Shown: piece by piece, positions 1 through 50,194 of the stretch
Position numbering within the stretch: position 1 is the first letter of the stretch
How the letters are laid out: every line of letters begins with the position of its first letter
NCBI GenBank assembly: GCA_903854455.1
Contig: CAINWJ010000010.1
Coordinates: 1-50,194, forward strand
Length of the DNA stretch: 50,194 nucleotides
Direction of reading: 5' to 3'
Origin: Candidatus Peribacteria bacterium
Lineage (GTDB): Bacteria > Patescibacteriota > Gracilibacteria > Peribacterales > Peribacteraceae
The notes under the pieces: model-generated
Seen by the model: the letters and a program-made list of their open reading frames with translations, nothing else
The model's database searches: none
Told to the model about the DNA's origin: nothing
Translations under genes and position numbers: made by a program

Positions 1-1632
1 GACGAGCTCGCGTTTCTGGATCGTGTGTCGCCTGTGATTGGCGGCAAGAAATTATCGATCCCGCCGCCGACACTTTGTCCGGATGCCAGGCAGCAGCGCA
101 GGCTCACGTTCAGGAATGAGAGCACGTTCTACCACCGTGACTGCAGTCGCTGTGGCAAGCACATGATCTCACTCTATCCGGCGGATGCTCCGTGTCCGGT
201 CTACTGTGAGGCATGCTATTGGAATGGCACATGGGATCCCCTCGCATACGGCCGGGTGTTCGATCCGGCACAATCGTTCTTCGGGCAGTTCAATGAGCTC
301 CAGAAGACGGTTCCGCATCTCTACTTCTCCTCATCAGATTGCGAGAATAGCGAGTACTGCAATCATGCTGCGGGAATGAAGGACTGTTACCTCGTCCATG
401 GCTCCATGCATTCGCAGGACAGCTACTACGGAGTCCGGTACTTCCGCTGCCGCGATTGCTCGGACTGCCTCTTCATCAATGACTGCGAGCTCTGCTACGA
501 AGCGGTGAACTGCGACAACTGCTATGACCTGGCGTACGCATTTCACTGTCAGGATTGTCGCAGCAGCCGCTGGATCCGGCACTGTCACGGTTGTGACAAT
601 CTCCTGTTCTGCGTGAACCGCCGTCAGGCGCGGCATCAGATCCTGAACGTGCAGTATTCCGAGGAGGATTTTCAGCGACTCAGGAAGGAGATTCTTTCTT
701 CTCCGGACATATTGGCAATGCACATTGAACGGTACCGGGCACTGCTTCTGGCTTCGCCCGAGCCGTCCCGCATCGCCGATCAGGCTGAACAATCATCAGG
801 AAATTATCTTCGTCAGTGCAAGGATTGCCGATCCTGCTTCGATGTACAGAAGTGCCAGGATGTCACGTATGGGTACGACGTCGCGTCCATGGCTGACAGC
901 CGCGACATCTACTCGGTCTACGGTCCGGGCGAGCTCTGCTACGAGCTGTACTCGGCATCGATTGCCGTTCATCACACACTCTTCAGTCACGACTGCTGGC
1001 CGTGCGAGGATCTTCTGTACTGCGATCACTGCTTCGGCTGCAAGTACTGCTTCGGCTGTCTCGGGCTCCACAAGCATCAGTACTGCATTCTGAACAAGCA
1101 ATTCACGAAGGAGGAGTATGAACGATTGGTGCCGTTGATTGTTGATTCCATGAACAAGTTTGGCGAGTTCGGTGAATTCTTCCCTGCGCAGTGTTCACCG
1201 TTCGCGTACAACGAGACGTCAGCTCAGGAATACTTCCCGATGCCAATGGAAGAAGTGCTGAAGCATGGATGGCGGTGGCGCGATCAGATGGATGAGAAGC
1301 CGAAGGTCGAACGGACGATTCCCGCAACTCAATTGCCTGCATCCATTCAGCAGACGCCGGACGATATTCTCCATTGGGCAGTGGAATGCGAGGTCACGAA
1401 GCGCCCCTACAGGATTATCAAGCGTGAGCTGGAGTTCTACCGGAAAATGCAGATACCCGTGCCGCGCTTCCATCCCGATGAGCGACACAGGCGGCGGATG
1501 GCGATGCGCAATCCGCGCAAACTCTGGGATCGGACATGTGGGAAATGTGGGAAGGGGATCGCGACGACGTATTCGCCTGAGCGGCAGGAAAAGATTTACT
1601 GCGAGGAATGTTATCTGAAGGAGGTATACTGA
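1..1632 (+). CDS. Cys-rich zinc-ribbon/Cys-repeat protein, array paralog P1 (5' end cut by window edge)
   Basis: Frame 1 is open from base 1 (DELAFLDRVSPVIGGKK...) and aligns with residues about 17 onward of the other paralogs, so the ORF-track start at 25 is internal. The C-terminus ...RTCGKCGKGIATTYSPERQEKIYCEECYLKEVY is shared with P2-P8. Confidence 0.85.
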   Translation, partial: DELAFLDRVSPVIGGKKLSIPPPTLCPDARQQRRLTFRNESTFYHRDCSRCGKHMISLYPADAPCPVYCEACYWNGTWDPLAYGRVFDPAQSFFGQFNELQKTVPHLYFSSSDCENSEYCNHAAGMKDCYLVHGSMHSQDSYYGVRYFRCRDCSDCLFINDCELCYEAVNCDNCYDLAYAFHCQDCRSSRWIRHCHGCDNLLFCVNRRQARHQILNVQYSEEDFQRLRKEILSSPDILAMHIERYRALLLASPEPSRIADQAEQSSGNYLRQCKDCRSCFDVQKCQDVTYGYDVASMADSRDIYSVYGPGELCYELYSASIAVHHTLFSHDCWPCEDLLYCDHCFGCKYCFGCLGLHKHQYCILNKQFTKEEYERLVPLIVDSMNKFGEFGEFFPAQCSPFAYNETSAQEYFPMPMEEVLKHGWRWRDQMDEKPKVERTIPATQLPASIQQTPDDILHWAVECEVTKRPYRIIKRELEFYRKMQIPVPRFHPDERHRRRMAMRNPRKLWDRTCGKCGKGIATTYSPERQEKIYCEECYLKEVY

Positions 1633-1638
1633 CCTCCA

Positions 1639-3321
1639 ATGCAGCGATCTTGCCCCCTCTGCTCGGCCCCCTTCCAGATCACGGACGCGGATCTTGCGTT
1701 CTATGAAAAGGTGAGTCCAAGCTTCAAAGGCAAGAAGGAGCTGATCCCGCCGCCGACCTTGTGTCCGGATTGCCGCGTACAGCGGAGAATGGCATGGCGA
1801 AATGATCGGGTGTTCTATCATAGAAAGTGCGATCTCACCGGAACGGACATTCTCTCCATGTACGCTCCGGATGCGCGGTTTCCCGTCTACAAGCCGGAGG
1901 CATGGCATGGGGACGGATGGGATGATCTGGCACACGGCCGGGACTTTGATTTCTCCAGAACGTTCTTCGATCAGTGGGCTGACCTCCGCGACTGCTCGCC
2001 GCACTGGGCTATGGCACTCTCTAGCTGCGAGAACAGCGACTACTGTAACTACTGCACGGATGAAAAGAACTGCTACATGGATATTGCGGCAGAGCAGAAT
2101 GAGAACTGCTACTACGATCATTTTACGAAAACGTCGAAGGACTGCGTTGACAGTAATTTCGCTTACCACTCCACGCTCTGCTACGAGGTTATTCAGTGCT
2201 ACGGCTGCTACGGCTGCCGCTGGTCACAGTACCTGGAAAACTGCAGCGACTGCACGATGTGCTTCGACTGCAAGGGGTGCCGTCACTGCCTTCTCTGCAC
2301 GAACCAGCGCAACAAGGAATACTGCATCATGAATGAGCAAGTGACGAAGGAAGTCTATGAAGCGAGGTTGGAGGAGCTCCGGCTGTCATCGCATCAGGCA
2401 GTTGAACATCTGAAGACAGTGTGGAAGGACCGCCTGCTCAGCCAGGGCATATTTCGGGACATGTACCTCCTAAACTGCGAAGGATGTTCCGGTAACGACA
2501 TCCAGACATCCAAGAACTGCCTCTCGTGCTTCAATGCAGTTGACTGTGAGGACTGCTCGTACCTCTACGATATCCTCAATGCCAAGGACTGCGCGGACAT
2601 GAACTACTCACTCTACGATCCCGAAGCGGACTATGAAGTTATCTCGACGGTCGGCCTCAAGCACTCGGCGTTCTACCTTACCGGACCGTACAACTCCTAC
2701 TGCTTCTACTCCGAAATGCTCAAGAGTTGCAGCCATTGCTTTGGCTGTGTCGCCCTCAAAAAACGGCAGCACTGTATCCTCAACAAGCAGTACACGAAGG
2801 AGGAGTACGAGGAGCTGTTTCCGAGAATCATCCATCACATGCGCAAGGCGGGGGAGTGGGGCGAGTTCTTCCCCGTGGTTCTATCGCCGCACGGGTACAA
2901 CGAGACTGTGGCAATGGATCATTTCCCACTGACGAAGAGCCAGGCTAAGGAGCGTGGTTGGCGCTGGAAAGACCGCACCGAGGAGACGGCGAAGATAACG
3001 AAGATCATCCCAGCCACGCAATTACCGGATGCCATCCAGGATATTCCAGACGACATTCTCCATTGGGCCATCAACTGTGAGGTGACCGGAAAGCCCTACA
3101 AGATCATCAAGCAGGAACTTGAGTACTATCGACGCATGCAGATTCCGGTTCCCCGTCTCCATCCCGATGAACGACATCGACGAAGGGTGGTTCTCAGTAA
3201 TCCACGCAAGCTCTGGAATCGCACATGCGGGAAATGTCAGAGGCCGATTACGACCAGTTATTCATCGGAGAGACCGGAAAAAGTATTATGCGAGGCGTGC
3301 TATCTGAAGGAAGTGTACTGA
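1639..3321 (+). CDS. Cys-rich zinc-ribbon/Cys-repeat protein, array paralog P2
   Basis: 560-aa ORF. N-terminus is CPLCSAPFQITDADLAFYEKVSP..KKELIPPPTLCPDCRVQRR. There are two Cys-repeat blocks, each ending in a ..YCI(L/M)N.Q.TKE.YE motif. The C-terminal PYKIIKQELEYYRRMQIPVPRLHPDERHRRR..CGKC..CEACY is collinear with all the other paralogs. Confidence 0.9.
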   Translation: MQRSCPLCSAPFQITDADLAFYEKVSPSFKGKKELIPPPTLCPDCRVQRRMAWRNDRVFYHRKCDLTGTDILSMYAPDARFPVYKPEAWHGDGWDDLAHGRDFDFSRTFFDQWADLRDCSPHWAMALSSCENSDYCNYCTDEKNCYMDIAAEQNENCYYDHFTKTSKDCVDSNFAYHSTLCYEVIQCYGCYGCRWSQYLENCSDCTMCFDCKGCRHCLLCTNQRNKEYCIMNEQVTKEVYEARLEELRLSSHQAVEHLKTVWKDRLLSQGIFRDMYLLNCEGCSGNDIQTSKNCLSCFNAVDCEDCSYLYDILNAKDCADMNYSLYDPEADYEVISTVGLKHSAFYLTGPYNSYCFYSEMLKSCSHCFGCVALKKRQHCILNKQYTKEEYEELFPRIIHHMRKAGEWGEFFPVVLSPHGYNETVAMDHFPLTKSQAKERGWRWKDRTEETAKITKIIPATQLPDAIQDIPDDILHWAINCEVTGKPYKIIKQELEYYRRMQIPVPRLHPDERHRRRVVLSNPRKLWNRTCGKCQRPITTSYSSERPEKVLCEACYLKEVY

Positions 3322-3360
3322 AGAGAAAGGCTGTAGCGCGTGCTTATAGCGCGCGGTCAC

Positions 3361-3406
3361 GCGAGCTTCGAGCTCGCGATAGTGCTTGGCGGACGCAACG
3401 TCCGCC
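3361..3406 (+). terminator. two consecutive GC-rich hairpins downstream of P2 (possible terminator or REP-like, no T-tract)
   Basis: GCGAGCT-tcg-AGCTCGC at 3361-3377 and GGCGGACG-caa-CGTCCGCC at 3388-3406, read directly from the sequence. Confidence 0.3.
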
Positions 3407-3443
3407 CGACCGCAGGCCCGAGGCCAGCGCTACGCACTTGTGC

Positions 3444-3449
3444 TACAAT
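3444..3449 (+). promoter_or_regulatory. -10-like TACAAT 8 nt upstream of the trmB-like start (possible leaderless transcript)
   Basis: tgcTACAATcctccactATG. No purine-rich SD between the box and the ATG at 3458. Confidence 0.3.
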
Positions 3450-3457
3450 CCTCCACT

Positions 3458-4249
3458 ATGTTCCGCCGTCTCTCCGAGCTCCTCAGCCTGGCAGGTCTCA
3501 GTGACGATGAAGCACGGTTGTACCTACTGCTCCTGAAATCGGGCAATGCGAGTGCGCCTGAGCTTCAGGCGGCATCTTCAATGAATGTGATGACGGTCTA
3601 CCGCACACTCAAGCGTCTGGAAGATCGTGGTTTGCTCGCAGCATCACCGGTCAATCGCAAAGAGAAGATGTACAAGGCATTGTCTCTGAATGCATTGGTA
3701 AAGAAATTGGAATCGGATGAACGGAAGATTCGGAAATTGCAGGCGAATCTCCGGAAGATGACGCCGTTCCTCAGATATCTCCCAACGGAATCCGAGAAGA
3801 TTTCAGATGAGGATCCGGTTGAATTGCGCGAAGGGCTGGATGCGTTCCGCGAGGAGTATTTGAAGTTGCCCGATCTCTGTACATCGGAATTCCAGTGCCT
3901 GGGGTCCATGCAGAACTATTGGAGAATCGCCGGTATGTCAGACGAGGCACCGGAAGAGATAGGATTCAGGAACAAGCGCTTCAGAAGCGGCATCTTCTCG
4001 TTAACACTCAACACGCCGTCTCCTGAGGCTGAGGTCTTCGCCAAGCGTGATTCGCGTGAGCTTCGGCGGACCAGGATTACCGCTGCATTGCCTATCAAGC
4101 GCGATTACATGGCGTTCACCGACGACCGTGTTTGTCATTTCCTTTGTGATCCTGAGAATCCTCAAGTGATCATCTTCCGTCAGCCGGAGCTTCTGGCGAT
4201 GTACCGTCGACAGTTCCGTTCGATCTGGGATGCGGGAGTGGTGGCGTAG
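3458..4249 (+). CDS. TrmB-family winged-HTH transcriptional regulator (copy 1)
   Basis: MFRRLSELLSLAGLSDDEARLYLLLLKSGNASAPELQAASSMNVMTVYRTLKRLEDRGLL matches the TrmB N-terminal wHTH pattern. I use the ATG at 3458 rather than the ORF-track start at 3386, because the upstream part crosses the hairpin region. Confidence 0.8.
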   Translation: MFRRLSELLSLAGLSDDEARLYLLLLKSGNASAPELQAASSMNVMTVYRTLKRLEDRGLLAASPVNRKEKMYKALSLNALVKKLESDERKIRKLQANLRKMTPFLRYLPTESEKISDEDPVELREGLDAFREEYLKLPDLCTSEFQCLGSMQNYWRIAGMSDEAPEEIGFRNKRFRSGIFSLTLNTPSPEAEVFAKRDSRELRRTRITAALPIKRDYMAFTDDRVCHFLCDPENPQVIIFRQPELLAMYRRQFRSIWDAGVVA

Positions 4250-4333
4250 GTATCTTGGTTTCCGTTCGATTCGTTGGTTCAAATATTTCCTTGATCGTGG
4301 TTGCCTGCAATTCCTTTCCACCCTCTCCTTAGT

Positions 4334-4368
4334 CCTCTCCCTCCCGTCGCGACTCCGGTAGGGAGAGG
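4334..4368. repeat. C-rich/G-rich hairpin element (CCTCTCCCT...AGGGAGAGG), intergenic copy
   Basis: ccaccctctccttagtCCTCTCCCTcccgtcgcgactccggtAGGGAGAGGaatg. Same family as 35616-35654, 36674-36732, 37921-37965 and 50176-50194. Confidence 0.55.
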
Positions 4369-4487
4369 AATGCCTCATTCGGGCATTATTATCACATCAT
4401 CCTGAGATAATTCATTTCCCTCTTTTGGCTTGAGGCTAAGCTTTTCAATTTTTCTAGGAGGCTAGTTGCCTCGCTCTCTCAAAAGCC

Positions 4488-4493
4488 TACAAT
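4488..4493 (+). promoter_or_regulatory. -10-like TACAAT 6 nt upstream of the GTG start of P3
   Basis: ccTACAATtttgtcGTGccctca. No SD in between. Confidence 0.25.
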
Positions 4494-4499
4494 TTTGTC

Positions 4500-6182
4500 G
4501 TGCCCTCATGTGCTCTCTGCCAATCGGCATTCGAAGTTTCCAAGGAGGATCTCGCTTTCCTCGAAAAAATCTCTCCTGATTTCGCAGGCAAGAAGGAGCT
4601 CATCCCGCCTCCGATCTTTTGCCCCGACTGCCGTCAGCAGCGTCGGCTCCTCTGGCGCAATGAATATTGTTTGTATCGACGGACGTGTGATGGTTGCAAG
4701 AAATCGATCATCTCCCAGTACTCCACAGACAAGCCGTTCACCGTGTATTGCCACGAGTGCTGGTGGTCCGACAGGTGGGATCCTCTGAGTCACGGACAAC
4801 CGTTCGATTTCAATCGAACATTTTTTGATCAATTCCGGGCATTGCAACTGAAGGTTCCCAGGATGGCGCTCAATGCCATCTCCAACGAGAACTCGGAGTA
4901 TGTGCACCTCTCCGGATACTGCAAGAACTGCTACCTCCTCTTCGCTGCGGAGTTCGATGAAGACTGTCTCTACGGCAACCAAGTCATCAAATCTCTCGGC
5001 TGCATGGACGCGCTCGATTGCTTCGAGTCCCGGTACTGTTACGAGGTCACGGACGTCGAAAAGTCTCACGATCTCCTGTTTTCCAGCAACTGCAGCAACT
5101 GCTCGGGGTCCATGTTCCTCTTCGACTGCAAAGGATGTTCGGACTGCCTGCTCTCGACGAATCTCCGCAAGAAGACGAACGTCATCCGAAACAAGCAGTG
5201 CAGCCCGGAGGAATTCAGGCGCGAGCGGGAAGCGTTGATGATGCGGATTGCGAAGGGGGAGTTATCGCAGATCAAGGACGAATTTAAGCAGCTGAAGGCG
5301 CAGAGTATTCACAGGTCGCAGGAAGCCGTGAACTGTGAAGCCTCGACTGGCGATTACCTCAAGAACTGCAAGAACGTGCGTCACTGTTTCGATCTCTCCT
5401 ACGGTGAAGACAGTGCATTCGTTTACACCGGTTTCAAGGTGAAGGATCTGATGGACGTGTGCCACACGACGGAGGCGGAGCTGGGGTATGAGGGGATCAG
5501 CTTCGGCTATGGATCGTACAATGCCATCTGCACGCATGGCTCCTGGAGCGGCAAGAACCTCCTCTACTGCGATACGGCACAGGCCGGCTGCTCCGATCTC
5601 TTCGGCTGCGTGATGATGAAGCAGCAGAAGCACTGCATTCTGAATAAGCAGTATTCCAGGGAGGAGTACGAGCAGCTTGTTGCGAAGATTATTACTCACA
5701 TGCGCGCCTCCGGTGAATTCGGATTATTCTTTGCGCCAGAATGTGCGCCGTTTGGGTACAACGAGACGACGGCGAATATTTATTTTCCAATGACGCGGGA
5801 AGCAGCGGTTGCCAAAGGATTCCCCTGGAAAGATGGCGAGGAGGAGATGCCGGCGGTAGCCAAGGTGATCAACGCCGTCGATCTTCCTTCAGACATTCGC
5901 GAAGTCCCGGACGACATCCTCGGCTGGGCCGTCACCTGCGAAGCGACCAAGCGACCATTTAGAGTCGTCAAGCAGGAGCTGCAGTTCTACCGTGACCATG
6001 GTTTGCCCATTCCACACTTTCATCCTGACGAGCGGCACCGGCGGAGGATGGCGCTTAGGAATCCGCGGAAGGTGTGGTCACGGACATGCATGAAGTGTCA
6101 GAAGGACATCGAAACAACCTATTCTCCAGAGAGGAAGGAGAAGGTGTTTTGTGAGGAGTGCTATCTGGGGGAAGTGTATTGA
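4500..6182 (+). CDS. Cys-rich zinc-ribbon/Cys-repeat protein, array paralog P3 (GTG start)
   Basis: (M)PSCALCQSAFEVSKEDLAFLEKISPDFAGKKELIPPPIFCPDCRQQRR... is collinear with the family. The N-terminal module keeps all four distal Cys (RTCDGCKK...VYCHECWW). Confidence 0.9.
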   Translation: MPSCALCQSAFEVSKEDLAFLEKISPDFAGKKELIPPPIFCPDCRQQRRLLWRNEYCLYRRTCDGCKKSIISQYSTDKPFTVYCHECWWSDRWDPLSHGQPFDFNRTFFDQFRALQLKVPRMALNAISNENSEYVHLSGYCKNCYLLFAAEFDEDCLYGNQVIKSLGCMDALDCFESRYCYEVTDVEKSHDLLFSSNCSNCSGSMFLFDCKGCSDCLLSTNLRKKTNVIRNKQCSPEEFRREREALMMRIAKGELSQIKDEFKQLKAQSIHRSQEAVNCEASTGDYLKNCKNVRHCFDLSYGEDSAFVYTGFKVKDLMDVCHTTEAELGYEGISFGYGSYNAICTHGSWSGKNLLYCDTAQAGCSDLFGCVMMKQQKHCILNKQYSREEYEQLVAKIITHMRASGEFGLFFAPECAPFGYNETTANIYFPMTREAAVAKGFPWKDGEEEMPAVAKVINAVDLPSDIREVPDDILGWAVTCEATKRPFRVVKQELQFYRDHGLPIPHFHPDERHRRRMALRNPRKVWSRTCMKCQKDIETTYSPERKEKVFCEECYLGEVY

Positions 6183-6271
6183 TCAGGCTGCGGATAAGGC
6201 GTTTGCATAAATACATAAATAAGTATACAATATAACTTGATATAAACAGCATATTTCAGCGCTTACTTCCT

Positions 6272-7558
6272 ATGGTTACTATCAAAAAAATAAATAAGAA
6301 GCACGCACGGCATGTCATCGAGCAATCGATGGCTGCTTTGGGTTTGGAGATGAACATGAAAACTGATCCGGCGATTATTGAGAGTCTCCTTCGCGAGATG
6401 AGGCTTGATGACTTTAAAACAGACTTTGCTCCAATGAAGAAATTTTTCGCAGACGCTCTTGCTAAACCGCAAAGCTTACGACCGATGTTTGAAAGTATTA
6501 AGCAGGGGATCGTGAATAAGCATCCTGCAATTGTTGAGTTTGCTGAACTGGCTCTGTCGAAGAAATGGTTTGCATCTTCTGCTCATATTCAGAGAGCGGC
6601 TCATGTCGCTTATGTTCTCGAGGCGATGACTGCAGCGATGTGCAATAGCCACAAGTTCTTCCTTGAAGCTGAAGATTATTTACGTGCGCAAGAAGTGATG
6701 TGTGGCTTAGATCATGAGCACTTATTACGTTCATTCTTGAGCATGCAACGCGTGACTCATAGCGTTTTTGAAACCATGAAGGCCCTATCTCTTGACCCTG
6801 CAATGATTATTCCGAGAACCCGTTGCGGTTTGGAGAATGCAAGAATAGGCAAGGTGCAGCTCCGTGAACTCAGCAGGAAAGAAAAGCTTAATTTTGTTGA
6901 GCGCAAGCTATTATCGACTGCCGAAAAAAATGACCTTGAACATTCACTTAAGTTAGTTGGTATCAATTTGTTTGAGGCAGGTATCACCGAATACAAAAAA
7001 GGATTTCAGGATAATGCCTTTTGTGCACATGCTCTAAATGAAGTCATCCAGAAAACTCCTCCCGCTGTTCTATTTAAAGCTCGTCATATCATACCTCTTT
7101 ACTCTTCGCAGTCTTTCTATGAGACTCTCTGCACGAGCGATAATCATTTTCCCGTGTTCGGTTTTAGTCAGGATTGGATGAGTGTGTACGTCACTTGGAA
7201 TTTAGCATTTGTGTTGGGCGATCTTGATGAATTGGATTTACTCATTCCGAAATTACTTATTCCGTCAGTTCTCAATGCAAAAAGTGAGCATTTTCTCGGT
7301 GCAAGAGGCATTGCTCTTTGGCTCTCCATTAACAATTTCCTATTCAGATTGAGGGATCATGCAGGCACGGTTTCAGGACCGGAGAACAAACAAGAGATGG
7401 CAAATGCTTGGGGTGCAATTAACAAAAAATATGCCACCGCCTTTATGCAAAATGAGACACATGAAACACGACAGCATTTCTTAAGTGAATTTCACCACTT
7501 CTTCTCCTTTCCCGTTTTCCATTTTTTAAAACTTCTGGGCGATTTCGCAATTCGTTGA
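6272..7558 (+). CDS. hypothetical protein (428 aa) in an AT-rich island, no motif recognised
   Basis: Long ORF in a stretch that is visibly more AT-rich than the flanks. No antisense competitor of similar length. No family recognised by eye. Confidence 0.6.
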   Translation: MVTIKKINKKHARHVIEQSMAALGLEMNMKTDPAIIESLLREMRLDDFKTDFAPMKKFFADALAKPQSLRPMFESIKQGIVNKHPAIVEFAELALSKKWFASSAHIQRAAHVAYVLEAMTAAMCNSHKFFLEAEDYLRAQEVMCGLDHEHLLRSFLSMQRVTHSVFETMKALSLDPAMIIPRTRCGLENARIGKVQLRELSRKEKLNFVERKLLSTAEKNDLEHSLKLVGINLFEAGITEYKKGFQDNAFCAHALNEVIQKTPPAVLFKARHIIPLYSSQSFYETLCTSDNHFPVFGFSQDWMSVYVTWNLAFVLGDLDELDLLIPKLLIPSVLNAKSEHFLGARGIALWLSINNFLFRLRDHAGTVSGPENKQEMANAWGAINKKYATAFMQNETHETRQHFLSEFHHFFSFPVFHFLKLLGDFAIR

Positions 7559-7573
7559 ACAATATTTTTCCGT

Positions 7574-7975
7574 TCAGCGGAATTTATCATACGGGAAGAA
7601 TTTTTTTTCATGCTCTTCTCCAAGAACGTGCGTTGAATGCTTAATTGCACAGGAGTAAACCTCCGTTTGATTGGTAACAGCTTTTGTCCATGCGGTGAGT
7701 GCGTTGCCGTATCCGCAGTACACACATGAAGCTTTTTGCCATATTGTTAGCTTATGTAGATCCCAACGATCTAAAACCCAATAATCTTTAAACCGAATTT
7801 TAGGAATGTCGTAGATAGAAAAATAAATCAATTGATAGAGGTAAAAGTGCAGATGAATGATGGGTGCGAGAAGCAGCAAACTCCAAATAGCAATGACGCC
7901 GACAAATTGGAGAAATATATTCCTCTTATGGAGCGTTTTGTGACGTGCCAAGACGACGAAGCGTTCGTACAGCAT
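7574..7975 (-). CDS. small hypothetical membrane protein with a C-terminal Cys/His motif
   Basis: 133-aa ORF with a hydrophobic N-terminal half (FLQFVGVIAIWSLLLLAPIIHLHFYLYQLIYFSIY) followed by CVYCGYGNAL...YSCAIKH. It lies in the same AT-rich island, convergent with 6272-7558. Confidence 0.5.
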   Translation of the reverse strand: MLYERFVVLARHKTLHKRNIFLQFVGVIAIWSLLLLAPIIHLHFYLYQLIYFSIYDIPKIRFKDYWVLDRWDLHKLTIWQKASCVYCGYGNALTAWTKAVTNQTEVYSCAIKHSTHVLGEEHEKKFFPYDKFR

Positions 7976-8033
7976 CGTAATATAGTAGCAGAAATCCTGA
8001 TTTATCTCAAGCGTTCTGGTCTAGCCGGAGCCA

Positions 8034-8825
8034 TTACTTCGCCACGAACGCTGTCGCACCCAGCCACGCCAGATCAAACACCGCCTTCATCGTCCGTGCG
8101 AAGGTTGGACTCTCGACGATCAGGCCGAGGAGTTCGTCACGCTTGAGCGAGACGACGCCGACGGAGTTGCCGAAGATCAGAATTTCATTCTCGAAGAGGA
8201 ACTGATTGCGGTTTACGAGGAGGATCTCGATGAGGTTCGGGTCGAAATCTTTCGGCAGGAATGGGTCTAAGACATGCACAGTTTCTACTGTTGTCGGCGA
8301 CAGATAGCGGCTTTTGATGCCTCGGCGCAGACGTTCGTGCGTGTAGGTCCGGAAGAAGTCCGGAAAGAAATCCGTGACGGCCTTGAGGTCGGTGTAGCCG
8401 AGGATTTCCAGTTTCTGGCTTGGCTGCTTGGTTGTCTTCTTCGCCGCTGCGATGCCGAGTGATTCCTGGAATACGCGCTCTACTCCATCACGTCCTTCGT
8501 AGAAGCGGATCTTCGGTTTGAATCCCAGTGCAGAGACGAGTGTCTTCAGTTCGGGCAGCAATCCTTTGGCGAGGTTCACTCTCTCTTCAGCCAGTTTCAG
8601 GAACTGCTCCGGCGGCTCCGGCGCGAAGCACTTCACGCCGCCTTTGTCGTACTGGCTGAGCAGACGCTTCCGCTGGAGATTGCTGAGCGTGTGGTAGCAC
8701 CCGACGCGTTGGACGTTCGCCTTCCTTGCAATATTGGATACCGGACCTCCACCGATCTCCAGACAGGCGAGGTAGACGCGGGCTTCTTCTTCGGAAAGGC
8801 CGAGTTTGGTTAAATCAGTGAGCAT
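8034..8825 (-). CDS. TrmB-family winged-HTH transcriptional regulator (copy 2)
   Basis: MLTDLTKLGLSEEEARVYLACLEIGGGPVSNIARKANVQRVGCYHTLSNLQRKRLL. Divergent from P4. Confidence 0.8.
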   Translation of the reverse strand: MLTDLTKLGLSEEEARVYLACLEIGGGPVSNIARKANVQRVGCYHTLSNLQRKRLLSQYDKGGVKCFAPEPPEQFLKLAEERVNLAKGLLPELKTLVSALGFKPKIRFYEGRDGVERVFQESLGIAAAKKTTKQPSQKLEILGYTDLKAVTDFFPDFFRTYTHERLRRGIKSRYLSPTTVETVHVLDPFLPKDFDPNLIEILLVNRNQFLFENEILIFGNSVGVVSLKRDELLGLIVESPTFARTMKAVFDLAWLGATAFVAK

Positions 8826-8833
8826 GTGGATCT

Positions 8834-8839
8834 ATTTTA
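8834..8839 (-). promoter_or_regulatory. -10-like TAAAAT 8 nt upstream of the trmB-like copy 2 start
   Basis: The minus strand reads gagTAAAATagatccacATG. Confidence 0.25.
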
Positions 8840-9004
8840 CTCTATTTGTAAAATCTTTTCTACAGAAAATAGAATCAGTATTTTGGCTTAGAATAAATGA
8901 TAAATCATCAATAACTAATTTGCTGTTGGACGGATTTTCCATATCGGAGGACAATTGTCTCGTACAAACGAAAAGGCAGAAGCCACATCTTTCCCCCTAT
9001 TTTT

Positions 9005-10690
9005 ATGAGCCCCAGTTGTTTGAAGTGTCGAGAGAAATTTTCAGTGAGTGACGATGATATATCATTCTTGGAAACCATCTCTCCGGTCGTCGGTGGACGA
9101 AAAGAACTCCTTCCTCCTCCGACACTTTGTCCGGATTGTCGTCAGCAGCGCAGGCTCGCTTTCCGGAATGAGCGTCGACTGTACGCCCGCAAGTGCGATC
9201 TCACAGGTAAGCAGATCATTTCATCGTACTCCGCGGACAAGTCGTTCAAGGTCTACGATCAGGCGGAATGGTGGTCCGATGCGTGGGATCCGCTTTCGTA
9301 CGGCAGGTCATTCGATTTCTCACAATCGTTTTTCGAACAATTTACCGCATTGCAGCGGGAGGTTCCCCGGGTCAGTGTCATCAATACGAATAGCGAGAAT
9401 TCGGTGTACACGAACTACACAGCCAATAATAAGAACTGCTACCTGATCTTCAGCAACTCCTACGGTCACAACGAAGATTGCTTCTACGGGACATGCCTCA
9501 GTAAGTCGGTGAGTTGCGTCGACAGCATCAACATTTTCAATTGCCAACTTTGTTTTGACTGCATCGATTGCACGGATTGCTACTCGCTCCTCTCCAGCCG
9601 GAACTGCAATGAGTGTCAGGAGTCATTCTTCCTGTCCGATTGCCGACGCTGCAAAAATTGCATCGGATGCAAGGGGTTGCGCGACAAGCAGTATTGCGTT
9701 CAGAACAAGCAGTACACCAAGGATGAGTATACGAAGCTCCTGGAGCAATCCGCCACACATACCCATGCCGGATATGAAGGCATTCGTAGCTTCTTCGATG
9801 CATTCGACAAGAGCACCCCGCACTTATTCAGTCGTCAGAAAAATTGTGAGCAATGTACGGGTGATTATCTTCAAAGTTCACGGGAATGCATTCAGTGTTT
9901 CGATACCAATCAGAGTGAGCACTGTCGCTACGTGCAGTATTCGGTCAGCGATGATTTCAATTGTTGTGATGCGTCCTATCTGGTCGACAGTACCAATTGC
10001 TACGAAAATCTGAGTCTCGTGCAGTGTTCCGATTGTCACTTCACTGATCTTACCTGGTGGGGTGTCCATGGCGTGCTGTACTCCGAACTCTGTTTCAATT
10101 CCACACATGATTGTTTTGGCTGCATCGGTCTCCGTGGCAAGCAGTACTGCATCCTCAACCAGCAGTACACGAAGGAGGAGTATGAGCAACTCGTACCGAA
10201 AATTATCCAACACATGCGGAAAACGAAGGAGTGGGGTGAATTTTTCCCCATTAACCTCTCTCCCTTTGGGTATAACGAAACAATTGCTCATGAGTATGTT
10301 CCATTATCTGAAGCAGTCGTAAAAAAACATGGATGGAACTGGCATGTTGAAGAAGAGGAGCAGAACCAATACCTCGGTCCGGTGTATGCAATCCCCGACG
10401 GTATTCGGGATGTGTCGGATGATATCGTGAAGCACATCCTCCGTTGTTCCGTTTCCGGCAAGCCGTACAAGATCATCCCGCAGGAATTGAAGTTTTATCG
10501 CCAGATGAATATCCCGATTCCGCGGAAATGTCCGGATCAGCGGCACAAGGAGCGGATGGCGCTCAGGAACCCGAGGAAGCTCTGGGACCGGAAGTGCGGT
10601 AAGTGCCAGAAGCAGATTGCGACGAGCTACAGTCCGGAGAGGTCGGGAATCGTGTATTGCGAAGAGTGTTATCTGGCTTCTGTGTATTAA
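9005..10690 (+). CDS. Cys-rich zinc-ribbon/Cys-repeat protein, array paralog P4
   Basis: 561 aa. I counted 41 Cys by hand. The N-terminal module is the degenerate variant (RKCDLTGKQIIS...KVYDQAEWW). The C-terminal module is PRKCPDQRHKERMALRNPRKLWDRKCGKCQKQIATSYSPERSGIVYCEECY. Confidence 0.9.
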   Translation: MSPSCLKCREKFSVSDDDISFLETISPVVGGRKELLPPPTLCPDCRQQRRLAFRNERRLYARKCDLTGKQIISSYSADKSFKVYDQAEWWSDAWDPLSYGRSFDFSQSFFEQFTALQREVPRVSVINTNSENSVYTNYTANNKNCYLIFSNSYGHNEDCFYGTCLSKSVSCVDSINIFNCQLCFDCIDCTDCYSLLSSRNCNECQESFFLSDCRRCKNCIGCKGLRDKQYCVQNKQYTKDEYTKLLEQSATHTHAGYEGIRSFFDAFDKSTPHLFSRQKNCEQCTGDYLQSSRECIQCFDTNQSEHCRYVQYSVSDDFNCCDASYLVDSTNCYENLSLVQCSDCHFTDLTWWGVHGVLYSELCFNSTHDCFGCIGLRGKQYCILNQQYTKEEYEQLVPKIIQHMRKTKEWGEFFPINLSPFGYNETIAHEYVPLSEAVVKKHGWNWHVEEEEQNQYLGPVYAIPDGIRDVSDDIVKHILRCSVSGKPYKIIPQELKFYRQMNIPIPRKCPDQRHKERMALRNPRKLWDRKCGKCQKQIATSYSPERSGIVYCEECYLASVY

Positions 10691-10697
10691 TGCCATC

Positions 10698-10747
10698 GTA
10701 GAGACGCCCCGCCGGGGCGTCTCTACCTGCGGGGCAGCAGCCCCGCG
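10698..10747. repeat. 29-nt perfect palindrome GTAGAGACGCCCCGCCGGGGCGTCTCTAC followed by hairpin GCGGGGC-agca-GCCCCGC
   Basis: Palindrome at 10698-10726 and second hairpin at 10727-10747, immediately after the P4 stop. Related copies lie at 14228-14292, 16006-16098 and 42842-42864. Confidence 0.8.
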
Positions 10748-10763
10748 CTACATTCATTCATTT

Positions 10764-12419
10764 ATGCCCACCTGCCTCCATTGCTCATCGGCATTCAATA
10801 TTACTTCCGAGGACCAGCGCTTCCTGGATCTCTTCGCAGTTCCTGCACCGAAGAGCTGTCCGACCTGCAGATTGCAGCGCCGCCTCTGCGAGCGGAATAC
10901 GCGGAGTCTCTACTATCGAAAATGCGATCTGACCGGGAAGCAGATCATCGCGCAGTACAATCCCGAGTGCCCGTTTCCGGTCTACGGCGTGGATGCATTC
11001 ATGGGGGACGGTTGGAGCGGATTGACGTATGGCCGCGACGTCGATTTCAACCGACCGTTCTTCCATCAGTTCAAAGAATTGACGGCTGTGGTCCCGCATC
11101 TTGCATTATTCAATACGCCGGGAACGCTGGAAAACAGCGACTACAATAACTGCACCGGCTACATCAAGAACTGCTACCTGATCTCTGAGAGCGACATCTG
11201 TGAGGATTGTTACTACTCGAATTTGCTCAAGAAGTGCAAGAACGTCGTTGATTGTTCCGTCTGCTACGAGTGTGAGCGATGTTATGAATGCATCGATTGC
11301 GTCGGATGCCAGATGCTCCGTGGCAGTCAGGATTGTCAGCAGTGCAGTGACAGCTTCTTCCTCTTCAATTGTCAGGGTTGTAGCAACTGCATCGGTTGCA
11401 TCAACCAGCGGCACAAGCAGTACATGATCTGGAATGAGCAGTACTCGAAAGAGGATTACGAACGGAAGAAGGCGGAACTTGGATTGAATGGGCGATCAGG
11501 ATTGAAATCGGTACTGCAACGTGCGGAAGCATTCTTCGAGTCACATCCGCACCGTGCGTTGTTGATTGAGCGAGCGGAAAGCTGCACCGGCGATCGCATC
11601 TACGATTCAAAAAATGCCGTGAACTGCTTCGACGTGAAGGACATCGAAGATTGCCGGCACTGCCAGAAAATTTCCTTGAGCTGCAAGTCCTGCATGGACT
11701 TCAATTCGTGGGGGCAGAATAGCGAGCTTGTGTACCAGTGTTCCGCTTGTGGCGACCGCACTTACAATGCGAAATTTTGCTCGACATGCATCACAGTTAC
11801 GAACGCGGAATATTCATTCGAATGCTTCCACTGCAAGGACATCTTCGGATGTGTGGGTCTGAAAGGTCAGCAGTACTGTATTTTCAATAAACAGTATTCC
11901 AAGGATGAGTACGAGGCATTGCGCTCAAAGCTGATTGATCACATGCGTCAACTCGGCGAGTACGGCGAATATTTCCCGATGGATCTCTGCCCCTTTGCCT
12001 ACAATGAATCCTTCGCGCCGGATCTCTTTCCGATGACGAAAGAAGAAGTAATCAAGTGTGGATGGAGATGGTATGAAGATCATGAGAGTGACGAGCGGTA
12101 CATGGGTGCGCACATTGATCTACCGGAGACGATTGCCGATGTGAAGAAGGGCGTATCGAAGCAAATTCTGCTCTGCGAAGTCTCCAAGAAGCCGTACAAG
12201 ATTATTCCCCAGGAGCTAGCGTTCTACCGATCGATGGACATTCCTGCTCCGGCACTTTGTCCTGATGAACGTCACCGGCGGCGGATGGCGAAGCGAAATC
12301 CCTACAGACTGTGGCAGAGGAATTGTGGGAAGTGTTCGAAAGAGATTGAAACGACATACTCGCCGGAGAGACCTGAGCAGATTTTCTGCGATGATTGTTA
12401 CCTAACAACTGTTTATTGA
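10764..12419 (+). CDS. Cys-rich zinc-ribbon/Cys-repeat protein, array paralog P5
   Basis: MPTCLHCSSAFNITSEDQRFLDLF... starts at the ATG at 10764. The ORF-track start at 10617 overlaps P4 and translates the palindromic repeats (ETPRRGVS). Collinear with the family. Confidence 0.88.
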   Translation: MPTCLHCSSAFNITSEDQRFLDLFAVPAPKSCPTCRLQRRLCERNTRSLYYRKCDLTGKQIIAQYNPECPFPVYGVDAFMGDGWSGLTYGRDVDFNRPFFHQFKELTAVVPHLALFNTPGTLENSDYNNCTGYIKNCYLISESDICEDCYYSNLLKKCKNVVDCSVCYECERCYECIDCVGCQMLRGSQDCQQCSDSFFLFNCQGCSNCIGCINQRHKQYMIWNEQYSKEDYERKKAELGLNGRSGLKSVLQRAEAFFESHPHRALLIERAESCTGDRIYDSKNAVNCFDVKDIEDCRHCQKISLSCKSCMDFNSWGQNSELVYQCSACGDRTYNAKFCSTCITVTNAEYSFECFHCKDIFGCVGLKGQQYCIFNKQYSKDEYEALRSKLIDHMRQLGEYGEYFPMDLCPFAYNESFAPDLFPMTKEEVIKCGWRWYEDHESDERYMGAHIDLPETIADVKKGVSKQILLCEVSKKPYKIIPQELAFYRSMDIPAPALCPDERHRRRMAKRNPYRLWQRNCGKCSKEIETTYSPERPEQIFCDDCYLTTVY

Positions 12420-12429
12420 TTCATTCTCC

Positions 12430-12445
12430 GCGGAAAGCATTCCGC
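12430..12445 (+). terminator. short hairpin GCGGAA-agca-TTCCGC after P5
   Basis: Read directly. It has the same AGCA loop as the GCGGGGC-agca-GCCCCGC hairpins. No T-tract follows. Confidence 0.25.
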
Positions 12446-12462
12446 TCCCTTGTCAGAAAGTT

Positions 12463-14133
12463 ATGACCATTTGCACTCATTGCTCATCGGCATTCGGAAT
12501 CACGGATCAGGATCTGAAATTCTACGACGACGTATCGCCGGTGTTTGCCGGGAAGAAAGAATTGATCCCGCCGCCAACTCTCTGTCCATCCTGCCGCATG
12601 CAACGACGACTGATGTTCCGGAATGATCTCTGTTTGTATCACCGCAAATCGGATCTCACCGGCAAGGCGATGATTTCCATGTACGCACAGGACAAACCGT
12701 ACAAGGTTTACGACCAGGACGAGTGGTGGAGCGATCAGTGGGATGAGCTCTCGTATGGTCGTGACTTCGATTTCTCGCGGACGTTCACCGAGCAGTTTAG
12801 GGAGCTCAACCTGGCAGTTCCGCATCAGGGGCTCTTCACGACGAACGCGGAGAATAGCTACTACACCAACCATTCACTCAACACGAAGAACTGCTACCTG
12901 ATCGCCGGTGCGACGAATCTGGAGGATTGCCTCTTCGGCCGCTTCGTTATCGGTGGCAACGATGTGGTCGACGGCTTGTCGCTCTATGGGTGCAAGTGGT
13001 GTTACGAAGGCATCGCTTCTCAACAGTGCTACCAGTGCATGTTTTTCCGCCATTCGCGCGATTGCAGCAGCTGCCTCGTGATCGACGATTGCCAGTCCTG
13101 CAAGAATTGCTGCATGTGCTTTGGGCTCAAGAGCAAAGAGTATTGTTATTTGAATGAGCAGCTGACCAAAGATGAGTATGAGCAGCGTATTCAGAAGCAT
13201 TTGCCGCTGACGCCGGATGGCATCAATGTGATGCGCAGGCAATTGTCTGAACTTTCGATCAAGTTGCCGCACCGCGCACTTCATGTATTCAGCAGCGAAG
13301 ATTGCACCGGTGATATGGTGTTCAACAGTCAGCAATGCGAAGATTGTTATGACTGTACAGACTCTCAGGATTGCAAGTATGTGAGCAATGCGCCGAAAAG
13401 CAAAAACAGTCAGGATGCGAATTACGCCGCGCCGGATGGCGTGGAGTGGTGCTACAACGTCAACTCGAGTGTCGGCTCACAGCGCGTCATGGGGGTGTTC
13501 CTCTGCTGGTACGGTTCCGATGAGTACTATGTTCGCGAGTGTCACCGTAGCTCGAATCTTTTTGGTTGCATCAGTATGCGACACAAGGAGTACTGCATCT
13601 TAAACAAGCAGTATTCCAAAGAAGAATATGAAACATTAGTGCCGAAGATCATTGAGCACATGCGGAAAACAGGGGAGTGGGGCGATTACCTCCATCCGAG
13701 TCTTTCGACTATGGGGTACAACGAAACGCTTGCTCAGGAATATTTTCCGATTATGAAAGAGGAAGCGATTGCGAACGGTTGGCAGTGGCACGACGAAGAG
13801 GATTCCAAGGAGCAGTACCTGGGTCCCGATCATAAGATTCCGGAGAGCATTGCGGATGTTCCCGATGACATCACCAAGCAGATTCTGCGGTGCGAGGTCA
13901 CCGGCAAACCGTACAAGGTCATCCCGCAGGAGCTGAAGTTTTACCGTTCCATGGGGATCCCGATTCCGCGGAAGTGTCCCGAGCAGCGGCACAAGGAACG
14001 TCTGGCAATGCGGAATCCGAGGAGATTGTGGAAGCGGGAATGTGCAAAATGTCAGAAAGAAATAGAGACGACGTACCATCCTTCGCGACCTGAAACTGTT
14101 TATTGTGAATCATGTTATCTCAACAATTTATGA
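12463..14133 (+). CDS. Cys-rich zinc-ribbon/Cys-repeat protein, array paralog P6
   Basis: 556 aa, collinear with the family. The N-terminal module is the most degenerate (RKSDLTGKAMIS...KVYDQDEWW). Confidence 0.9.
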   Translation: MTICTHCSSAFGITDQDLKFYDDVSPVFAGKKELIPPPTLCPSCRMQRRLMFRNDLCLYHRKSDLTGKAMISMYAQDKPYKVYDQDEWWSDQWDELSYGRDFDFSRTFTEQFRELNLAVPHQGLFTTNAENSYYTNHSLNTKNCYLIAGATNLEDCLFGRFVIGGNDVVDGLSLYGCKWCYEGIASQQCYQCMFFRHSRDCSSCLVIDDCQSCKNCCMCFGLKSKEYCYLNEQLTKDEYEQRIQKHLPLTPDGINVMRRQLSELSIKLPHRALHVFSSEDCTGDMVFNSQQCEDCYDCTDSQDCKYVSNAPKSKNSQDANYAAPDGVEWCYNVNSSVGSQRVMGVFLCWYGSDEYYVRECHRSSNLFGCISMRHKEYCILNKQYSKEEYETLVPKIIEHMRKTGEWGDYLHPSLSTMGYNETLAQEYFPIMKEEAIANGWQWHDEEDSKEQYLGPDHKIPESIADVPDDITKQILRCEVTGKPYKVIPQELKFYRSMGIPIPRKCPEQRHKERLAMRNPRRLWKRECAKCQKEIETTYHPSRPETVYCESCYLNNL

Positions 14134-14165
14134 CAACTATAGTCAGGTCGCTTCGGACGGCAGGC

Positions 14166-14225
14166 GCACCCGAGAGGACGGAGAGTGTGTATTGCGAACA
14201 ATGTTATTTGGCCTCCGTCTATTAA
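14166..14225 (+). pseudogene. fossil 3' end (last ~19 codons plus stop) of a Cys-rich paralog
   Basis: gca ccc gag agg acg gag agt gtg tat tgc gaa caa tgt tat ttg gcc tcc gtc tat taa translates to APERTESVYCEQCYLASVY*. This is nearly the same as the real P7 end (SPERPESVYCEQCYLAAVY*, 15940-15998). It lies 30 nt after the P6 stop with no gene body attached. Confidence 0.75.
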
Positions 14226-14227
14226 TG

Positions 14228-14292
14228 CTGCGGGGCAGCAGCCCCGCGTTTATCTCCATTCATTATCTCGAAGACGCCCCGGCGGGGCGTCT
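14228..14292. repeat. junction repeat unit: GCGGGGC-agca-GCCCCGC hairpin, spacer, then AGACGCCCCGGCGGGGCGTCT palindrome
   Basis: Near-identical to 16034-16098. Confidence 0.8.
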
Positions 14293-14309
14293 CTACACCA
14301 CCCAACGTA

Positions 14310-15998
14310 ATGCCCACCTGCCCTCACTGCCAATCGGCGTTCGAGATTGCCAAAGACGATCTCGCGTTCTATGCAAAGGTCTCACCGATCTTCAATGGAA
14401 AGAAGGAGCTGATTCCGCCGCCGACGTTGTGTCCGGACTGCAGAATGCAGAAGCGCATGTTGTGGAGGAACGAGCGCAGCATTCATCGGTCTTCCTGTCG
14501 TATCTGCAAGCGATCAATGATATCGCAATATGTCCCCGAGTCGCCACATGTTGCGGTTTGCGCAGACTGTTTCTGGTCCAAACGGTGCGATCCACTCGCC
14601 GCCGGACGTCCCTTCGATCAGTCGCATTCGTTTTTCTCCCAGTTCCTGGAATTGCTTCAGACTGCGCCGCTTGTCGCGCTGATCAACACAAATGCACAGG
14701 CCTCGGAATACTGCCATCGGATCTACAACGGCCGGAACAACTACCTTTCATTCATCGCGCTCTATGAACCGGAGAACCTGCTTCACACCTACCACACCGT
14801 CGCGTGCAAAGACTGCACGGATGTCAGCGTCAATCATCACTGTGAACTCTGCTACGAGACCGTGGATGCCGATGACTCCTACAATTGCCGGTACTCGAGA
14901 CGTATCCGCAACTGCCGCGATTCCGCTTTTCTGGAAGATTGCATCGGGTGCAGCAATTGCATCGGGTGCAAGAACCTCCACCAGCGTCAGAACTGTCTTT
15001 TTAATGAGCAGAGGACTCCCGCTGACATTGAGGCATTCAGGGCATCCATGGAGATGGAAACCGTATCCGGCATTAGCTCTCTCCGGGGGCAGGCGGAAGA
15101 ATTCTTCCGGATGCTCCCGAACCGACCAGCTTTGAGGGTAAATTGCGAGAGCGTCTCGGGGGCATACGTCACCAATTGCAAGAATTGTACGGACGTGTAC
15201 GACCTGTTCGAGTGTGAGGAGCTGCGACATTCTTCGCAAGCGGAACGAAGCCATCATTGCATGGATTGCTACGGTATGAACTCCGCGTCCTTCTGCTATG
15301 AAGGCATTACGTACGGCGTGGACGGATGCCAGAACCTCCTCTTCTCTGCCGCGACTTTGAGTGGATGCCACAACCTTCTGTACTGCTACGATTGTTACGC
15401 CGGGACGCATGATTGTTTCGGATGTGTGGGGCTCATCAAACAGAGCTACTGCATCCTCAACAAGCAGTACTCCAAGGAAGAATATGAGGAATTGGTACCG
15501 AGGATTATTGAACGGATGCGACAGGCCGGTGAGTGGGGACAATTTTTCCCCGTGCACCTGAGTCCGTTTGCCTACAACGAATCCGTTGCGCAGGACTATT
15601 TTCCGCTTACGAAGGAAGATGCTGGAAAGTTCGGTTGGCAGTGGCGGGATCAAAAAGATGATATTCCGAAAGTCGAACGGATTGTTTCCGGTGCGCAGTT
15701 GCCAGATTCGATCGACGAGACTCCGGACGATATTCTCAATTGGGCCATCGAGTGTGAGGTGACGAAGCGTCCGTTCAAAATTATCCGTCAGGAACTCGAT
15801 TTCCATCGGAGGATGAGGCTACCTCTTCCCCGGCTGCATCCTGATGAACGTTATCGGAGAAGAATGGCACAGAGAAATCCACGGCACCTCTGGAAGCGGA
15901 AATGCGGGAAGTGCGGTACGGAGATCGAGACGACGTATTCCCCGGAACGGCCGGAGAGCGTGTATTGCGAACAATGTTATCTTGCTGCGGTTTATTGA
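14310..15998 (+). CDS. Cys-rich zinc-ribbon/Cys-repeat protein, array paralog P7
   Basis: 562 aa. The N-terminal module has all four distal Cys (SSCRICKRSMIS...VAVCADCFW). The C-terminal module is of the HPDERYRRR type. Confidence 0.9.
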   Translation: MPTCPHCQSAFEIAKDDLAFYAKVSPIFNGKKELIPPPTLCPDCRMQKRMLWRNERSIHRSSCRICKRSMISQYVPESPHVAVCADCFWSKRCDPLAAGRPFDQSHSFFSQFLELLQTAPLVALINTNAQASEYCHRIYNGRNNYLSFIALYEPENLLHTYHTVACKDCTDVSVNHHCELCYETVDADDSYNCRYSRRIRNCRDSAFLEDCIGCSNCIGCKNLHQRQNCLFNEQRTPADIEAFRASMEMETVSGISSLRGQAEEFFRMLPNRPALRVNCESVSGAYVTNCKNCTDVYDLFECEELRHSSQAERSHHCMDCYGMNSASFCYEGITYGVDGCQNLLFSAATLSGCHNLLYCYDCYAGTHDCFGCVGLIKQSYCILNKQYSKEEYEELVPRIIERMRQAGEWGQFFPVHLSPFAYNESVAQDYFPLTKEDAGKFGWQWRDQKDDIPKVERIVSGAQLPDSIDETPDDILNWAIECEVTKRPFKIIRQELDFHRRMRLPLPRLHPDERYRRRMAQRNPRHLWKRKCGKCGTEIETTYSPERPESVYCEQCYLAAVY

Positions 15999-16005
15999 TT
16001 TTTTT

Positions 16006-16098
16006 GTAGAGACGCCCGATCGGGCGTCTCTACCTGCGGGGCAGCAGCCCCGCGTTTATCTTCATTCATTATCTCGAAGACGCCCCGGCGGGGCGTCT
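16006..16098. repeat. junction repeat unit: palindrome GTAGAGACGCCCGATCGGGCGTCTCTAC, GCGGGGC-agca-GCCCCGC hairpin, and second palindrome AGACGCCCCGGCGGGGCGTCT
   Basis: Elements at 16006-16033, 16034-16054 and 16078-16098, read directly. Confidence 0.8.
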
Positions 16099-16115
16099 CT
16101 ACACCACCCAACGTT

Positions 16116-17771
16116 ATGCCCACCTGCCCCCACTGCCAATCGGCATTCGAGATCACGCCTGATGATCTTGCATTTTATGAGAAGGTATCACCAATATTTA
16201 ATGGTAAGAAAGAATTGATTCCACCGCCGACGCTGTGTCCGTCTTGTCGTCAGCAGCGACGACTGGCATTCCGAAATGAACGCTGCCTCTACCATCGTAA
16301 ATGTGATTTGACTGGCAGACAGATGGTCACGATGTACTCGCCGGACAAGCAGTACAAAATTTACGATCAGGAGGCATGGTGGAGCGACAACTGGGATCCG
16401 CTGGCTTCCGGTCGTGAGTACGATCCAGCCAAATCGTTCTTTGCCCAGTTCGATGAACTCTTCCACAGCGCACCGCGGATCAGTCTCATCAACATGGAGC
16501 ACGAGAACGCGGAGTACTGCAATTTCGCGCTCAAGAACAAGAATGCGTATCTGCTCTTCACGTCGGCAGAGTGTGAAGATTCTTTCTATATGAACCGGTC
16601 ATGGAGAAGTAAGAACTGTGCGGATTGCTCCAGTCTGGAAGATGGTGAGCTGTGTTACGAGGTCATCAATTCCGATCATTGCTACAACTGTCAGTACCTC
16701 CAAAATTGTGCCAACTGCTCGGATTGTTACCTCGGATACAACCTTCACGGGTGCAAGAATTGCTTTGCGTGCTACGGTTTGACGAATGCGTCCTACTGCA
16801 TCGGCAACAAGAAGTTTGAGAAGGAGGAATATGAGCGGACCGTTGCCTTGCTCAGGCAGGATCTTCGGTCGGTGCGGAATAATTTCGAGGAGCAGAAGCG
16901 GACGCAGCCGCGGAAGTACATGGACTGCATCAACGCTGACGGTTGCACAGGAAATGCGATCAGTCATTCCAAGCACGCATTGAATTGTTTCGAAGTGATG
17001 AACGTGGAGGACTGCAACTATGCCTGCAATGCGACATTCATGAAGGATGCGTACGACATCGACAACGATGATCATTCCGAACTCGTCTACGAAGCAGTCG
17101 GGAGCGAAACCAATTCCATGCATGCGTTCAACGACATCTGTTGGTTCAACCGTGAAGTGTTGTATTCCAGCCTCTGCTTCCGCTGCAAGAACTGTTTCGG
17201 GTGCATCGGGCTCAGGCACAAGCAATACTGCATCCTCAATAAGCAGTACACGAAAGAGGAGTACGAGAAACTGGTGCCGAAGATCATTGAACGCATGAGG
17301 AAGGATAAGGAGTGGGGTGAATTTTTCCCGGTCAGCATTTCTCCGTTCGGCTACAACGAGACGATGGCGCAGGAGTTAAATCCACTGACGAAGGACCAGG
17401 TTCTGGCACTGGGATGGAAGTGGTTTGAAGATGATAATTCGAAGGATCAGTACCTGGGTCCGTTGTACGAAATCCCCGATGCCATCGCCGATGTTCCCGA
17501 TGACATCACGAAGCAGATTTTGCGCTGCTCCGTCACCGGCAAGCCGTACAAAATCATCCCGCAGGAATTGAAATTCTATCGGGACCTGAACATTCCGATC
17601 CCGCGGAAATGCCCTGATCAAAGGCACAAGGAGCGCATCGCCTTGCGGAATCCGAGGAAGTTGTGGGATCGGCAGTGTGCCAAGTGCCGGAAGGCGATTG
17701 TAACCAGTTATTCTCCGGAGAGACCGGAGCAAGTGTTGTGTGAGGAGTGTTATTTGAGAGAAGTGTACTAA
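16116..17771 (+). CDS. Cys-rich zinc-ribbon/Cys-repeat protein, array paralog P8
   Basis: 551 aa. The first ~13 codons are nearly identical in DNA to P7. The N-terminal module is degenerate (RKCDLTGRQMVT...KIYDQEAWW). The C-terminal module is of the PRKCPDQRHKER type. Confidence 0.9.
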   Translation: MPTCPHCQSAFEITPDDLAFYEKVSPIFNGKKELIPPPTLCPSCRQQRRLAFRNERCLYHRKCDLTGRQMVTMYSPDKQYKIYDQEAWWSDNWDPLASGREYDPAKSFFAQFDELFHSAPRISLINMEHENAEYCNFALKNKNAYLLFTSAECEDSFYMNRSWRSKNCADCSSLEDGELCYEVINSDHCYNCQYLQNCANCSDCYLGYNLHGCKNCFACYGLTNASYCIGNKKFEKEEYERTVALLRQDLRSVRNNFEEQKRTQPRKYMDCINADGCTGNAISHSKHALNCFEVMNVEDCNYACNATFMKDAYDIDNDDHSELVYEAVGSETNSMHAFNDICWFNREVLYSSLCFRCKNCFGCIGLRHKQYCILNKQYTKEEYEKLVPKIIERMRKDKEWGEFFPVSISPFGYNETMAQELNPLTKDQVLALGWKWFEDDNSKDQYLGPLYEIPDAIADVPDDITKQILRCSVTGKPYKIIPQELKFYRDLNIPIPRKCPDQRHKERIALRNPRKLWDRQCAKCRKAIVTSYSPERPEQVLCEECYLREVY

Positions 17772-18223
17772 TCTCTTACCTCCTCTGTCACAACAATCCC
17801 TCGTTCTCTTGCGATACGCAATACTTCGTCTAGAACATGTCGTGTTACACAATGATGCCTATCGGTATGGTGTTCTTGGTTCTGAGCATCAACATGTATG
17901 TGTAAGTATTCTTCATCGGCTGACTCTTCTTCCTGCGAAATGGAGAAGTAGCGTGTTTCTGCTGTTGGCGATCGATCGTTTCGCACGGTGCTACTGGGAA
18001 CACTTTGAATACATTCAGGGTTGGCATCGCTTACAAGAAATATTTTTTTGAGGAGCAGGGCAACAGACTCTTTTATGCTTAGGACTGCCTCATCGGAGCC
18101 AATTAATCCATATCCAATCGTGATAATGGTCAAGCCATGAGCTCTCTCTGCGACTATTCCAGGGACGTTTGATTGCATAGGATATGCGAGTGTGGTTGCA
18201 TTTTTTGTTGTAGCCAACACCAC
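17768..18223 (-). CDS. hypothetical protein (151 aa), no motif recognised
   Basis: It is the only sizeable ORF in the 17.8-18.2 kb gap and is convergent with P8. No family recognised, and the true start is uncertain. Confidence 0.35.
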   Translation of the reverse strand: MVLATTKNATTLAYPMQSNVPGIVAERAHGLTIITIGYGLIGSDEAVLSIKESVALLLKKIFLVSDANPECIQSVPSSTVRNDRSPTAETRYFSISQEEESADEEYLHIHVDAQNQEHHTDRHHCVTRHVLDEVLRIARERGIVVTEEVRD

Positions 18224-18234
18224 ACCACTGTCGC

Positions 18235-18240
18235 TATAAT
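18235..18240 (+). promoter_or_regulatory. -10 TATAAT 6 nt upstream of the trmB-like copy 3 start (possible leaderless transcript)
   Basis: tcgcTATAATgactacATG. Confidence 0.3.
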
Positions 18241-18246
18241 GACTAC

Positions 18247-19005
18247 ATGTCCGCCTCCCTCTTCGAAGAACTGGGTCTGAGCCCCAACGAAGCCAAGATC
18301 TACGACACGCTCATCACGTACGGCGGATCGGGGGTTTCGACGATCGCGCTGCGGGCAAAAGTGCATCGCAGCAACGCCTACGACGCACTCCGACGGCTCA
18401 TCGAGAAAGGGATGGTTCACGAGGTATTGGGGCAGCGGGAGACCATCTACGAACCCGTGGATCCGGTGAAGTTCAAGGAGCTACTGGCCGAGAAGATGCA
18501 GAAGTTCGAGGATGCGCTGCCGCAGATGGCACGGCACTTCCTCTCGCACCGGACAGCCGAGCGAGTCTCGGTCTACCGCGGGCTCGAGGGTGTCAAGAAC
18601 TACATGCGATTGGCGCTTCAGACCGGCGAAGACATCTTTACTCTTGGCGGGAAGTGCGCATGGCTGGATCCTCGTCTGAAATCATTCACGGAACATTTCT
18701 CGAAGGAGATGCGCAAGCGGAAAATGCAGAAACTGAGCCTCTTCGATGTGTCAGTGAAGGATCAGTGCCCCGCATCGATGCTACGAACCGTGGCCACGCA
18801 GTGGAAGTTTTTGCCGGAAGGGCATGCCACGCACTCCGCGGTTGATGTGTTTGGTGGGTACGTGGTGACGTTTACCGGAATGGATGTGCAGAAGCTTGGC
18901 GATGATCTGACACTGTTCGTGCTTGCAAGCGAGGATTTGGCGGAGGACTTCCGTGCGTGGTGGAATCTTATTTGGGATTTGATGCCGGGCAAAGCCAGGA
19001 AGTGA
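18247..19005 (+). CDS. TrmB-family winged-HTH transcriptional regulator (copy 3)
   Basis: MSASLFEELGLSPNEAKIYDTLITYGGSGVSTIALRAKVHRSNAYDALRRLIEKGMV. Confidence 0.8.
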   Translation: MSASLFEELGLSPNEAKIYDTLITYGGSGVSTIALRAKVHRSNAYDALRRLIEKGMVHEVLGQRETIYEPVDPVKFKELLAEKMQKFEDALPQMARHFLSHRTAERVSVYRGLEGVKNYMRLALQTGEDIFTLGGKCAWLDPRLKSFTEHFSKEMRKRKMQKLSLFDVSVKDQCPASMLRTVATQWKFLPEGHATHSAVDVFGGYVVTFTGMDVQKLGDDLTLFVLASEDLAEDFRAWWNLIWDLMPGKARK

Positions 19006-19126
19006 TCGTTGAATGGGTTGCTTGCGGGTCGTCAGGCACGTTCTTGAGGCATTAAAAAACCCCATGGAAAAATCCCTCATTCTCCGCTATAATTAGCTAT
19101 CAGGGCTACTATTTCCCTGATCATGC

Positions 19127-21370
19127 ATGGCCAATGATCTTCGCTACTTTCACGTGGTGGTGCCGCAAGGCACGGAGGGGAATACAAAGCTGGAATCCAA
19201 GTTCCAGGAACTGCTCATAAACATGCGCAATACGTTTACCGGCAAGCGCGTGTCGCTGGAGTTCTTCGGGATGGGTCAGTACACGTACTTCTTCATCGTC
19301 GTGGAGGAGAAATTGCTGGAAACCGTGGAAGGGCTTGTCTACGCCTCGTTTCCGGATGCTGAGGTGAAGGAAACGCAGGACTACACATTGCAGTACGATC
19401 CCGCGCACCTGGGGTTTGCGGGTGCCACTGTCACACTCCATCACTCGGACATCTATCCCATCAAGACGTACGACATGTTCGAGGAAGATTCCGCGACGCG
19501 CATCTTCTCCGTTATTTCCAAGATTCCATCCGGTGATCAGGTCTGGGTCCAGATGATCGCGGAGCCGCAGGATGATACGGCGCTCTACCACCTCATCCGG
19601 AAGTTCAGGATCCGTGTTGCCGACTTCATGCACTTCTTCTCCATCCGCGACCGGATGCGACCGGGCGGCAGGGCGAGCATCCAGCCGGTCCGTCACAAGC
19701 GGGCGCATGAGAAGATGGAGATCAAGCCGTACACGGTGAGTATCCGCTGCGCCTACCTGAGTCCGGACAAAGCTTCCGCAAGCCGCAAACTGGCAGCGGT
19801 CACGAGCAGCTTCTCGCAGTTCAATGATCGCGACATCAACGAATTTCATGGTCACGAAACCAAGAATCCCGCCAAGTTCGTGGCGCAGTATCGTTCCCGC
19901 AAACATGCAACGTCGTACGTTCTGAGTGCCAAGGAAGTCGCAACCCTCTACCACTTCCCGAACGCGGACGTCGTGCCGCACATCGTGCACGTGCTCGCCC
20001 GCAAGTCCGAGCCGCCACAGGATTTGCCGAAGGCCGGGGAGGAGGATGTCAGTCCGTTCGGTGTCACGAACTACCACAACAACTTCGTTCCCTTCGGCAT
20101 CCGCCGCGCGGACCGCCGGCGCCATCTCTACGTCGTCGGGAAGTCCGGTTCCGGTAAAAGTAAATTGCTGGAACTGCTGATCAACGAGGATCTCAAGAAC
20201 AACGAGGGTATCGCCGTCATCGATCCGCACGGCGACCTGATCGACGCATGTCTTCGGTACGTGCCGCAGCACCGCATCAACGATGTCGTCATCTTAGATC
20301 CGAGCGACACCGAGTTCCCGATCGCCTTCAATCCACTGGAGAAAGTCGAAGACGCGTACAAGATGCAGGTGACCATCGGGTTCCTGCAGATCTTCAAGAA
20401 ACTCTTCGGCAGCAACTGGTCCGATCGTCTGGAGCACGTGCTCCGCTACACGACGCTCGCTCTCCTCGACAGTCCGAACACCACCGTGCTCTCGATTCTC
20501 AAAATGCTCACGGACAAGAACTACCGCCAGAAGATCGTCTCACGCATCAATGACTCCGTCGTGAAGAGTTTCTGGGTCAGTGAATTCGCCGCCTGGAGTG
20601 AGAAGTTCGATGCCGATGCCATCACGCCGCTGCTCAACAAGGTCGGCCAATTCGTCGCGACGAACATGATCCGCAACATGATCGGGCAGCCGGTGACCAA
20701 GTTCAACATCCGCGACATCATGGACAAGAAGAAGATCCTGCTCATGAAAGTGTCCAAGGGTTTGCTCGGCGAAGAAAACTCATCGCTCATCGGTGCGATG
20801 TTCATCACGAAGCTGTATCAGGCGGCCATGAGTAGAGCCGATACGCCGGAGGACCAGCGCACGGACTTCTACCTGTACGTCGACGAGTTCCAGAACTTCG
20901 CGACCGACACGTTCACGGAAATTCTCTCCGAGGCGCGCAAGTACCGCTTGAACCTCACTATCGCGCACCAGTACATGGGTCAGCTTAGTGACGTCGTTCG
21001 CAAGACGGTGTTCGGCAACGTCGGTTCCATGATCAACTTCCGCGTCGGCGCGGAGGACGCAGACATCCTGGCAGAGGAGTATAACCCGATCTTCAAGGAA
21101 CGCGACATCATCAACCTCGGCATTCGCGAGTTCTACCTCAAGATGTCCGTGAGCGGTGAACTGCGCGAGGCATTCTCCGGCAGAACGCTGGATGCACCAC
21201 GACCGAAGGCAGACTGGACGCAGGCGTGCATCGAGCAGTCGCGACGGAAGTACTGCATGCCGAAGGCGGACGTCGAGACGATGCTCAAGCAGTGGGATGA
21301 AGCGGCGAGCGCACCGCCGAAGGAGGATGAGATGGATCCGGAGCAGGTGTTCGAGGAGCCGATTATTTAG
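19127..21370 (+). CDS. TraD/VirD4/TraG-like P-loop ATPase (type IV coupling-protein-like) with an uncharacterised ~330-aa N-terminal domain and no TM segment seen
   Basis: Walker A YVVGKSGSGKSKLLELLI and Walker B-like FYLYVDEFQNFAT, followed by LTIAHQYMGQL. This motif order is typical of coupling-protein/TraD-like ATPases. Confidence 0.75.
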   Translation: MANDLRYFHVVVPQGTEGNTKLESKFQELLINMRNTFTGKRVSLEFFGMGQYTYFFIVVEEKLLETVEGLVYASFPDAEVKETQDYTLQYDPAHLGFAGATVTLHHSDIYPIKTYDMFEEDSATRIFSVISKIPSGDQVWVQMIAEPQDDTALYHLIRKFRIRVADFMHFFSIRDRMRPGGRASIQPVRHKRAHEKMEIKPYTVSIRCAYLSPDKASASRKLAAVTSSFSQFNDRDINEFHGHETKNPAKFVAQYRSRKHATSYVLSAKEVATLYHFPNADVVPHIVHVLARKSEPPQDLPKAGEEDVSPFGVTNYHNNFVPFGIRRADRRRHLYVVGKSGSGKSKLLELLINEDLKNNEGIAVIDPHGDLIDACLRYVPQHRINDVVILDPSDTEFPIAFNPLEKVEDAYKMQVTIGFLQIFKKLFGSNWSDRLEHVLRYTTLALLDSPNTTVLSILKMLTDKNYRQKIVSRINDSVVKSFWVSEFAAWSEKFDADAITPLLNKVGQFVATNMIRNMIGQPVTKFNIRDIMDKKKILLMKVSKGLLGEENSSLIGAMFITKLYQAAMSRADTPEDQRTDFYLYVDEFQNFATDTFTEILSEARKYRLNLTIAHQYMGQLSDVVRKTVFGNVGSMINFRVGAEDADILAEEYNPIFKERDIINLGIREFYLKMSVSGELREAFSGRTLDAPRPKADWTQACIEQSRRKYCMPKADVETMLKQWDEAASAPPKEDEMDPEQVFEEPII

Positions 21371-21486
21371 GGAGCGATCATCCCCCTTCGCTAAAGCTTC
21401 GGGGGACAGGGCGGTCAGCGAACTGCGATCAGATGAAGGTCTGATTTTTCTTGTGCTAGCATGATGCCGCTTCAGTGAGCTTCTTC

Positions 21487-23022
21487 ATGCCATTCAATTC
21501 ATTCTCATACCTCCTCGTTTTCCTGCCCGTGGCATGCGGAGGATTTTGGATTTTTCGCTCCAGAGGAATCTCCAATCAATGGATGCTGATCTGGCTTTGC
21601 TGCTGCTCGCTCTTCTTCTCTCTGCAGGTCGGCATGGGAGCAGTTTTGGTACTCCTGCTTTCGATTGTCATCCAATGGTTCCTTCTGCAGCGCATTGCCC
21701 GAAGCGGTACTTGGATGCGACGAGTCTGGTTTGTCACGGGTCTCATTCTGGTGATTGGTCTGCTTGCCCTCGTGAAATATGTCGATTTTCTTGCTCCGAC
21801 AGTGGGTGCAGTCATCACTCCGTGGCGGAGGATGCTTGTGCCACTCGGGATTTCCTTCATCTCGTTCCAGCAGATCGCGTGGCTCGTTGATCTGTACCGT
21901 GGAACCATCGCTTCGGCGCCCACATTCTTTTCGTACCTTGCCCACATCACGTTCTTTCCGTCGATCGCTGCAGGTCCCATCTCCCGTCCGGGCGAGCTGT
22001 CAGATCAGCTGTTCCGGCTTACGAAGCGAGTTTCCGCCCGTGAGGCATGTGTGGGATTTTTCCTGGTTCTCCTCGGGACGGCGCAGAAAGTTCTGATCGC
22101 AGACACGCTGATCTCGCTCACGGTTCCGGTTGCAGAGGCGGTGGGGCGTGGTGTGCATCTGAGTTTTCTGGAGGCATGGGGAACGACCATTTCCTACGCT
22201 CTGGGGCTCTTGTTTGATTTCTCCGGGTACACCGATGTCGCCATCGGTTCAGCTCTGCTGATCGGCATCCGGTTGCCGGTAAACTTCGATGCGCCGTACC
22301 GCTCCAAGAGCATTGTGGAGTTTTGGCGGCGTTGGCATATCACACTCTCATCGTTCATTCGCGACTACCTCTACATTCCACTGGGTGGAAACCGTTACGG
22401 GAAGATCCGGCAGTATACCGCACTGCTGATTGCCATGACGCTTGCCGGTCTGTGGCACGGAGCGGGATGGACGTTCATTTGTTGGGGATGGCTCCATGGG
22501 ATGCTGCTCGTCATCAACCATGGCTGGAGAGGAATGCGCAGTCGTGTGCTACCTTCATCGTGGATCACTGCTGGTTGGTATGCGGGCATCGCACGTTTGC
22601 TGACACTCTTCTGTCTCCTTGGCACTTGGCCATTCTTCTTCGCTCCATCCATGGGCGCAGCGCTCTCGATCGTGCGATCGATGGTTGCCGTTTCAGGCAT
22701 CGCACTGCCACGACAGATGGCATCATTCCTCGGTGGGATCGGATCAGGATTTCTGTCATTCACATTGCAGAATCAGCTCGTGGTATCGCTTAGTCAGTGG
22801 GTGAGTGTCGGAGCGGTCATCGTCATCGCGCTCTTCATCGCTGCTTTCGTTCCAAGCACCACTTCCTTGTTTCAGAAGTGGCTCACTCTTCATTCAGATC
22901 AAGAGCAGGTTGCTCTTCCCTTGCGCCCGTTCCATGCGATCTTCTTCGCACTTCTCACTGTTGGTACGTTTACCATGCTGCTGCTTCATGGTAGTCCACA
23001 ATTCTTGTACTTCACCTTCTGA
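21487..23022 (+). CDS. MBOAT-family membrane O-acyltransferase (AlgI/DltB-like)
   Basis: Polytopic protein with WRRWHITLSSFIRDYLYIPLGGNR, the conserved His-containing MBOAT motif. I use the ATG at 21487 (MPFNSFSYLLVFLP), four codons inside the ORF-track GTG start. Confidence 0.88.
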   Translation: MPFNSFSYLLVFLPVACGGFWIFRSRGISNQWMLIWLCCCSLFFSLQVGMGAVLVLLLSIVIQWFLLQRIARSGTWMRRVWFVTGLILVIGLLALVKYVDFLAPTVGAVITPWRRMLVPLGISFISFQQIAWLVDLYRGTIASAPTFFSYLAHITFFPSIAAGPISRPGELSDQLFRLTKRVSAREACVGFFLVLLGTAQKVLIADTLISLTVPVAEAVGRGVHLSFLEAWGTTISYALGLLFDFSGYTDVAIGSALLIGIRLPVNFDAPYRSKSIVEFWRRWHITLSSFIRDYLYIPLGGNRYGKIRQYTALLIAMTLAGLWHGAGWTFICWGWLHGMLLVINHGWRGMRSRVLPSSWITAGWYAGIARLLTLFCLLGTWPFFFAPSMGAALSIVRSMVAVSGIALPRQMASFLGGIGSGFLSFTLQNQLVVSLSQWVSVGAVIVIALFIAAFVPSTTSLFQKWLTLHSDQEQVALPLRPFHAIFFALLTVGTFTMLLLHGSPQFLYFTF

Positions 23023-24212
23023 TGTACCGACGATTTTTCCTCATCTACGGCGTTACGGTTCTCATTTTGTTGCTGCCACTCGGGTTCAATATGGTTTTCC
23101 TTTGGCGTGCGGGGGAACTGCTGTCACTCAAGCGCGTTGTCGAATTACAGCAGCGCGATGGACTGTTCTGCATCTACGGCCAAGCATCATCGGATGGTAC
23201 GGTATCCTACCGTTTCGCTTCCTACGAAAGAGTTCGACCGGAGATTATCGCCGTTGGATCGTCCCGGGCGATGCAGCTTAGGCAATCCTTCTTCACCCGT
23301 CCCTTCCTCAATCTCGGTGGCACCGTCCGGTCGACAGCGTCATTTCAGCCGCTGCTTGAACGATTGTTCAAAGTCCATCGTCCGTCGGTCATGATCCTCG
23401 CACTGGATCCCTGGTGGTTCGGTAGCGATTACTCGGCGTTCTATGCACAGGCGTTTCCTGGGGAAGAGAGCAGCATTTCGCTTCGGTCGATGCTGCTTCC
23501 TCTGCAGTGGATGCTCGCCGGCAATCTTTCGTTCCACCGGTACATTGCGACTCTTGTGCATGGGTGGGAAGGAGAGAATCCTTGTCGGATTGGTGTCGCT
23601 GCACGGGAACGCGGTGACGGCTTCGGTCCCGACGGTGCACGTCTCTACACATCGACCGTGACGCGTCAAAAGAGTGTACAGTCCGGATGGTCATTCCAGA
23701 ATATGGTTGCGTTGGCAGAGAGAGGGGATGGGATTTTTGGCTCACGTCAAACGTTGTCGGAGGATGCGGTTGCAAATCTTCTCCAGGCAATTCGTTATGC
23801 AGAAGCACAGGGTGTACATGTCGCAGTCATCGTTCCGCCCATCGCTCCTCGGGTGTACACGGCACTCCAGAAAATGCCGAACGCTCTCCGGTACGTCGAT
23901 CTCCTCATCGCCCGCCTGAAGGAGGAGCGGATTCAGCTGGTCGATGGATATGATCCGACATCACTCGATGCATCCTCGTGCGAGTTTTTCGACGGACAGC
24001 ATGGAGGAGACATCATTTCCGCCCGTCTCCTGAAGCGGCTCGGTGCCATCAGTACGGATGATGTCATTGTCCGTTCAGTTGATCGGGCCAACCTTACTCA
24101 GATTGTTCGTACATTGAGCGGCTCCGCCATCATTCCTAATGCGCGTGTGACAACCGTTCCGGAAACCGATTTTCTGGGGATAGGGTGTCAAAAAAAGAAT
24201 CCGCGACTGTGA
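23022..24212 (+). CDS. membrane-anchored DltD/AlgJ-like partner of the MBOAT (putative SGNH-type acyl transfer protein)
   Basis: The start overlaps the MBOAT stop (TGATG). There is an N-terminal TM segment (FFLIYGVTVLILLLPLGF), a GSS motif (IAVGSSRAMQL) and a distal D..H (FFDGQHGGD). Confidence 0.55.
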   Translation: MYRRFFLIYGVTVLILLLPLGFNMVFLWRAGELLSLKRVVELQQRDGLFCIYGQASSDGTVSYRFASYERVRPEIIAVGSSRAMQLRQSFFTRPFLNLGGTVRSTASFQPLLERLFKVHRPSVMILALDPWWFGSDYSAFYAQAFPGEESSISLRSMLLPLQWMLAGNLSFHRYIATLVHGWEGENPCRIGVAARERGDGFGPDGARLYTSTVTRQKSVQSGWSFQNMVALAERGDGIFGSRQTLSEDAVANLLQAIRYAEAQGVHVAVIVPPIAPRVYTALQKMPNALRYVDLLIARLKEERIQLVDGYDPTSLDASSCEFFDGQHGGDIISARLLKRLGAISTDDVIVRSVDRANLTQIVRTLSGSAIIPNARVTTVPETDFLGIGCQKKNPRL

Positions 24213-24296
24213 CATTGGAAATAGTTCCCTCTATTCAACGGCAGTAGGACTTCAGTGGTATAGTACTTCCTTCTGAAGGTATATGTTTCTTAGAAT

Positions 24297-24971
24297 GTGG
24301 AGTATGGTGTTGTCATTCTTTCCAGAGACATTCTTTATCGGCTCTATGTCCTGCAAGGCAAATCAATGCAAGACATCGCGCATAAATTCGACTGTTCCGT
24401 GCATGCCGTGCAGTACTGGATGCAGCGGCACGACATCGCCCGTCGTTCCATCAGCGATGCCGTCTACCGAAAACACCATCCAAAGGGTGATCCATTCCGG
24501 TTCGTGGCGCCAAAAACACATGAGGACAGGATTCTTTTTGGGCTGGGAGTCGGTTTGTACTGGGGCGAGGGAACGAAGGCCAGCAAGCATGCGGTTCGTT
24601 TGGGCAATACAGACCCCGCTCTCATCGAATGTTTCATGGATTTTCTCGTCAGATTCTTTTCTATCAAGCGTAAGGATTTCCGCTTCGGATTGCAGATTTT
24701 TACAGATGTGCCTGCTCAGGACGCTTTGGCGTATTGGATATCAGCGCTCGACATTCAGAAGACCCAGTTCTATAAAGTCACTGTCACAAAATCAGGTTCT
24801 CTGGGAACGTACCGTAAGAAAAGCAGATTTGGAGTTCTGACCGTTTACTATCATAATACGAAGGTCAGAGATATCCTCGTACGTCTTTGCCGCCGTAGCT
24901 CAGGGGTAGAGCATTTCCATGGTAAGGAAAGGGTCACCGGTTCAAATCCGGTCGGCGGCTCCACACATTGA
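24297..24971 (+). CDS. HTH plus LAGLIDADG-like protein (homing-endonuclease-related); the reading frame runs into the tRNA-Thr gene
   Basis: N-terminal HTH-like LYVLQGKSMQDIAHKFDCSVHAVQYWMQRHDI, then ILFGLGVGLYWGEGTK resembling the LAGLIDADG motif (..G..DGEG.). The last ~27 codons (CRRSSGVEHFHGKERVTGSNPVGGSTH) translate the tRNA sequence. The start (GTG at 24297) is uncertain. Confidence 0.6.
   Translation: MEYGVVILSRDILYRLYVLQGKSMQDIAHKFDCSVHAVQYWMQRHDIARRSISDAVYRKHHPKGDPFRFVAPKTHEDRILFGLGVGLYWGEGTKASKHAVRLGNTDPALIECFMDFLVRFFSIKRKDFRFGLQIFTDVPAQDALAYWISALDIQKTQFYKVTVTKSGSLGTYRKKSRFGVLTVYYHNTKVRDILVRLCRRSSGVEHFHGKERVTGSNPVGGSTH
24889..24963 (+). tRNA. tRNA-Thr (anticodon GGU), CCA encoded
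   Basis: Manual fold. Acceptor GCCGCCG/CGGCGGC, D arm GCTC-AGGGGTA-GAGC, anticodon stem TTTCC/GGAAA with loop AT-GGT-AA, variable GGGTC, T arm ACCGG-TTCAAAT-CCGGT, discriminator T, CCA. Confidence 0.9.
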
Positions 24972-25003
24972 CAATAGTGTGAAATTGAGTACATTAGTGG
25001 ACT

Positions 25004-25240
25004 ATGCAATTAAACGAACAGGCATGGCTTGTGCCAGACAGGGGAGAAATTCCTAACAGAAATCATGAAACCATAGATCGGCAAGAGTGGAGGGAATTTG
25101 AGGAGCATCAGGAGCTTTGCCATAAAAAAGCCGTGCGTGTTGCATGGGCAGAGCGTGGTCGAAAAGTTTCAATATGCTTGGGAAAACCTGAGCATGAATT
25201 AACGCTATTCGAATTACTGTATACACAAACAGAGATCTAA
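25004..25240 (+). CDS. small hypothetical protein (78 aa)
   Basis: ORF in the AT-richer stretch downstream of the tRNA. No motif recognised. Confidence 0.3.
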   Translation: MQLNEQAWLVPDRGEIPNRNHETIDRQEWREFEEHQELCHKKAVRVAWAERGRKVSICLGKPEHELTLFELLYTQTEI

Positions 25241-25346
25241 TTTCTCGATCTTGCTGAAATGATTGGACAAGTTCTCTGAGACAAAAAACTCATATTGAGA
25301 TCCTAACTTCCTTCACGAGAGAGCTCCACATAGGTTGCCATCAATT

Positions 25347-25757
25347 TCAATTCTCAACTTCCACAGTCTGGATCCAATCCTGTACGGGTTTCTTTTGCCA
25401 CTTTCTGATCGCGTTCTTGAGTGTATGGAGACAAAGGAGAGCGCATTTGATCCGACGGGGACCGACCGGCACACCGAGCATTCTCCGGATATCGTCCGGC
25501 GTGAGAGCTGCTGTCTGATCGGTTGTCTTGCCAGCCAATTCCTCGGAGAGCATCGACATCGCAGCCTGGCTGATGGCGCAGCCGGTGCCCTGCCAGCGGA
25601 TATCGGCGATTTTGCCATCCGTGATCCGGAGCTCGATCGTCAGATCATCGCCACAGCTTAGGTTCTCCTCGCGATGGGTCACGGTTGCCTTCTTGAGCAC
25701 TCCCGCATTGCGTGGGTGTTTGTAGTGGTCGAGGACGTTTTCTGCATAGAGATCCAT
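25347..25757 (-). CDS. sufU: SufU/IscU-like Fe-S cluster assembly scaffold or sulfur acceptor
   Basis: LYAENVLDHYKHPRN...ENLSCGDDLTIEL...IRWQGTGCAISQAAMSMLSE...RIKCALL. The three conserved Cys and the family pattern are present. Confidence 0.88.
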   Translation of the reverse strand: MDLYAENVLDHYKHPRNAGVLKKATVTHREENLSCGDDLTIELRITDGKIADIRWQGTGCAISQAAMSMLSEELAGKTTDQTAALTPDDIRRMLGVPVGPRRIKCALLCLHTLKNAIRKWQKKPVQDWIQTVEVEN

Positions 25758-25789
25758 GCGTGAGTTGGAGGAAGTTTCCAGTTGATCAG

Positions 25790-25878
25790 ATGAATGGCTA
25801 AATGGCTAAATAGTTAAATTGCTACATGTATCTACAATATCTTTTTCATTGCTAACCATTTAGCCATTTAACAATTTC
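25790..25878. repeat. inverted arrays of the octamer AATGGYTA between sufU and sufS
   Basis: Left arm tgAATGGCTAAATGGCTAAATAGTTAAATTGC at 25790-25821. Right arm GCTAACCATTTAGCCATTTAACAATTTC at 25851-25878, which overlaps the sufS stop. Confidence 0.7.
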
Positions 25879-27092
25879 TGAGCTTTTTCAATTGATGCCA
25901 CACACATCTCAATCTCCTCTTTCGTATTGTACACAGCGACGGAGAGGCGGGTGGAGGCGGGAATCTGGAAATGCCGATGGAGCGGCTGGGTGCAGTGGTG
26001 ACCGGCGCGCAGACAGATACCTTGCTTCCCGAGGATATCAGTAAGGTCGTGTGGGTGAACGCCGTCAATGACGAAGCTTAAGCAGCCTAAGCGATTCTTG
26101 GGATCGGATGGACCGAGGATACGGATGCCTTTGATCCGGGAGAGCAATTGAGATGTATGCTTGATGAGTGTCTCCTCATGATGAGCGATCTCTTTCATCC
26201 CGATAGCGTTCATCCATTCGATCGCCGTTTGCAGCCCGATGGCATCGGCGACGGACGGTGTGCCGGCTTCGAACTTTCGCGGTAATTCTGCACTCGTAAA
26301 TTCTTCCTGCGTGACATTCTGAATCATATCGCCACCGCCCAGGAACGGCGGCATCGAGCGCAGCAATTCACTTTTTCCGTACAGCACGCCGATGCCCATA
26401 GGGGCATAGATTTTGTGGCCGGAGAACGCGAGAAAATCAATATCCATTGATTGCACATTGACCAAAGCATGCGCGATGAGCTGTGCCGCATCGATGAGGA
26501 TCTTTGCACCGGCAGCGTGCGTGAGTTTGATGATTTCTTCGAGCGGCGGTCGTGTCCCGAGAACATTGGAAAGCCCCGTGAGACTCACGAGCTTCACTGA
26601 TGTTCTCTTCAGTGCTTTTTTGAGCTCCAGCATGGACAGATTTCCCTCGGCATCGATGCCGATCCACTCAATATGAATGCCAATTTTTTCCTTGAGCTGC
26701 AGCCATGGGACGATGTTGCTGTGGTGCTCCATCACCGAGAGGATCACCACATCGTTTCGCTTCAGGTTTACCTCTCCCCATGATCTTGCTACGAGGTTGA
26801 TCGCTTCTGAGGCATTGCGCGTAAAGATGATTTCGTGTGGTGACTTCGCTCCGATGAACGCTCCGACTGATCGGCGTGCGTCGTCGTATGCAACGGTCGT
26901 CTCCTCCGCCAGCGGATGGACGCCGCGATTCACGTTGGCGTTGCTTGACCGGTAGAAATTTTCGATGGCATCGATGACGCATTCTGGCTTCTGCGTCGTT
27001 GCCGCGTTATCGAGGTATGCCAAGGCGTGCTTGCCGAACTTCCTCGTGAGGATCGGGAATTGTTTCCGGATGGCACTGATATCGAAGGGCAT
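25860..27092 (-). CDS. sufS: cysteine desulfurase, SufS type (class V aminotransferase)
   Basis: MPFDISAIRKQFPIL...AYLDNAATTQKP...FSGHKIYAPMGIGVLY...LRAGHHCTQPL. I use the ATG at 27092, because the ORF-track extension to 27320 translates intergenic palindromes. Confidence 0.92.
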   Translation of the reverse strand: MPFDISAIRKQFPILTRKFGKHALAYLDNAATTQKPECVIDAIENFYRSSNANVNRGVHPLAEETTVAYDDARRSVGAFIGAKSPHEIIFTRNASEAINLVARSWGEVNLKRNDVVILSVMEHHSNIVPWLQLKEKIGIHIEWIGIDAEGNLSMLELKKALKRTSVKLVSLTGLSNVLGTRPPLEEIIKLTHAAGAKILIDAAQLIAHALVNVQSMDIDFLAFSGHKIYAPMGIGVLYGKSELLRSMPPFLGGGDMIQNVTQEEFTSAELPRKFEAGTPSVADAIGLQTAIEWMNAIGMKEIAHHEETLIKHTSQLLSRIKGIRILGPSDPKNRLGCLSFVIDGVHPHDLTDILGKQGICLRAGHHCTQPLHRHFQIPASTRLSVAVYNTKEEIEMCVASIEKAQKLLNG

Positions 27093-27186
27093 GGGGGAAG
27101 TATAGCGGAAGGAATTTCTACTGAGAGTTACATGATTTAGGGTTCGATTCGGAGATTGGGAGACTATTTGCGTGTGCTCAGTCCCC

Positions 27187-27216
27187 CTACTTTCTTTCGG
27201 TTTCGAAAGAAAGTAG
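27187..27216. repeat. perfect 13-bp stem hairpin CTACTTTCTTTCG-gttt-CGAAAGAAAGTAG
   Basis: Read directly, in the sufS / GT-C divergent intergenic region. Confidence 0.75.
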
Positions 27217-27238
27217 GCAAAGAAAGAAAGTCGCCTCT

Positions 27239-27426
27239 GGAAAAATTTCCTGCGGTTCCACGCCGCTCGCTGCGCTAAAAATTTCAAACTCACCCAGCAC
27301 CCTTCCGAGAATTCTACCAAATATCATAGAAATCGGATGATGCAGTTGTCATTTCGGAAGGGTGCTGGGTTCAAACAGTGAAATTTTTCACGCTCCGCTC
27401 ACGGGGAACCGCGACGGAAATTTTTC
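27239..27426. repeat. long imperfect palindrome (~70-nt arms, ~45-nt centre)
   Basis: The left arm (27239-27308) starts GGAAAAATTTCCTGCGGTTCC and ends ACCCAGCACCCTTCCGA. The right arm (27354-27426) starts TCGGAAGGGTGCTGGGT and ends GGAACCGCGACGGAAATTTTTC. The inner 17 nt are perfectly complementary. Confidence 0.7.
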
Positions 27427-27551
27427 ATGGCGACGGCTTACTATCTTCTCTCCATCTATGCGGAATAATCTTCGATTGCTTTGATATTGGATCCCATTTA
27501 CATCTTGTTTTTCGGTGTGTGCAGTTATTCGCACGCTGTTACACTCTCGCC

Positions 27552-29105
27552 ATGAAGTCACTTCGTTTTTGGATTCTCTGGCTCCCGTGCATCACAGCTT
27601 CCCTTGCCGCACTGGCACTCCTATTCCATGCGCTCCATCTGGCTCGTCAGACGGATGTCCAGCACATCGGCAATGCATTTGAGCTCCTTCAGTCCATTCA
27701 GCAGGGGCATCCATGGTCGTACCTGCTCTTCCCGAAAAAGTATCCGCTCCTCTCGGTGCTGCCGCTCTCCATTCTGTATGCCGCCACACTCTCCATTCTT
27801 TTTCTGGTGGGCAGGATTCCGGCTCTCTCCGCATCGGCGATCCAGGCATACCTCTTCTCCGGACCGAGCGCCATCCACTTCGTCACCCGCATGACGACTG
27901 TTCTCTTCGCGGTTGCGTTGGTGTGGATGGTCTACCGGATGAGCAGGAAGCTCTTCCCGAAAACCTCGCCCGTATTCGCAGTCCTACTGCTTCTGTCCAG
28001 CATGCTCTTCCTCACGTTCATGACATCCATGCGGCAGCATATGGTGGAAGTGGCGCTGACATTCCTCACATTTTCTTTCTCCTTTTCGTTATCAGAAGAC
28101 AAGTCACGGAACAATATGCTGCTCGCCTTCGGATCGGCGATCATTGCTTTCTGCGTGTTACAGAACGGCATCTTCGCATTCGTCTTCCCCGTCTGGGCGA
28201 TGGCTTCCGAAGGGGGACATCTCGTTCCCCGACGATGGGTGCAGCCGAAGATCATCATGATCGTTATCGCCTGTCTCTTTCTCTCCACACTGCTTGGGTA
28301 TCCGTTCCTTTGGCGGGATCTCTTCGTCCGTCACATGCTGGGGTTCGGTCTTGGCAACGAGGACATCGGCAGTTCCCCCTGGGGACTCAATGGATTTGTT
28401 GTCGGGCTCAGAACACTGATCGGCAGCGAGACGTTCCCGACACTATTTGCCACTCTGGGTTTGTGGCGTTGGCGCAGGGGGCTTGTTCGTTTGCATCCGT
28501 TCCTCCTGAGCGTTGCCGTCTACGCAGTGCTCTACTTCATTTTCTTCGGGTTCGTCGGATGGACGACGTCACGCTACTTCTTCCCGCTCGTGCCTTTCCT
28601 GGCACTGATCGGCGGCGAGGCACTCTCGTCCGTTCGCTTCTTCCATCTTCCGTTCGTTTTGCTCCTGCTCGCCGTCCATCTGCAGTTCATGTTCCTGGGC
28701 CTGCGTCCCGATACGTACGATATCGCCCGCCAGGCACTCCTCACGCGTACAACCGGTCCCATCGCCAGTACGTTCCCGCATTACTTCCTGGATATTCCAC
28801 CGACCAGAGACAGCATCAAGGTTCCGACGACATCGGTGAGGGAGCAGTATCTCCTGAGTCTTCCGGAAGATGCACCCAAAGCGCGTCCATTCGTTCCTGT
28901 CACTGCGTTTGAAACTGCCGGTGTCGTGTTGATTCCACCCAATTATTCTCTCGCTCTTCCATCTCCGTGGTTTCTGTATGAGGACATCGTCGCCGCTCCG
29001 ACAACTCAGAACATGTTCCTCTGGTCGGAGGTCGACTGGCCGTTCGTCTGGATCTTCCAGACCCGGCACTTAGGACCGAGTATGAAAATGTACTGTCGTC
29101 GGTGA
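27552..29105 (+). CDS. polytopic membrane protein, GT-C-like (ArnT/PMT-type) glycosyltransferase candidate
   Basis: More than 10 hydrophobic segments by eye after MKSLRFWILWLPCITASLAAL, in a glycosylation-gene context. The family assignment is tentative. I use the ATG at 27552. Confidence 0.6.
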   Translation: MKSLRFWILWLPCITASLAALALLFHALHLARQTDVQHIGNAFELLQSIQQGHPWSYLLFPKKYPLLSVLPLSILYAATLSILFLVGRIPALSASAIQAYLFSGPSAIHFVTRMTTVLFAVALVWMVYRMSRKLFPKTSPVFAVLLLLSSMLFLTFMTSMRQHMVEVALTFLTFSFSFSLSEDKSRNNMLLAFGSAIIAFCVLQNGIFAFVFPVWAMASEGGHLVPRRWVQPKIIMIVIACLFLSTLLGYPFLWRDLFVRHMLGFGLGNEDIGSSPWGLNGFVVGLRTLIGSETFPTLFATLGLWRWRRGLVRLHPFLLSVAVYAVLYFIFFGFVGWTTSRYFFPLVPFLALIGGEALSSVRFFHLPFVLLLLAVHLQFMFLGLRPDTYDIARQALLTRTTGPIASTFPHYFLDIPPTRDSIKVPTTSVREQYLLSLPEDAPKARPFVPVTAFETAGVVLIPPNYSLALPSPWFLYEDIVAAPTTQNMFLWSEVDWPFVWIFQTRHLGPSMKMYCRR

Positions 29106-29109
29106 TCTC

Positions 29110-30525
29110 TCACATCCACTTGAGCCGCTTCGCACCGGCGAGGCACATCTTGAGCAGGGCGAATCCGTGGTGAAATGGTCGTAGCTTCGTCGATCCGTAC
29201 GATCGCTCCAGGTAGTGTACCGGCACCTCACGCATCTGAAGTTGCCGTGCCGCCGCTCCCAGGAAGAAATCGAAATCACCGAACGGGTCCATCCGTGTCG
29301 TCACGGAGGCGTAGTGTTGTCTTAGCATTCCTTTCACCGGAGAGAGGACATCAACGAGCGGCTGAGAGAACAACCATGTGAAGAGCGTGCTGAAGATTTT
29401 ATTGCCGCAGAGATTGAGTAACCGCATAGCTCCTTTCTCAAGTGGGTAGACGAGCCGTGATGCATTCACAAATTCCGTGCGTCCGGTCGTCAGTACGTCG
29501 TACACTTTCCTGAGTTCCGAGGGATGGACGGTGAAATCTCCGTCGTAGATGATGAGCACGTCGCCCGTGGATGCTGCGATCCCTTCGTGGAGTGCGGCGC
29601 CTTTCCCGCGCCCCGATTGCTGCATTGCCCGGACGGTCACCGATTGATGCTGCTCGCCCATTACTTGTGTTAGCTCTTCCCACGTGCCGTCGCTGGAACC
29701 CCCCTCGATGAACAGGATTTCCGTGCCGAGCCCCATCTGAGGCATCGCCGCGATGATCGGACGGATGTTGCCTCTTTCGTTACGCACTGCCGAGAGGACG
29801 GTCACGGTTCGCTCCTGTCTCCCATGCTGCCGCGGGCGCGCGATGACATACTTCACGAGAGCGAACATCCGGAAGAACGGCAGGCTCACGAGGAATTTGT
29901 TGAGGAATGAATGGATGATCGGAATGCCGATGGGACAGAGCAAGCGTTCGCCGTGCGATACGATGTCAAAATCCGAGAGTAGCAGGAGATTCGTGACATC
30001 CTGTCGCCCGAGCCAGTTCTGCTCCGGAAATTTGGTCTTCCAGCCGAACCACTCTCCGATGAGGAAGAGCGGTTGCCAGAGAAAATTGTAGTACGTGACG
30101 ATGATGCGGGAGTCCTCCTGGCACACGTGAGCCCGGATCTCCTGTAGTCCGGCCTGAATGTCATGCAGGAAGTTGATGGTATCCAGGAGCAGGACATAGT
30201 CGTACCGTTCCCGATGCCGCAGCGACGAGATGTCATCGCATTCATAGGTGCTGGTAGGATCATTGGTTTTCGCCTCATCAATCATTGCCGGAGAATAATC
30301 GATGCCTGTTTTCCTCTTATTCGGCAGCTTCGCAAGCGTCAATCCGGTGCCGCATCCCAACTCCAGTACCGATGCATCCGGTCTGATAATGTTGTTGAGC
30401 CACGTCTCGCGATCACGATAGTACGTCCGGTGCCGCCTGGCATCCCGGGCACGTACCCGCGCGATGGTATCGAACTGCGATGAGACAGCCGGTGTCGTAC
30501 GATCGTTGGTCATGGATGAATACAT
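29110..30525 (-). CDS. fusion protein: class I SAM methyltransferase (N-terminal) plus family 2 glycosyltransferase (C-terminal)
   Basis: Methyltransferase motif I VLELGCGTGL. Then the GT2 pattern VTVLSAVRNERGNIRPII...FIEGGSSDGT...VLIIYDGDFT (DxD). Confidence 0.8.
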   Translation of the reverse strand: MYSSMTNDRTTPAVSSQFDTIARVRARDARRHRTYYRDRETWLNNIIRPDASVLELGCGTGLTLAKLPNKRKTGIDYSPAMIDEAKTNDPTSTYECDDISSLRHRERYDYVLLLDTINFLHDIQAGLQEIRAHVCQEDSRIIVTYYNFLWQPLFLIGEWFGWKTKFPEQNWLGRQDVTNLLLLSDFDIVSHGERLLCPIGIPIIHSFLNKFLVSLPFFRMFALVKYVIARPRQHGRQERTVTVLSAVRNERGNIRPIIAAMPQMGLGTEILFIEGGSSDGTWEELTQVMGEQHQSVTVRAMQQSGRGKGAALHEGIAASTGDVLIIYDGDFTVHPSELRKVYDVLTTGRTEFVNASRLVYPLEKGAMRLLNLCGNKIFSTLFTWLFSQPLVDVLSPVKGMLRQHYASVTTRMDPFGDFDFFLGAAARQLQMREVPVHYLERSYGSTKLRPFHHGFALLKMCLAGAKRLKWM

Positions 30526-30624
30526 GTAATTTTACGGCACCATATCCGTTCTTCTCTCCTGAGACAATTTCCTATAACAGTTCCGTACATCTTTTCATCG
30601 GTCTCCTGTACCCTGTCTCCCCGT

Positions 30625-33600
30625 ATGACCCAACGCACCACTTCCATCCTCACGTACATCCTCTTTACCGTGACACTCCTCTGGGGAGGTTTCACATTCA
30701 TCACCTACCTGGGTATCCCGGTGCATGAGCTGGTGTACCAGTCACAGGCGCAGGTGAATGCCGTTGGTCAGACTTGTGGGACCGATGCTTCCATCAGTAC
30801 GTATCTCTGCAGCGGATTTGAATCGTTGATGCCCTTCCTCAAGGCAATATTTCTGATGGGCAGTCCGTTCCTGGCATACACCATTCTCTCGATGCTCGTC
30901 TTCGGAGCGGTGTTGCTCTGGGCCGGGTACAAGACGGGGTTCTTCCATACGACGATCCACTTCCGCCCCGTCATACTCATCGGATTATTCTGCGCTTCTG
31001 TCTGGCTCATAGGGACATCATTCTCGCTCGGTACGCTCTACAATCTCAATACTCCCCAGAGTGAGATGATGCAGGATGCCAGCGGACAGCTGGCACCTCC
31101 TCCGTTCCGCCGATTCATCGAGCCGACGGCGAAGGTCTACAACGCGGCTGCTCCGGAAACACTCGCCGAGCTGCAGAACAACTATCAGGAATTGCTGGAT
31201 CGGGGGTGTTTGAACGATACCGGTCTCGTTACCCGTGGCGATGCCAAGGTCTACGATCTCAGTTTTTTCTGCATGCAGGAGAGCTTGTTTGTCCGCGCAG
31301 GAGCTCAGATCGTCTTACTGCTACTGTTCCTCTTCAACCTCATCGTTCTCGGTTCCTTCATCATTATCACTGTTCTCAGGATGAAGATTGCGCGCCTGTC
31401 TCATCTCTTCGTCTTCTCCTTCGGCATCGGTGCGCTGGTCTGGGTCATGATCCTCTGGACACTGTCGCTCTTGGGTTGGCTCCACTCCGGTCCGGTCTGG
31501 GTACTGTTCCTCTGCATCCCCATCGCTTTGTTCAAGTACTCGTGGTGGTGGCTTCAGCGTTCCTGGGATGCGGAGTGGGAGGTGGAGTTCTCCGTTAAGA
31601 ATGTGAGCATCTTCTTAGGTTGGCTTCTGCTTACGTACCTCGCTCTCAACTTCCTCAACGTCGTCCGCCCGTTCCCGATCGGCTGGGATGATCTGGGCAG
31701 CTACCTCAATCGTCCTCGCCTGCTCGCCAGCTACGGATCGTTCATTCCTTCCATGTCCCAGTTTCAGTGGGAGTACCTGACATCGCTCGGGTTCGTGCTC
31801 TTCGGTTTCGACAGTACCATCGGATCCACGTTCGCCATGCAGATCAACTGGGCGGCGGGTCTCCTGTCGGTACTTTCCGTGTACATCTTCGCGCGCACGT
31901 ACTTCGGACGTGGGAAGGGGATTCTGTCGGCAATGCTCTATTACTTCCTCCCGATGACAGGACATTTCTCGTTCGCTGACATGAAGATCGACAACGCCTC
32001 GTTCTTCGTGACGGTTCTCGCGATCTTCGCTGCCATGACGTACCTCTTTCCCGTCTCCGATGGCGAGACAGAGGAACCTGTGCGTACGGACTGGAAACTC
32101 CTCCTCCTGGCGGGGCTTCTCGCGGGGTTCAGTTTCTCCATCAAGGCAACGGGAGTGCTGGGCATCTTCCTCATCTGTTCGTGTATCACGGCTGAGTTCC
32201 TGGGTTCCTTGGGTTTTGTGGGGGTTGTGTTTGCGGGGTTCCTCGCTCTCGCGGAATTCGGTCCTCTGAACGTCAAGGATATTCTCGGTCGTGCGGCTCT
32301 TCCGTTCACCGTGTCGCAGGGCCATCTCCAGCTCCTGCTTCTCGGACTTTCCGGTGTGTTCCTCGTCGCGGCCATCATCCGGCGACCTGCTGCACTACGT
32401 CAGCTCAGCATCGCAGCAGGGTTATTCCTGGGAGGGATGGCCATTGTGATTCTCCCGTACGGTCTACACAACATGACATTGGCGGGTACGGTGTCCATTC
32501 CCGCCATGATGGGTGCACCCGATTTCGTTTCTCCGCAGGTCTCCTACCTTCAGGCTGATGAAGTCGCAGCGCAGCATCTTCCGGCAACGGTTCCGATGCG
32601 CTTCCTTCCTCCCGAACTCAAGCTCAATCCCTCCGATCCGGCATGTATGAGTTCTGCCCGTACGGAGGAATTGGACCGGTACTGGGGCTTTGGCAAAGGC
32701 ATCTCACATTACATCGCTCTCCCCTGGCGTCAGGTCATGAACATCGATGCGTTCGGGTACTACGTGACGCTCATACCGGCGTTGCTTTTGTTCATTCTTC
32801 TTCTGCTCTACCCGTCACTCTGGGATGACCGCTACGAACGGTACCAGATCGGTACTTTGAGCGTACTTGGGGTTCTCCTGCTCCATGCCGCCCTCTCTCT
32901 CTTTGAGGTGGGTTGGTATGTGCAGGCGATTGATTGGCTGGCTGGATTTCCCGGAGGGTCGTTGCTGCTTGGGGCGTGCCTGATGGTCTTTCTCACTTTG
33001 CCTTTCACAGCGCTCCTGTGGCGCCGGGAATACCGGTGGCTGGGTCTTCTATTCGTCGGAACCTGGGTATTCCTCATACAGTGGGCATTCGTTGCCAACG
33101 GTGTCGCGTGGTACGGGCTTGGGATGTTCTTCGGGTTTGCGATTGTTCTGGAGGCACTGGTGTCATTCGCGCCCGATGCTTCCATTCGTTGGCTTATGAC
33201 ATTCTTCATCGCCATGAGTATCTTAGTCTGTCTCATCAATCGTCTCTGGCAGTTCGATTCCCAGAAGAACCTCTTCGAGTATCCGCTCGGCAAGATTTCT
33301 GCCACTGCGCTGAGGGAATCGACGATTCCGGATTACGAAAACATTCGTCAGAGTGTGGAGGCACGCCGTGAGCTGATGCCGGAGACGCCGTACACGTACC
33401 GCATCGGTACGTTCATCTCCTACTTCATTCCGAAGAATCGTGAGGTCTTCCCTCTGGCCGATCATCAGATGGGCTTCTTCAACTGCATCAATCAGGAACG
33501 CGATCATGCCCTTACCCTCAAGCGGCTCAAGGCTCTCGGATTCAACGGAATCATCTTCGATACGAACACGCAGACCATCGAGAAGGATCCGAATGGCTCG

Positions 33601-33711
33601 TTGCACCAGAAGGTGCAGGCATTCACCGACTTCGTGAACGACGCCAGCATCGGGCTCAGGATTGCGGTCAATGATCCGGGGAATGGGATTGCATACATTT
33701 TGCTTCCCTGA
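30625..33711 (+). CDS. very large (1028 aa) polytopic membrane protein, GT-C-like candidate with a soluble C-terminal domain
   Basis: About 20 hydrophobic segments by eye. The C-terminal ~150 aa is hydrophilic (LKALGFNGIIFDTNTQTIEKDPNGSLHQK). Function is inferred from context only. Confidence 0.6.
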   Translation: MTQRTTSILTYILFTVTLLWGGFTFITYLGIPVHELVYQSQAQVNAVGQTCGTDASISTYLCSGFESLMPFLKAIFLMGSPFLAYTILSMLVFGAVLLWAGYKTGFFHTTIHFRPVILIGLFCASVWLIGTSFSLGTLYNLNTPQSEMMQDASGQLAPPPFRRFIEPTAKVYNAAAPETLAELQNNYQELLDRGCLNDTGLVTRGDAKVYDLSFFCMQESLFVRAGAQIVLLLLFLFNLIVLGSFIIITVLRMKIARLSHLFVFSFGIGALVWVMILWTLSLLGWLHSGPVWVLFLCIPIALFKYSWWWLQRSWDAEWEVEFSVKNVSIFLGWLLLTYLALNFLNVVRPFPIGWDDLGSYLNRPRLLASYGSFIPSMSQFQWEYLTSLGFVLFGFDSTIGSTFAMQINWAAGLLSVLSVYIFARTYFGRGKGILSAMLYYFLPMTGHFSFADMKIDNASFFVTVLAIFAAMTYLFPVSDGETEEPVRTDWKLLLLAGLLAGFSFSIKATGVLGIFLICSCITAEFLGSLGFVGVVFAGFLALAEFGPLNVKDILGRAALPFTVSQGHLQLLLLGLSGVFLVAAIIRRPAALRQLSIAAGLFLGGMAIVILPYGLHNMTLAGTVSIPAMMGAPDFVSPQVSYLQADEVAAQHLPATVPMRFLPPELKLNPSDPACMSSARTEELDRYWGFGKGISHYIALPWRQVMNIDAFGYYVTLIPALLLFILLLLYPSLWDDRYERYQIGTLSVLGVLLLHAALSLFEVGWYVQAIDWLAGFPGGSLLLGACLMVFLTLPFTALLWRREYRWLGLLFVGTWVFLIQWAFVANGVAWYGLGMFFGFAIVLEALVSFAPDASIRWLMTFFIAMSILVCLINRLWQFDSQKNLFEYPLGKISATALRESTIPDYENIRQSVEARRELMPETPYTYRIGTFISYFIPKNREVFPLADHQMGFFNCINQERDHALTLKRLKALGFNGIIFDTNTQTIEKDPNGSLHQKVQAFTDFVNDASIGLRIAVNDPGNGIAYILLP

Positions 33712-33740
33712 AGCAGGAGAGGCAGAAGCACGAGCGGAAA

Positions 33741-33835
33741 GAATGTAGAATGTAAAATGTACAATGTAGAATGCGCAAGCGTGTTTCGAAGGTTTATGCA
33801 ATCATTCTACATTCTAAATTCTACATTTTACATTC
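33741..33835. repeat. heptamer-array hairpin H1: (AATGTAN)x4.7, 29-nt loop, inverted (NTACATT) array
   Basis: Left arm GAATGTAGAATGTAAAATGTACAATGTAGAATG at 33741-33773. Right arm CATTCTACATTCTAAATTCTACATTTTACATTC at 33803-33835. Confidence 0.85.
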
Positions 33836-33851
33836 TGCCCATTTTCCTTCC

Positions 33852-34520
33852 GTGCGTACCTGCGCCATCATCCCCGCCTACAACGAAGCCACCCGCATAG
33901 GTGCAGTGATCCGCGGTGCGCGTCAGTATGTGGATGAGGTGATTGTTGTCATCGACGGTTCTACGGATGACTCAGCTGCGGTTGCACGGACCGAGGGTGC
34001 GCGGGTGATCGTGCATCCGGAGAACTGCGGTGCCGGGGCGGCGACCATGACCGGTCTGGAGGCGGCTCGCACATTGGGCTATGAGATTGCCATCACCGTC
34101 GATGCCGACGGACAGCACGCCACTGCAGACATCCCGAAGCTGATTGCCGCTCTGTCCGCGGGTGCCGATCTCGCCATCGCCAATCGCTTCGGGGGCAAGA
34201 AGACATCCATTCCCTTCATTCGCCGGATCTTCAATGGCATCGGCAATGCGGTGACGTTCTTCGCGACCGGCATCTGGCTTCCGGATACGCAGTGCGGGTT
34301 CAAGGCATTCGGTCCGCGTGCACTCCGTCAGGTCGATCTCCGCATGTCCGGCTTCGAGTTCTGCACCGAGATCATTCGCGAAGCCGCCCGTTTCCGGTGG
34401 AACGTGACCTCCGTTCCGTCGCGAGTGGTGTATTCTGAGTACACGCTTGCCAAGGGACAGTCCTTTGCGAGCGGCATTCACACCGCCGCCAAGATCCTCC
34501 TTAGATCCTTCCTCCGCTAA
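33852..34520 (+). CDS. family 2 glycosyltransferase (polyprenol-phosphate sugar transferase-like)
   Basis: CAIIPAYNEATRIGAVI...VIVVIDGSTDDS...TVDADGQH. The ORF-track start at 33771 translates the H1 repeat, so I propose the GTG at 33852. Confidence 0.85.
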   Translation: MRTCAIIPAYNEATRIGAVIRGARQYVDEVIVVIDGSTDDSAAVARTEGARVIVHPENCGAGAATMTGLEAARTLGYEIAITVDADGQHATADIPKLIAALSAGADLAIANRFGGKKTSIPFIRRIFNGIGNAVTFFATGIWLPDTQCGFKAFGPRALRQVDLRMSGFEFCTEIIREAARFRWNVTSVPSRVVYSEYTLAKGQSFASGIHTAAKILLRSFLR

Positions 34521-34522
34521 TC

Positions 34523-34900
34523 ATGATCATCGAGTTCACTCCGTACCAAATCATCGTTCCCATCTTCTCCATCATCATGGTGGCGTATGCCTGGAGCCTG
34601 GTCGGGCGTCAGCGCAAGACTATCTGGGAGGGCATGCTCTGGACCGTTTTCTGGCTGGGTATTGCTTATGTCGCATTCCAGCCCAATAGCCTGCAGTACT
34701 TGAGTTCGCTTACCGGCATCAAGAAGCATGAGAACGCCGCGACGTTCACGGCGATCGTCATCCTCTTCTTTACGGTGTTCTACATGGTCATCCGCATCGA
34801 GGCGCTGGAGCAGCGGTTGACGAGGGTGGTGAGGGATAAAGCATTGAAAGAAGCAGGGATTCATGGAAAGAACGGTGATTCGGAGGAATGTAAAATGTAG
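34523..34900 (+). CDS. DUF2304-like small membrane protein (usual partner of this GT2 type)
   Basis: 125 aa with 3-4 TM segments. It starts 2 nt after the GT2 stop. Its pattern and position match the GT2-DUF2304 pairing as I recall it. Confidence 0.65.
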   Translation: MIIEFTPYQIIVPIFSIIMVAYAWSLVGRQRKTIWEGMLWTVFWLGIAYVAFQPNSLQYLSSLTGIKKHENAATFTAIVILFFTVFYMVIRIEALEQRLTRVVRDKALKEAGIHGKNGDSEECKM

Positions 34901-34977
34901 AATGTATAATGTAGAATGACGTTTGTTGCTCTTGGAGTAGCGAAATTCTACATTCTACATTTTCCATTCTACATTCC
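34885..34977. repeat. heptamer-array hairpin H2
   Basis: Left arm GGAATGTAAAATGTAGAATGTATAATGTAGAATG at 34885-34918. Loop ACGTTTGTTGCTCTTGGAGTAGCGA. Right arm AATTCTACATTCTACATTTTCCATTCTACATTCC at 34944-34977. Confidence 0.85.
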
Positions 34978-34978
34978 G

Positions 34979-36172
34979 TTGCCCACTCTTCTCCTCATCT
35001 CCCCTTACTGGAAGGAAGACCACCGTTGGATGGTCAGTTCCTACAAATTGGCTGAGCTGTGGCAGAGGCTCGGGTACCGGGTGGTGGTGATGTGTATGGG
35101 ACGAACGGGGGATCAGGGACCCTTCGGCTTCGCTCAGGGCGAGTCAGGGATCAGGGATCAGGATGGGAAAAATATTCAAAATGAGCGCGAGGCTGCTGCC
35201 CCGCAGGCACCAGAAATTCACCGTATTCCTGATTTCTTCATTCCCGATCCTTGGAACTACGGCATCGCGTTTGGATTTGCGGGGAAAGCGCTGAAGCTGG
35301 CACGAGAGATCAAGCCGGATGTGATTGTTGTGAATAAAGTCTTGTTCTGGAGCTCATTCGCCTTGCTCCGTTTACGATTGGCAGGATTCAAGGTGATCCT
35401 CACGACGGATGCGCTCGTCGGCATGACGTGGTGGCCGAGGACGCGCCTCGCCAAGATCGGTGCCGCCATCTACGCATGGACGCTGGGGTGGCTGATACTC
35501 AAGGCGGCAACGCAGGTGGTGTTCTTCCATCCGCAACCCCCTACCCTCCTCCGAAAACTTGGTATCGCGGAGAAATCGATTGTTATTCCTACGGGGATTG
35601 ATGCTGCGCCTTTTTCCCTCACCCCTGACCCCTCTCCCGATGGGAGAGGGGAAGTGGTTGTTACATATATTGGGCGACTGGAATCCGTCAAAGGTGTGGA
35701 GGATTTCGTTGCGGCTGCACTGAAGGTGAAGCGGGATCATCCGGAGCTGACGGTTCAGGTGGTCGGTTGGTCGAAGAAGGATCATCCGCTGGTGGAGGCA
35801 CACAAGGATCAGGTTGTCTTCACGGGTCTGCGTCATGACATCCCGGCGATCCTGGCGGCGACGGATATCTTCGTGCTCCCGAGCTACTCGGAAGGACTCA
35901 GCAATGCGCTAATGGAGGCGATGGCAGCCGGTTGCGCGTGTATAGCAAGCGACGTCGGCGGCAATGCGTTCCTCATCCAAAACGGGATCTCAGGGTTTCT
36001 GTTCCCCACAGGAGACAGGGAAGCACTGGCAGCTCACATTCGCCGACTAGTGGAAGATCCGGCGAAGCGGGAGGCGTTAGGCAGTAGTGCTCGTAAGAGA
36101 ATCATCGAGTACTTCAGTTCGAGTGTTACTGGTAGGCAATGGAGCCGGTTGTTCGGGAGTTTCGGGAACTGA
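34979..36172 (+). CDS. family 4 glycosyltransferase (GT4-1) carrying in-frame repeat insertions
   Basis: C-terminal GT4 pattern VFTGLRHDIPAILAATDIFVLPSYSEGLSNALMEAMAAGCACIASDVGG. A TTG at 34979 gives MPTLLLISPYW. The ORF-track start at 34916 translates the H2 repeat. Confidence 0.8.
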   Translation: MPTLLLISPYWKEDHRWMVSSYKLAELWQRLGYRVVVMCMGRTGDQGPFGFAQGESGIRDQDGKNIQNEREAAAPQAPEIHRIPDFFIPDPWNYGIAFGFAGKALKLAREIKPDVIVVNKVLFWSSFALLRLRLAGFKVILTTDALVGMTWWPRTRLAKIGAAIYAWTLGWLILKAATQVVFFHPQPPTLLRKLGIAEKSIVIPTGIDAAPFSLTPDPSPDGRGEVVVTYIGRLESVKGVEDFVAAALKVKRDHPELTVQVVGWSKKDHPLVEAHKDQVVFTGLRHDIPAILAATDIFVLPSYSEGLSNALMEAMAAGCACIASDVGGNAFLIQNGISGFLFPTGDREALAAHIRRLVEDPAKREALGSSARKRIIEYFSSSVTGRQWSRLFGSFGN

Positions 36173-36406
36173 TTCATTGGGGAGGCTTTCACTCGCAATA
36201 CGCCACAGTACCTCGGCAAGGAAAGCTGACATGTCTTCGAATTCTTTGTATTGCTGACGAGCTATGGCACGGAATTTTTCCACTGCTTGTGATATGGCTT
36301 CGGCATTATGCGCCCCGGACGGCGCAGAGCTTACGTTAGAAACTTCGAGTGCTGCTTCTCTAAGTTCCTTAGAGATAGGAAACTGATTCGGGCTGAGTTT
36401 TTTCAT
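36077..36406 (-). CDS. small hypothetical protein (109 aa); its 3' end overlaps the convergent GT4-1
   Basis: ATG at 36406 with AGGAAA ~12 nt upstream. It fills a 330-nt gap between the GT4 genes. No motif recognised. Confidence 0.3.
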   Translation of the reverse strand: MKKLSPNQFPISKELREAALEVSNVSSAPSGAHNAEAISQAVEKFRAIARQQYKEFEDMSAFLAEVLWRIASESLPNESVPETPEQPAPLPTSNTRTEVLDDSLTSTTA

Positions 36407-36504
36407 GCGCTCATTATTTTCCTGCCGTTCTATACTTACAACATTTTTCTTCTACTGGTGCCAGTAAGGTCTTCCTCTCGCTACAAAGTCATAGTTCGCA
36501 TACC

Positions 36505-37641
36505 ATGCTTTCCATGAAGAGGCACCTCGTTATCCTCTCGGCTTTTCTCTTCCCCTTCCGTTCCGGTGCCGAGGCGATGGTGGAGGAGGTGTCGGTGCGG
36601 CTGACGGATGAGTTTGACGTGACGATTGTGACGGCGCGGTTGAAACGATCACTGCCGAAGCGGGATCATCTTTTACCCCCACCCCCAATCCCTCCCCCGA
36701 GTCCGCTGCGGCGGACGGTCGGGAGAGGGGAGAATGGTGTTCATGTGGTTCGTGTCGGGCTTGGCTTCTCCTTCGATAAGTATTTATTCCCGTTCCTGGC
36801 ACCGTTTGCTGTTTTGCGATTGAAGCCCGACATCATTCACGCGGTGCTGGAATCGTACGCGGGGTTGGCGTTGGTGTTCTGTAAGTGGATCGTGCCGCGG
36901 GCGAAGCGGGTTCTGACACTCCAGAGTACGAATACTTCATTGTTCTTGGGTCCCATTCACCGCTGCGCACACATCATCACCGCGATCAGTTCGGCACTCA
37001 TTGAACGGGCGAAGACGTTCGGTCGGTCGGATGTCGTGCTCATTCCAAACGGCATCGATCTCGCTGCTATCAACCGTCTGTGTACGGAGCATCCCAAGGA
37101 TTCCGGTTGCATCCTCTTCGCGGGGCGACTGGAGCCGATGAAGGGAGTGGATGTGTTGTTCCAGGCATTTGCGAAGGCGATCACCGGTCTGTCGCCGGAT
37201 ATTCATTTGCGCATCGTCGGTGGCGGATCGCAGGAGAAGATGCTCCAGGATCTCGCCAAATCTCTTGAGATCGATCATCGCGTGACGTACACCGGACGCA
37301 TCGACCATCGTGCAGTGCTCGCGGAATTTGCCCGTGCAGAAATCTTCTGCGGACTGTCGCGGAGCGAGGCGCTTGGGAATGTCTTTCTGGAAGCGCAGGC
37401 TTCGGGTTGTGCCGTGATCGCGACGAACATCGGCGGGATTCCGGAGATCGTGAAGGATCAGGAGAGCGGATTGCTTGTCCCGCCAGATGATATCGATGCT
37501 TCTGCAAAGGCGATCAAATCACTGCTGGCTGATCCCGGATTGCGTGCGAGATTGTCGATAGCAGCGAAGAAGGGGATGGAGCGGTATGATTGGCAGGTTA
37601 TTTCCATGGCTTATACAAGAGCATTATCAGGTGGTGTATGA
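36505..37641 (+). CDS. family 4 glycosyltransferase (GT4-2) carrying an in-frame repeat insertion
   Basis: ILFAGRLEPMKGVDVL...EIFCGLSRSEALGNVFLEAQASGCAVIATNIGGIPEIV. Confidence 0.85.
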   Translation: MLSMKRHLVILSAFLFPFRSGAEAMVEEVSVRLTDEFDVTIVTARLKRSLPKRDHLLPPPPIPPPSPLRRTVGRGENGVHVVRVGLGFSFDKYLFPFLAPFAVLRLKPDIIHAVLESYAGLALVFCKWIVPRAKRVLTLQSTNTSLFLGPIHRCAHIITAISSALIERAKTFGRSDVVLIPNGIDLAAINRLCTEHPKDSGCILFAGRLEPMKGVDVLFQAFAKAITGLSPDIHLRIVGGGSQEKMLQDLAKSLEIDHRVTYTGRIDHRAVLAEFARAEIFCGLSRSEALGNVFLEAQASGCAVIATNIGGIPEIVKDQESGLLVPPDDIDASAKAIKSLLADPGLRARLSIAAKKGMERYDWQVISMAYTRALSGGV

Positions 37642-37851
37642 GGAATAATTGACAGAATAATTTGGAGAGGGTTTCATATAAACATGTGTGAACTTTCTGA
37701 ACCTCCAACGCAAAAGGATCCGCTGGACGCATATCTTCAAAAAAATTTTCGTCCAACAGAACAGGATTTTGAGAGACCAAGTCCAAGGTTGGCAAACGCA
37801 ATTGAAGAAATCTTCGGTCGCCCCGCTGAATTTGCTGCAAGGTAGTTTTGC

Positions 37852-37921
37852 CTATTCGATAATCCCCCTGATCGTCTCCACACAGTGATCGACACTTTCA
37901 TTGACTAGCATGTGGTCGAAC
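37852..37921 (-). pseudogene. orphan duplicate of the last 22-23 codons plus stop of the 38071-38970 gene
   Basis: 70 nt match 38071-38140 at a constant offset of 219, with about five mismatches. It translates to FDHMLVNESVDHCVETIRGIIE*. Confidence 0.75.
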
Positions 37922-38070
37922 CCCCACCCCCTAACCCCCTCCCCCGGTGGGAGAGGGGGAATCTTTTTCGATGATCATTACAGGAAGTCATCCTTCCGTC
38001 ACTTGCCCTGAGCGAAGCTGAAGGGTCGGCGGAAAGAAGTGGATGGGGGTGGTTGAACATCAGCCGACCA

Positions 38071-38970
38071 TTATTCGATAATTCCTCTGATCGTCTCCAC
38101 ACAGTGATCGACACTTTCATTGACCAGCATGTGATCGAACAGGTGTGCGTGGGAGTCCAGGGCTTCCAGGTGTGATTTTGCATTCTTGATTTGCTCTGCG
38201 ATCTGCAGTTCGGAATCTTCACGCGAGCGCAAGCGGTGGAGTAATGCCGAGAGCATTCTGCGGTGAGATGTCCCCGGTGGGAGCAGTCCGCAGCTTAAAA
38301 TTGTCCTTCGTCCGAGAGACTTCGCCAGTCCTTCCAGAAGATGAATGTCGGTCGTGACGACGGGCAGTTTCTTCTTCTGCCAGATCAGGTCGATGTCTTT
38401 CCTGCGGTAACCCGCGCTGTACTGACCGCTGTCGGTCAACGTCGAGTGTGCGACGATCTCGCCGCTCTCGATCATTGCCTGGAACTTTGTTTCCGATACG
38501 ACAATGTGCGGTTCTGTGTGTGCGCTCTTCAGTTTGCGCGTTGTCACCATCGGTACCTGCTCCACGACGCTGGAGAACATGCTGAGCAGTGCCTTGGAGA
38601 TGGTGGTTTTGCCAACACCCGACGGTCCCGTCAGTGCCAACACGTAGGTGCGGACGGTGAAGAGTGGGGTTGCGACCGGGACCACGACTTCGTACTTGAG
38701 ATCGTTGATGAAGAGTCCGTTCTCCATTGTTCGGATCTTCCTCATTCGTGGAGCGACGATGGCTCCTATGGCAGGTGGCGCGCTCTCCGGCGTCATCTGT
38801 GCCATCACTTTCGTTCCATCTTCCTTCTCGATCAGCGCAACGGTATAGGCATCCGATCCGAAGCCTTTCGGAGGATTGTGGATGGTCGTGAAGCTCAGAA
38901 TCGTGCCGCGGAGCAGCGGAGTTTTGCTGAGAGCTTGGGTGCGGCGGTGGAGGGAAGGGATACGATCCAA
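38071..38970 (-). CDS. fusion: DUF35-like OB-fold domain (thiolase/HMGS scaffold type, no Zn ribbon) plus guanylate-kinase-like P-loop domain
   Basis: The N-terminal LRGTILSFTTIHNPPKGFGSDAYTVALIEKEDGTKVMAQMT matches the DUF35 OB pattern. The C-terminal LTGPSGVGKTTISKALL...VTTRKLK... is collinear with Gmk. The start is a TTG at 38970 and is uncertain. Confidence 0.75.
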   Translation of the reverse strand: MDRIPSLHRRTQALSKTPLLRGTILSFTTIHNPPKGFGSDAYTVALIEKEDGTKVMAQMTPESAPPAIGAIVAPRMRKIRTMENGLFINDLKYEVVVPVATPLFTVRTYVLALTGPSGVGKTTISKALLSMFSSVVEQVPMVTTRKLKSAHTEPHIVVSETKFQAMIESGEIVAHSTLTDSGQYSAGYRRKDIDLIWQKKKLPVVTTDIHLLEGLAKSLGRRTILSCGLLPPGTSHRRMLSALLHRLRSREDSELQIAEQIKNAKSHLEALDSHAHLFDHMLVNESVDHCVETIRGIIE

Positions 38971-39074
38971 TGTAGAATTTAGAATGTAGAATGTAGAATG
39001 GAAGAAGGCTGAGAAAGGTCGTTGAGCTGCATAGAAAGCATCATTTTACATTCTACATTATACATTTTACATTC
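38968..39074. repeat. heptamer-array hairpin H3
   Basis: Left arm CAATGTAGAATTTAGAATGTAGAATGTAGAATGG at 38968-39001. Right arm CATTTTACATTCTACATTATACATTTTACATTC at 39042-39074. It lies between the thiolase stop and the next gene's start. Confidence 0.85.
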
Positions 39075-39076
39075 GG

Positions 39077-40216
39077 TCAGATGCTCTCTAGCAGGTGAAT
39101 CGTGCACGTTGCCCCAACACCGCCCAAATTGTGTGCCAGGACGCGCTTGGCGTTCTGCACTTGGTTCGGGGCTTGTTTGGTGAGTTGCTTGAAGCAATCC
39201 AGCACCTGCTTTACTCCAGTGGCGCCGATGGGATGACCGCAGGCTTTGAGCCCGCCGCTCGTATTGATGGGGCAGGCACCATCGATGTCGGTATCTCCCT
39301 GTTTATACAGTTGAATGGCTTCGCCTTCGGGTGCGAATCCCATGTCCTCGAGATGGATAAGGGACGCGATGGAGAAGCAGTCGTGGAGTTCGATGGCATC
39401 GATGTCGTTTCGCTTCCAACCGGCTTCACTGAGCGCATTGGCAAATGCCGTCTTCGTGCTGGTAAATGATGTGATGCTTGCACGATCAGTCAGGCTCAGC
39501 GCTTCCGTGCCGATCTGCGATGCGGCAAGGCGAACACCGGATTCATGCTTCGTGGAAAGGATGAGAGCGGCAGCACCGTCGGTGATCGGTGAGCAGTCGA
39601 GGAGCCGCAGCGGATCGGCGACGAGAGGACTCCTAGAAATGGACGCTGCGGGGATTTCTTTCCGGAACTGCGCGTACGGATTCTTCACCGCAGCCTTGTG
39701 GGACAGCGCGGACACCAGGCTCAGATCATCACGACTGAGATTGTACTTGTGCATGTAGGCGGTCGCCGTCAGCGCGAAGATCCCCGGGAACGTGAGGCCG
39801 GAGGGTCCATCCTTCTCCGCATCCGCGGCGTGCATCAGTGCACTCGTGACCAGTTCACCCGCGACATCCGTCAATTTCTCCGCACCGATCACCAGCACCG
39901 TCTCCGCACGATTACTTTCCAGCAGTGCACAAGCTGTGTGAATCGCAATCCCACCGGATGCGCATGCGGCTTCCACTCGGAGTGCCGGAGGATGGTGCGG
40001 CAGCAAACTGGAGCAGAACGTGCCGAGGTGTGCCTGCTCCGCCGTCTCGCCACCCAGCATGTTGCCGATAACCACCGCGTCGATGTCGGTGGGCAGGATC
40101 TTGGTTGCGGCGATGGCTCCGTCCACCGCAGAGCGGATCAGATCAGCCAGGGAAAAATCCCACAGCTCGCCAAACTTGGTTTGGCCTCCTCCGAGGACGT
40201 ACACAGGTTGAAGCAT
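39077..40216 (-). CDS. acetyl-CoA acetyltransferase (thiolase), archaeal/SCP-x-like type
   Basis: 379 aa. It has the catalytic-Cys region VEAACASGGIAIH and the C-terminal GHPIGATGV...NLGGVGATC, and sits next to HMGS and DUF35-like genes. Confidence 0.88.
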   Translation of the reverse strand: MLQPVYVLGGGQTKFGELWDFSLADLIRSAVDGAIAATKILPTDIDAVVIGNMLGGETAEQAHLGTFCSSLLPHHPPALRVEAACASGGIAIHTACALLESNRAETVLVIGAEKLTDVAGELVTSALMHAADAEKDGPSGLTFPGIFALTATAYMHKYNLSRDDLSLVSALSHKAAVKNPYAQFRKEIPAASISRSPLVADPLRLLDCSPITDGAAALILSTKHESGVRLAASQIGTEALSLTDRASITSFTSTKTAFANALSEAGWKRNDIDAIELHDCFSIASLIHLEDMGFAPEGEAIQLYKQGDTDIDGACPINTSGGLKACGHPIGATGVKQVLDCFKQLTKQAPNQVQNAKRVLAHNLGGVGATCTIHLLESI

Positions 40217-40277
40217 AACGACCGCGAGAGTGTAGCGGAGAGGGAAGTGGGCGGGGATTGACGGATATAATTAATTA

Positions 40278-40625
40278 TTATTGTACGCAGCTTGCTACTG
40301 CATCCCATCCATCGTGGCTTTGATCAGGATTGGCACCCGTTCCATTTGTTCCAGCATGTCTGCTGGGGGGTCGACTATCAAGATAATCTTGATATGGATT
40401 CCGTTCTAATTCTTGAAAGTCTGCAACAGCAGCTGCTGGAGTCTCATTATTACACAGTCTTAACATTGCTTCTCGGGGAAGTGCTACACCATTTACGACT
40501 ATTGTTTCAAATCCACCACAATCACGGTCAACTCGGACATCCTTTTGCTCCGATGTTCTTAACTTATCGGCAATCGCTTGCACAGTCGGTTTTCCTCCTG
40601 GTGTCAGTCCGTTGTTCATAGTCAA
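40278..40625 (-). CDS. small hypothetical protein (115 aa) wedged between HMGS and thiolase
   Basis: ORF in a ~400-nt segment that looks more AT-rich than the flanking enzyme genes. No motif recognised. Confidence 0.4.
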   Translation of the reverse strand: MTMNNGLTPGGKPTVQAIADKLRTSEQKDVRVDRDCGGFETIVVNGVALPREAMLRLCNNETPAAAVADFQELERNPYQDYLDSRPPSRHAGTNGTGANPDQSHDGWDAVASCVQ

Positions 40626-40669
40626 AACATTGGGAAAGTGAGAACAATTTAACAGGATATCTATTCATG

Positions 40670-41695
40670 TCAAGAATTCCGCATCTGCAAATATTCTCCA
40701 TAACTTAATCTCTTCAATTCCTGTTCCCCTTCCCGCGGCGGGAGGGATTTGCCGTCCTGGAGCATGGTAAACAGGAACGCATCGGCACCGGCACCGGAGC
40801 CGTAGGAGACCAAGAGAATTTTCTGACCTTTGGTGGCTTTTTCGAGGACGAACGTGAGACCGAGTGGTGAGCAGGCGGAGTAGGTGTTGCCGATATGCGG
40901 CACGATGAAGCCAAGTTTGAGTTGTTCTAGCGTGAAGCCGAGACGCTTGGCAGCTGCTGCGGGGAACTTGCCATTGGGCATGTGGAGGACGACGTGAGCG
41001 AAATCTTTGGGTTCCAGCTTCTCTTGTTCCATTATTTTTTTTGCAGCTGTGATGACGTGATGGAAGTACGCCGGTTCACCGGTGAAGCGACCGGCGTGGC
41101 GCGGGTGCTCTTCACCTGCATTGCGCCAGAAGTCCGGCGTGTCGGTGGTGAAGGAGAGTGTTGCATCGATGGAACAGATTCCGGGATTCTTCTTTGTCGG
41201 CATTCCGACGATGAATGCGGCGGCGCCGGCAGCTGCGGAATACTCCAGCGCGTCGCCGGGTTTGGATTGCGCGGTATCCGAGCCGATGGCCATGCCGGCT
41301 TTGATCTGCTTGGACTCCACCATTGATTTGATGACCTGCAGAGCAGCGGTACCGGCTTTGCAGGCGAACTCCAGGTCGGCGGCGTGGCAGAAAGGATTCA
41401 GCTTGAGTGCCGTCGCCAGCATCCCGCTCGTTGGCTTCACGGCGTAGGGGTGACTCTCGGATCCCACGAAGATTGCTGTGATTGATTCTGCATCCATATC
41501 ACCGGTTTCCAGTGCTTGTTTACCGGCTTCCCATGCCAGTGTGAAGGTGTCTTCATCTTTGGATGGGACGGACTTCTCGATGATGCCCAGCCCTTCCGCT
41601 TGCTCACTTCCGCGTTTCCAGTGCTCCGCGATCACTTTGGATTCGATGCGGTTTTTGGGAATGTAGCGGCCGAAGGAGAGGATGGAGGCGGGCAC
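40670..41695 (-). CDS. hydroxymethylglutaryl-CoA synthase, archaeal-type (short, ~340 aa)
   Basis: ILSFGRYIPKNRI...FVGSESHPYAVKPT...LEFACKAGTAAL...HMPNGKFP...IGNTYSAC. Thiolase-fold condensing enzyme pattern in a mevalonate context. Confidence 0.88.
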   Translation of the reverse strand: MPASILSFGRYIPKNRIESKVIAEHWKRGSEQAEGLGIIEKSVPSKDEDTFTLAWEAGKQALETGDMDAESITAIFVGSESHPYAVKPTSGMLATALKLNPFCHAADLEFACKAGTAALQVIKSMVESKQIKAGMAIGSDTAQSKPGDALEYSAAAGAAAFIVGMPTKKNPGICSIDATLSFTTDTPDFWRNAGEEHPRHAGRFTGEPAYFHHVITAAKKIMEQEKLEPKDFAHVVLHMPNGKFPAAAAKRLGFTLEQLKLGFIVPHIGNTYSACSPLGLTFVLEKATKGQKILLVSYGSGAGADAFLFTMLQDGKSLPPREGEQELKRLSYGEYLQMRNS

Positions 41696-41700
41696 GGGAT

Positions 41701-41733
41701 GGAATGTAGAATGTAGAATGTAGAATGTAAAAT
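41701..41733. repeat. solo heptamer array H4 (no inverted partner)
   Basis: GGAATGTAGAATGTAGAATGTAGAATGTAAAAT, in the HMGS / HAD divergent intergenic region. Confidence 0.8.
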
Positions 41734-41783
41734 TATTATTGAAAGGAGAATGGTTCGGGGAAGAATTTCTTCATTAATGAATA

Positions 41784-41870
41784 GGGGAGCAGGATTCCTT
41801 CCTGCGGCACCGCGGGTACCCTCCTTCGCCCTGCGCGGCTTCGGAAGGGCAGGGAAACCCGCTCCCCATT
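41784..41870. repeat. composite of the GCGGGT..ACCCGC hairpin family (degenerate inverted copy plus expanded forward copy)
   Basis: GGGGAGCAGGATTCCTTCCTGCGG followed by CACCGCGGGTACC...GGGAAACCCGCTCCCCATT. Confidence 0.5.
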
Positions 41871-41914
41871 CAAAAAATGGTTCCTGCATTTCTTTCTCTG
41901 CTAAGCTCATAACA

Positions 41915-42778
41915 ATGTCTCCAATCAAGCTCGTCATCCTCGACATCGATGGGGTGATCATCGGAAGGAGGAAAGGGCATAATAATCCTGTGCCATCCGG
42001 TCCTGTGACGGATCGGATCCTTGAGCTGCAGAAAAAGGGGATCATGGTCAGCTACTGCACTAATCGATCATTCAGTGGTATCGGACAGATTCTTGAGAGC
42101 ACACAATCCAATGGTGTTCACATTGTTGATGGGGGTGCGATTCTGTTTGATGCCGGTAAACATGCGCCGACAGTGCAGCATATCATTGATCCTGTTGATG
42201 TTTCAGCTGCCATTGATTTCAGCGAGCGACATCAGGCGCATATCGAGGTTTATATTCTCGATCGGTATTTCATTCAGAGGAGCCAAAGCACTTCTATCAT
42301 TGTTCCTGAACATTCGCGGATTCTGGGTCAGGAGCCCGAGGTCGTGTCCTCACTTGCCGATGTGGCTACCCGATATCCCGTCGTTCGGATTCTCGCCGTT
42401 CTTCCTGATCAACAATCATCGGAGCAATTTACTGCGGACTGGAAATCGGAAGGATTGAGTGCGTCCCTGCATTGGGGAGTGCATCCGACACTGCTGCCGC
42501 ATCAGTTTGGTGTCATCACAGCGACGGGTGTTTCCAAAAAGAAAGGAATGTGTGAGCTGTTGGCACAAGCCGGTGTTTCCAGTGATCAGACTCTTGGCAT
42601 CGGAGATTGGATATCAGATTGGGAGTTCATGGAGGAATGCGGCTATGTGGGTGCGATGGGTAATGCAAATGATGAACTCAAGGAGAAGGTGAAGACTAAA
42701 GGTGACGGTCATTTCGTCATCGGTGGTGATGTGGATGAGGATGGGATTCTGAAGATTCTGGATCATTTCGGGGTGTGA
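41915..42778 (+). CDS. HAD-superfamily hydrolase, Cof-type (IIB) phosphatase
   Basis: MSPIKLVILDIDGVII (DxD motif I) ... GIGDWISDWEFMEECGYVGAMGNAND (motif IV). I use the ATG at 41915, because the upstream ORF part translates repeats. Confidence 0.8.
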   Translation: MSPIKLVILDIDGVIIGRRKGHNNPVPSGPVTDRILELQKKGIMVSYCTNRSFSGIGQILESTQSNGVHIVDGGAILFDAGKHAPTVQHIIDPVDVSAAIDFSERHQAHIEVYILDRYFIQRSQSTSIIVPEHSRILGQEPEVVSSLADVATRYPVVRILAVLPDQQSSEQFTADWKSEGLSASLHWGVHPTLLPHQFGVITATGVSKKKGMCELLAQAGVSSDQTLGIGDWISDWEFMEECGYVGAMGNANDELKEKVKTKGDGHFVIGGDVDEDGILKILDHFGV

Positions 42779-42841
42779 TTGTTGTCGAGGCGTTCGTAGA
42801 GCCACAACATTTTGCGGATCTACACATGTTTTATTTTTTTT

Positions 42842-42864
42842 GAGACGCCCCGGCGGGGCGTCTC
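42842..42864. repeat. palindrome GAGACGCCCCGGCGGGGCGTCTC (same family as in the paralog array)
   Basis: Read directly. Preceded by a T-run and located between the convergent HAD and HMGR genes. Confidence 0.8.
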
Positions 42865-42876
42865 TATTCTTGAATG

Positions 42877-42951
42877 CACCGCGGGTCGGGAGACCCGCTC
42901 CCAAATTTCAATTATCTTGGATTCACCGCGGGTAGGAAACCCGCTCCCCAA
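42877..42951. repeat. two direct copies of hairpin repeat CACCGCGGGT-aggaa-ACCCGCTCCCCAA
   Basis: Copies at 42877-42904 and 42924-42951. A third copy lies at 45230-45256. Confidence 0.75.
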
Positions 42952-42967
42952 GGTATTTTACCTCAAT

Positions 42968-44161
42968 TTATCGAGCCAAATTTTTATGTGCTTTTGCCAG
43001 ATCGTGACTTGCCTGTGCAGCGAGGACGGAAACCTCTCCGGCTAACACCGCTGCCGCGATCGATTCCGCCAATTGCTTCTTGAGTGACAATCCTCCGCGA
43101 TTCTTGAGGAGCAGATTCAAGCATTGATTTTGTGCAGGGAGCGCAGTGCCTCCACCACGCACACCGACAAGAATGGCAGGCAATCGTACGCTGATCTCCA
43201 AGCTCGAAGGTAGACTTGCCCTGAGCGTAGTCGAAGAGCCGCTTACCGTCGTATCTGCCAGTGATCCTTCCACCACATGCGCGGCATCCTGTCCGGTTGC
43301 CAGGTACAGAGCTGCGATGATGTTGGCAACGTGAAGGTTTGCCCCAATTGCTCCTGCGAGCGTTGAACCGGCTTTCAGTTTGGCATCGGCAGTAGCGAGC
43401 ATGGCTTCCGGTGTCGACTTCAGAACGTCGGTGATCGTCTCCGCTGACAAGATTGTGCTTGCTGTGACTTCCATTCCTCGTCCGCGGTCGTGCGTCCGGC
43501 GGCTCGGCTTCTTGTCCGAGTCGACATTGCCCGCGATGGTCGGACATGCGATGCCTGGGTTACTCCCTGTCACCCAATCGGCAATCGCCTGCGCCGCGAT
43601 GGTCGTCATGTTCATACCCATGGCTTCGCTGGTATCACAGGCGATCGTCAGGAACACGTACTTCTTCTGGATGTCGATGTCGTAACTGAGGATTTTCAGA
43701 TGATTGCTCGTCGCTTCCGCGACCGCTTTCCACTTTCCTTCATTCCCGCGGAGAAGCTGGACGATGGCATCGAGAGAGGCGGATTGATTTCCGGGTGTAA
43801 ACGCAATCGAGCGCGTCATGCCGTGATCAATCGATTTCGTAATAGTGACTCCGCTCACCGATGCAGCCTTACAGCCGCGGTTCACGCTCGCTACCAGCGC
43901 ACCTTCCGTCGTGGCGAGTGGCAAGTGGATTTCCGAGAGCTGATTATTGGAGAACGTCACTTTGAGCGGACCTGCGTACCCTACGGGCACCGGCACCACG
44001 CCGAACATTTGCTCGCAGTTCTTCTTCTCCGATTCTCCCACAACCGATTCCACGGGTGCCGTATTCTTCAAATCAATCTTGAGCTCGCGTTCGATGAGTG
44101 TGCGGCGCTGGTTGATGCGCTGGAAGCTGCTGAGCTGCTCTGGTAGAGATCGAAGATCCAT
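42968..44161 (-). CDS. hmgA: HMG-CoA reductase, class I
   Basis: PLATTEGALVASVNRGCKA, EAMGMNM and GNVDSDKKPS match class I signatures. I use the ATG at 44161 (MDLRSLPEQ), because the ORF-track extension translates the H5 repeat. Confidence 0.9.
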   Translation of the reverse strand: MDLRSLPEQLSSFQRINQRRTLIERELKIDLKNTAPVESVVGESEKKNCEQMFGVVPVPVGYAGPLKVTFSNNQLSEIHLPLATTEGALVASVNRGCKAASVSGVTITKSIDHGMTRSIAFTPGNQSASLDAIVQLLRGNEGKWKAVAEATSNHLKILSYDIDIQKKYVFLTIACDTSEAMGMNMTTIAAQAIADWVTGSNPGIACPTIAGNVDSDKKPSRRTHDRGRGMEVTASTILSAETITDVLKSTPEAMLATADAKLKAGSTLAGAIGANLHVANIIAALYLATGQDAAHVVEGSLADTTVSGSSTTLRASLPSSLEISVRLPAILVGVRGGGTALPAQNQCLNLLLKNRGGLSLKKQLAESIAAAVLAGEVSVLAAQASHDLAKAHKNLAR

Positions 44162-44184
44162 TTTGATGAGAGAGGAGACGAGGG

Positions 44185-44218
44185 TGAATGTAGAATGTAA
44201 AATGTAGAATGTAAAATG
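44185..44218. repeat. solo heptamer array H5 (no inverted partner)
   Basis: TGAATGTAGAATGTAAAATGTAGAATGTAAAATG, in the HMGR / MVK divergent intergenic region. Confidence 0.8.
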
Positions 44219-44252
44219 CCTGGATACGGTACTCTTCTTTGCCAATGATCTC

Positions 44253-45221
44253 ATGACTTCTCCAGTGACTGTTTCAGCGCCGGGCAAACTCATGCTCTTC
44301 GGTGAGCATGCGGTTCTCTTCGGTCAGCCGTGCATCGTGACGGCGGTCGGGCAACGGATGCAGGCGACGGTGACGTTGATCGATGAGCCGATGTTTGAAC
44401 TGGAGGCGCCGGATGTGAAGGTGACGGGATACAGCAAGAAGATTAGTGAGATCGGGACAGGAGAGATTCCCAAGGGTGCCAAGTTCGTCGAGCAGGCGGT
44501 CAAGAATTTCATCGCGAAGTTCGGCAATCTTAAAGGTGGTATTCGCATTGCAACGAAGTCCGAATTCTCATCCGAGTTCGGGTTCGGTTCATCGTCAGCG
44601 TCGACGGTTTGCGTGATCGGCGCGTTGTTGCAATTAACCAAAGGGATGATCGATCCTCGCGCCGTCTTCGATCTCGCGTACAAGACCGTTCTGGATATTC
44701 AGGGCAAGGGTTCCGGTTACGACATCGCTTCGGCGGTCTTCGGCGGAACATTGCTTTACCAGGCTGGAGGTAAGGTAATCGAGCCTATCGACGTGAAAGA
44801 GATTCCGCTGATCATCGGTTACAGTGGCATCAAGTATGAGACGGTGAAGGTGATCGACGAGGTGAAGAGGCGGCATGATCGGCATCCGGAGATGATCGAC
44901 GGAGTGTATCGATCGATTGGCGCATTGATCCCAGCTGCGCTTCAAGCATTGAAGCAACCGGATTGGGTGCGGCTGGGTGAACTGATGGATATGAATCAGG
45001 GATTCCTGGAAGTGCTGGGTGTCAGCAATCTCAAGTTGTCATCAATGATTCATGCGGCGCGCGAAGCGGGAGCGCTGGGTGCGAAGATTTCGGGGTCGGG
45101 AAAAGGAGATTGCATGATAGGGGTCGGGGTCAGGGTCGGGGTCAGGGAGGCTATAGAAAGAACCGGAGGGAAGGTGATAGATGTGTCGTGTAATGTTGAA
45201 GGGTTGAGGATTGAGGCATAA
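44253..45221 (+). CDS. mvk: mevalonate kinase (GHMP family)
   Basis: SAPGKLMLFGEHAVLFGQP (the GEHAV motif is typical of MVK), the GHMP motif EFGFGSSSAST, and C-terminal GAKISGSGKGDC. Confidence 0.88.
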   Translation: MTSPVTVSAPGKLMLFGEHAVLFGQPCIVTAVGQRMQATVTLIDEPMFELEAPDVKVTGYSKKISEIGTGEIPKGAKFVEQAVKNFIAKFGNLKGGIRIATKSEFSSEFGFGSSSASTVCVIGALLQLTKGMIDPRAVFDLAYKTVLDIQGKGSGYDIASAVFGGTLLYQAGGKVIEPIDVKEIPLIIGYSGIKYETVKVIDEVKRRHDRHPEMIDGVYRSIGALIPAALQALKQPDWVRLGELMDMNQGFLEVLGVSNLKLSSMIHAAREAGALGAKISGSGKGDCMIGVGVRVGVREAIERTGGKVIDVSCNVEGLRIEA

Positions 45222-45229
45222 TCCTTTTT

Positions 45230-45256
45230 CCCGCGGGTAGGAAACCCGCTCCCCAA
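45230..45256. repeat. hairpin repeat CCCGCGGGT-aggaa-ACCCGCTCCCCAA
   Basis: Directly after the mvk stop. Same family as 42877-42951. Confidence 0.75.
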
Positions 45257-45286
45257 TCATTAACTTCGGAAATCCCTCTAGCATCT

Positions 45287-46261
45287 ATGCCCAAAGCTAC
45301 CTCCATCGCACCGACGAACATTGCGTTCATCAAGTACATGGGCAGGAAGGACGAGGCTCTACGATTGCCGGAGAATGCAAGTGTATCCATGTGTCTCGAT
45401 CACCTGCTTACGACGACGACGGTCGAATTTTCTCCGACATTGACGCTGGACAGTATTACCATCAATGGTGAACAAGAGGATGGAGAGGCAAGTCGTGTCA
45501 TCAAACACTTGGACCGCATCCGGAAGCTTGCGAAGATCGATCATCGAGCGAAGGTGGTAAGCCAGAACAATTTTCCGACGGGTACCGGGCTCTCATCATC
45601 TTCATCGGGATTTGCCGCACTGACGCTTGCCGGTTGCAAGGCCGCAGGATTGGATTTGAATCAACGTGAACTTTCGATTCTCGCTCGTCAGGGATCCGGC
45701 TCCGCTTGCCGGTCGGTTCCTGACGGATTCGTTGAGTGGGGCGATGCCGATACTAGTGAGGAATCGTACGGGAAGACGATTTTTGCGCCGGATCATTGGG
45801 ACATCGCCGATGTCGTCGCCATCGTGAGTACTGGACGTAAGACAGTGAAAAGTTCTACCGCACATCAATCCGTCGTTGACGGTCCGTATTATCGTACGCG
45901 GATCAATCGCATGGCGGAGAAGGTGCAGCGGTGCAAAGAATTAATTCTTGCGAAGGATTTTCTTTCGTTCGGTACGTTGTGTGAGGAGGAGGCAATGGAT
46001 CTCCATGTGATTTTTATGAGTGCAGGGATCATTTACCTGACTCCGCAGAGCTTGGAGCTCATCAAGCTGGTGCCGCAGTGGCGCGCGGAAGGATTACCTG
46101 TTTATTTCACGCTCAATACCGGTCAGGATGTTCATCTTTTATGTGAGAAGAAGGACGCGAAGGTGGTGCAGGACAAGCTGAAAGGATTGGATTTCGTGCG
46201 GGAGGTGATCGTGAATGAGCCAGGGAAGGGCGCAAGAATGAGCGCAAAGCATCTGTTTTAA
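45287..46261 (+). CDS. mvaD: diphosphomevalonate decarboxylase (GHMP family)
   Basis: APTNIAFIKYMGRKD...NNFPTGTGLSSSSSGFAAL...ARQGSGSACRSV. From sequence alone I cannot distinguish it from a phosphomevalonate decarboxylase. Confidence 0.85.
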   Translation: MPKATSIAPTNIAFIKYMGRKDEALRLPENASVSMCLDHLLTTTTVEFSPTLTLDSITINGEQEDGEASRVIKHLDRIRKLAKIDHRAKVVSQNNFPTGTGLSSSSSGFAALTLAGCKAAGLDLNQRELSILARQGSGSACRSVPDGFVEWGDADTSEESYGKTIFAPDHWDIADVVAIVSTGRKTVKSSTAHQSVVDGPYYRTRINRMAEKVQRCKELILAKDFLSFGTLCEEEAMDLHVIFMSAGIIYLTPQSLELIKLVPQWRAEGLPVYFTLNTGQDVHLLCEKKDAKVVQDKLKGLDFVREVIVNEPGKGARMSAKHLF

Positions 46262-46368
46262 TGATATTGATTGTGCCGCGCAAAGCATTGCGCTCCCTAT
46301 TATTCAAGAAAAAGCATTGCCCTCCCCATTCAAGAAAAAGGAGCAGAATGCTTTCTGCGGATTACCAA

Positions 46369-47247
46369 TCAAATCACCAATATCATTCCTCCTCCTCCCG
46401 TTCTCGCCCCTGCGCCCAGGACTTTTCCGGCACCATCTTTCGCTTCAATCTCCGCAATGATTTTCCGCGCTTCCGGCGTTACGACGCCCAGTGCCATTTG
46501 AGCGCGGTGGTGATCGCGCATTACGGTTTTCAGTGATTCTCCGGCGATGATGCGTTCGGTACATTTGCCGATGGTTTCAATGGCTTCACGTACGGATCCG
46601 GGAAGCGGCGTCCCGGCTGCGGAAAGTGGAAATGATTCATAGTTCGATCGCACCCACGCTACCAGCTCAGGCGTCGTCTCATTTGGCGTGCCCGTGTCGA
46701 TTAAACGCGAATCGACAAGAAGATTCGTCGGAAGATTTATTGCTTTCGGCGGGGAACCTTTCTTGAACAAGATCGGTTTCTCTTCCCAGATGACTGCGAA
46801 ATCCAGTCCGCTGTGACCGGGATTAACGGCGTCTTCGATTTTCAAGGCTGTGTCACGGCAATCTTCTCCAAGGAGGCAACGGCACAGCGCGATCACAAGT
46901 GCGGTCGAGGAGCCCATGCCTTTCCGCAGCGGAAGACTGGATTCGATTCGGAGTATTCCTTGCAGGTGATCATTGCGATGCTTCAGTGCCAGTACCGCTA
47001 TTTTATTTGCATAATCAATCCATGGATTTGGAGTATTTGGCCACTCTATCGTGACACTGGGTTTCCCAATTCCCAATTCCCAATTCCCAATTCCTTCGAA
47101 TGTTACCGTCATTCTCTCCTTCGATGGCACTGCGATTCCCGGTTTGCCGAATACGACGGCGTACTCACCGCTCAGGATTATTTTCCCGCAGGCGGAAGCT
47201 CGGTTTACTGGTTTGGTGGTTTGGTGGTTTGGTGGTTTGGTTCTCAT
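46369..47247 (-). CDS. GHMP kinase, phosphomevalonate kinase-like
   Basis: CGKIILSGEYAVVFGKPG (GEYAV is typical of PMK rather than MVK), LRKGMGSSTALV and GAGARTGGGG. It is short (292 aa) and carries two tandem-repeat tracts. Confidence 0.7.
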   Translation of the reverse strand: MRTKPPNHQTTKPVNRASACGKIILSGEYAVVFGKPGIAVPSKERMTVTFEGIGNWELGIGKPSVTIEWPNTPNPWIDYANKIAVLALKHRNDHLQGILRIESSLPLRKGMGSSTALVIALCRCLLGEDCRDTALKIEDAVNPGHSGLDFAVIWEEKPILFKKGSPPKAINLPTNLLVDSRLIDTGTPNETTPELVAWVRSNYESFPLSAAGTPLPGSVREAIETIGKCTERIIAGESLKTVMRDHHRAQMALGVVTPEARKIIAEIEAKDGAGKVLGAGARTGGGGMILVI

Positions 47248-47262
47248 GGTGAACGGTGTGCA

Positions 47263-47973
47263 TTATGAGCCGAACCTTCTTTTCCGTCTCTCGAATTCAT
47301 TCACCGCTTCATCCAGATCTTTTGGTCCGACGTCGGGAAATAGTTTCGGTGAGAAGATCCACTCGGCGTACGTCGACTGCCAGAGGAAAAAGTTGCTGGT
47401 GCGTTGCTCACCGGAGGAACGGAAGATGAGGTCGATATCAGGTAATTCCGGATGATCAAGATTCGGTCGGATGAAGTCGCTGGTCGGCTGGTCGGCTGGT
47501 CGGCTGGTCGCTTTCGTCGTCGCACGGAGGATCTCATCTTTGCCGCCGTAATCGACAGCCAGGTGCAGTGTGAATTCCATTTGATCTTTCGTCAGCTCCT
47601 CCGTTTCTTCGATCAATTTCTTGAGTGATGGCGGGATGCGGTCACGGCGGCCGGAGTGCACGAAGCGGGTTTTTTCTTTCAAGAATGTCTCACCTTCCTT
47701 TCGCAAATACTTCTCGAGCATCCCCATCAACATTTCGATCTCTTTCGGATCGCGTTTCCAGTTTTCGGTCGAGAAGCACCAGACGGTCAGCACCGAGATC
47801 CGCGGATCCTTGCGGCACCACTCGGTCAACGTGCGGAAATTTTCTACTGCCTGCTCATGGCCTTTCCAGACACTCTCGAACTTGTGCGCTTTCGCCCAGC
47901 GGCGGTTGCCGTCGGGGATGATGGCGAGGTGGAGGCGGGAAAGAGTTGGTGGATGAGTCGACATGCTCGGCAA
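47263..47973 (-). CDS. uppS: cis-prenyltransferase (undecaprenyl diphosphate synthase family)
   Basis: HLAIIPDGNRRWAK...FSTENWKR...DLIFRSSGEQRTSNFFLWQSTYAEW. Confidence 0.92.
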   Translation of the reverse strand: MPSMSTHPPTLSRLHLAIIPDGNRRWAKAHKFESVWKGHEQAVENFRTLTEWCRKDPRISVLTVWCFSTENWKRDPKEIEMLMGMLEKYLRKEGETFLKEKTRFVHSGRRDRIPPSLKKLIEETEELTKDQMEFTLHLAVDYGGKDEILRATTKATSRPADQPTSDFIRPNLDHPELPDIDLIFRSSGEQRTSNFFLWQSTYAEWIFSPKLFPDVGPKDLDEAVNEFERRKRRFGS

Positions 47974-48010
47974 TAGTAATGGTTACATGGTTGAATGGCT
48001 AAATGGTTTG
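47967..48010. repeat. octamer array AATGGTTA CATGGTTG AATGGCTA AATGGTTT between uppS and idi
   Basis: Read directly. Same unit as at 25790-25878. Confidence 0.6.
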
Positions 48011-48037
48011 GTGCTGTCCAATCAATGGTTGCTTTTT

Positions 48038-48559
48038 CTATCCATTTAAAATTTTCAGGAGTCCAATCTTCAGCCAGAGAGCGAAGAAGTCGGGATACTT
48101 CTCGAAATCCCGCAGGAGACTCTGTACATCGATCCATTTCCACGCTTTGACTTCATCGGGATCGGGACGAACAACGACGCCTTTCTCCGCTGTTCCGATC
48201 AATGTCGTGACATGCTCATACTCACTACCTTTTCCATCCGGATCTTTCGCCTGGTAGACGAAGGACGGACCGGGTGTGAGTGGGACTGAGAATCCCAGTT
48301 CTTCCTTGAGCCTCCTCTGACCGGCGGCAATCATTTCCTCCTGCTCATAAGGATGGCTACAGCACGTATTCGCCCAGATTTCCGGGAACAACATCTTCTT
48401 GGTGCTGCGCTGCTGGATGATCAGCGAGGATTTGTCGGGAGAGAAGACATACACCGAGAATGCGCGGTGCAACTTCCCTTCACCGGTGTGCGCGGCGACG
48501 ATCTCCATCGTTCCGGTTTGATGATTCTGCTCGTCGACAAGGATGACGTGGCGGGACAT
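48038..48559 (-). CDS. idi: isopentenyl-diphosphate delta-isomerase, type 1 (Nudix)
   Basis: HRAFSVYVF...WANTCCSHP...AAGQRRLKEELG...YEHV. Confidence 0.9.
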   Translation of the reverse strand: MSRHVILVDEQNHQTGTMEIVAAHTGEGKLHRAFSVYVFSPDKSSLIIQQRSTKKMLFPEIWANTCCSHPYEQEEMIAAGQRRLKEELGFSVPLTPGPSFVYQAKDPDGKGSEYEHVTTLIGTAEKGVVVRPDPDEVKAWKWIDVQSLLRDFEKYPDFFALWLKIGLLKILNG

Positions 48560-48563
48560 GGAC

Positions 48564-48656
48564 GGAATGTAGAATTGAAAATGTAAAATGTAAAATTACG
48601 CTACTCCGAAAGCAGCAAAGATCATTCTACATTTTACATTCTACATTTTACATTTC
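48564..48656. repeat. heptamer-array hairpin H6
   Basis: Left arm GGAATGTAGAATTGAAAATGTAAAATGTAAAAT at 48564-48596. Loop TACGCTACTCCGAAAGCAGCAAAGAT. Right arm CATTCTACATTTTACATTCTACATTTTACATTTC at 48623-48656. Confidence 0.85.
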
Positions 48657-48745
48657 GTCGGTTGACACTCTCTCCGATTGTCGCGTTGCCCGCTGCCTTC
48701 TCAAGATTTTTTCTGTATGATCCGTCTAATATTCCCACCACCACT

Positions 48746-49369
48746 ATGATTCATCATCTTCGGTTCCGGAAGCATCATATGGCTATAGCACTTTCCGGAC
48801 TTGCATTCTCTGGGATGGTACTTTCAGTATCGTGGAGCGGGCTCTTCCCTCCACCGTCGAACTTTGGAGGAGTGCCTGTGGCTCTTGCTGCCACTGCAGC
48901 CGGACAGCCGACGTATGAGATGTTCTTGAAGATGGATGGCATCGAAGGCAGTGCGACCGATGATAAGCATCGTGCGCAGATCGTCGTTGATTCCTATGCC
49001 TGGAAGGTCGCCCGTGCAGTTAGCGGTAAGCAGGCCGGGTTTGATTCGTTCGTCGTCACGATGCCTGCAAGCAAAGCATCCCCCGATCTGTTTCTGACGA
49101 CGGCAGCCGGACTCAAAGTCGCCAAGGCGGTGCTGGCCGTGCGCAAGTCCGGTGGCGCGGAAGACTTTCTCAAATGGACGCTCACGGACGTGCGCATCAC
49201 ATCACTGCAGACTGTCGGAAACACCCATGGTGACGGTGTGCAGGATCAGCTGACCCTGAGTGTCGGAAAAGTGGAGATGGAGTACCGCGAACCGTTGCCC
49301 AATGGATCATTCGGACCGGTGTTGAAGAAAGGCTGGGACATCCGGACGGGGAGTGCGGTGCAGTACTGA
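48746..49369 (+). CDS. Hcp-family (T6SS tube protein-like) protein with an N-terminal hydrophobic signal/anchor extension
   Basis: YEMFLKMDGIEGSATDDKHRAQIVVDSYAW...AVLAVRKSGGAEDFLKWTLTDVRITS...LTLSVGKVEMEYREP...KKGWDIRTG is collinear with Hcp1 as I recall it. It is preceded by MAIALSGLAFSGMVLSVSW. The start could be 48746 or 48779. Confidence 0.75.
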   Translation: MIHHLRFRKHHMAIALSGLAFSGMVLSVSWSGLFPPPSNFGGVPVALAATAAGQPTYEMFLKMDGIEGSATDDKHRAQIVVDSYAWKVARAVSGKQAGFDSFVVTMPASKASPDLFLTTAAGLKVAKAVLAVRKSGGAEDFLKWTLTDVRITSLQTVGNTHGDGVQDQLTLSVGKVEMEYREPLPNGSFGPVLKKGWDIRTGSAVQY

Positions 49370-49465
49370 AAGCGATGAGCGATAAGCGGTTAGCGACAAG
49401 CTATTTTTTGACCAGCGCACGACTTGTCCTGAGTTTTTCGAAGGGTTCTTCGTGCGGGCAAGAAA

Positions 49466-50194
49466 TCATTTCCCCGATGTTCCCATTGCCCCAATCATCG
49501 CACGCAACGTTAGGATCGGGTGAGCCAGGCAGAATTTTTTGATTGCGCCGCTCCCCGATGCGCTCACCGGTTGACCTTCTCTCCGTTTGGCAAAATACAA
49601 GCGGATCATGTCGCTCAGTGCCCGGACGACTGCTTCTTTGCCGATGGATTGTTCATGTGCCGGCAGCGCATTGGCTGTCATCCAGAGTGTTTCAAATCGT
49701 TCGAATGCGCCGCGACCGAGGCGCTGGTTCACCGCACTCATTCCTGCAGGGTGAACGCGGAACGCTCCCAGATCTTCCGGCAGGTAGACGAAGCCGGCGC
49801 GCAGCAGACAGCGTGCCCAGTATTCGCAGTCCAGGCACTGCACCATCGATTCATTGAATGGTCCGACTGATTCCATGAGTGATCTCCGCAGCACAACGAA
49901 ACTCGGTTCACCGATGACGTTGGGCTTCAGTCCACGTTCCAGCCACTCCATCAGGAATGCATGTCCATGATATCCGGGAGACAGCCACTCACTCTTGTTC
50001 TTCTTCAGCTCATCGTAGAGCGGGATCGTCGGGACGTTGCCTTCCGAGAGGTACGTGTGTTCCGCAGCGCTGAATCCGGCGCGGGGCTCTAGGTCCAGAG
50101 CCTTGATCGATTCCTCCAGGAACCGGGGTGACCAGAGGTCATCGTGGAAGAGGAAGGAGATGTATTCCGCTTCCTCCCTCACCCCTAGCCCCTC
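49466..50194 (-). CDS. family 2 glycosyltransferase, C-terminal part (5' end beyond the window edge)
   Basis: The frame stays open to the window edge (EGLGVREEAEYISFLFHDDLW, the GT2 DxD region). The ORF-track start at 50182 is an internal GTG. Confidence 0.7.
   Translation of the reverse strand, partial: EGLGVREEAEYISFLFHDDLWSPRFLEESIKALDLEPRAGFSAAEHTYLSEGNVPTIPLYDELKKNKSEWLSPGYHGHAFLMEWLERGLKPNVIGEPSFVVLRRSLMESVGPFNESMVQCLDCEYWARCLLRAGFVYLPEDLGAFRVHPAGMSAVNQRLGRGAFERFETLWMTANALPAHEQSIGKEAVVRALSDMIRLYFAKRREGQPVSASGSGAIKKFCLAHPILTLRAMIGAMGTSGK

Follow-up and report, generated by a model that had tools for sequence, protein, structure and literature searches.

A DUF35-type OB fold fused to a guanylate-kinase-like domain in the mevalonate gene cluster of Peribacteria, a candidate kinase of isoprenoid synthesis

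The archaeal DUF35 scaffold (PF01796/PF12172; PDB 6ESQ chain E) consists of an OB fold and a four-Cys zinc ribbon and bridges acetoacetyl-CoA thiolase and HMG-CoA synthase. Fusions of DUF35 to a pathway enzyme are known from the HMGS-DUF35 protein of Pseudomonas fluorescens (PMC12960953) and from the DUF35 domain of ChsH2 (PDB 6ok1), and a kinase as fusion partner of DUF35 is not described in the literature searched. Five closed Peribacter genomes have been published as encoding a 'near-complete' mevalonate pathway, where the step after mevalonate 5-phosphate has no assigned enzyme. In Chloroflexi and haloarchaea, the route runs through mevalonate kinase (MVK), phosphomevalonate decarboxylase (PMD) and isopentenyl phosphate kinase (IPK), which belongs to the amino-acid-kinase (AAK) family. 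Animal phosphomevalonate kinase (PMK, PF04275) is an NMP-kinase-fold enzyme and sets a precedent for a P-loop enzyme of this fold that acts on a mevalonate-pathway monophosphate. Here we describe a protein family of Peribacteria, very small bacteria that are uncultured, in which a DUF35-type OB fold is joined to a domain with the fold of guanylate kinase (Gmk, EC 2.7.4.8).

Domain architecture and gene neighbourhood of the fusion

The stretch of DNA analysed, called the window, comprises 50,194 nucleotides of a Candidatus Peribacteria contig. The fusion gene and its neighbours are located as follows.

38071..38970, minus strand: fusion ORF of 299 amino acids and a stop codon, starting with TTG; a helix at the N-terminus is followed by the DUF35-type OB fold, a short linker and the guanylate-kinase-fold domain
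38680..38910, minus strand: OB-fold (DUF35 / OB_ChsH2_C) domain, residues 21-97, from Pfam, the family profile and the AF2 secondary structure
38074..38646, minus strand: guanylate-kinase (GK)-fold domain, residues 109-299
38605-38628: P-loop GPSGVGKT of the GK domain
39077..40216, minus strand: archaeal-type acetoacetyl-CoA thiolase (THL; NF004720, 413 bits; HDCF and GHP motifs)
40670..41695, minus strand: archaeal-type HMG-CoA synthase (HMGS; NF003274, 430 bits versus 244)
42968..44293, minus strand: class I HMG-CoA reductase (HMGR)
44253..45221, plus strand: canonical mevalonate kinase, MVK-B (GEHAV motif; TIGR00549, 194 bits versus 163)
45287..46261, plus strand: mevalonate (di)phosphate decarboxylase, MDD_B (TIGR01240, 233 bits)
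46369..47247, minus strand: divergent MVK-like kinase of the GHMP family (GHMP2), conserved in clusters of type A and of type B (defined below)
47263..47973, minus strand: undecaprenyl-diphosphate synthase (UPPS, a cis-prenyltransferase; PF01255, 222 bits)
48038..48559, minus strand: type 1 isopentenyl-diphosphate isomerase (IDI, Nudix; NF002995, 149 bits versus 127)

The start of the HMG-CoA reductase as listed is probably too far upstream, because a heptamer array at 44189-44216 falls inside the ORF. An ORF of the same region, ORF115 (40278-40625, between HMGS and thiolase), had no Pfam or NCBIfam match and no homologue in the 80 retrieved loci, and it is probably not a component of the system. 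No gene of the amino-acid-kinase family turned up in the Pfam scan of the window ORFs, which covered all but several ORFs at 4.5-17.8 kb and three glycosyltransferase-like ORFs at 33771-37641.

Both domains of the fusion were recognised by Pfam above the cut-off. OB_ChsH2_C (PF01796, formerly the DUF35 OB domain) matched residues 21-75 with 32.4 bits versus 27.1, and Guanylate_kin (PF00625) matched residues 111-299 with 40.1 bits versus 25.2, in an alignment that spans positions 5-180 of the 182 in the profile. An initial annotation, made from the letters alone, had read the ORF as an OB domain without the Cys ribbon fused to a guanylate-kinase-like domain directly downstream of an archaeal-type thiolase, and all of this was borne out; the motifs quoted in its support (GPSGVGKTT, VTTRKLKSAH, HIV, AHS and SAGY) are all present. 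Residues 1-20 are predicted by AF2 to form a single helix, and the N-terminus starting with MDRIP corresponds to the family consensus. No Cys occurs in residues 1-100 of the window protein or in the family consensus, and PF12172 had no match in the window protein. The protein thus lacks the rubredoxin-like zinc ribbon that canonical DUF35 has. The OB-domain family profile matched chain E of 6esq, its nearest solved relative, with an E-value of 8e-9 over residues 38-124 of 130. The fusion thus resembles the archaeal scaffold in its homologous OB fold and in having its gene immediately behind those for archaeal-type HMGS and thiolase, but differs from it by the missing zinc ribbon and by a C-terminal kinase domain of roughly 190 residues.

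The model of the GK domain superimposed on GMP-bound Gmk (1gky) with a target-normalised TM of 0.86 and an rmsd of 2.2-2.4 Å in Foldseek, and fold, topology, P-loop and lid arginines are common to both. KEGG and JGI annotate the fusion as guanylate kinase (K00942, 103.7 bits), whereas the guanylate-kinase equivalog TIGR03263 scored only 63.4 bits with the GK domain against a cut-off of 160.45. The Pfam and NCBIfam matches of the fusion indicated no homology to AAK-type IPK, GHMP-type PMK or the animal-type PMK; PF04275 was absent from its Pfam matches at E-values up to 0.1.

Distribution and active site of the guanylate-kinase-like family

Full-length homologues with both domains number more than 100, which rules out chance or an assembly artefact as the origin of the fusion. 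A survey of GTDB species-representative genomes revealed a conserved family with the fusion at 95 loci, every one of which carries the label of a candidate-phyla-radiation MAG, mostly of Peribacteria/Peregrinibacteria; 80 of these loci were retrieved. The genes are usually arranged as IDI-UPPS-GHMP2-MDD-HMGR-HMGS-THL-fusion, and the part HMGS-THL-fusion was found in nearly every related locus that reaches far enough upstream. Homologues of the GK-like domain also occur on their own. The UPPS gene directly adjoins seven of the eight stand-alone homologues, in four different gene arrangements. They are linked to UPPS and IDI genes and not to mevalonate genes, none of which was found within 10 kb. 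When metagenomes were scanned with the stand-alone members as seeds, using the P-loop pattern only, no new stand-alone context appeared. Eight further fusion loci were obtained, the six long enough to be classed being of type A; the other hits of the scan were unrelated canonical Gmks.

The closed genome of Ca. Peribacter riflensis encodes a 312-residue orthologue of the fusion beside the thiolase (gene _643) and, in addition, a canonical gmk (gene _213, 200 residues; K00942, 157.7 bits). The fusion family is distinct from the housekeeping gmk. This genome has seven terpenoid-backbone genes only, with neither a PMK nor a K06981 IPK. An orphan ProB-like protein of the amino-acid-kinase family (265 residues), encoded without proA or proC, could be the real IPK of P. 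riflensis, and we count this against a GK-like IPK. A role of the fusion as dephospho-CoA kinase was rejected, given that the same genome is devoid of any CoA-biosynthesis genes.

The guanine contacts of Gmk, Ser34, Glu69 and Ser80 in yeast numbering, are M141, A174 and Y188 in the window copy. Throughout the family they are replaced by Ile/Met, Ser/Ala and Tyr, the latter in 114 of 114 sequences. The suspected loss of GMP-specific residues was thereby confirmed. The family conserves K14, R38, R41 (as Lys or Arg), Y50, Y78 and the lid arginines, so that most members have the four acceptor-phosphate residues in common with Gmk. It has gained conserved Arg residues in the former base pocket, within an ExRxYGYR loop, and a 4-residue insertion before the YG motif relative to Gmk. 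As judged from these residues, the family keeps everything needed for ATP binding and for phosphate transfer onto a phosphate-bearing acceptor. The window copy retains K121 of the P-loop, the lid arginines R246, R248 and R250, and R145 and K148 of the acceptor-phosphate site, but this site is substituted at H151, H155, A186 and Q260. The divergence first noticed in this copy therefore has two parts. The changed guanine contacts are a property of the whole family, whereas H155, A186 and Q260 are peculiar to the window lineage, and most members keep Tyr, Tyr and Arg there.

Two types of mevalonate gene cluster

The clusters were classed by their kinases and decarboxylases. Type A has one MVK-like kinase (GHMP2), one decarboxylase and the fusion, whereas type B has gained a canonical MVK and decarboxylase pair. 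The contig of P0126, which is broken off by a transposase, and those of P0133 and P0134, which are too short, were left out of the typing. Only GHMP2 and one decarboxylase were found at 38 of the 47 loci that cover the cluster, and neither a PMK nor a known IPK was present in the type A clusters. The specificity of the decarboxylases was read from the sequence differences between 6n0x and 6n0z and from PMC9254496 and PMC3857490. The type A enzyme, MDD_A, has N21, R27 and His in 32 of 40 cases, identical to the wild-type PMD of A. thermophila. In contrast, the signature of classical DMD is Lys, Ile and Met, and the engineered 6n0z also has Lys and Met at the first and third positions. The phosphomevalonate-decarboxylase signature of MDD_A makes isopentenyl phosphate the likelier acceptor for the kinase.

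The acceptor site was then compared between the types. R38, R41, Y50, Y78 and R146 are kept as Arg, Lys, Tyr, Tyr and Arg and are essentially invariant in the 38 type A loci, with a single Met at K/R148, whereas 8 of the 10 type B loci carry substitutions at the acceptor site (Fisher p about 3e-7, with no correction for phylogeny). At one further type B locus, P0123, the P-loop Lys is changed to Thr. It is changed to Arg in P0133 and P0134, and all three loci retain the HMGS-THL-fusion order. Type B loci are scattered on the thiolase tree. In 7 of 10 of them the GK domain has diverged beyond the thiolase-based expectation by 0.05-0.10 (the type A standard deviation is 0.015), and no such excess was seen for the OB domain.

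The window cluster, with its canonical MVK and decarboxylase pair, is of type B and shows the largest GK-specific excess (+0.10). It belongs to a minority of genomes that gained this pair, after which the acceptor site was remodelled. A comparison of the window lineage with locus L001 gave a dN/dS of about 0.09 for the GK domain, at a saturated dS of about 1.5, and simple pseudogenisation is therefore rejected. By this measure of codon change, purifying selection continues to act on the GK domain of the window, which is not simply dispensable. MDD_B has R21, R27 and His at the specificity positions, and its best PDB match was the A. thermophila PMD 6n0x (258 bits). It is thus still PMD-like at two of the three determinants, so that an IP kinase may still be needed in type B. 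Locus L075 combines an MDD_B-like decarboxylase with an intact GK domain and no MVK; as a test case for PMK versus IPK it was uninformative, since a masked or inserted run (XXXX) breaks up its specificity motif.

Candidate reactions of the kinase domain

From homology and gene order we infer that the OB fold would serve as a DUF35 scaffold bridging acetoacetyl-CoA thiolase and HMG-CoA synthase. The GK-like domain would no longer recognise guanine and may have been recruited to isoprenoid synthesis as a kinase that converts a monophosphate to a diphosphate. Its likeliest reaction would be that of isopentenyl phosphate to isopentenyl diphosphate, as a non-orthologous IPK, with phosphomevalonate to diphosphomevalonate as the second choice. 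The type A clusters of Peribacterales would then follow a route of the Chloroflexi/haloarchaeal type, from the MVK-like GHMP2 through the PMD-type decarboxylase to the GK-like kinase. The latter would share reaction and pathway position with the known IPK, and the accompanying decarboxylase has the A. thermophila signature, but the AAK fold is unrelated to the P-loop NMP-kinase fold. To the explanation as a whole, an OB scaffold with a guanine-blind GK-fold kinase in the isoprenoid pathway that is most likely an IPK analogue, we give an even chance on the sequence data. The isoprenoid pathway of Peribacteria lacks one phosphorylation step, which this kinase probably provides. In the organism of the window, the protein probably serves mainly as a scaffold, with a reduced or changed function of the kinase. 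The substrate of the kinase and its physical tethering to thiolase and HMGS are likewise what we infer. Why the last kinase of the pathway should be tethered to its first two enzymes is not obvious on kinetic grounds. We count this against the explanation, along with the purifying selection on the GK domain of the window and the PMD-like character of the type B decarboxylase.

The initial annotation had suggested a pathway-linked kinase, possibly a phosphomevalonate kinase analogue. Its observations were confirmed and its interpretation was supported in part, the kinase being better placed in the pathway than in nucleotide metabolism, but with PMK not the best fit. As a PMK analogue, the GK domain would act between GHMP2 as MVK and a classical DMD and make the diphosphate from mevalonate 5-phosphate. 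The closed Peribacter genomes are reported to lack this very step, and enzymes of the GK kind transfer phosphate to a phosphate acceptor. The gained Arg residues of the ExRxYGYR loop could bind a carboxylate, the acquisition of a second GHMP kinase in type B goes together with loss of the acceptor site, and animal PMK is also of the NMP-kinase fold. The animal enzyme has, however, no detectable sequence relationship to the GK-like domain and likely also a different substrate. The type A decarboxylase has the PMD and not the DMD signature, and the stand-alone homologues lie by UPPS and IDI, away from mevalonate genes. We therefore regard a PMK analogue as unlikely. Very unlikely, in our view, is a GK domain that acts as a mevalonate 5-kinase with GHMP2 as a PMK- or IPK-like kinase of a phosphate acceptor, where the type B MVK replaces the GK domain. 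It is the most parsimonious reading of the replacement, in that MVK and MDD_B would replace GK and MDD_A with GHMP2 intact in both types, and GHMP2 has a GEY motif, which we take to be PMK-like, where MVKs typically have GEH. Against this, the best matches of GHMP2 are MVKs throughout (KEGG K00869, TIGR00549 and, in the PDB, MVKs only), the conserved Arg/Lys/Tyr/Tyr tetrad is a phosphate-binding set, and the UPPS-adjacent stand-alone copies are not explained. We also know of no GK-family enzyme that phosphorylates a hydroxyl group, Gmk and PhnN both using phosphate acceptors. If the function of GHMP2 is the same in both types, parsimony pairs the GK domain with the gained MVK. This fits GK chemistry poorly, and we count it against the IPK analogue.

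In the window lineage, the GK domain might have ceased to be a pathway enzyme and be retained, because the OB domain is needed, as an appendage of the scaffold that binds nucleotides or has a structural or regulatory part. The four substituted acceptor-site residues, the excess divergence and the loci that keep their gene order without the P-loop Lys point this way, but the intact P-loop and lid arginines and the continued constraint on the GK domain speak against it, and we consider it distinctly improbable. It is scarcely credible that DUF35 was joined by chance to a housekeeping nucleotide kinase, be it a second guanylate kinase or a substitute for cmk. The database call as guanylate kinase would agree with this, as would the closed P. 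riflensis genome, which lacks an annotated cmk. However, the guanine-binding residues have been replaced and the closed relative has a separate gmk, so the objection that the fusion is a trivial housekeeping one fails. The equivalog score is far too low, and the isoprenoid gene context and the correlation with cluster type have no explanation in nucleotide metabolism.

Extended to the whole family, the IPK reading would make the GK-like proteins an unrecognised P-loop NMP-kinase-fold IPK that, fused to DUF35, completes the MVK, PMD and IPK route of Peribacterales and that, as a stand-alone protein encoded by UPPS-adjacent and IDI-adjacent genes of other candidate-phyla-radiation bacteria, could act in the salvage of isopentenyl phosphate. 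We put this forward tentatively, with more doubt than conviction, from comparison of sequences and gene order. Such salvage, if true, would explain the supply of IPP for undecaprenyl phosphate in cells without a visible MVA/MEP pathway, and the copies by UPPS might point to isoprenoid-precursor salvage in bacteria with reduced genomes. The GK-like family is a concrete candidate for the missing kinase of the Peribacter mevalonate pathway; its confirmation would mean a new instance of non-orthologous displacement of an enzyme in a central pathway, and the DUF35 scaffold would have one more partner to which it is fused. It also corrects the guanylate kinase label given by KEGG and JGI, which inflates the completeness of nucleotide metabolism and hides the link to the isoprenoid pathway.

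A DUF35-guanylate kinase fusion in the mevalonate cluster

The 299-aa ORF running from 38970 to 38071 on the minus strand, with a TTG start, was searched against Pfam. OB_ChsH2_C, formerly the DUF35 OB domain, matched residues 21-75 and Guanylate_kin matched residues 111-299 over nearly the whole model, both above the gathering threshold. No cysteine occurs in residues 1-100; hence the fusion lacks the rubredoxin-like zinc ribbon that canonical DUF35 proteins have and, with its OB fold alone, is a partial member of DUF35. In the AlphaFold2 model (mean pLDDT 84), a single N-terminal helix precedes a five-stranded OB barrel, and a disordered linker at 103-105 leads on to an alpha/beta kinase domain. 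With Foldseek, the kinase domain superposed on GMP-bound guanylate kinases (target-normalised TM 0.86, rmsd 2.2-2.4 A). The family profile matched 6esq_E, the DUF35 subunit of the Methanothermococcus thiolase/HMGS complex, with an E-value of 8e-9, ranked above ChsH2-DUF35. The initial annotation, which had read this ORF as a ribbon-less OB domain joined to a guanylate kinase-like domain beside the thiolase, was thus right in every particular, from the ORF and its two Pfam domains to the gene neighbours.

The mevalonate/undecaprenyl cluster around the fusion is complete:

38071-38970, minus: DUF35-guanylate kinase fusion
39077-40216, minus: thiolase
40670-41695, minus: HMGS
42968-44293, minus: HMGR (longest ORF, 441 aa)
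44253-45221, plus: mevalonate kinase (MVK)
45287-46261, plus: decarboxylase
46369-47247, minus: GHMP2, a second, divergent GHMP kinase
47263-47973, minus: undecaprenyl-diphosphate synthase (UPPS)
48038-48559, minus: IDI

Both domains occur together in more than 100 full-length homologues. Those that are named in their sources appear as Candidatus Peribacteria or Peribacteraceae 'OB-fold domain-containing protein', 'hypothetical protein' or 'guanylate kinase'. When one genome per GTDB species was scanned, 95 fusion loci came up, each in a MAG labelled as candidate phyla radiation; most are Peribacteria/Peregrinibacteria, and a few bear Kaiserbacteria, Saccharibacteria or unclassified labels. 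The gene order IDI-UPPS-GHMP2-decarboxylase-HMGR-HMGS-thiolase-fusion was strongly kept. In a profile search of 1.8 billion representatives, the GK-like family scored at least 129 bits, whereas canonical guanylate kinases reached at most 90 bits. The fusion is a conserved, clade-specific family.

Good descriptions exist of the HMGS/thiolase/DUF35 module, and DUF35 is known to be fused to HMGS or to a hydratase in other systems. Full-text literature searches returned no account of a DUF35-guanylate kinase fusion, as the initial annotation had supposed, and none of a GK-like mevalonate-pathway enzyme. The fusion is a new domain architecture, and we regard the finding as real and worth following.

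Loss of the guanine-reading residues

For the closed Ca. Peribacter riflensis genome, the annotation table (PMC4736985, supplement 2) lists a separate 200-aa gmk (gene _213, K00942, 157.7 bits) and a 312-aa fusion orthologue that adjoins the thiolase (gene _643, 103.7 bits). The adk, tmk and pyrH genes are also present. The family was aligned to the E. coli and yeast Gmk sequences. In this alignment the guanine-reading residues were replaced family-wide, S34 by Ile/Met, E69 by Ser/Ala and S80 by Tyr (114 of 114 sequences), which bears out the earlier doubt about GMP binding. The P-loop lysine, R38, R41 (as Lys/Arg), Y50, Y78 and the lid arginines were kept. Against the curated gmk equivalog model the fusion scored 63 bits at a cut-off of 160. 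It therefore differs from a guanylate kinase in its base-recognition residues, in its equivalog score and in occurring, in P. riflensis, beside a separate gmk. From these residues, the family appears to keep the fold and the phosphotransfer machinery for a phosphate-bearing acceptor with guanine recognition gone.

Cluster types and the candidate reaction

We typed 47 genome loci that cover GHMP2 to HMGR. Type A (38 loci) has GHMP2 and the decarboxylase MDD_A only, about 30% identical to the decarboxylase of the window, and no MVK. Type B (7 loci) resembles the window, with an adjacent canonical MVK and a different decarboxylase, MDD_B. Two loci fit neither type, L025 without a decarboxylase in the fetched stretch and L075 with an MDD_B-like gene and no MVK. 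A canonical MVK also occurs in L035 and L065, which stop short of GHMP2; with these and the window, type B amounts to ten.

The closed P. riflensis genome, whose authors called its mevalonate pathway 'near-complete', is type A. It has seven terpenoid-backbone genes only, with no phosphomevalonate kinase (PMK) and no K06981 isopentenyl phosphate kinase (IPK) among them. The best matches of GHMP2 were all mevalonate kinases (KEGG K00869, TIGR00549, PDB MVKs only), and its motifs are preserved in type A and type B clusters alike. The nearest solved structure to MDD_A is 6n0x, the Anaerolinea thermophila phosphomevalonate decarboxylase (AthPMD) with bound mevalonate 5-phosphate (PMC9254496). Positions diagnostic for phosphomevalonate (PMD) versus classical diphosphomevalonate (DMD) enzymes were taken partly from Dellas et al., Table 4 (PMC3857490), and partly from the difference between 6n0x and 6n0z. 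MDD_A has N21/R27/H in 32 of 40 loci, identical to wild-type AthPMD, whereas classical DMDs have K/I/M; in the engineered AthPMD variant 6n0z, N is changed to K and H to M, with R27 as in the wild type. MDD_B, even closer to AthPMD, has Arg at the N/K position and keeps R27 and mostly His, so that no bypass of isopentenyl phosphate is established in type B genomes. The product of a PMD is isopentenyl phosphate, which then requires a kinase. MDD_A, acting as a PMD, would yield isopentenyl phosphate, and the GK-like kinase would then phosphorylate it.

Stand-alone homologues of about 200 aa add an independent line of evidence; they are up to 76% identical to fused GK domains and carry the same family-specific residues. 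A UPPS gene lies directly beside seven of the eight, in four different arrangements, and a small histidine phosphatase or IDI/Nudix gene is near several; mevalonate genes were found within 10 kb of none of the eight. The His_Phos_1 gene (160-210 aa) recurs between or next to UPPS and the stand-alone kinase (loci L081, L082, L086-L088, L157-L158), which suggests that the two form a pair on one isoprenoid phosphate pool.

The pathway hole, the MVK-like GHMP2, the PMD signature and the UPPS-adjacent stand-alone copies together speak for a kinase of an isoprenoid monophosphate, of which an IPK analogue is the simplest case. On this sequence evidence the family is likely to be an isoprenoid-pathway kinase rather than a gmk, and probably a non-orthologous replacement of a known pathway step. 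Isopentenyl phosphate is the acceptor best supported by the evidence; we put forward the IPK analogue itself only tentatively, at somewhat less than even chances. The pathway-linked kinase considered in the initial annotation is likely, but in view of the PMD signature and the UPPS neighbours PMK is only the second choice and rather unlikely. The true IPK could instead be an orphan ProB-like protein of the amino-acid-kinase family in P. riflensis (gene _735, 265 aa), which falls below the KEGG threshold in a genome without proA or proC. If GHMP2 had the same function in both cluster types, the GK domain would by parsimony be the counterpart of the gained MVK; this pairing, however, fits GK chemistry poorly.

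Acceptor-site change and further features of the window

In window numbering, R145, D/E151, Y155, Y186 and R260 do not vary among the 38 type A loci, 37 of which have K or R at position 148. Of the 10 type B loci, 8 carry substitutions at the acceptor site, and in the window these are H151, H155, A186 and Q260. One further relative that has lost the P-loop lysine (GVGTST) also has a type B cluster. Cluster type and acceptor-site state were associated (Fisher's exact p about 3e-7, kinship of loci ignored). On the thiolase tree the type B loci lie scattered, and which residues replace the originals varies by lineage; this argues for several independent events. In 7 of the 10 type B loci, the GK domain diverged beyond the thiolase-based expectation by 0.05-0.10 (type A sd 0.015), most in the window (+0.10), whereas the OB domain showed no excess. 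The scaffold and kinase halves thus respond differently to the arriving canonical MVK and decarboxylase pair. With a dN/dS of about 0.09 against the 84%-identical locus L001, at saturated dS, the window GK domain is still under purifying selection, remodelled rather than abandoned. The kinase of the window copy, on its conserved scaffold, is likely to have a diminished or changed role.

The start of the longest HMGR ORF lies upstream of a heptamer array, and the ORF shares 41 bp with the start of the divergent MVK gene. Since HMGR homologues have about 383-407 aa, the true start is probably near 44180. The 454-bp gap between HMGS and thiolase holds a 115-aa ORF (40278-40625, minus) that matched no family and has no homologous counterpart in related loci. 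In the relative L003 the gap (7850-8833) is 1 kb long with three unrelated small ORFs of about 90-105 aa, one opening with an RREML-type motif, and gaps of 0.5-1.1 kb occur in several other relatives. The gap is a variable insertion site within an otherwise tight operon.

The heptamer TTCTACA forms tandem arrays of three to four copies each:

33744-33832: array
34889-34959: array
38971-38998: array, inverted partner at 39044-39064
41705-41732: array
44189-44216: array
48625-48652: array

A 14-mer of the repeat has 23 hits in the window against 0 expected. The exact 14-mer was absent from all 162 loci fetched, L001 included. The arrays are confined to intergenic spots or gene starts of the mevalonate and glycosyltransferase region; the TTG start of the fusion is the exact end of one, and another lies just upstream of HMGS. 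Possibly they serve as a shared operator or promoter element specific to this lineage.

Three TrmB-family regulators are encoded in the window. Among such regulators, positions 1-18000 hold about eight plus-strand ORFs of roughly 535-600 aa each, for example:

25-1632, plus: large ORF
1639-3321, plus: large ORF
4500-6182, plus: large ORF
9005-10690, plus: large ORF
12463-14133, plus: large ORF
14310-15998, plus: large ORF
16116-17771, plus: large ORF

Two of these were scanned and gave almost no Pfam hits; the group may consist of large surface or secreted proteins that are paralogues of one another. This small-genome bacterium also encodes a TraG/VirD4-like coupling ATPase (19127-21370, plus) and an Hcp-like (T6SS_HCP) protein (48662-49369, plus).

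What the first reader, a model, noticed from the sequence alone, without database searches (positions are those of the whole stretch)
48746..49369. Orphan Hcp-like protein with an N-terminal signal/anchor sequence and no other T6SS genes nearby
The C-terminal ~165 aa are collinear with Hcp tube proteins (MFLKMDGIEGSATDDKHRAQIVVDSYAW ... RKSGGAEDFLKWTLTDVRITS ... KKGWDIRTG). Canonical Hcp is cytoplasmic and starts directly at this domain. Here it is preceded by ~45-55 aa containing a hydrophobic segment (MAIALSGLAFSGMVLSVSW) and a Pro/Ala-rich linker, which implies Sec-dependent export or membrane anchoring. No TssB/C, VgrG, TssM or similar gene lies in the window. This suggests an Hcp fold recruited to a T6SS-independent, extracytoplasmic role.
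Basis: partly seen in the sequence, partly recalled or inferred. Interest (0 to 1): 0.6.

Follow-up and report, generated by a model that had tools for sequence, protein, structure and literature searches.

The report
Exported Hcp tube-fold protein, no T6SS
A tiny uncultivated groundwater bacterium (Peribacteraceae, CPR) with no detectable type VI secretion machine keeps a full copy of that machine's tube protein Hcp behind a conserved membrane-export leader, so the tube fold probably has a second, undescribed job outside the cell membrane.

Summary
Window 48746-49369 (+) encodes 207 aa. Residues 56-202 are a complete Hcp/TssD domain (Pfam PF05638, E 4.6e-21; AlphaFold model matches solved Hcp1 structures, TM 0.80-0.89). 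The 55 residues before it are a basic stretch, a 19-23-residue hydrophobic helix, a variable spacer and a conserved G-[IV]-P-x-A-x-A motif.

Both refutation tests failed to refute. TssB, TssC, TssE, TssF and VgrG were found neither in this genome (88% complete) nor, for TssC and VgrG, in five relatives carrying the gene. TssK, TssM and phage sheath were absent from this genome and four of those relatives (two 99-100% complete). The leader is conserved in all 27 clade members, and some orthologues have no start codon at the domain boundary.

The gene occurs in about a quarter of Peribacteraceae genomes. Where mapped, it usually sits between idi/uppS and dTDP-sugar and glycosyltransferase genes. 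Related genomes show the empty site.

Most likely it is a Sec-exported, T6SS-independent ring protein of the cell envelope. Export, cleavage and ring formation are inferred, not shown.

This scan has already flagged exported Hcps on other DNA (Parcubacteria, Gemmatimonadota, Chloroflexota, Saprospiraceae, Nitrososphaera). I found no paper describing them. New lead: Planctomycete proteins with exactly six Hcp repeats.

The parts
48746..49369 (+). CDS of the Hcp-like protein (207 aa plus stop). It is monocistronic, divergent from idi and convergent with the downstream ORF.
   Evidence: Gene callers in public data call the same long form for the orthologues (201-218 aa).
48746..48778 (+). n-region, residues 1-11 (MIHHLRFRKHH), net positive.
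   Evidence: The N flank carries more K+R than the C flank in 20 of 21 family members.
48779..48847 (+). Hydrophobic h-region or transmembrane helix, residues 12-34 (MAIALSGLAFSGMVLSVSWSGLF).
   Evidence: Kyte-Doolittle scan. AlphaFold helix 4-33. A hydrophobic stretch is present in all 27 clade members.
48848..48871 (+). Variable Pro/Gly-rich spacer, residues 35-42. Across the family, 10-20 residues separate the h-region from the AxA motif, and this stretch is poorly conserved.
   Evidence: pLDDT is below 50 for residues 34-42.
48872..48892 (+). Conserved motif V43-P-V-A46-L-A48-A49 (family consensus G-[IV]-P-x-A-[LI]-A-[AK]). It is a candidate signal-peptidase-I type A-x-A site. Cleavage after A48 would leave 159 aa, the size of a canonical Hcp.
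   Evidence: A46 and A48 are nearly invariant in alignment A1. An A-x-A lies 6-15 residues before the Hcp fold in 27 of 27 members. Cleavage is inferred, not shown.
48911..49351 (+). Complete Hcp/TssD-fold domain, residues 56-202.
   Evidence: Pfam PF05638, E 4.6e-21. phmmer against PDB Hcp1/Hcp2 5XHH/5XEU, E 4e-18. AlphaFold pLDDT is 82-95 in all but one 10-residue block of the domain (91-100: 65). Foldseek TM 0.80-0.89 to 5xhh, 8yun, 4tv4 and 1y12.
49211..49237 (+). Clade-specific, nearly invariant hairpin tip T-V-G-N-T-H-G-D-G (residues 156-164) between two long strands. It is a candidate interaction surface.
   Evidence: Invariant and near-invariant columns in A1. Strands E140-159 and E164-172. 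Canonical Hcps read differently at this position.
48561..48659 (.). Inverted repeat of AATGTAN heptamer arrays (36-nt arms) in the 186-bp divergent intergenic region between idi and the Hcp-like gene. It probably lies in the promoter region.
Evidence: I1: 48561-48596 / 48624-48659, 83% complementary.
48038..48559 (-). Context: type 1 IPP isomerase (NUDIX). It is the divergent neighbour in 9 of the 11 related loci clustered.
47263..47973 (-). Context: undecaprenyl-diphosphate synthase (UppS).
   Evidence: Pfam Prenyltransf, E 7.6e-66. Synteny.
49466..50194 (-). Context: convergent ORF cut by the window end, with no Pfam hit on the 242 aa held. In other genera this position holds the NTP-transferase (rfbA-like) gene, then rfbB and three GT4 genes.

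Best explanation
The gene encodes a T6SS-independent, extracytoplasmic member of the Hcp fold.

Shown:
- A complete Hcp domain is preceded by a conserved leader: a positively charged n-region, a 15-23-residue hydrophobic helix, a variable spacer and an A-x-A motif.
- No sheath, baseplate, spike or membrane-complex gene was found in this genome or in close relatives that carry the gene.
- In most mapped loci the gene sits at one chromosomal site inside the isoprenoid-carrier and surface-glycan gene cluster. Related genomes show that site empty.

Inferred:
- The leader inserts N-in/C-out through Sec/YidC, so the Hcp domain lies on the outer face of the single membrane of this monoderm-type cell.
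- The protein either stays tethered or is released by signal peptidase at A46-L-A48|A49, giving a 159-aa subunit the size of a normal Hcp.
- There it assembles, as Hcp folds do, into six-membered rings. These would serve as a structural or ligand-holding ring in the wall zone, not as a fired projectile.

The gene is dispensable, being present in about a quarter of family genomes. It is an accessory envelope component, not a core one.
For: - Fold and family.
- Leader: conserved in 16 database homologues and 27 clade members. Positive-inside bias in 20 of 21. In the closest pair, pN 0.41 is below pS 0.73 in the leader. Orthologues lack a start codon at the domain boundary.
- No T6SS or contractile-tail genes.
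- Within the phylum: only 5 of 401 CPR genomes have any Hcp domain, and those I read (L028, L031) also carry N-terminal signals.
- Monophyly: the clade has SH-aLRT support 99.
- Fixed site with empty-site relatives.
- Same genome: bona fide extracellular Cys-rich giant proteins use the same layout of anchor, spacer and IP-motif.
- Broader class: 42 of 69 single-domain proteins among the 150 best hits in 1.84 billion representatives have hydrophobic N-terminal extensions, one of them from Chloroflexota.
- Ring logic outside the cytoplasm: 42 of the 150 have exactly six Hcp repeats, some with dockerin, Ig-like and 'Planctomycete extracellular' modules. One six-repeat protein models with pTM 0.81.
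Against: - No experiment, transcript or peptide supports export.
- The A-x-A motif lies 10-20 residues beyond the h-region, farther than in ordinary signal peptides, so cleavage is uncertain.
- The window protein's own h-region is the least hydrophobic of its clade (KD 1.98).
- Hexamer formation was not modelled.
- The neighbourhood link to glycan genes is positional only. The gene is on the opposite strand and in no operon.
- The genome is 88% complete.
- The Planctomycete genome with a six-repeat Hcp does have TssC, so those proteins are not proof of T6SS independence.
Confidence: 0.7

Rival explanations
1. Exported effector sponge or decoy. The ring sits in the wall zone and captures incoming Hcp-dependent toxins, or other small proteins, fired by neighbouring T6SS-armed bacteria, using the lumen that cytoplasmic Hcp uses to chaperone effectors.
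For: It has the same topology and T6SS-less context as the best explanation. It is accessory and patchy, as conflict genes tend to be (24 of 84 genera). The strongly conserved hairpin TVGNTHGDG suggests a binding surface.
Against: There is no neighbouring toxin or immunity gene, no diversification typical of conflict genes, no PADLOC hit, and a stable housekeeping neighbourhood. The idea is purely speculative.
Confidence: 0.08
2. Inverted topology. The N-terminal helix tethers the protein to the inner face of the membrane, so the Hcp domain is cytoplasmic and membrane-attached.
For: The h-region is long (19-23 aa) and the A-x-A is displaced, so an uncleaved anchor is plausible.
Against: The positive-inside rule predicts N-in/C-out in 20 of 21 sequences. 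More distant family members have classical cleavable signals (G018 MKKLLGILLG..., G267 ...ARA|Q). The same leader layout occurs on dockerin-like, Cys-rich extracellular proteins of this genome.
Confidence: 0.07
3. Mis-called start. Translation begins near M59 and yields an ordinary cytoplasmic 149-aa Hcp. The upstream frame is untranslated.
For: M59 begins 'MFLKMDG', like many canonical Hcps. No Shine-Dalgarno motif is evident before either start.
Against: The frame is open and encodes the same n-region, h-region and AxA pattern in 27 of 27 sequences despite sequence turnover. The boundary residue is Leu, Tyr or Ile in some orthologues. Even so, a cytoplasmic Hcp would have no machine to use it.
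Confidence: 0.04
4. Functionless relic of a horizontally acquired T6SS or phage-tail gene that is drifting towards loss.
For: Distribution is patchy (about 25% of family genomes). Empty sites occur in relatives. One divergent copy has an internal TAA (G473). A weak PHROG hit of unknown function was found.
Against: Frames are intact in 29 of 30 genomes. In the Hcp domain pN 0.12 is far below pS 0.69. Invariant motifs persist across genera. The clade is monophyletic at one site. There are no phage genes nearby, no relatives in viral contigs, and only poor structural matches to phage tubes (TM 0.3-0.58).
Confidence: 0.04

Closest known systems
T6SS inner-tube protein Hcp/TssD (e.g. P. aeruginosa Hcp1 PA0085, PDB 1Y12; Salmonella Hcp1/Hcp2, PDB 5XHH/5XEU)
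   Same: It has the same domain from end to end (residues 56-202 align to 2-158 of 161) and 25-31% identity. It shares the motifs (D)MFLK.DGI.G.S.D.KH, KASP.LF and DFLKW.LTD, and the same beta-barrel fold (TM 0.80-0.89).
   Different: - It carries a 55-residue export or anchor leader.
- It falls below the NCBIfam TIGR03344 cut-off (25.7 against 58.9 bits).
- It has a shorter loop, lacking the Gly-rich insert between the second and third strands.
- It has a clade-specific GNTHGDG hairpin.
- The host genome has no sheath, baseplate, spike or membrane complex and is of a monoderm-type lineage.
Specialised ('evolved') Hcps with C-terminal toxin extensions (Hcp-ET; from my own knowledge, paper not held in the library)
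   Same: An Hcp domain with an added segment that changes what the protein does.
   Different: In those proteins the extension is a C-terminal toxin and the protein is still fired by a T6SS. Here the extension is N-terminal, is a membrane-targeting leader, and no T6SS exists.
Exported Hcp proteins flagged earlier in this scan and seen in my own search (Parcubacteria, Gemmatimonadota, Chloroflexota, Saprospiraceae, Nitrososphaera). I found them described in no paper.
   Same: An N-terminal signal followed by a complete Hcp domain, as an orphan gene. In my search, 42 of the 69 single-domain proteins among the 150 best hits have this form.
   Different: The Peribacteraceae clade is its own well-supported branch (SH-aLRT 99). 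It has a long signal-anchor, a spacer and a conserved G-I-P-x-A-x-A motif instead of a short classical signal peptide, and a fixed site between idi and rfbA-like genes.
Planctomycete proteins with six tandem Hcp domains (e.g. Pirellulaceae SH467, 1092 aa; annotated only as 'Hcp')
   Same: The Hcp fold is combined with extracellular sorting and adhesion modules (Planc_extracel, dockerin, Big_13). Six repeats match the ring stoichiometry expected for the single-domain protein.
   Different: They are single-chain, 1000-3600 aa, and belong to another phylum. The SH467 genome does encode TssC elsewhere, so independence from T6SS is not established for them.
Phage tail tube proteins (T4 gp19-like, Pfam Phage_tube families)
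   Same: A distantly related fold, and ring and tube assembly.
   Different: The structural match is much weaker (TM 0.3-0.58, E about 1e-5) than to T6SS Hcp. There is no phage context and no relatives were found in viral contigs.

Membership tests
T6SS tube protein Hcp/TssD | PF05638 T6SS_HCP domain above Pfam's gathering score | tested here: met
   75.9 bits against 23.5, full profile 1-129.
T6SS tube protein Hcp/TssD | Hcp beta-barrel fold | tested here: met
   The AlphaFold model (pLDDT 80, domain mostly 82-95) matches 5xhh, 8yun, 4tv4 and 1y12 with TM 0.80-0.89.
T6SS tube protein Hcp/TssD | Reaches NCBIfam TIGR03344 (TssD) cut-off | tested here: not met
   25.7 bits against a cut-off of 58.9.
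T6SS tube protein Hcp/TssD | Genome encodes the machine that uses it (TssB/C sheath, TssE/F/K baseplate, VgrG spike, TssM membrane complex) | tested here: not met
   None was found in G000 (88% complete). TssC and VgrG were also absent from G001, G003 (100% complete), G008, G009 and G013 (99%), and TssK, TssM and sheath from G001, G003, G008 and G013. E. coli control genomes were detected each time.
T6SS tube protein Hcp/TssD | Cytoplasmic protein that starts at the fold, with no signal peptide | tested here: not met
   A conserved 55-residue leader with a basic n-region and a hydrophobic helix.
T6SS tube protein Hcp/TssD | Hexameric rings that stack into a tube | not testable with these tools
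   No multimer prediction was available. The only indirect hint is the six-repeat relatives.
Sec-type cleavable signal peptide (SPase I) | Positive n-region and hydrophobic h-region | tested here: met
   R6, R8 and K9, with an h-region at 12-34. The same pattern occurs in 27 of 27 relatives.
Sec-type cleavable signal peptide (SPase I) | Small residues at -3 and -1 (A-x-A) a few residues after the h-region | tested here: inconclusive
   A conserved P-x-A-x-A exists, but 10-20 residues beyond the h-region. No SignalP was available, so a signal anchor and a long c-region are both possible.
Exported (signal-bearing) orphan Hcp class | N-terminal export signal directly preceding a complete Hcp domain, in a genome or neighbourhood without T6SS genes | tested here: met
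   Class members appear.
Phage tail tube proteins | Closer in sequence or structure to phage tubes than to Hcp, with a phage gene context | tested here: not met
   BFVD best TM 0.55-0.59 at E 1e-5 or weaker. One PHROG of unknown function matched. No viral-contig relatives. Neighbours are housekeeping genes.

The most novel reading that the evidence does not exclude
The tail-tube fold has a second, machine-free life. Exported Hcp subunits assemble without sheath or baseplate into rings or short tubes in the wall zone of single-membrane cells (CPR, Chloroflexota, perhaps archaea). There they act as an envelope conduit or cargo-holding ring, for example for glycan or protein passage or for contact with a host cell. 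The six-repeat Planctomycete proteins would be the same ring made as one chain.
Probability: 0.2. Interest if true: 0.85.

Novelty: new variant of a known kind. Interest (0 to 1): 0.6.

Why it matters
Hcp is treated as a diagnostic marker of type VI secretion, and annotation pipelines name these genes 'T6SS tube protein'. Here a full Hcp is conserved, exported by its own leader, and present in a lineage that shows no trace of the machine and, as far as is known, has no outer membrane.

- Hcp hits alone should not be read as evidence of a T6SS in metagenomes.
- The ring-forming tail-tube fold has probably been recruited for an extracytoplasmic role that nobody has studied.
- The small Peribacteraceae protein (159 aa after the putative cleavage) and the single-chain six-repeat Planctomycete proteins are tractable objects for structural work on how such rings behave without a sheath.

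Tried and rejected
- **dN/dS on the leader:** synonymous sites are saturated beyond the closest pair. Only pN<pS in that pair is usable.
- **Shine-Dalgarno and promoter or terminator scans:** uninformative.
- **Literature:** six full-text searches found no description of signal-bearing or tandem Hcps. The Peribacteria genome paper PMC4736985 never mentions Hcp or T6SS. PMC5711352 is not held.
- **Phage origin:** no relatives in viral contigs, a weak PHROG hit of unknown function, and poor BFVD matches. Rejected.
- **Defence-system membership:** no PADLOC hit.
- **Tat signal, lipoprotein, pilin or sortase sorting:** no RR-x-F-L-K motif, no Cys lipobox, no G|F-x-x-x-E and no LPXTG in the sequence by eye. 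Rejected.
- **Single gain or many:** a two-gene (idi+uppS) tree is too poorly resolved to say.
- **Signal-bearing Hcps as one clade:** on the domain tree they are interleaved with canonical ones and the deep branches are unresolved.
- **Model coordinates:** I could not check ring closure of the six-repeat model or where the GNTHGDG hairpin and the AxA segment lie.
- **Six-repeat proteins as proof of T6SS independence:** rejected, because Pirellulaceae SH467 has TssC.

Full report
**What is there.**
Window 48746-49369 (+) is an intact ORF of 207 codons.
- Pfam T6SS_HCP covers residues 60-180 across the whole profile (E 4.6e-21, 75.9 bits against a cut-off of 23.5).
- phmmer aligns residues 56-202 to residues 2-158 of the 161-aa Salmonella Hcp1/Hcp2 (E 4e-18).
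- An AlphaFold model built on 16 homologues (mean pLDDT 80.4, pTM 0.70) gives a helix at 4-33, a disordered stretch at 34-56 and a beta barrel at 57-198.
- The barrel matches solved Hcp structures (5xhh, 8yun, 4tv4, 1y12) with target-normalised TM 0.80-0.89 and E about 4e-14.
- Phage tail tubes match far worse (TM 0.3-0.58).
- The stricter NCBIfam TssD model is not reached (25.7 against 58.9 bits).

**The organism and the missing machine.**
The window is contig C10 of a 1.33-Mb, 161-contig genome that is 88% complete. The closest named homologues come from Candidatus Peribacteraceae/Peribacteria MAGs. These are CPR bacteria described as having peptidoglycan, S-layer genes, a sortase and type IV pili. 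The paper describing them mentions neither Hcp nor T6SS (PMC4736985).
- In the own genome I found one Hcp domain only.
- I found no TssC, TssB, VgrG/Phage_GPD, TssF or TssE/gp25.
- TssC and VgrG were also absent from five relatives that carry the orthologue, one 100% and one 99% complete.
- TssK, TssM and phage-type sheath were absent from the own genome plus four of those relatives.
- Each search detected the E. coli control genome.
- Across 401 genomes of the phylum, only five have any Hcp domain: four in this family and one elsewhere. The two I read (L028, L031) also start with an N-terminal signal.

**Is the leader real?**
Fifteen database homologues of 201-244 aa share the same architecture. 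With genome-derived orthologues, that makes 27 clade members.
- All 27 have an N flank rich in K/R and a hydrophobic stretch of 15-23 residues.
- All have 10-20 poorly conserved residues after it.
- All have an A-x-A 6-15 residues before the fold.
- In alignment A1, A46 and A48 are nearly invariant, within a consensus G-[IV]-P-x-A-[LI]-A-[AK].
- K+R averages 4.3 on the N side against 1.5 on the C side, with N>C in 20 of 21 sequences. This predicts N-in/C-out.
- In the closest pair (70% identity), the leader shows pN 0.41 against pS 0.73, and the Hcp domain 0.12 against 0.69. More distant pairs are saturated.
- The alternative start M59 is not conserved as a start. The G013 orthologue has CTC (Leu), G018 has TAC (Tyr), and others have Ile. 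It is the buried hydrophobic residue of the canonical 'DMFLK' motif.

A downstream start is therefore very unlikely. Whether the helix is a cleaved signal or a permanent anchor is open. The P-x-A-x-A motif looks like a signal-peptidase-I c-region, and cleavage after A48 would leave 159 aa, the size of canonical Hcp. However, the motif lies farther from the h-region than usual, and I had no SignalP.

Seven Cys-rich giant surface proteins of this same genome have the same layout: anchor, a 12-17-residue spacer, then 'DIPLPFG'. This fits a lineage habit for exported proteins.

**Genomic setting and distribution.**
In the 11 Peribacteria loci compared, the usual order is: mevalonate genes, uppS (-), idi (-), Hcp-like (+), an rfbA-like NTP transferase (-), rfbB (+), three GT4 glycosyltransferases (+) (with Pfam labels).
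- Not every locus shows every gene. The Hcp-like gene was called in 10 of the 11.
- uppS, idi, the NTP transferase and rfbB each appear in 8-9 of the 11, and uppS and idi also in the window itself.
- The window has uppS and idi in the same place.
- The gene is on the opposite strand to its neighbours, so it is monocistronic. The link to envelope-glycan genes is positional only.
- In 30 genera sampled through idi, six have the Hcp-like gene next to idi. In at least five of the others, rfbA directly abuts idi. That is the empty site.
- A profile search of 121 family genomes finds the gene in 30 (24 of 99 high-quality genomes, 24 of 84 genera). The frame is open in 29 of the 30.
- On a domain tree the Peribacteria proteins form one clade with SH-aLRT 99.
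- A two-gene host tree is too weak to count gains and losses.

One shared site plus one clade fits an old acquisition followed by repeated loss. This is an accessory gene, not an essential one.

**The wider class.**
A profile search of 1.84 billion cluster representatives gave 11,701 hits.
- Among the best 150, 69 have one Hcp domain. Of those, 42 have a hydrophobic N-terminal extension, 23 start at the fold like canonical Hcp, and four have another kind of extension.
- The ranking is somewhat biased, because the profile included the leader.
- One signal-bearing member is a Chloroflexota protein (MPZ14832.1). Another sits on a 13.8-kb contig with no T6SS gene within 10 kb.
- Signal-bearing and canonical forms are interleaved on a poorly resolved tree, so I cannot say whether the signal arose once.
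- This scan had already flagged exported Hcps in Parcubacteria, Gemmatimonadota, Chloroflexota, Saprospiraceae and a Nitrososphaera archaeon. Those are unchecked AI notes, but my search independently shows the class.
- Six literature searches found no description of it.

**A lead found in passing.**
Repeat numbers among the 150 best hits are strongly peaked: 1 domain 69, 2 domains 15, 3 domains 9, 4 domains 3, 5 domains 11, 6 domains 42, 7 domains 1.
- Pfam itself counts six T6SS_HCP stretches in several of these proteins, alongside Big_13 and dockerin domains.
- Close homologues include proteins from Pirellulaceae SH467 and a Pirellulales MAG. The latter passes the Pfam 'Planctomycete extracellular' N-terminal motif.
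- Repeat 1 of two diverged proteins pairs with repeat 1 (SH-aLRT 97), so the six-repeat layout is old.
- AlphaFold gives one 1068-aa example a pTM of 0.81. This implies a fixed mutual arrangement of the six domains, as expected for a closed pseudo-hexamer. I could not inspect the coordinates.
- The SH467 genome does encode TssC 2.3 Mb away, so these proteins are not evidence for T6SS independence.

They do suggest that the six-fold ring is what matters when the fold is combined with extracellular modules.

**Verdict.**
I put about 0.7 on the core reading: a Sec-targeted, extracytoplasmic, T6SS-independent Hcp-fold protein of the Peribacteraceae envelope. I put considerably less, about 0.3, on the specific idea that it forms a structural or cargo-holding ring in the wall zone. 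Rivals are:
- an effector sponge;
- inverted topology;
- a mis-called start;
- a decaying relic.

Each is at or below 0.08. It is a new variant of a known kind. By fold it is Hcp. By four tested features it is not a T6SS tube protein: the TIGR03344 score, the missing machine genes, the N-terminal leader and the cell type.

Noticed in passing
Proteins P0017-P0164; e.g. P0019, P0021, P0025, P0040, P0041, P0288; locus L065 10001-13279: Forty-two of the 150 best Hcp hits have exactly six tandem Hcp domains in one chain (1000-3650 aa). Some carry dockerin, Big_13 and the Pfam 'Planctomycete extracellular' N-terminal motif. Named examples are from Pirellulaceae/Pirellulales. One models with pTM 0.81. 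They look like single-chain Hcp hexamers and I found them in no paper. The SH467 genome also has TssC elsewhere.
   Followed up: partly
G000 contigs C46 (four tandem genes, 1-7154), C129 5358-8531, C70 1397-2389, C18 10325-12334: Seven paralogous Cys-rich surface proteins (300-1047 aa) share one layout: a basic n-region, an 18-20-aa anchor, a 12-17-aa spacer, then 'DIPLPFG'. This resembles the leader of the Hcp-like protein (anchor, spacer, G[IV]PxAxA). It may be a lineage-specific sorting or processing signal.
   Followed up: partly
window 48561-48659: A 36-nt-arm inverted repeat made of AATGTAN heptamer arrays fills the divergent idi/Hcp-like intergenic region.
   Followed up: partly
L031 (G267:C1) 1420-2100 (-): A second type of Peribacteraceae Hcp-like protein (226 aa). 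It has a classical signal peptide (..ARA|Q), a roughly 90-aa Ser-rich linker and a partial Hcp domain. It lies convergent with, and slightly overlapping, a gene for a 469-aa protein that looks by eye like a glycoside hydrolase (no family search was run).
   Followed up: no
L041, L045, L054, L060, L062 (idi loci of other Peribacteraceae genera): Where the Hcp-like gene is missing, the rfbA-like gene ends 19-210 bp from the idi start, on the same strand. This gives a co-directional rfbA-idi-uppS array, which the Hcp-like gene interrupts in the opposite orientation in the genomes that have it.
   Followed up: partly
L033 5813-6829 (+): In one Peribacteria MAG a Beta-lactamase2-family gene sits in the middle of the mevalonate cluster, between the HMG-CoA reductase and diphosphomevalonate decarboxylase genes.
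   Followed up: no
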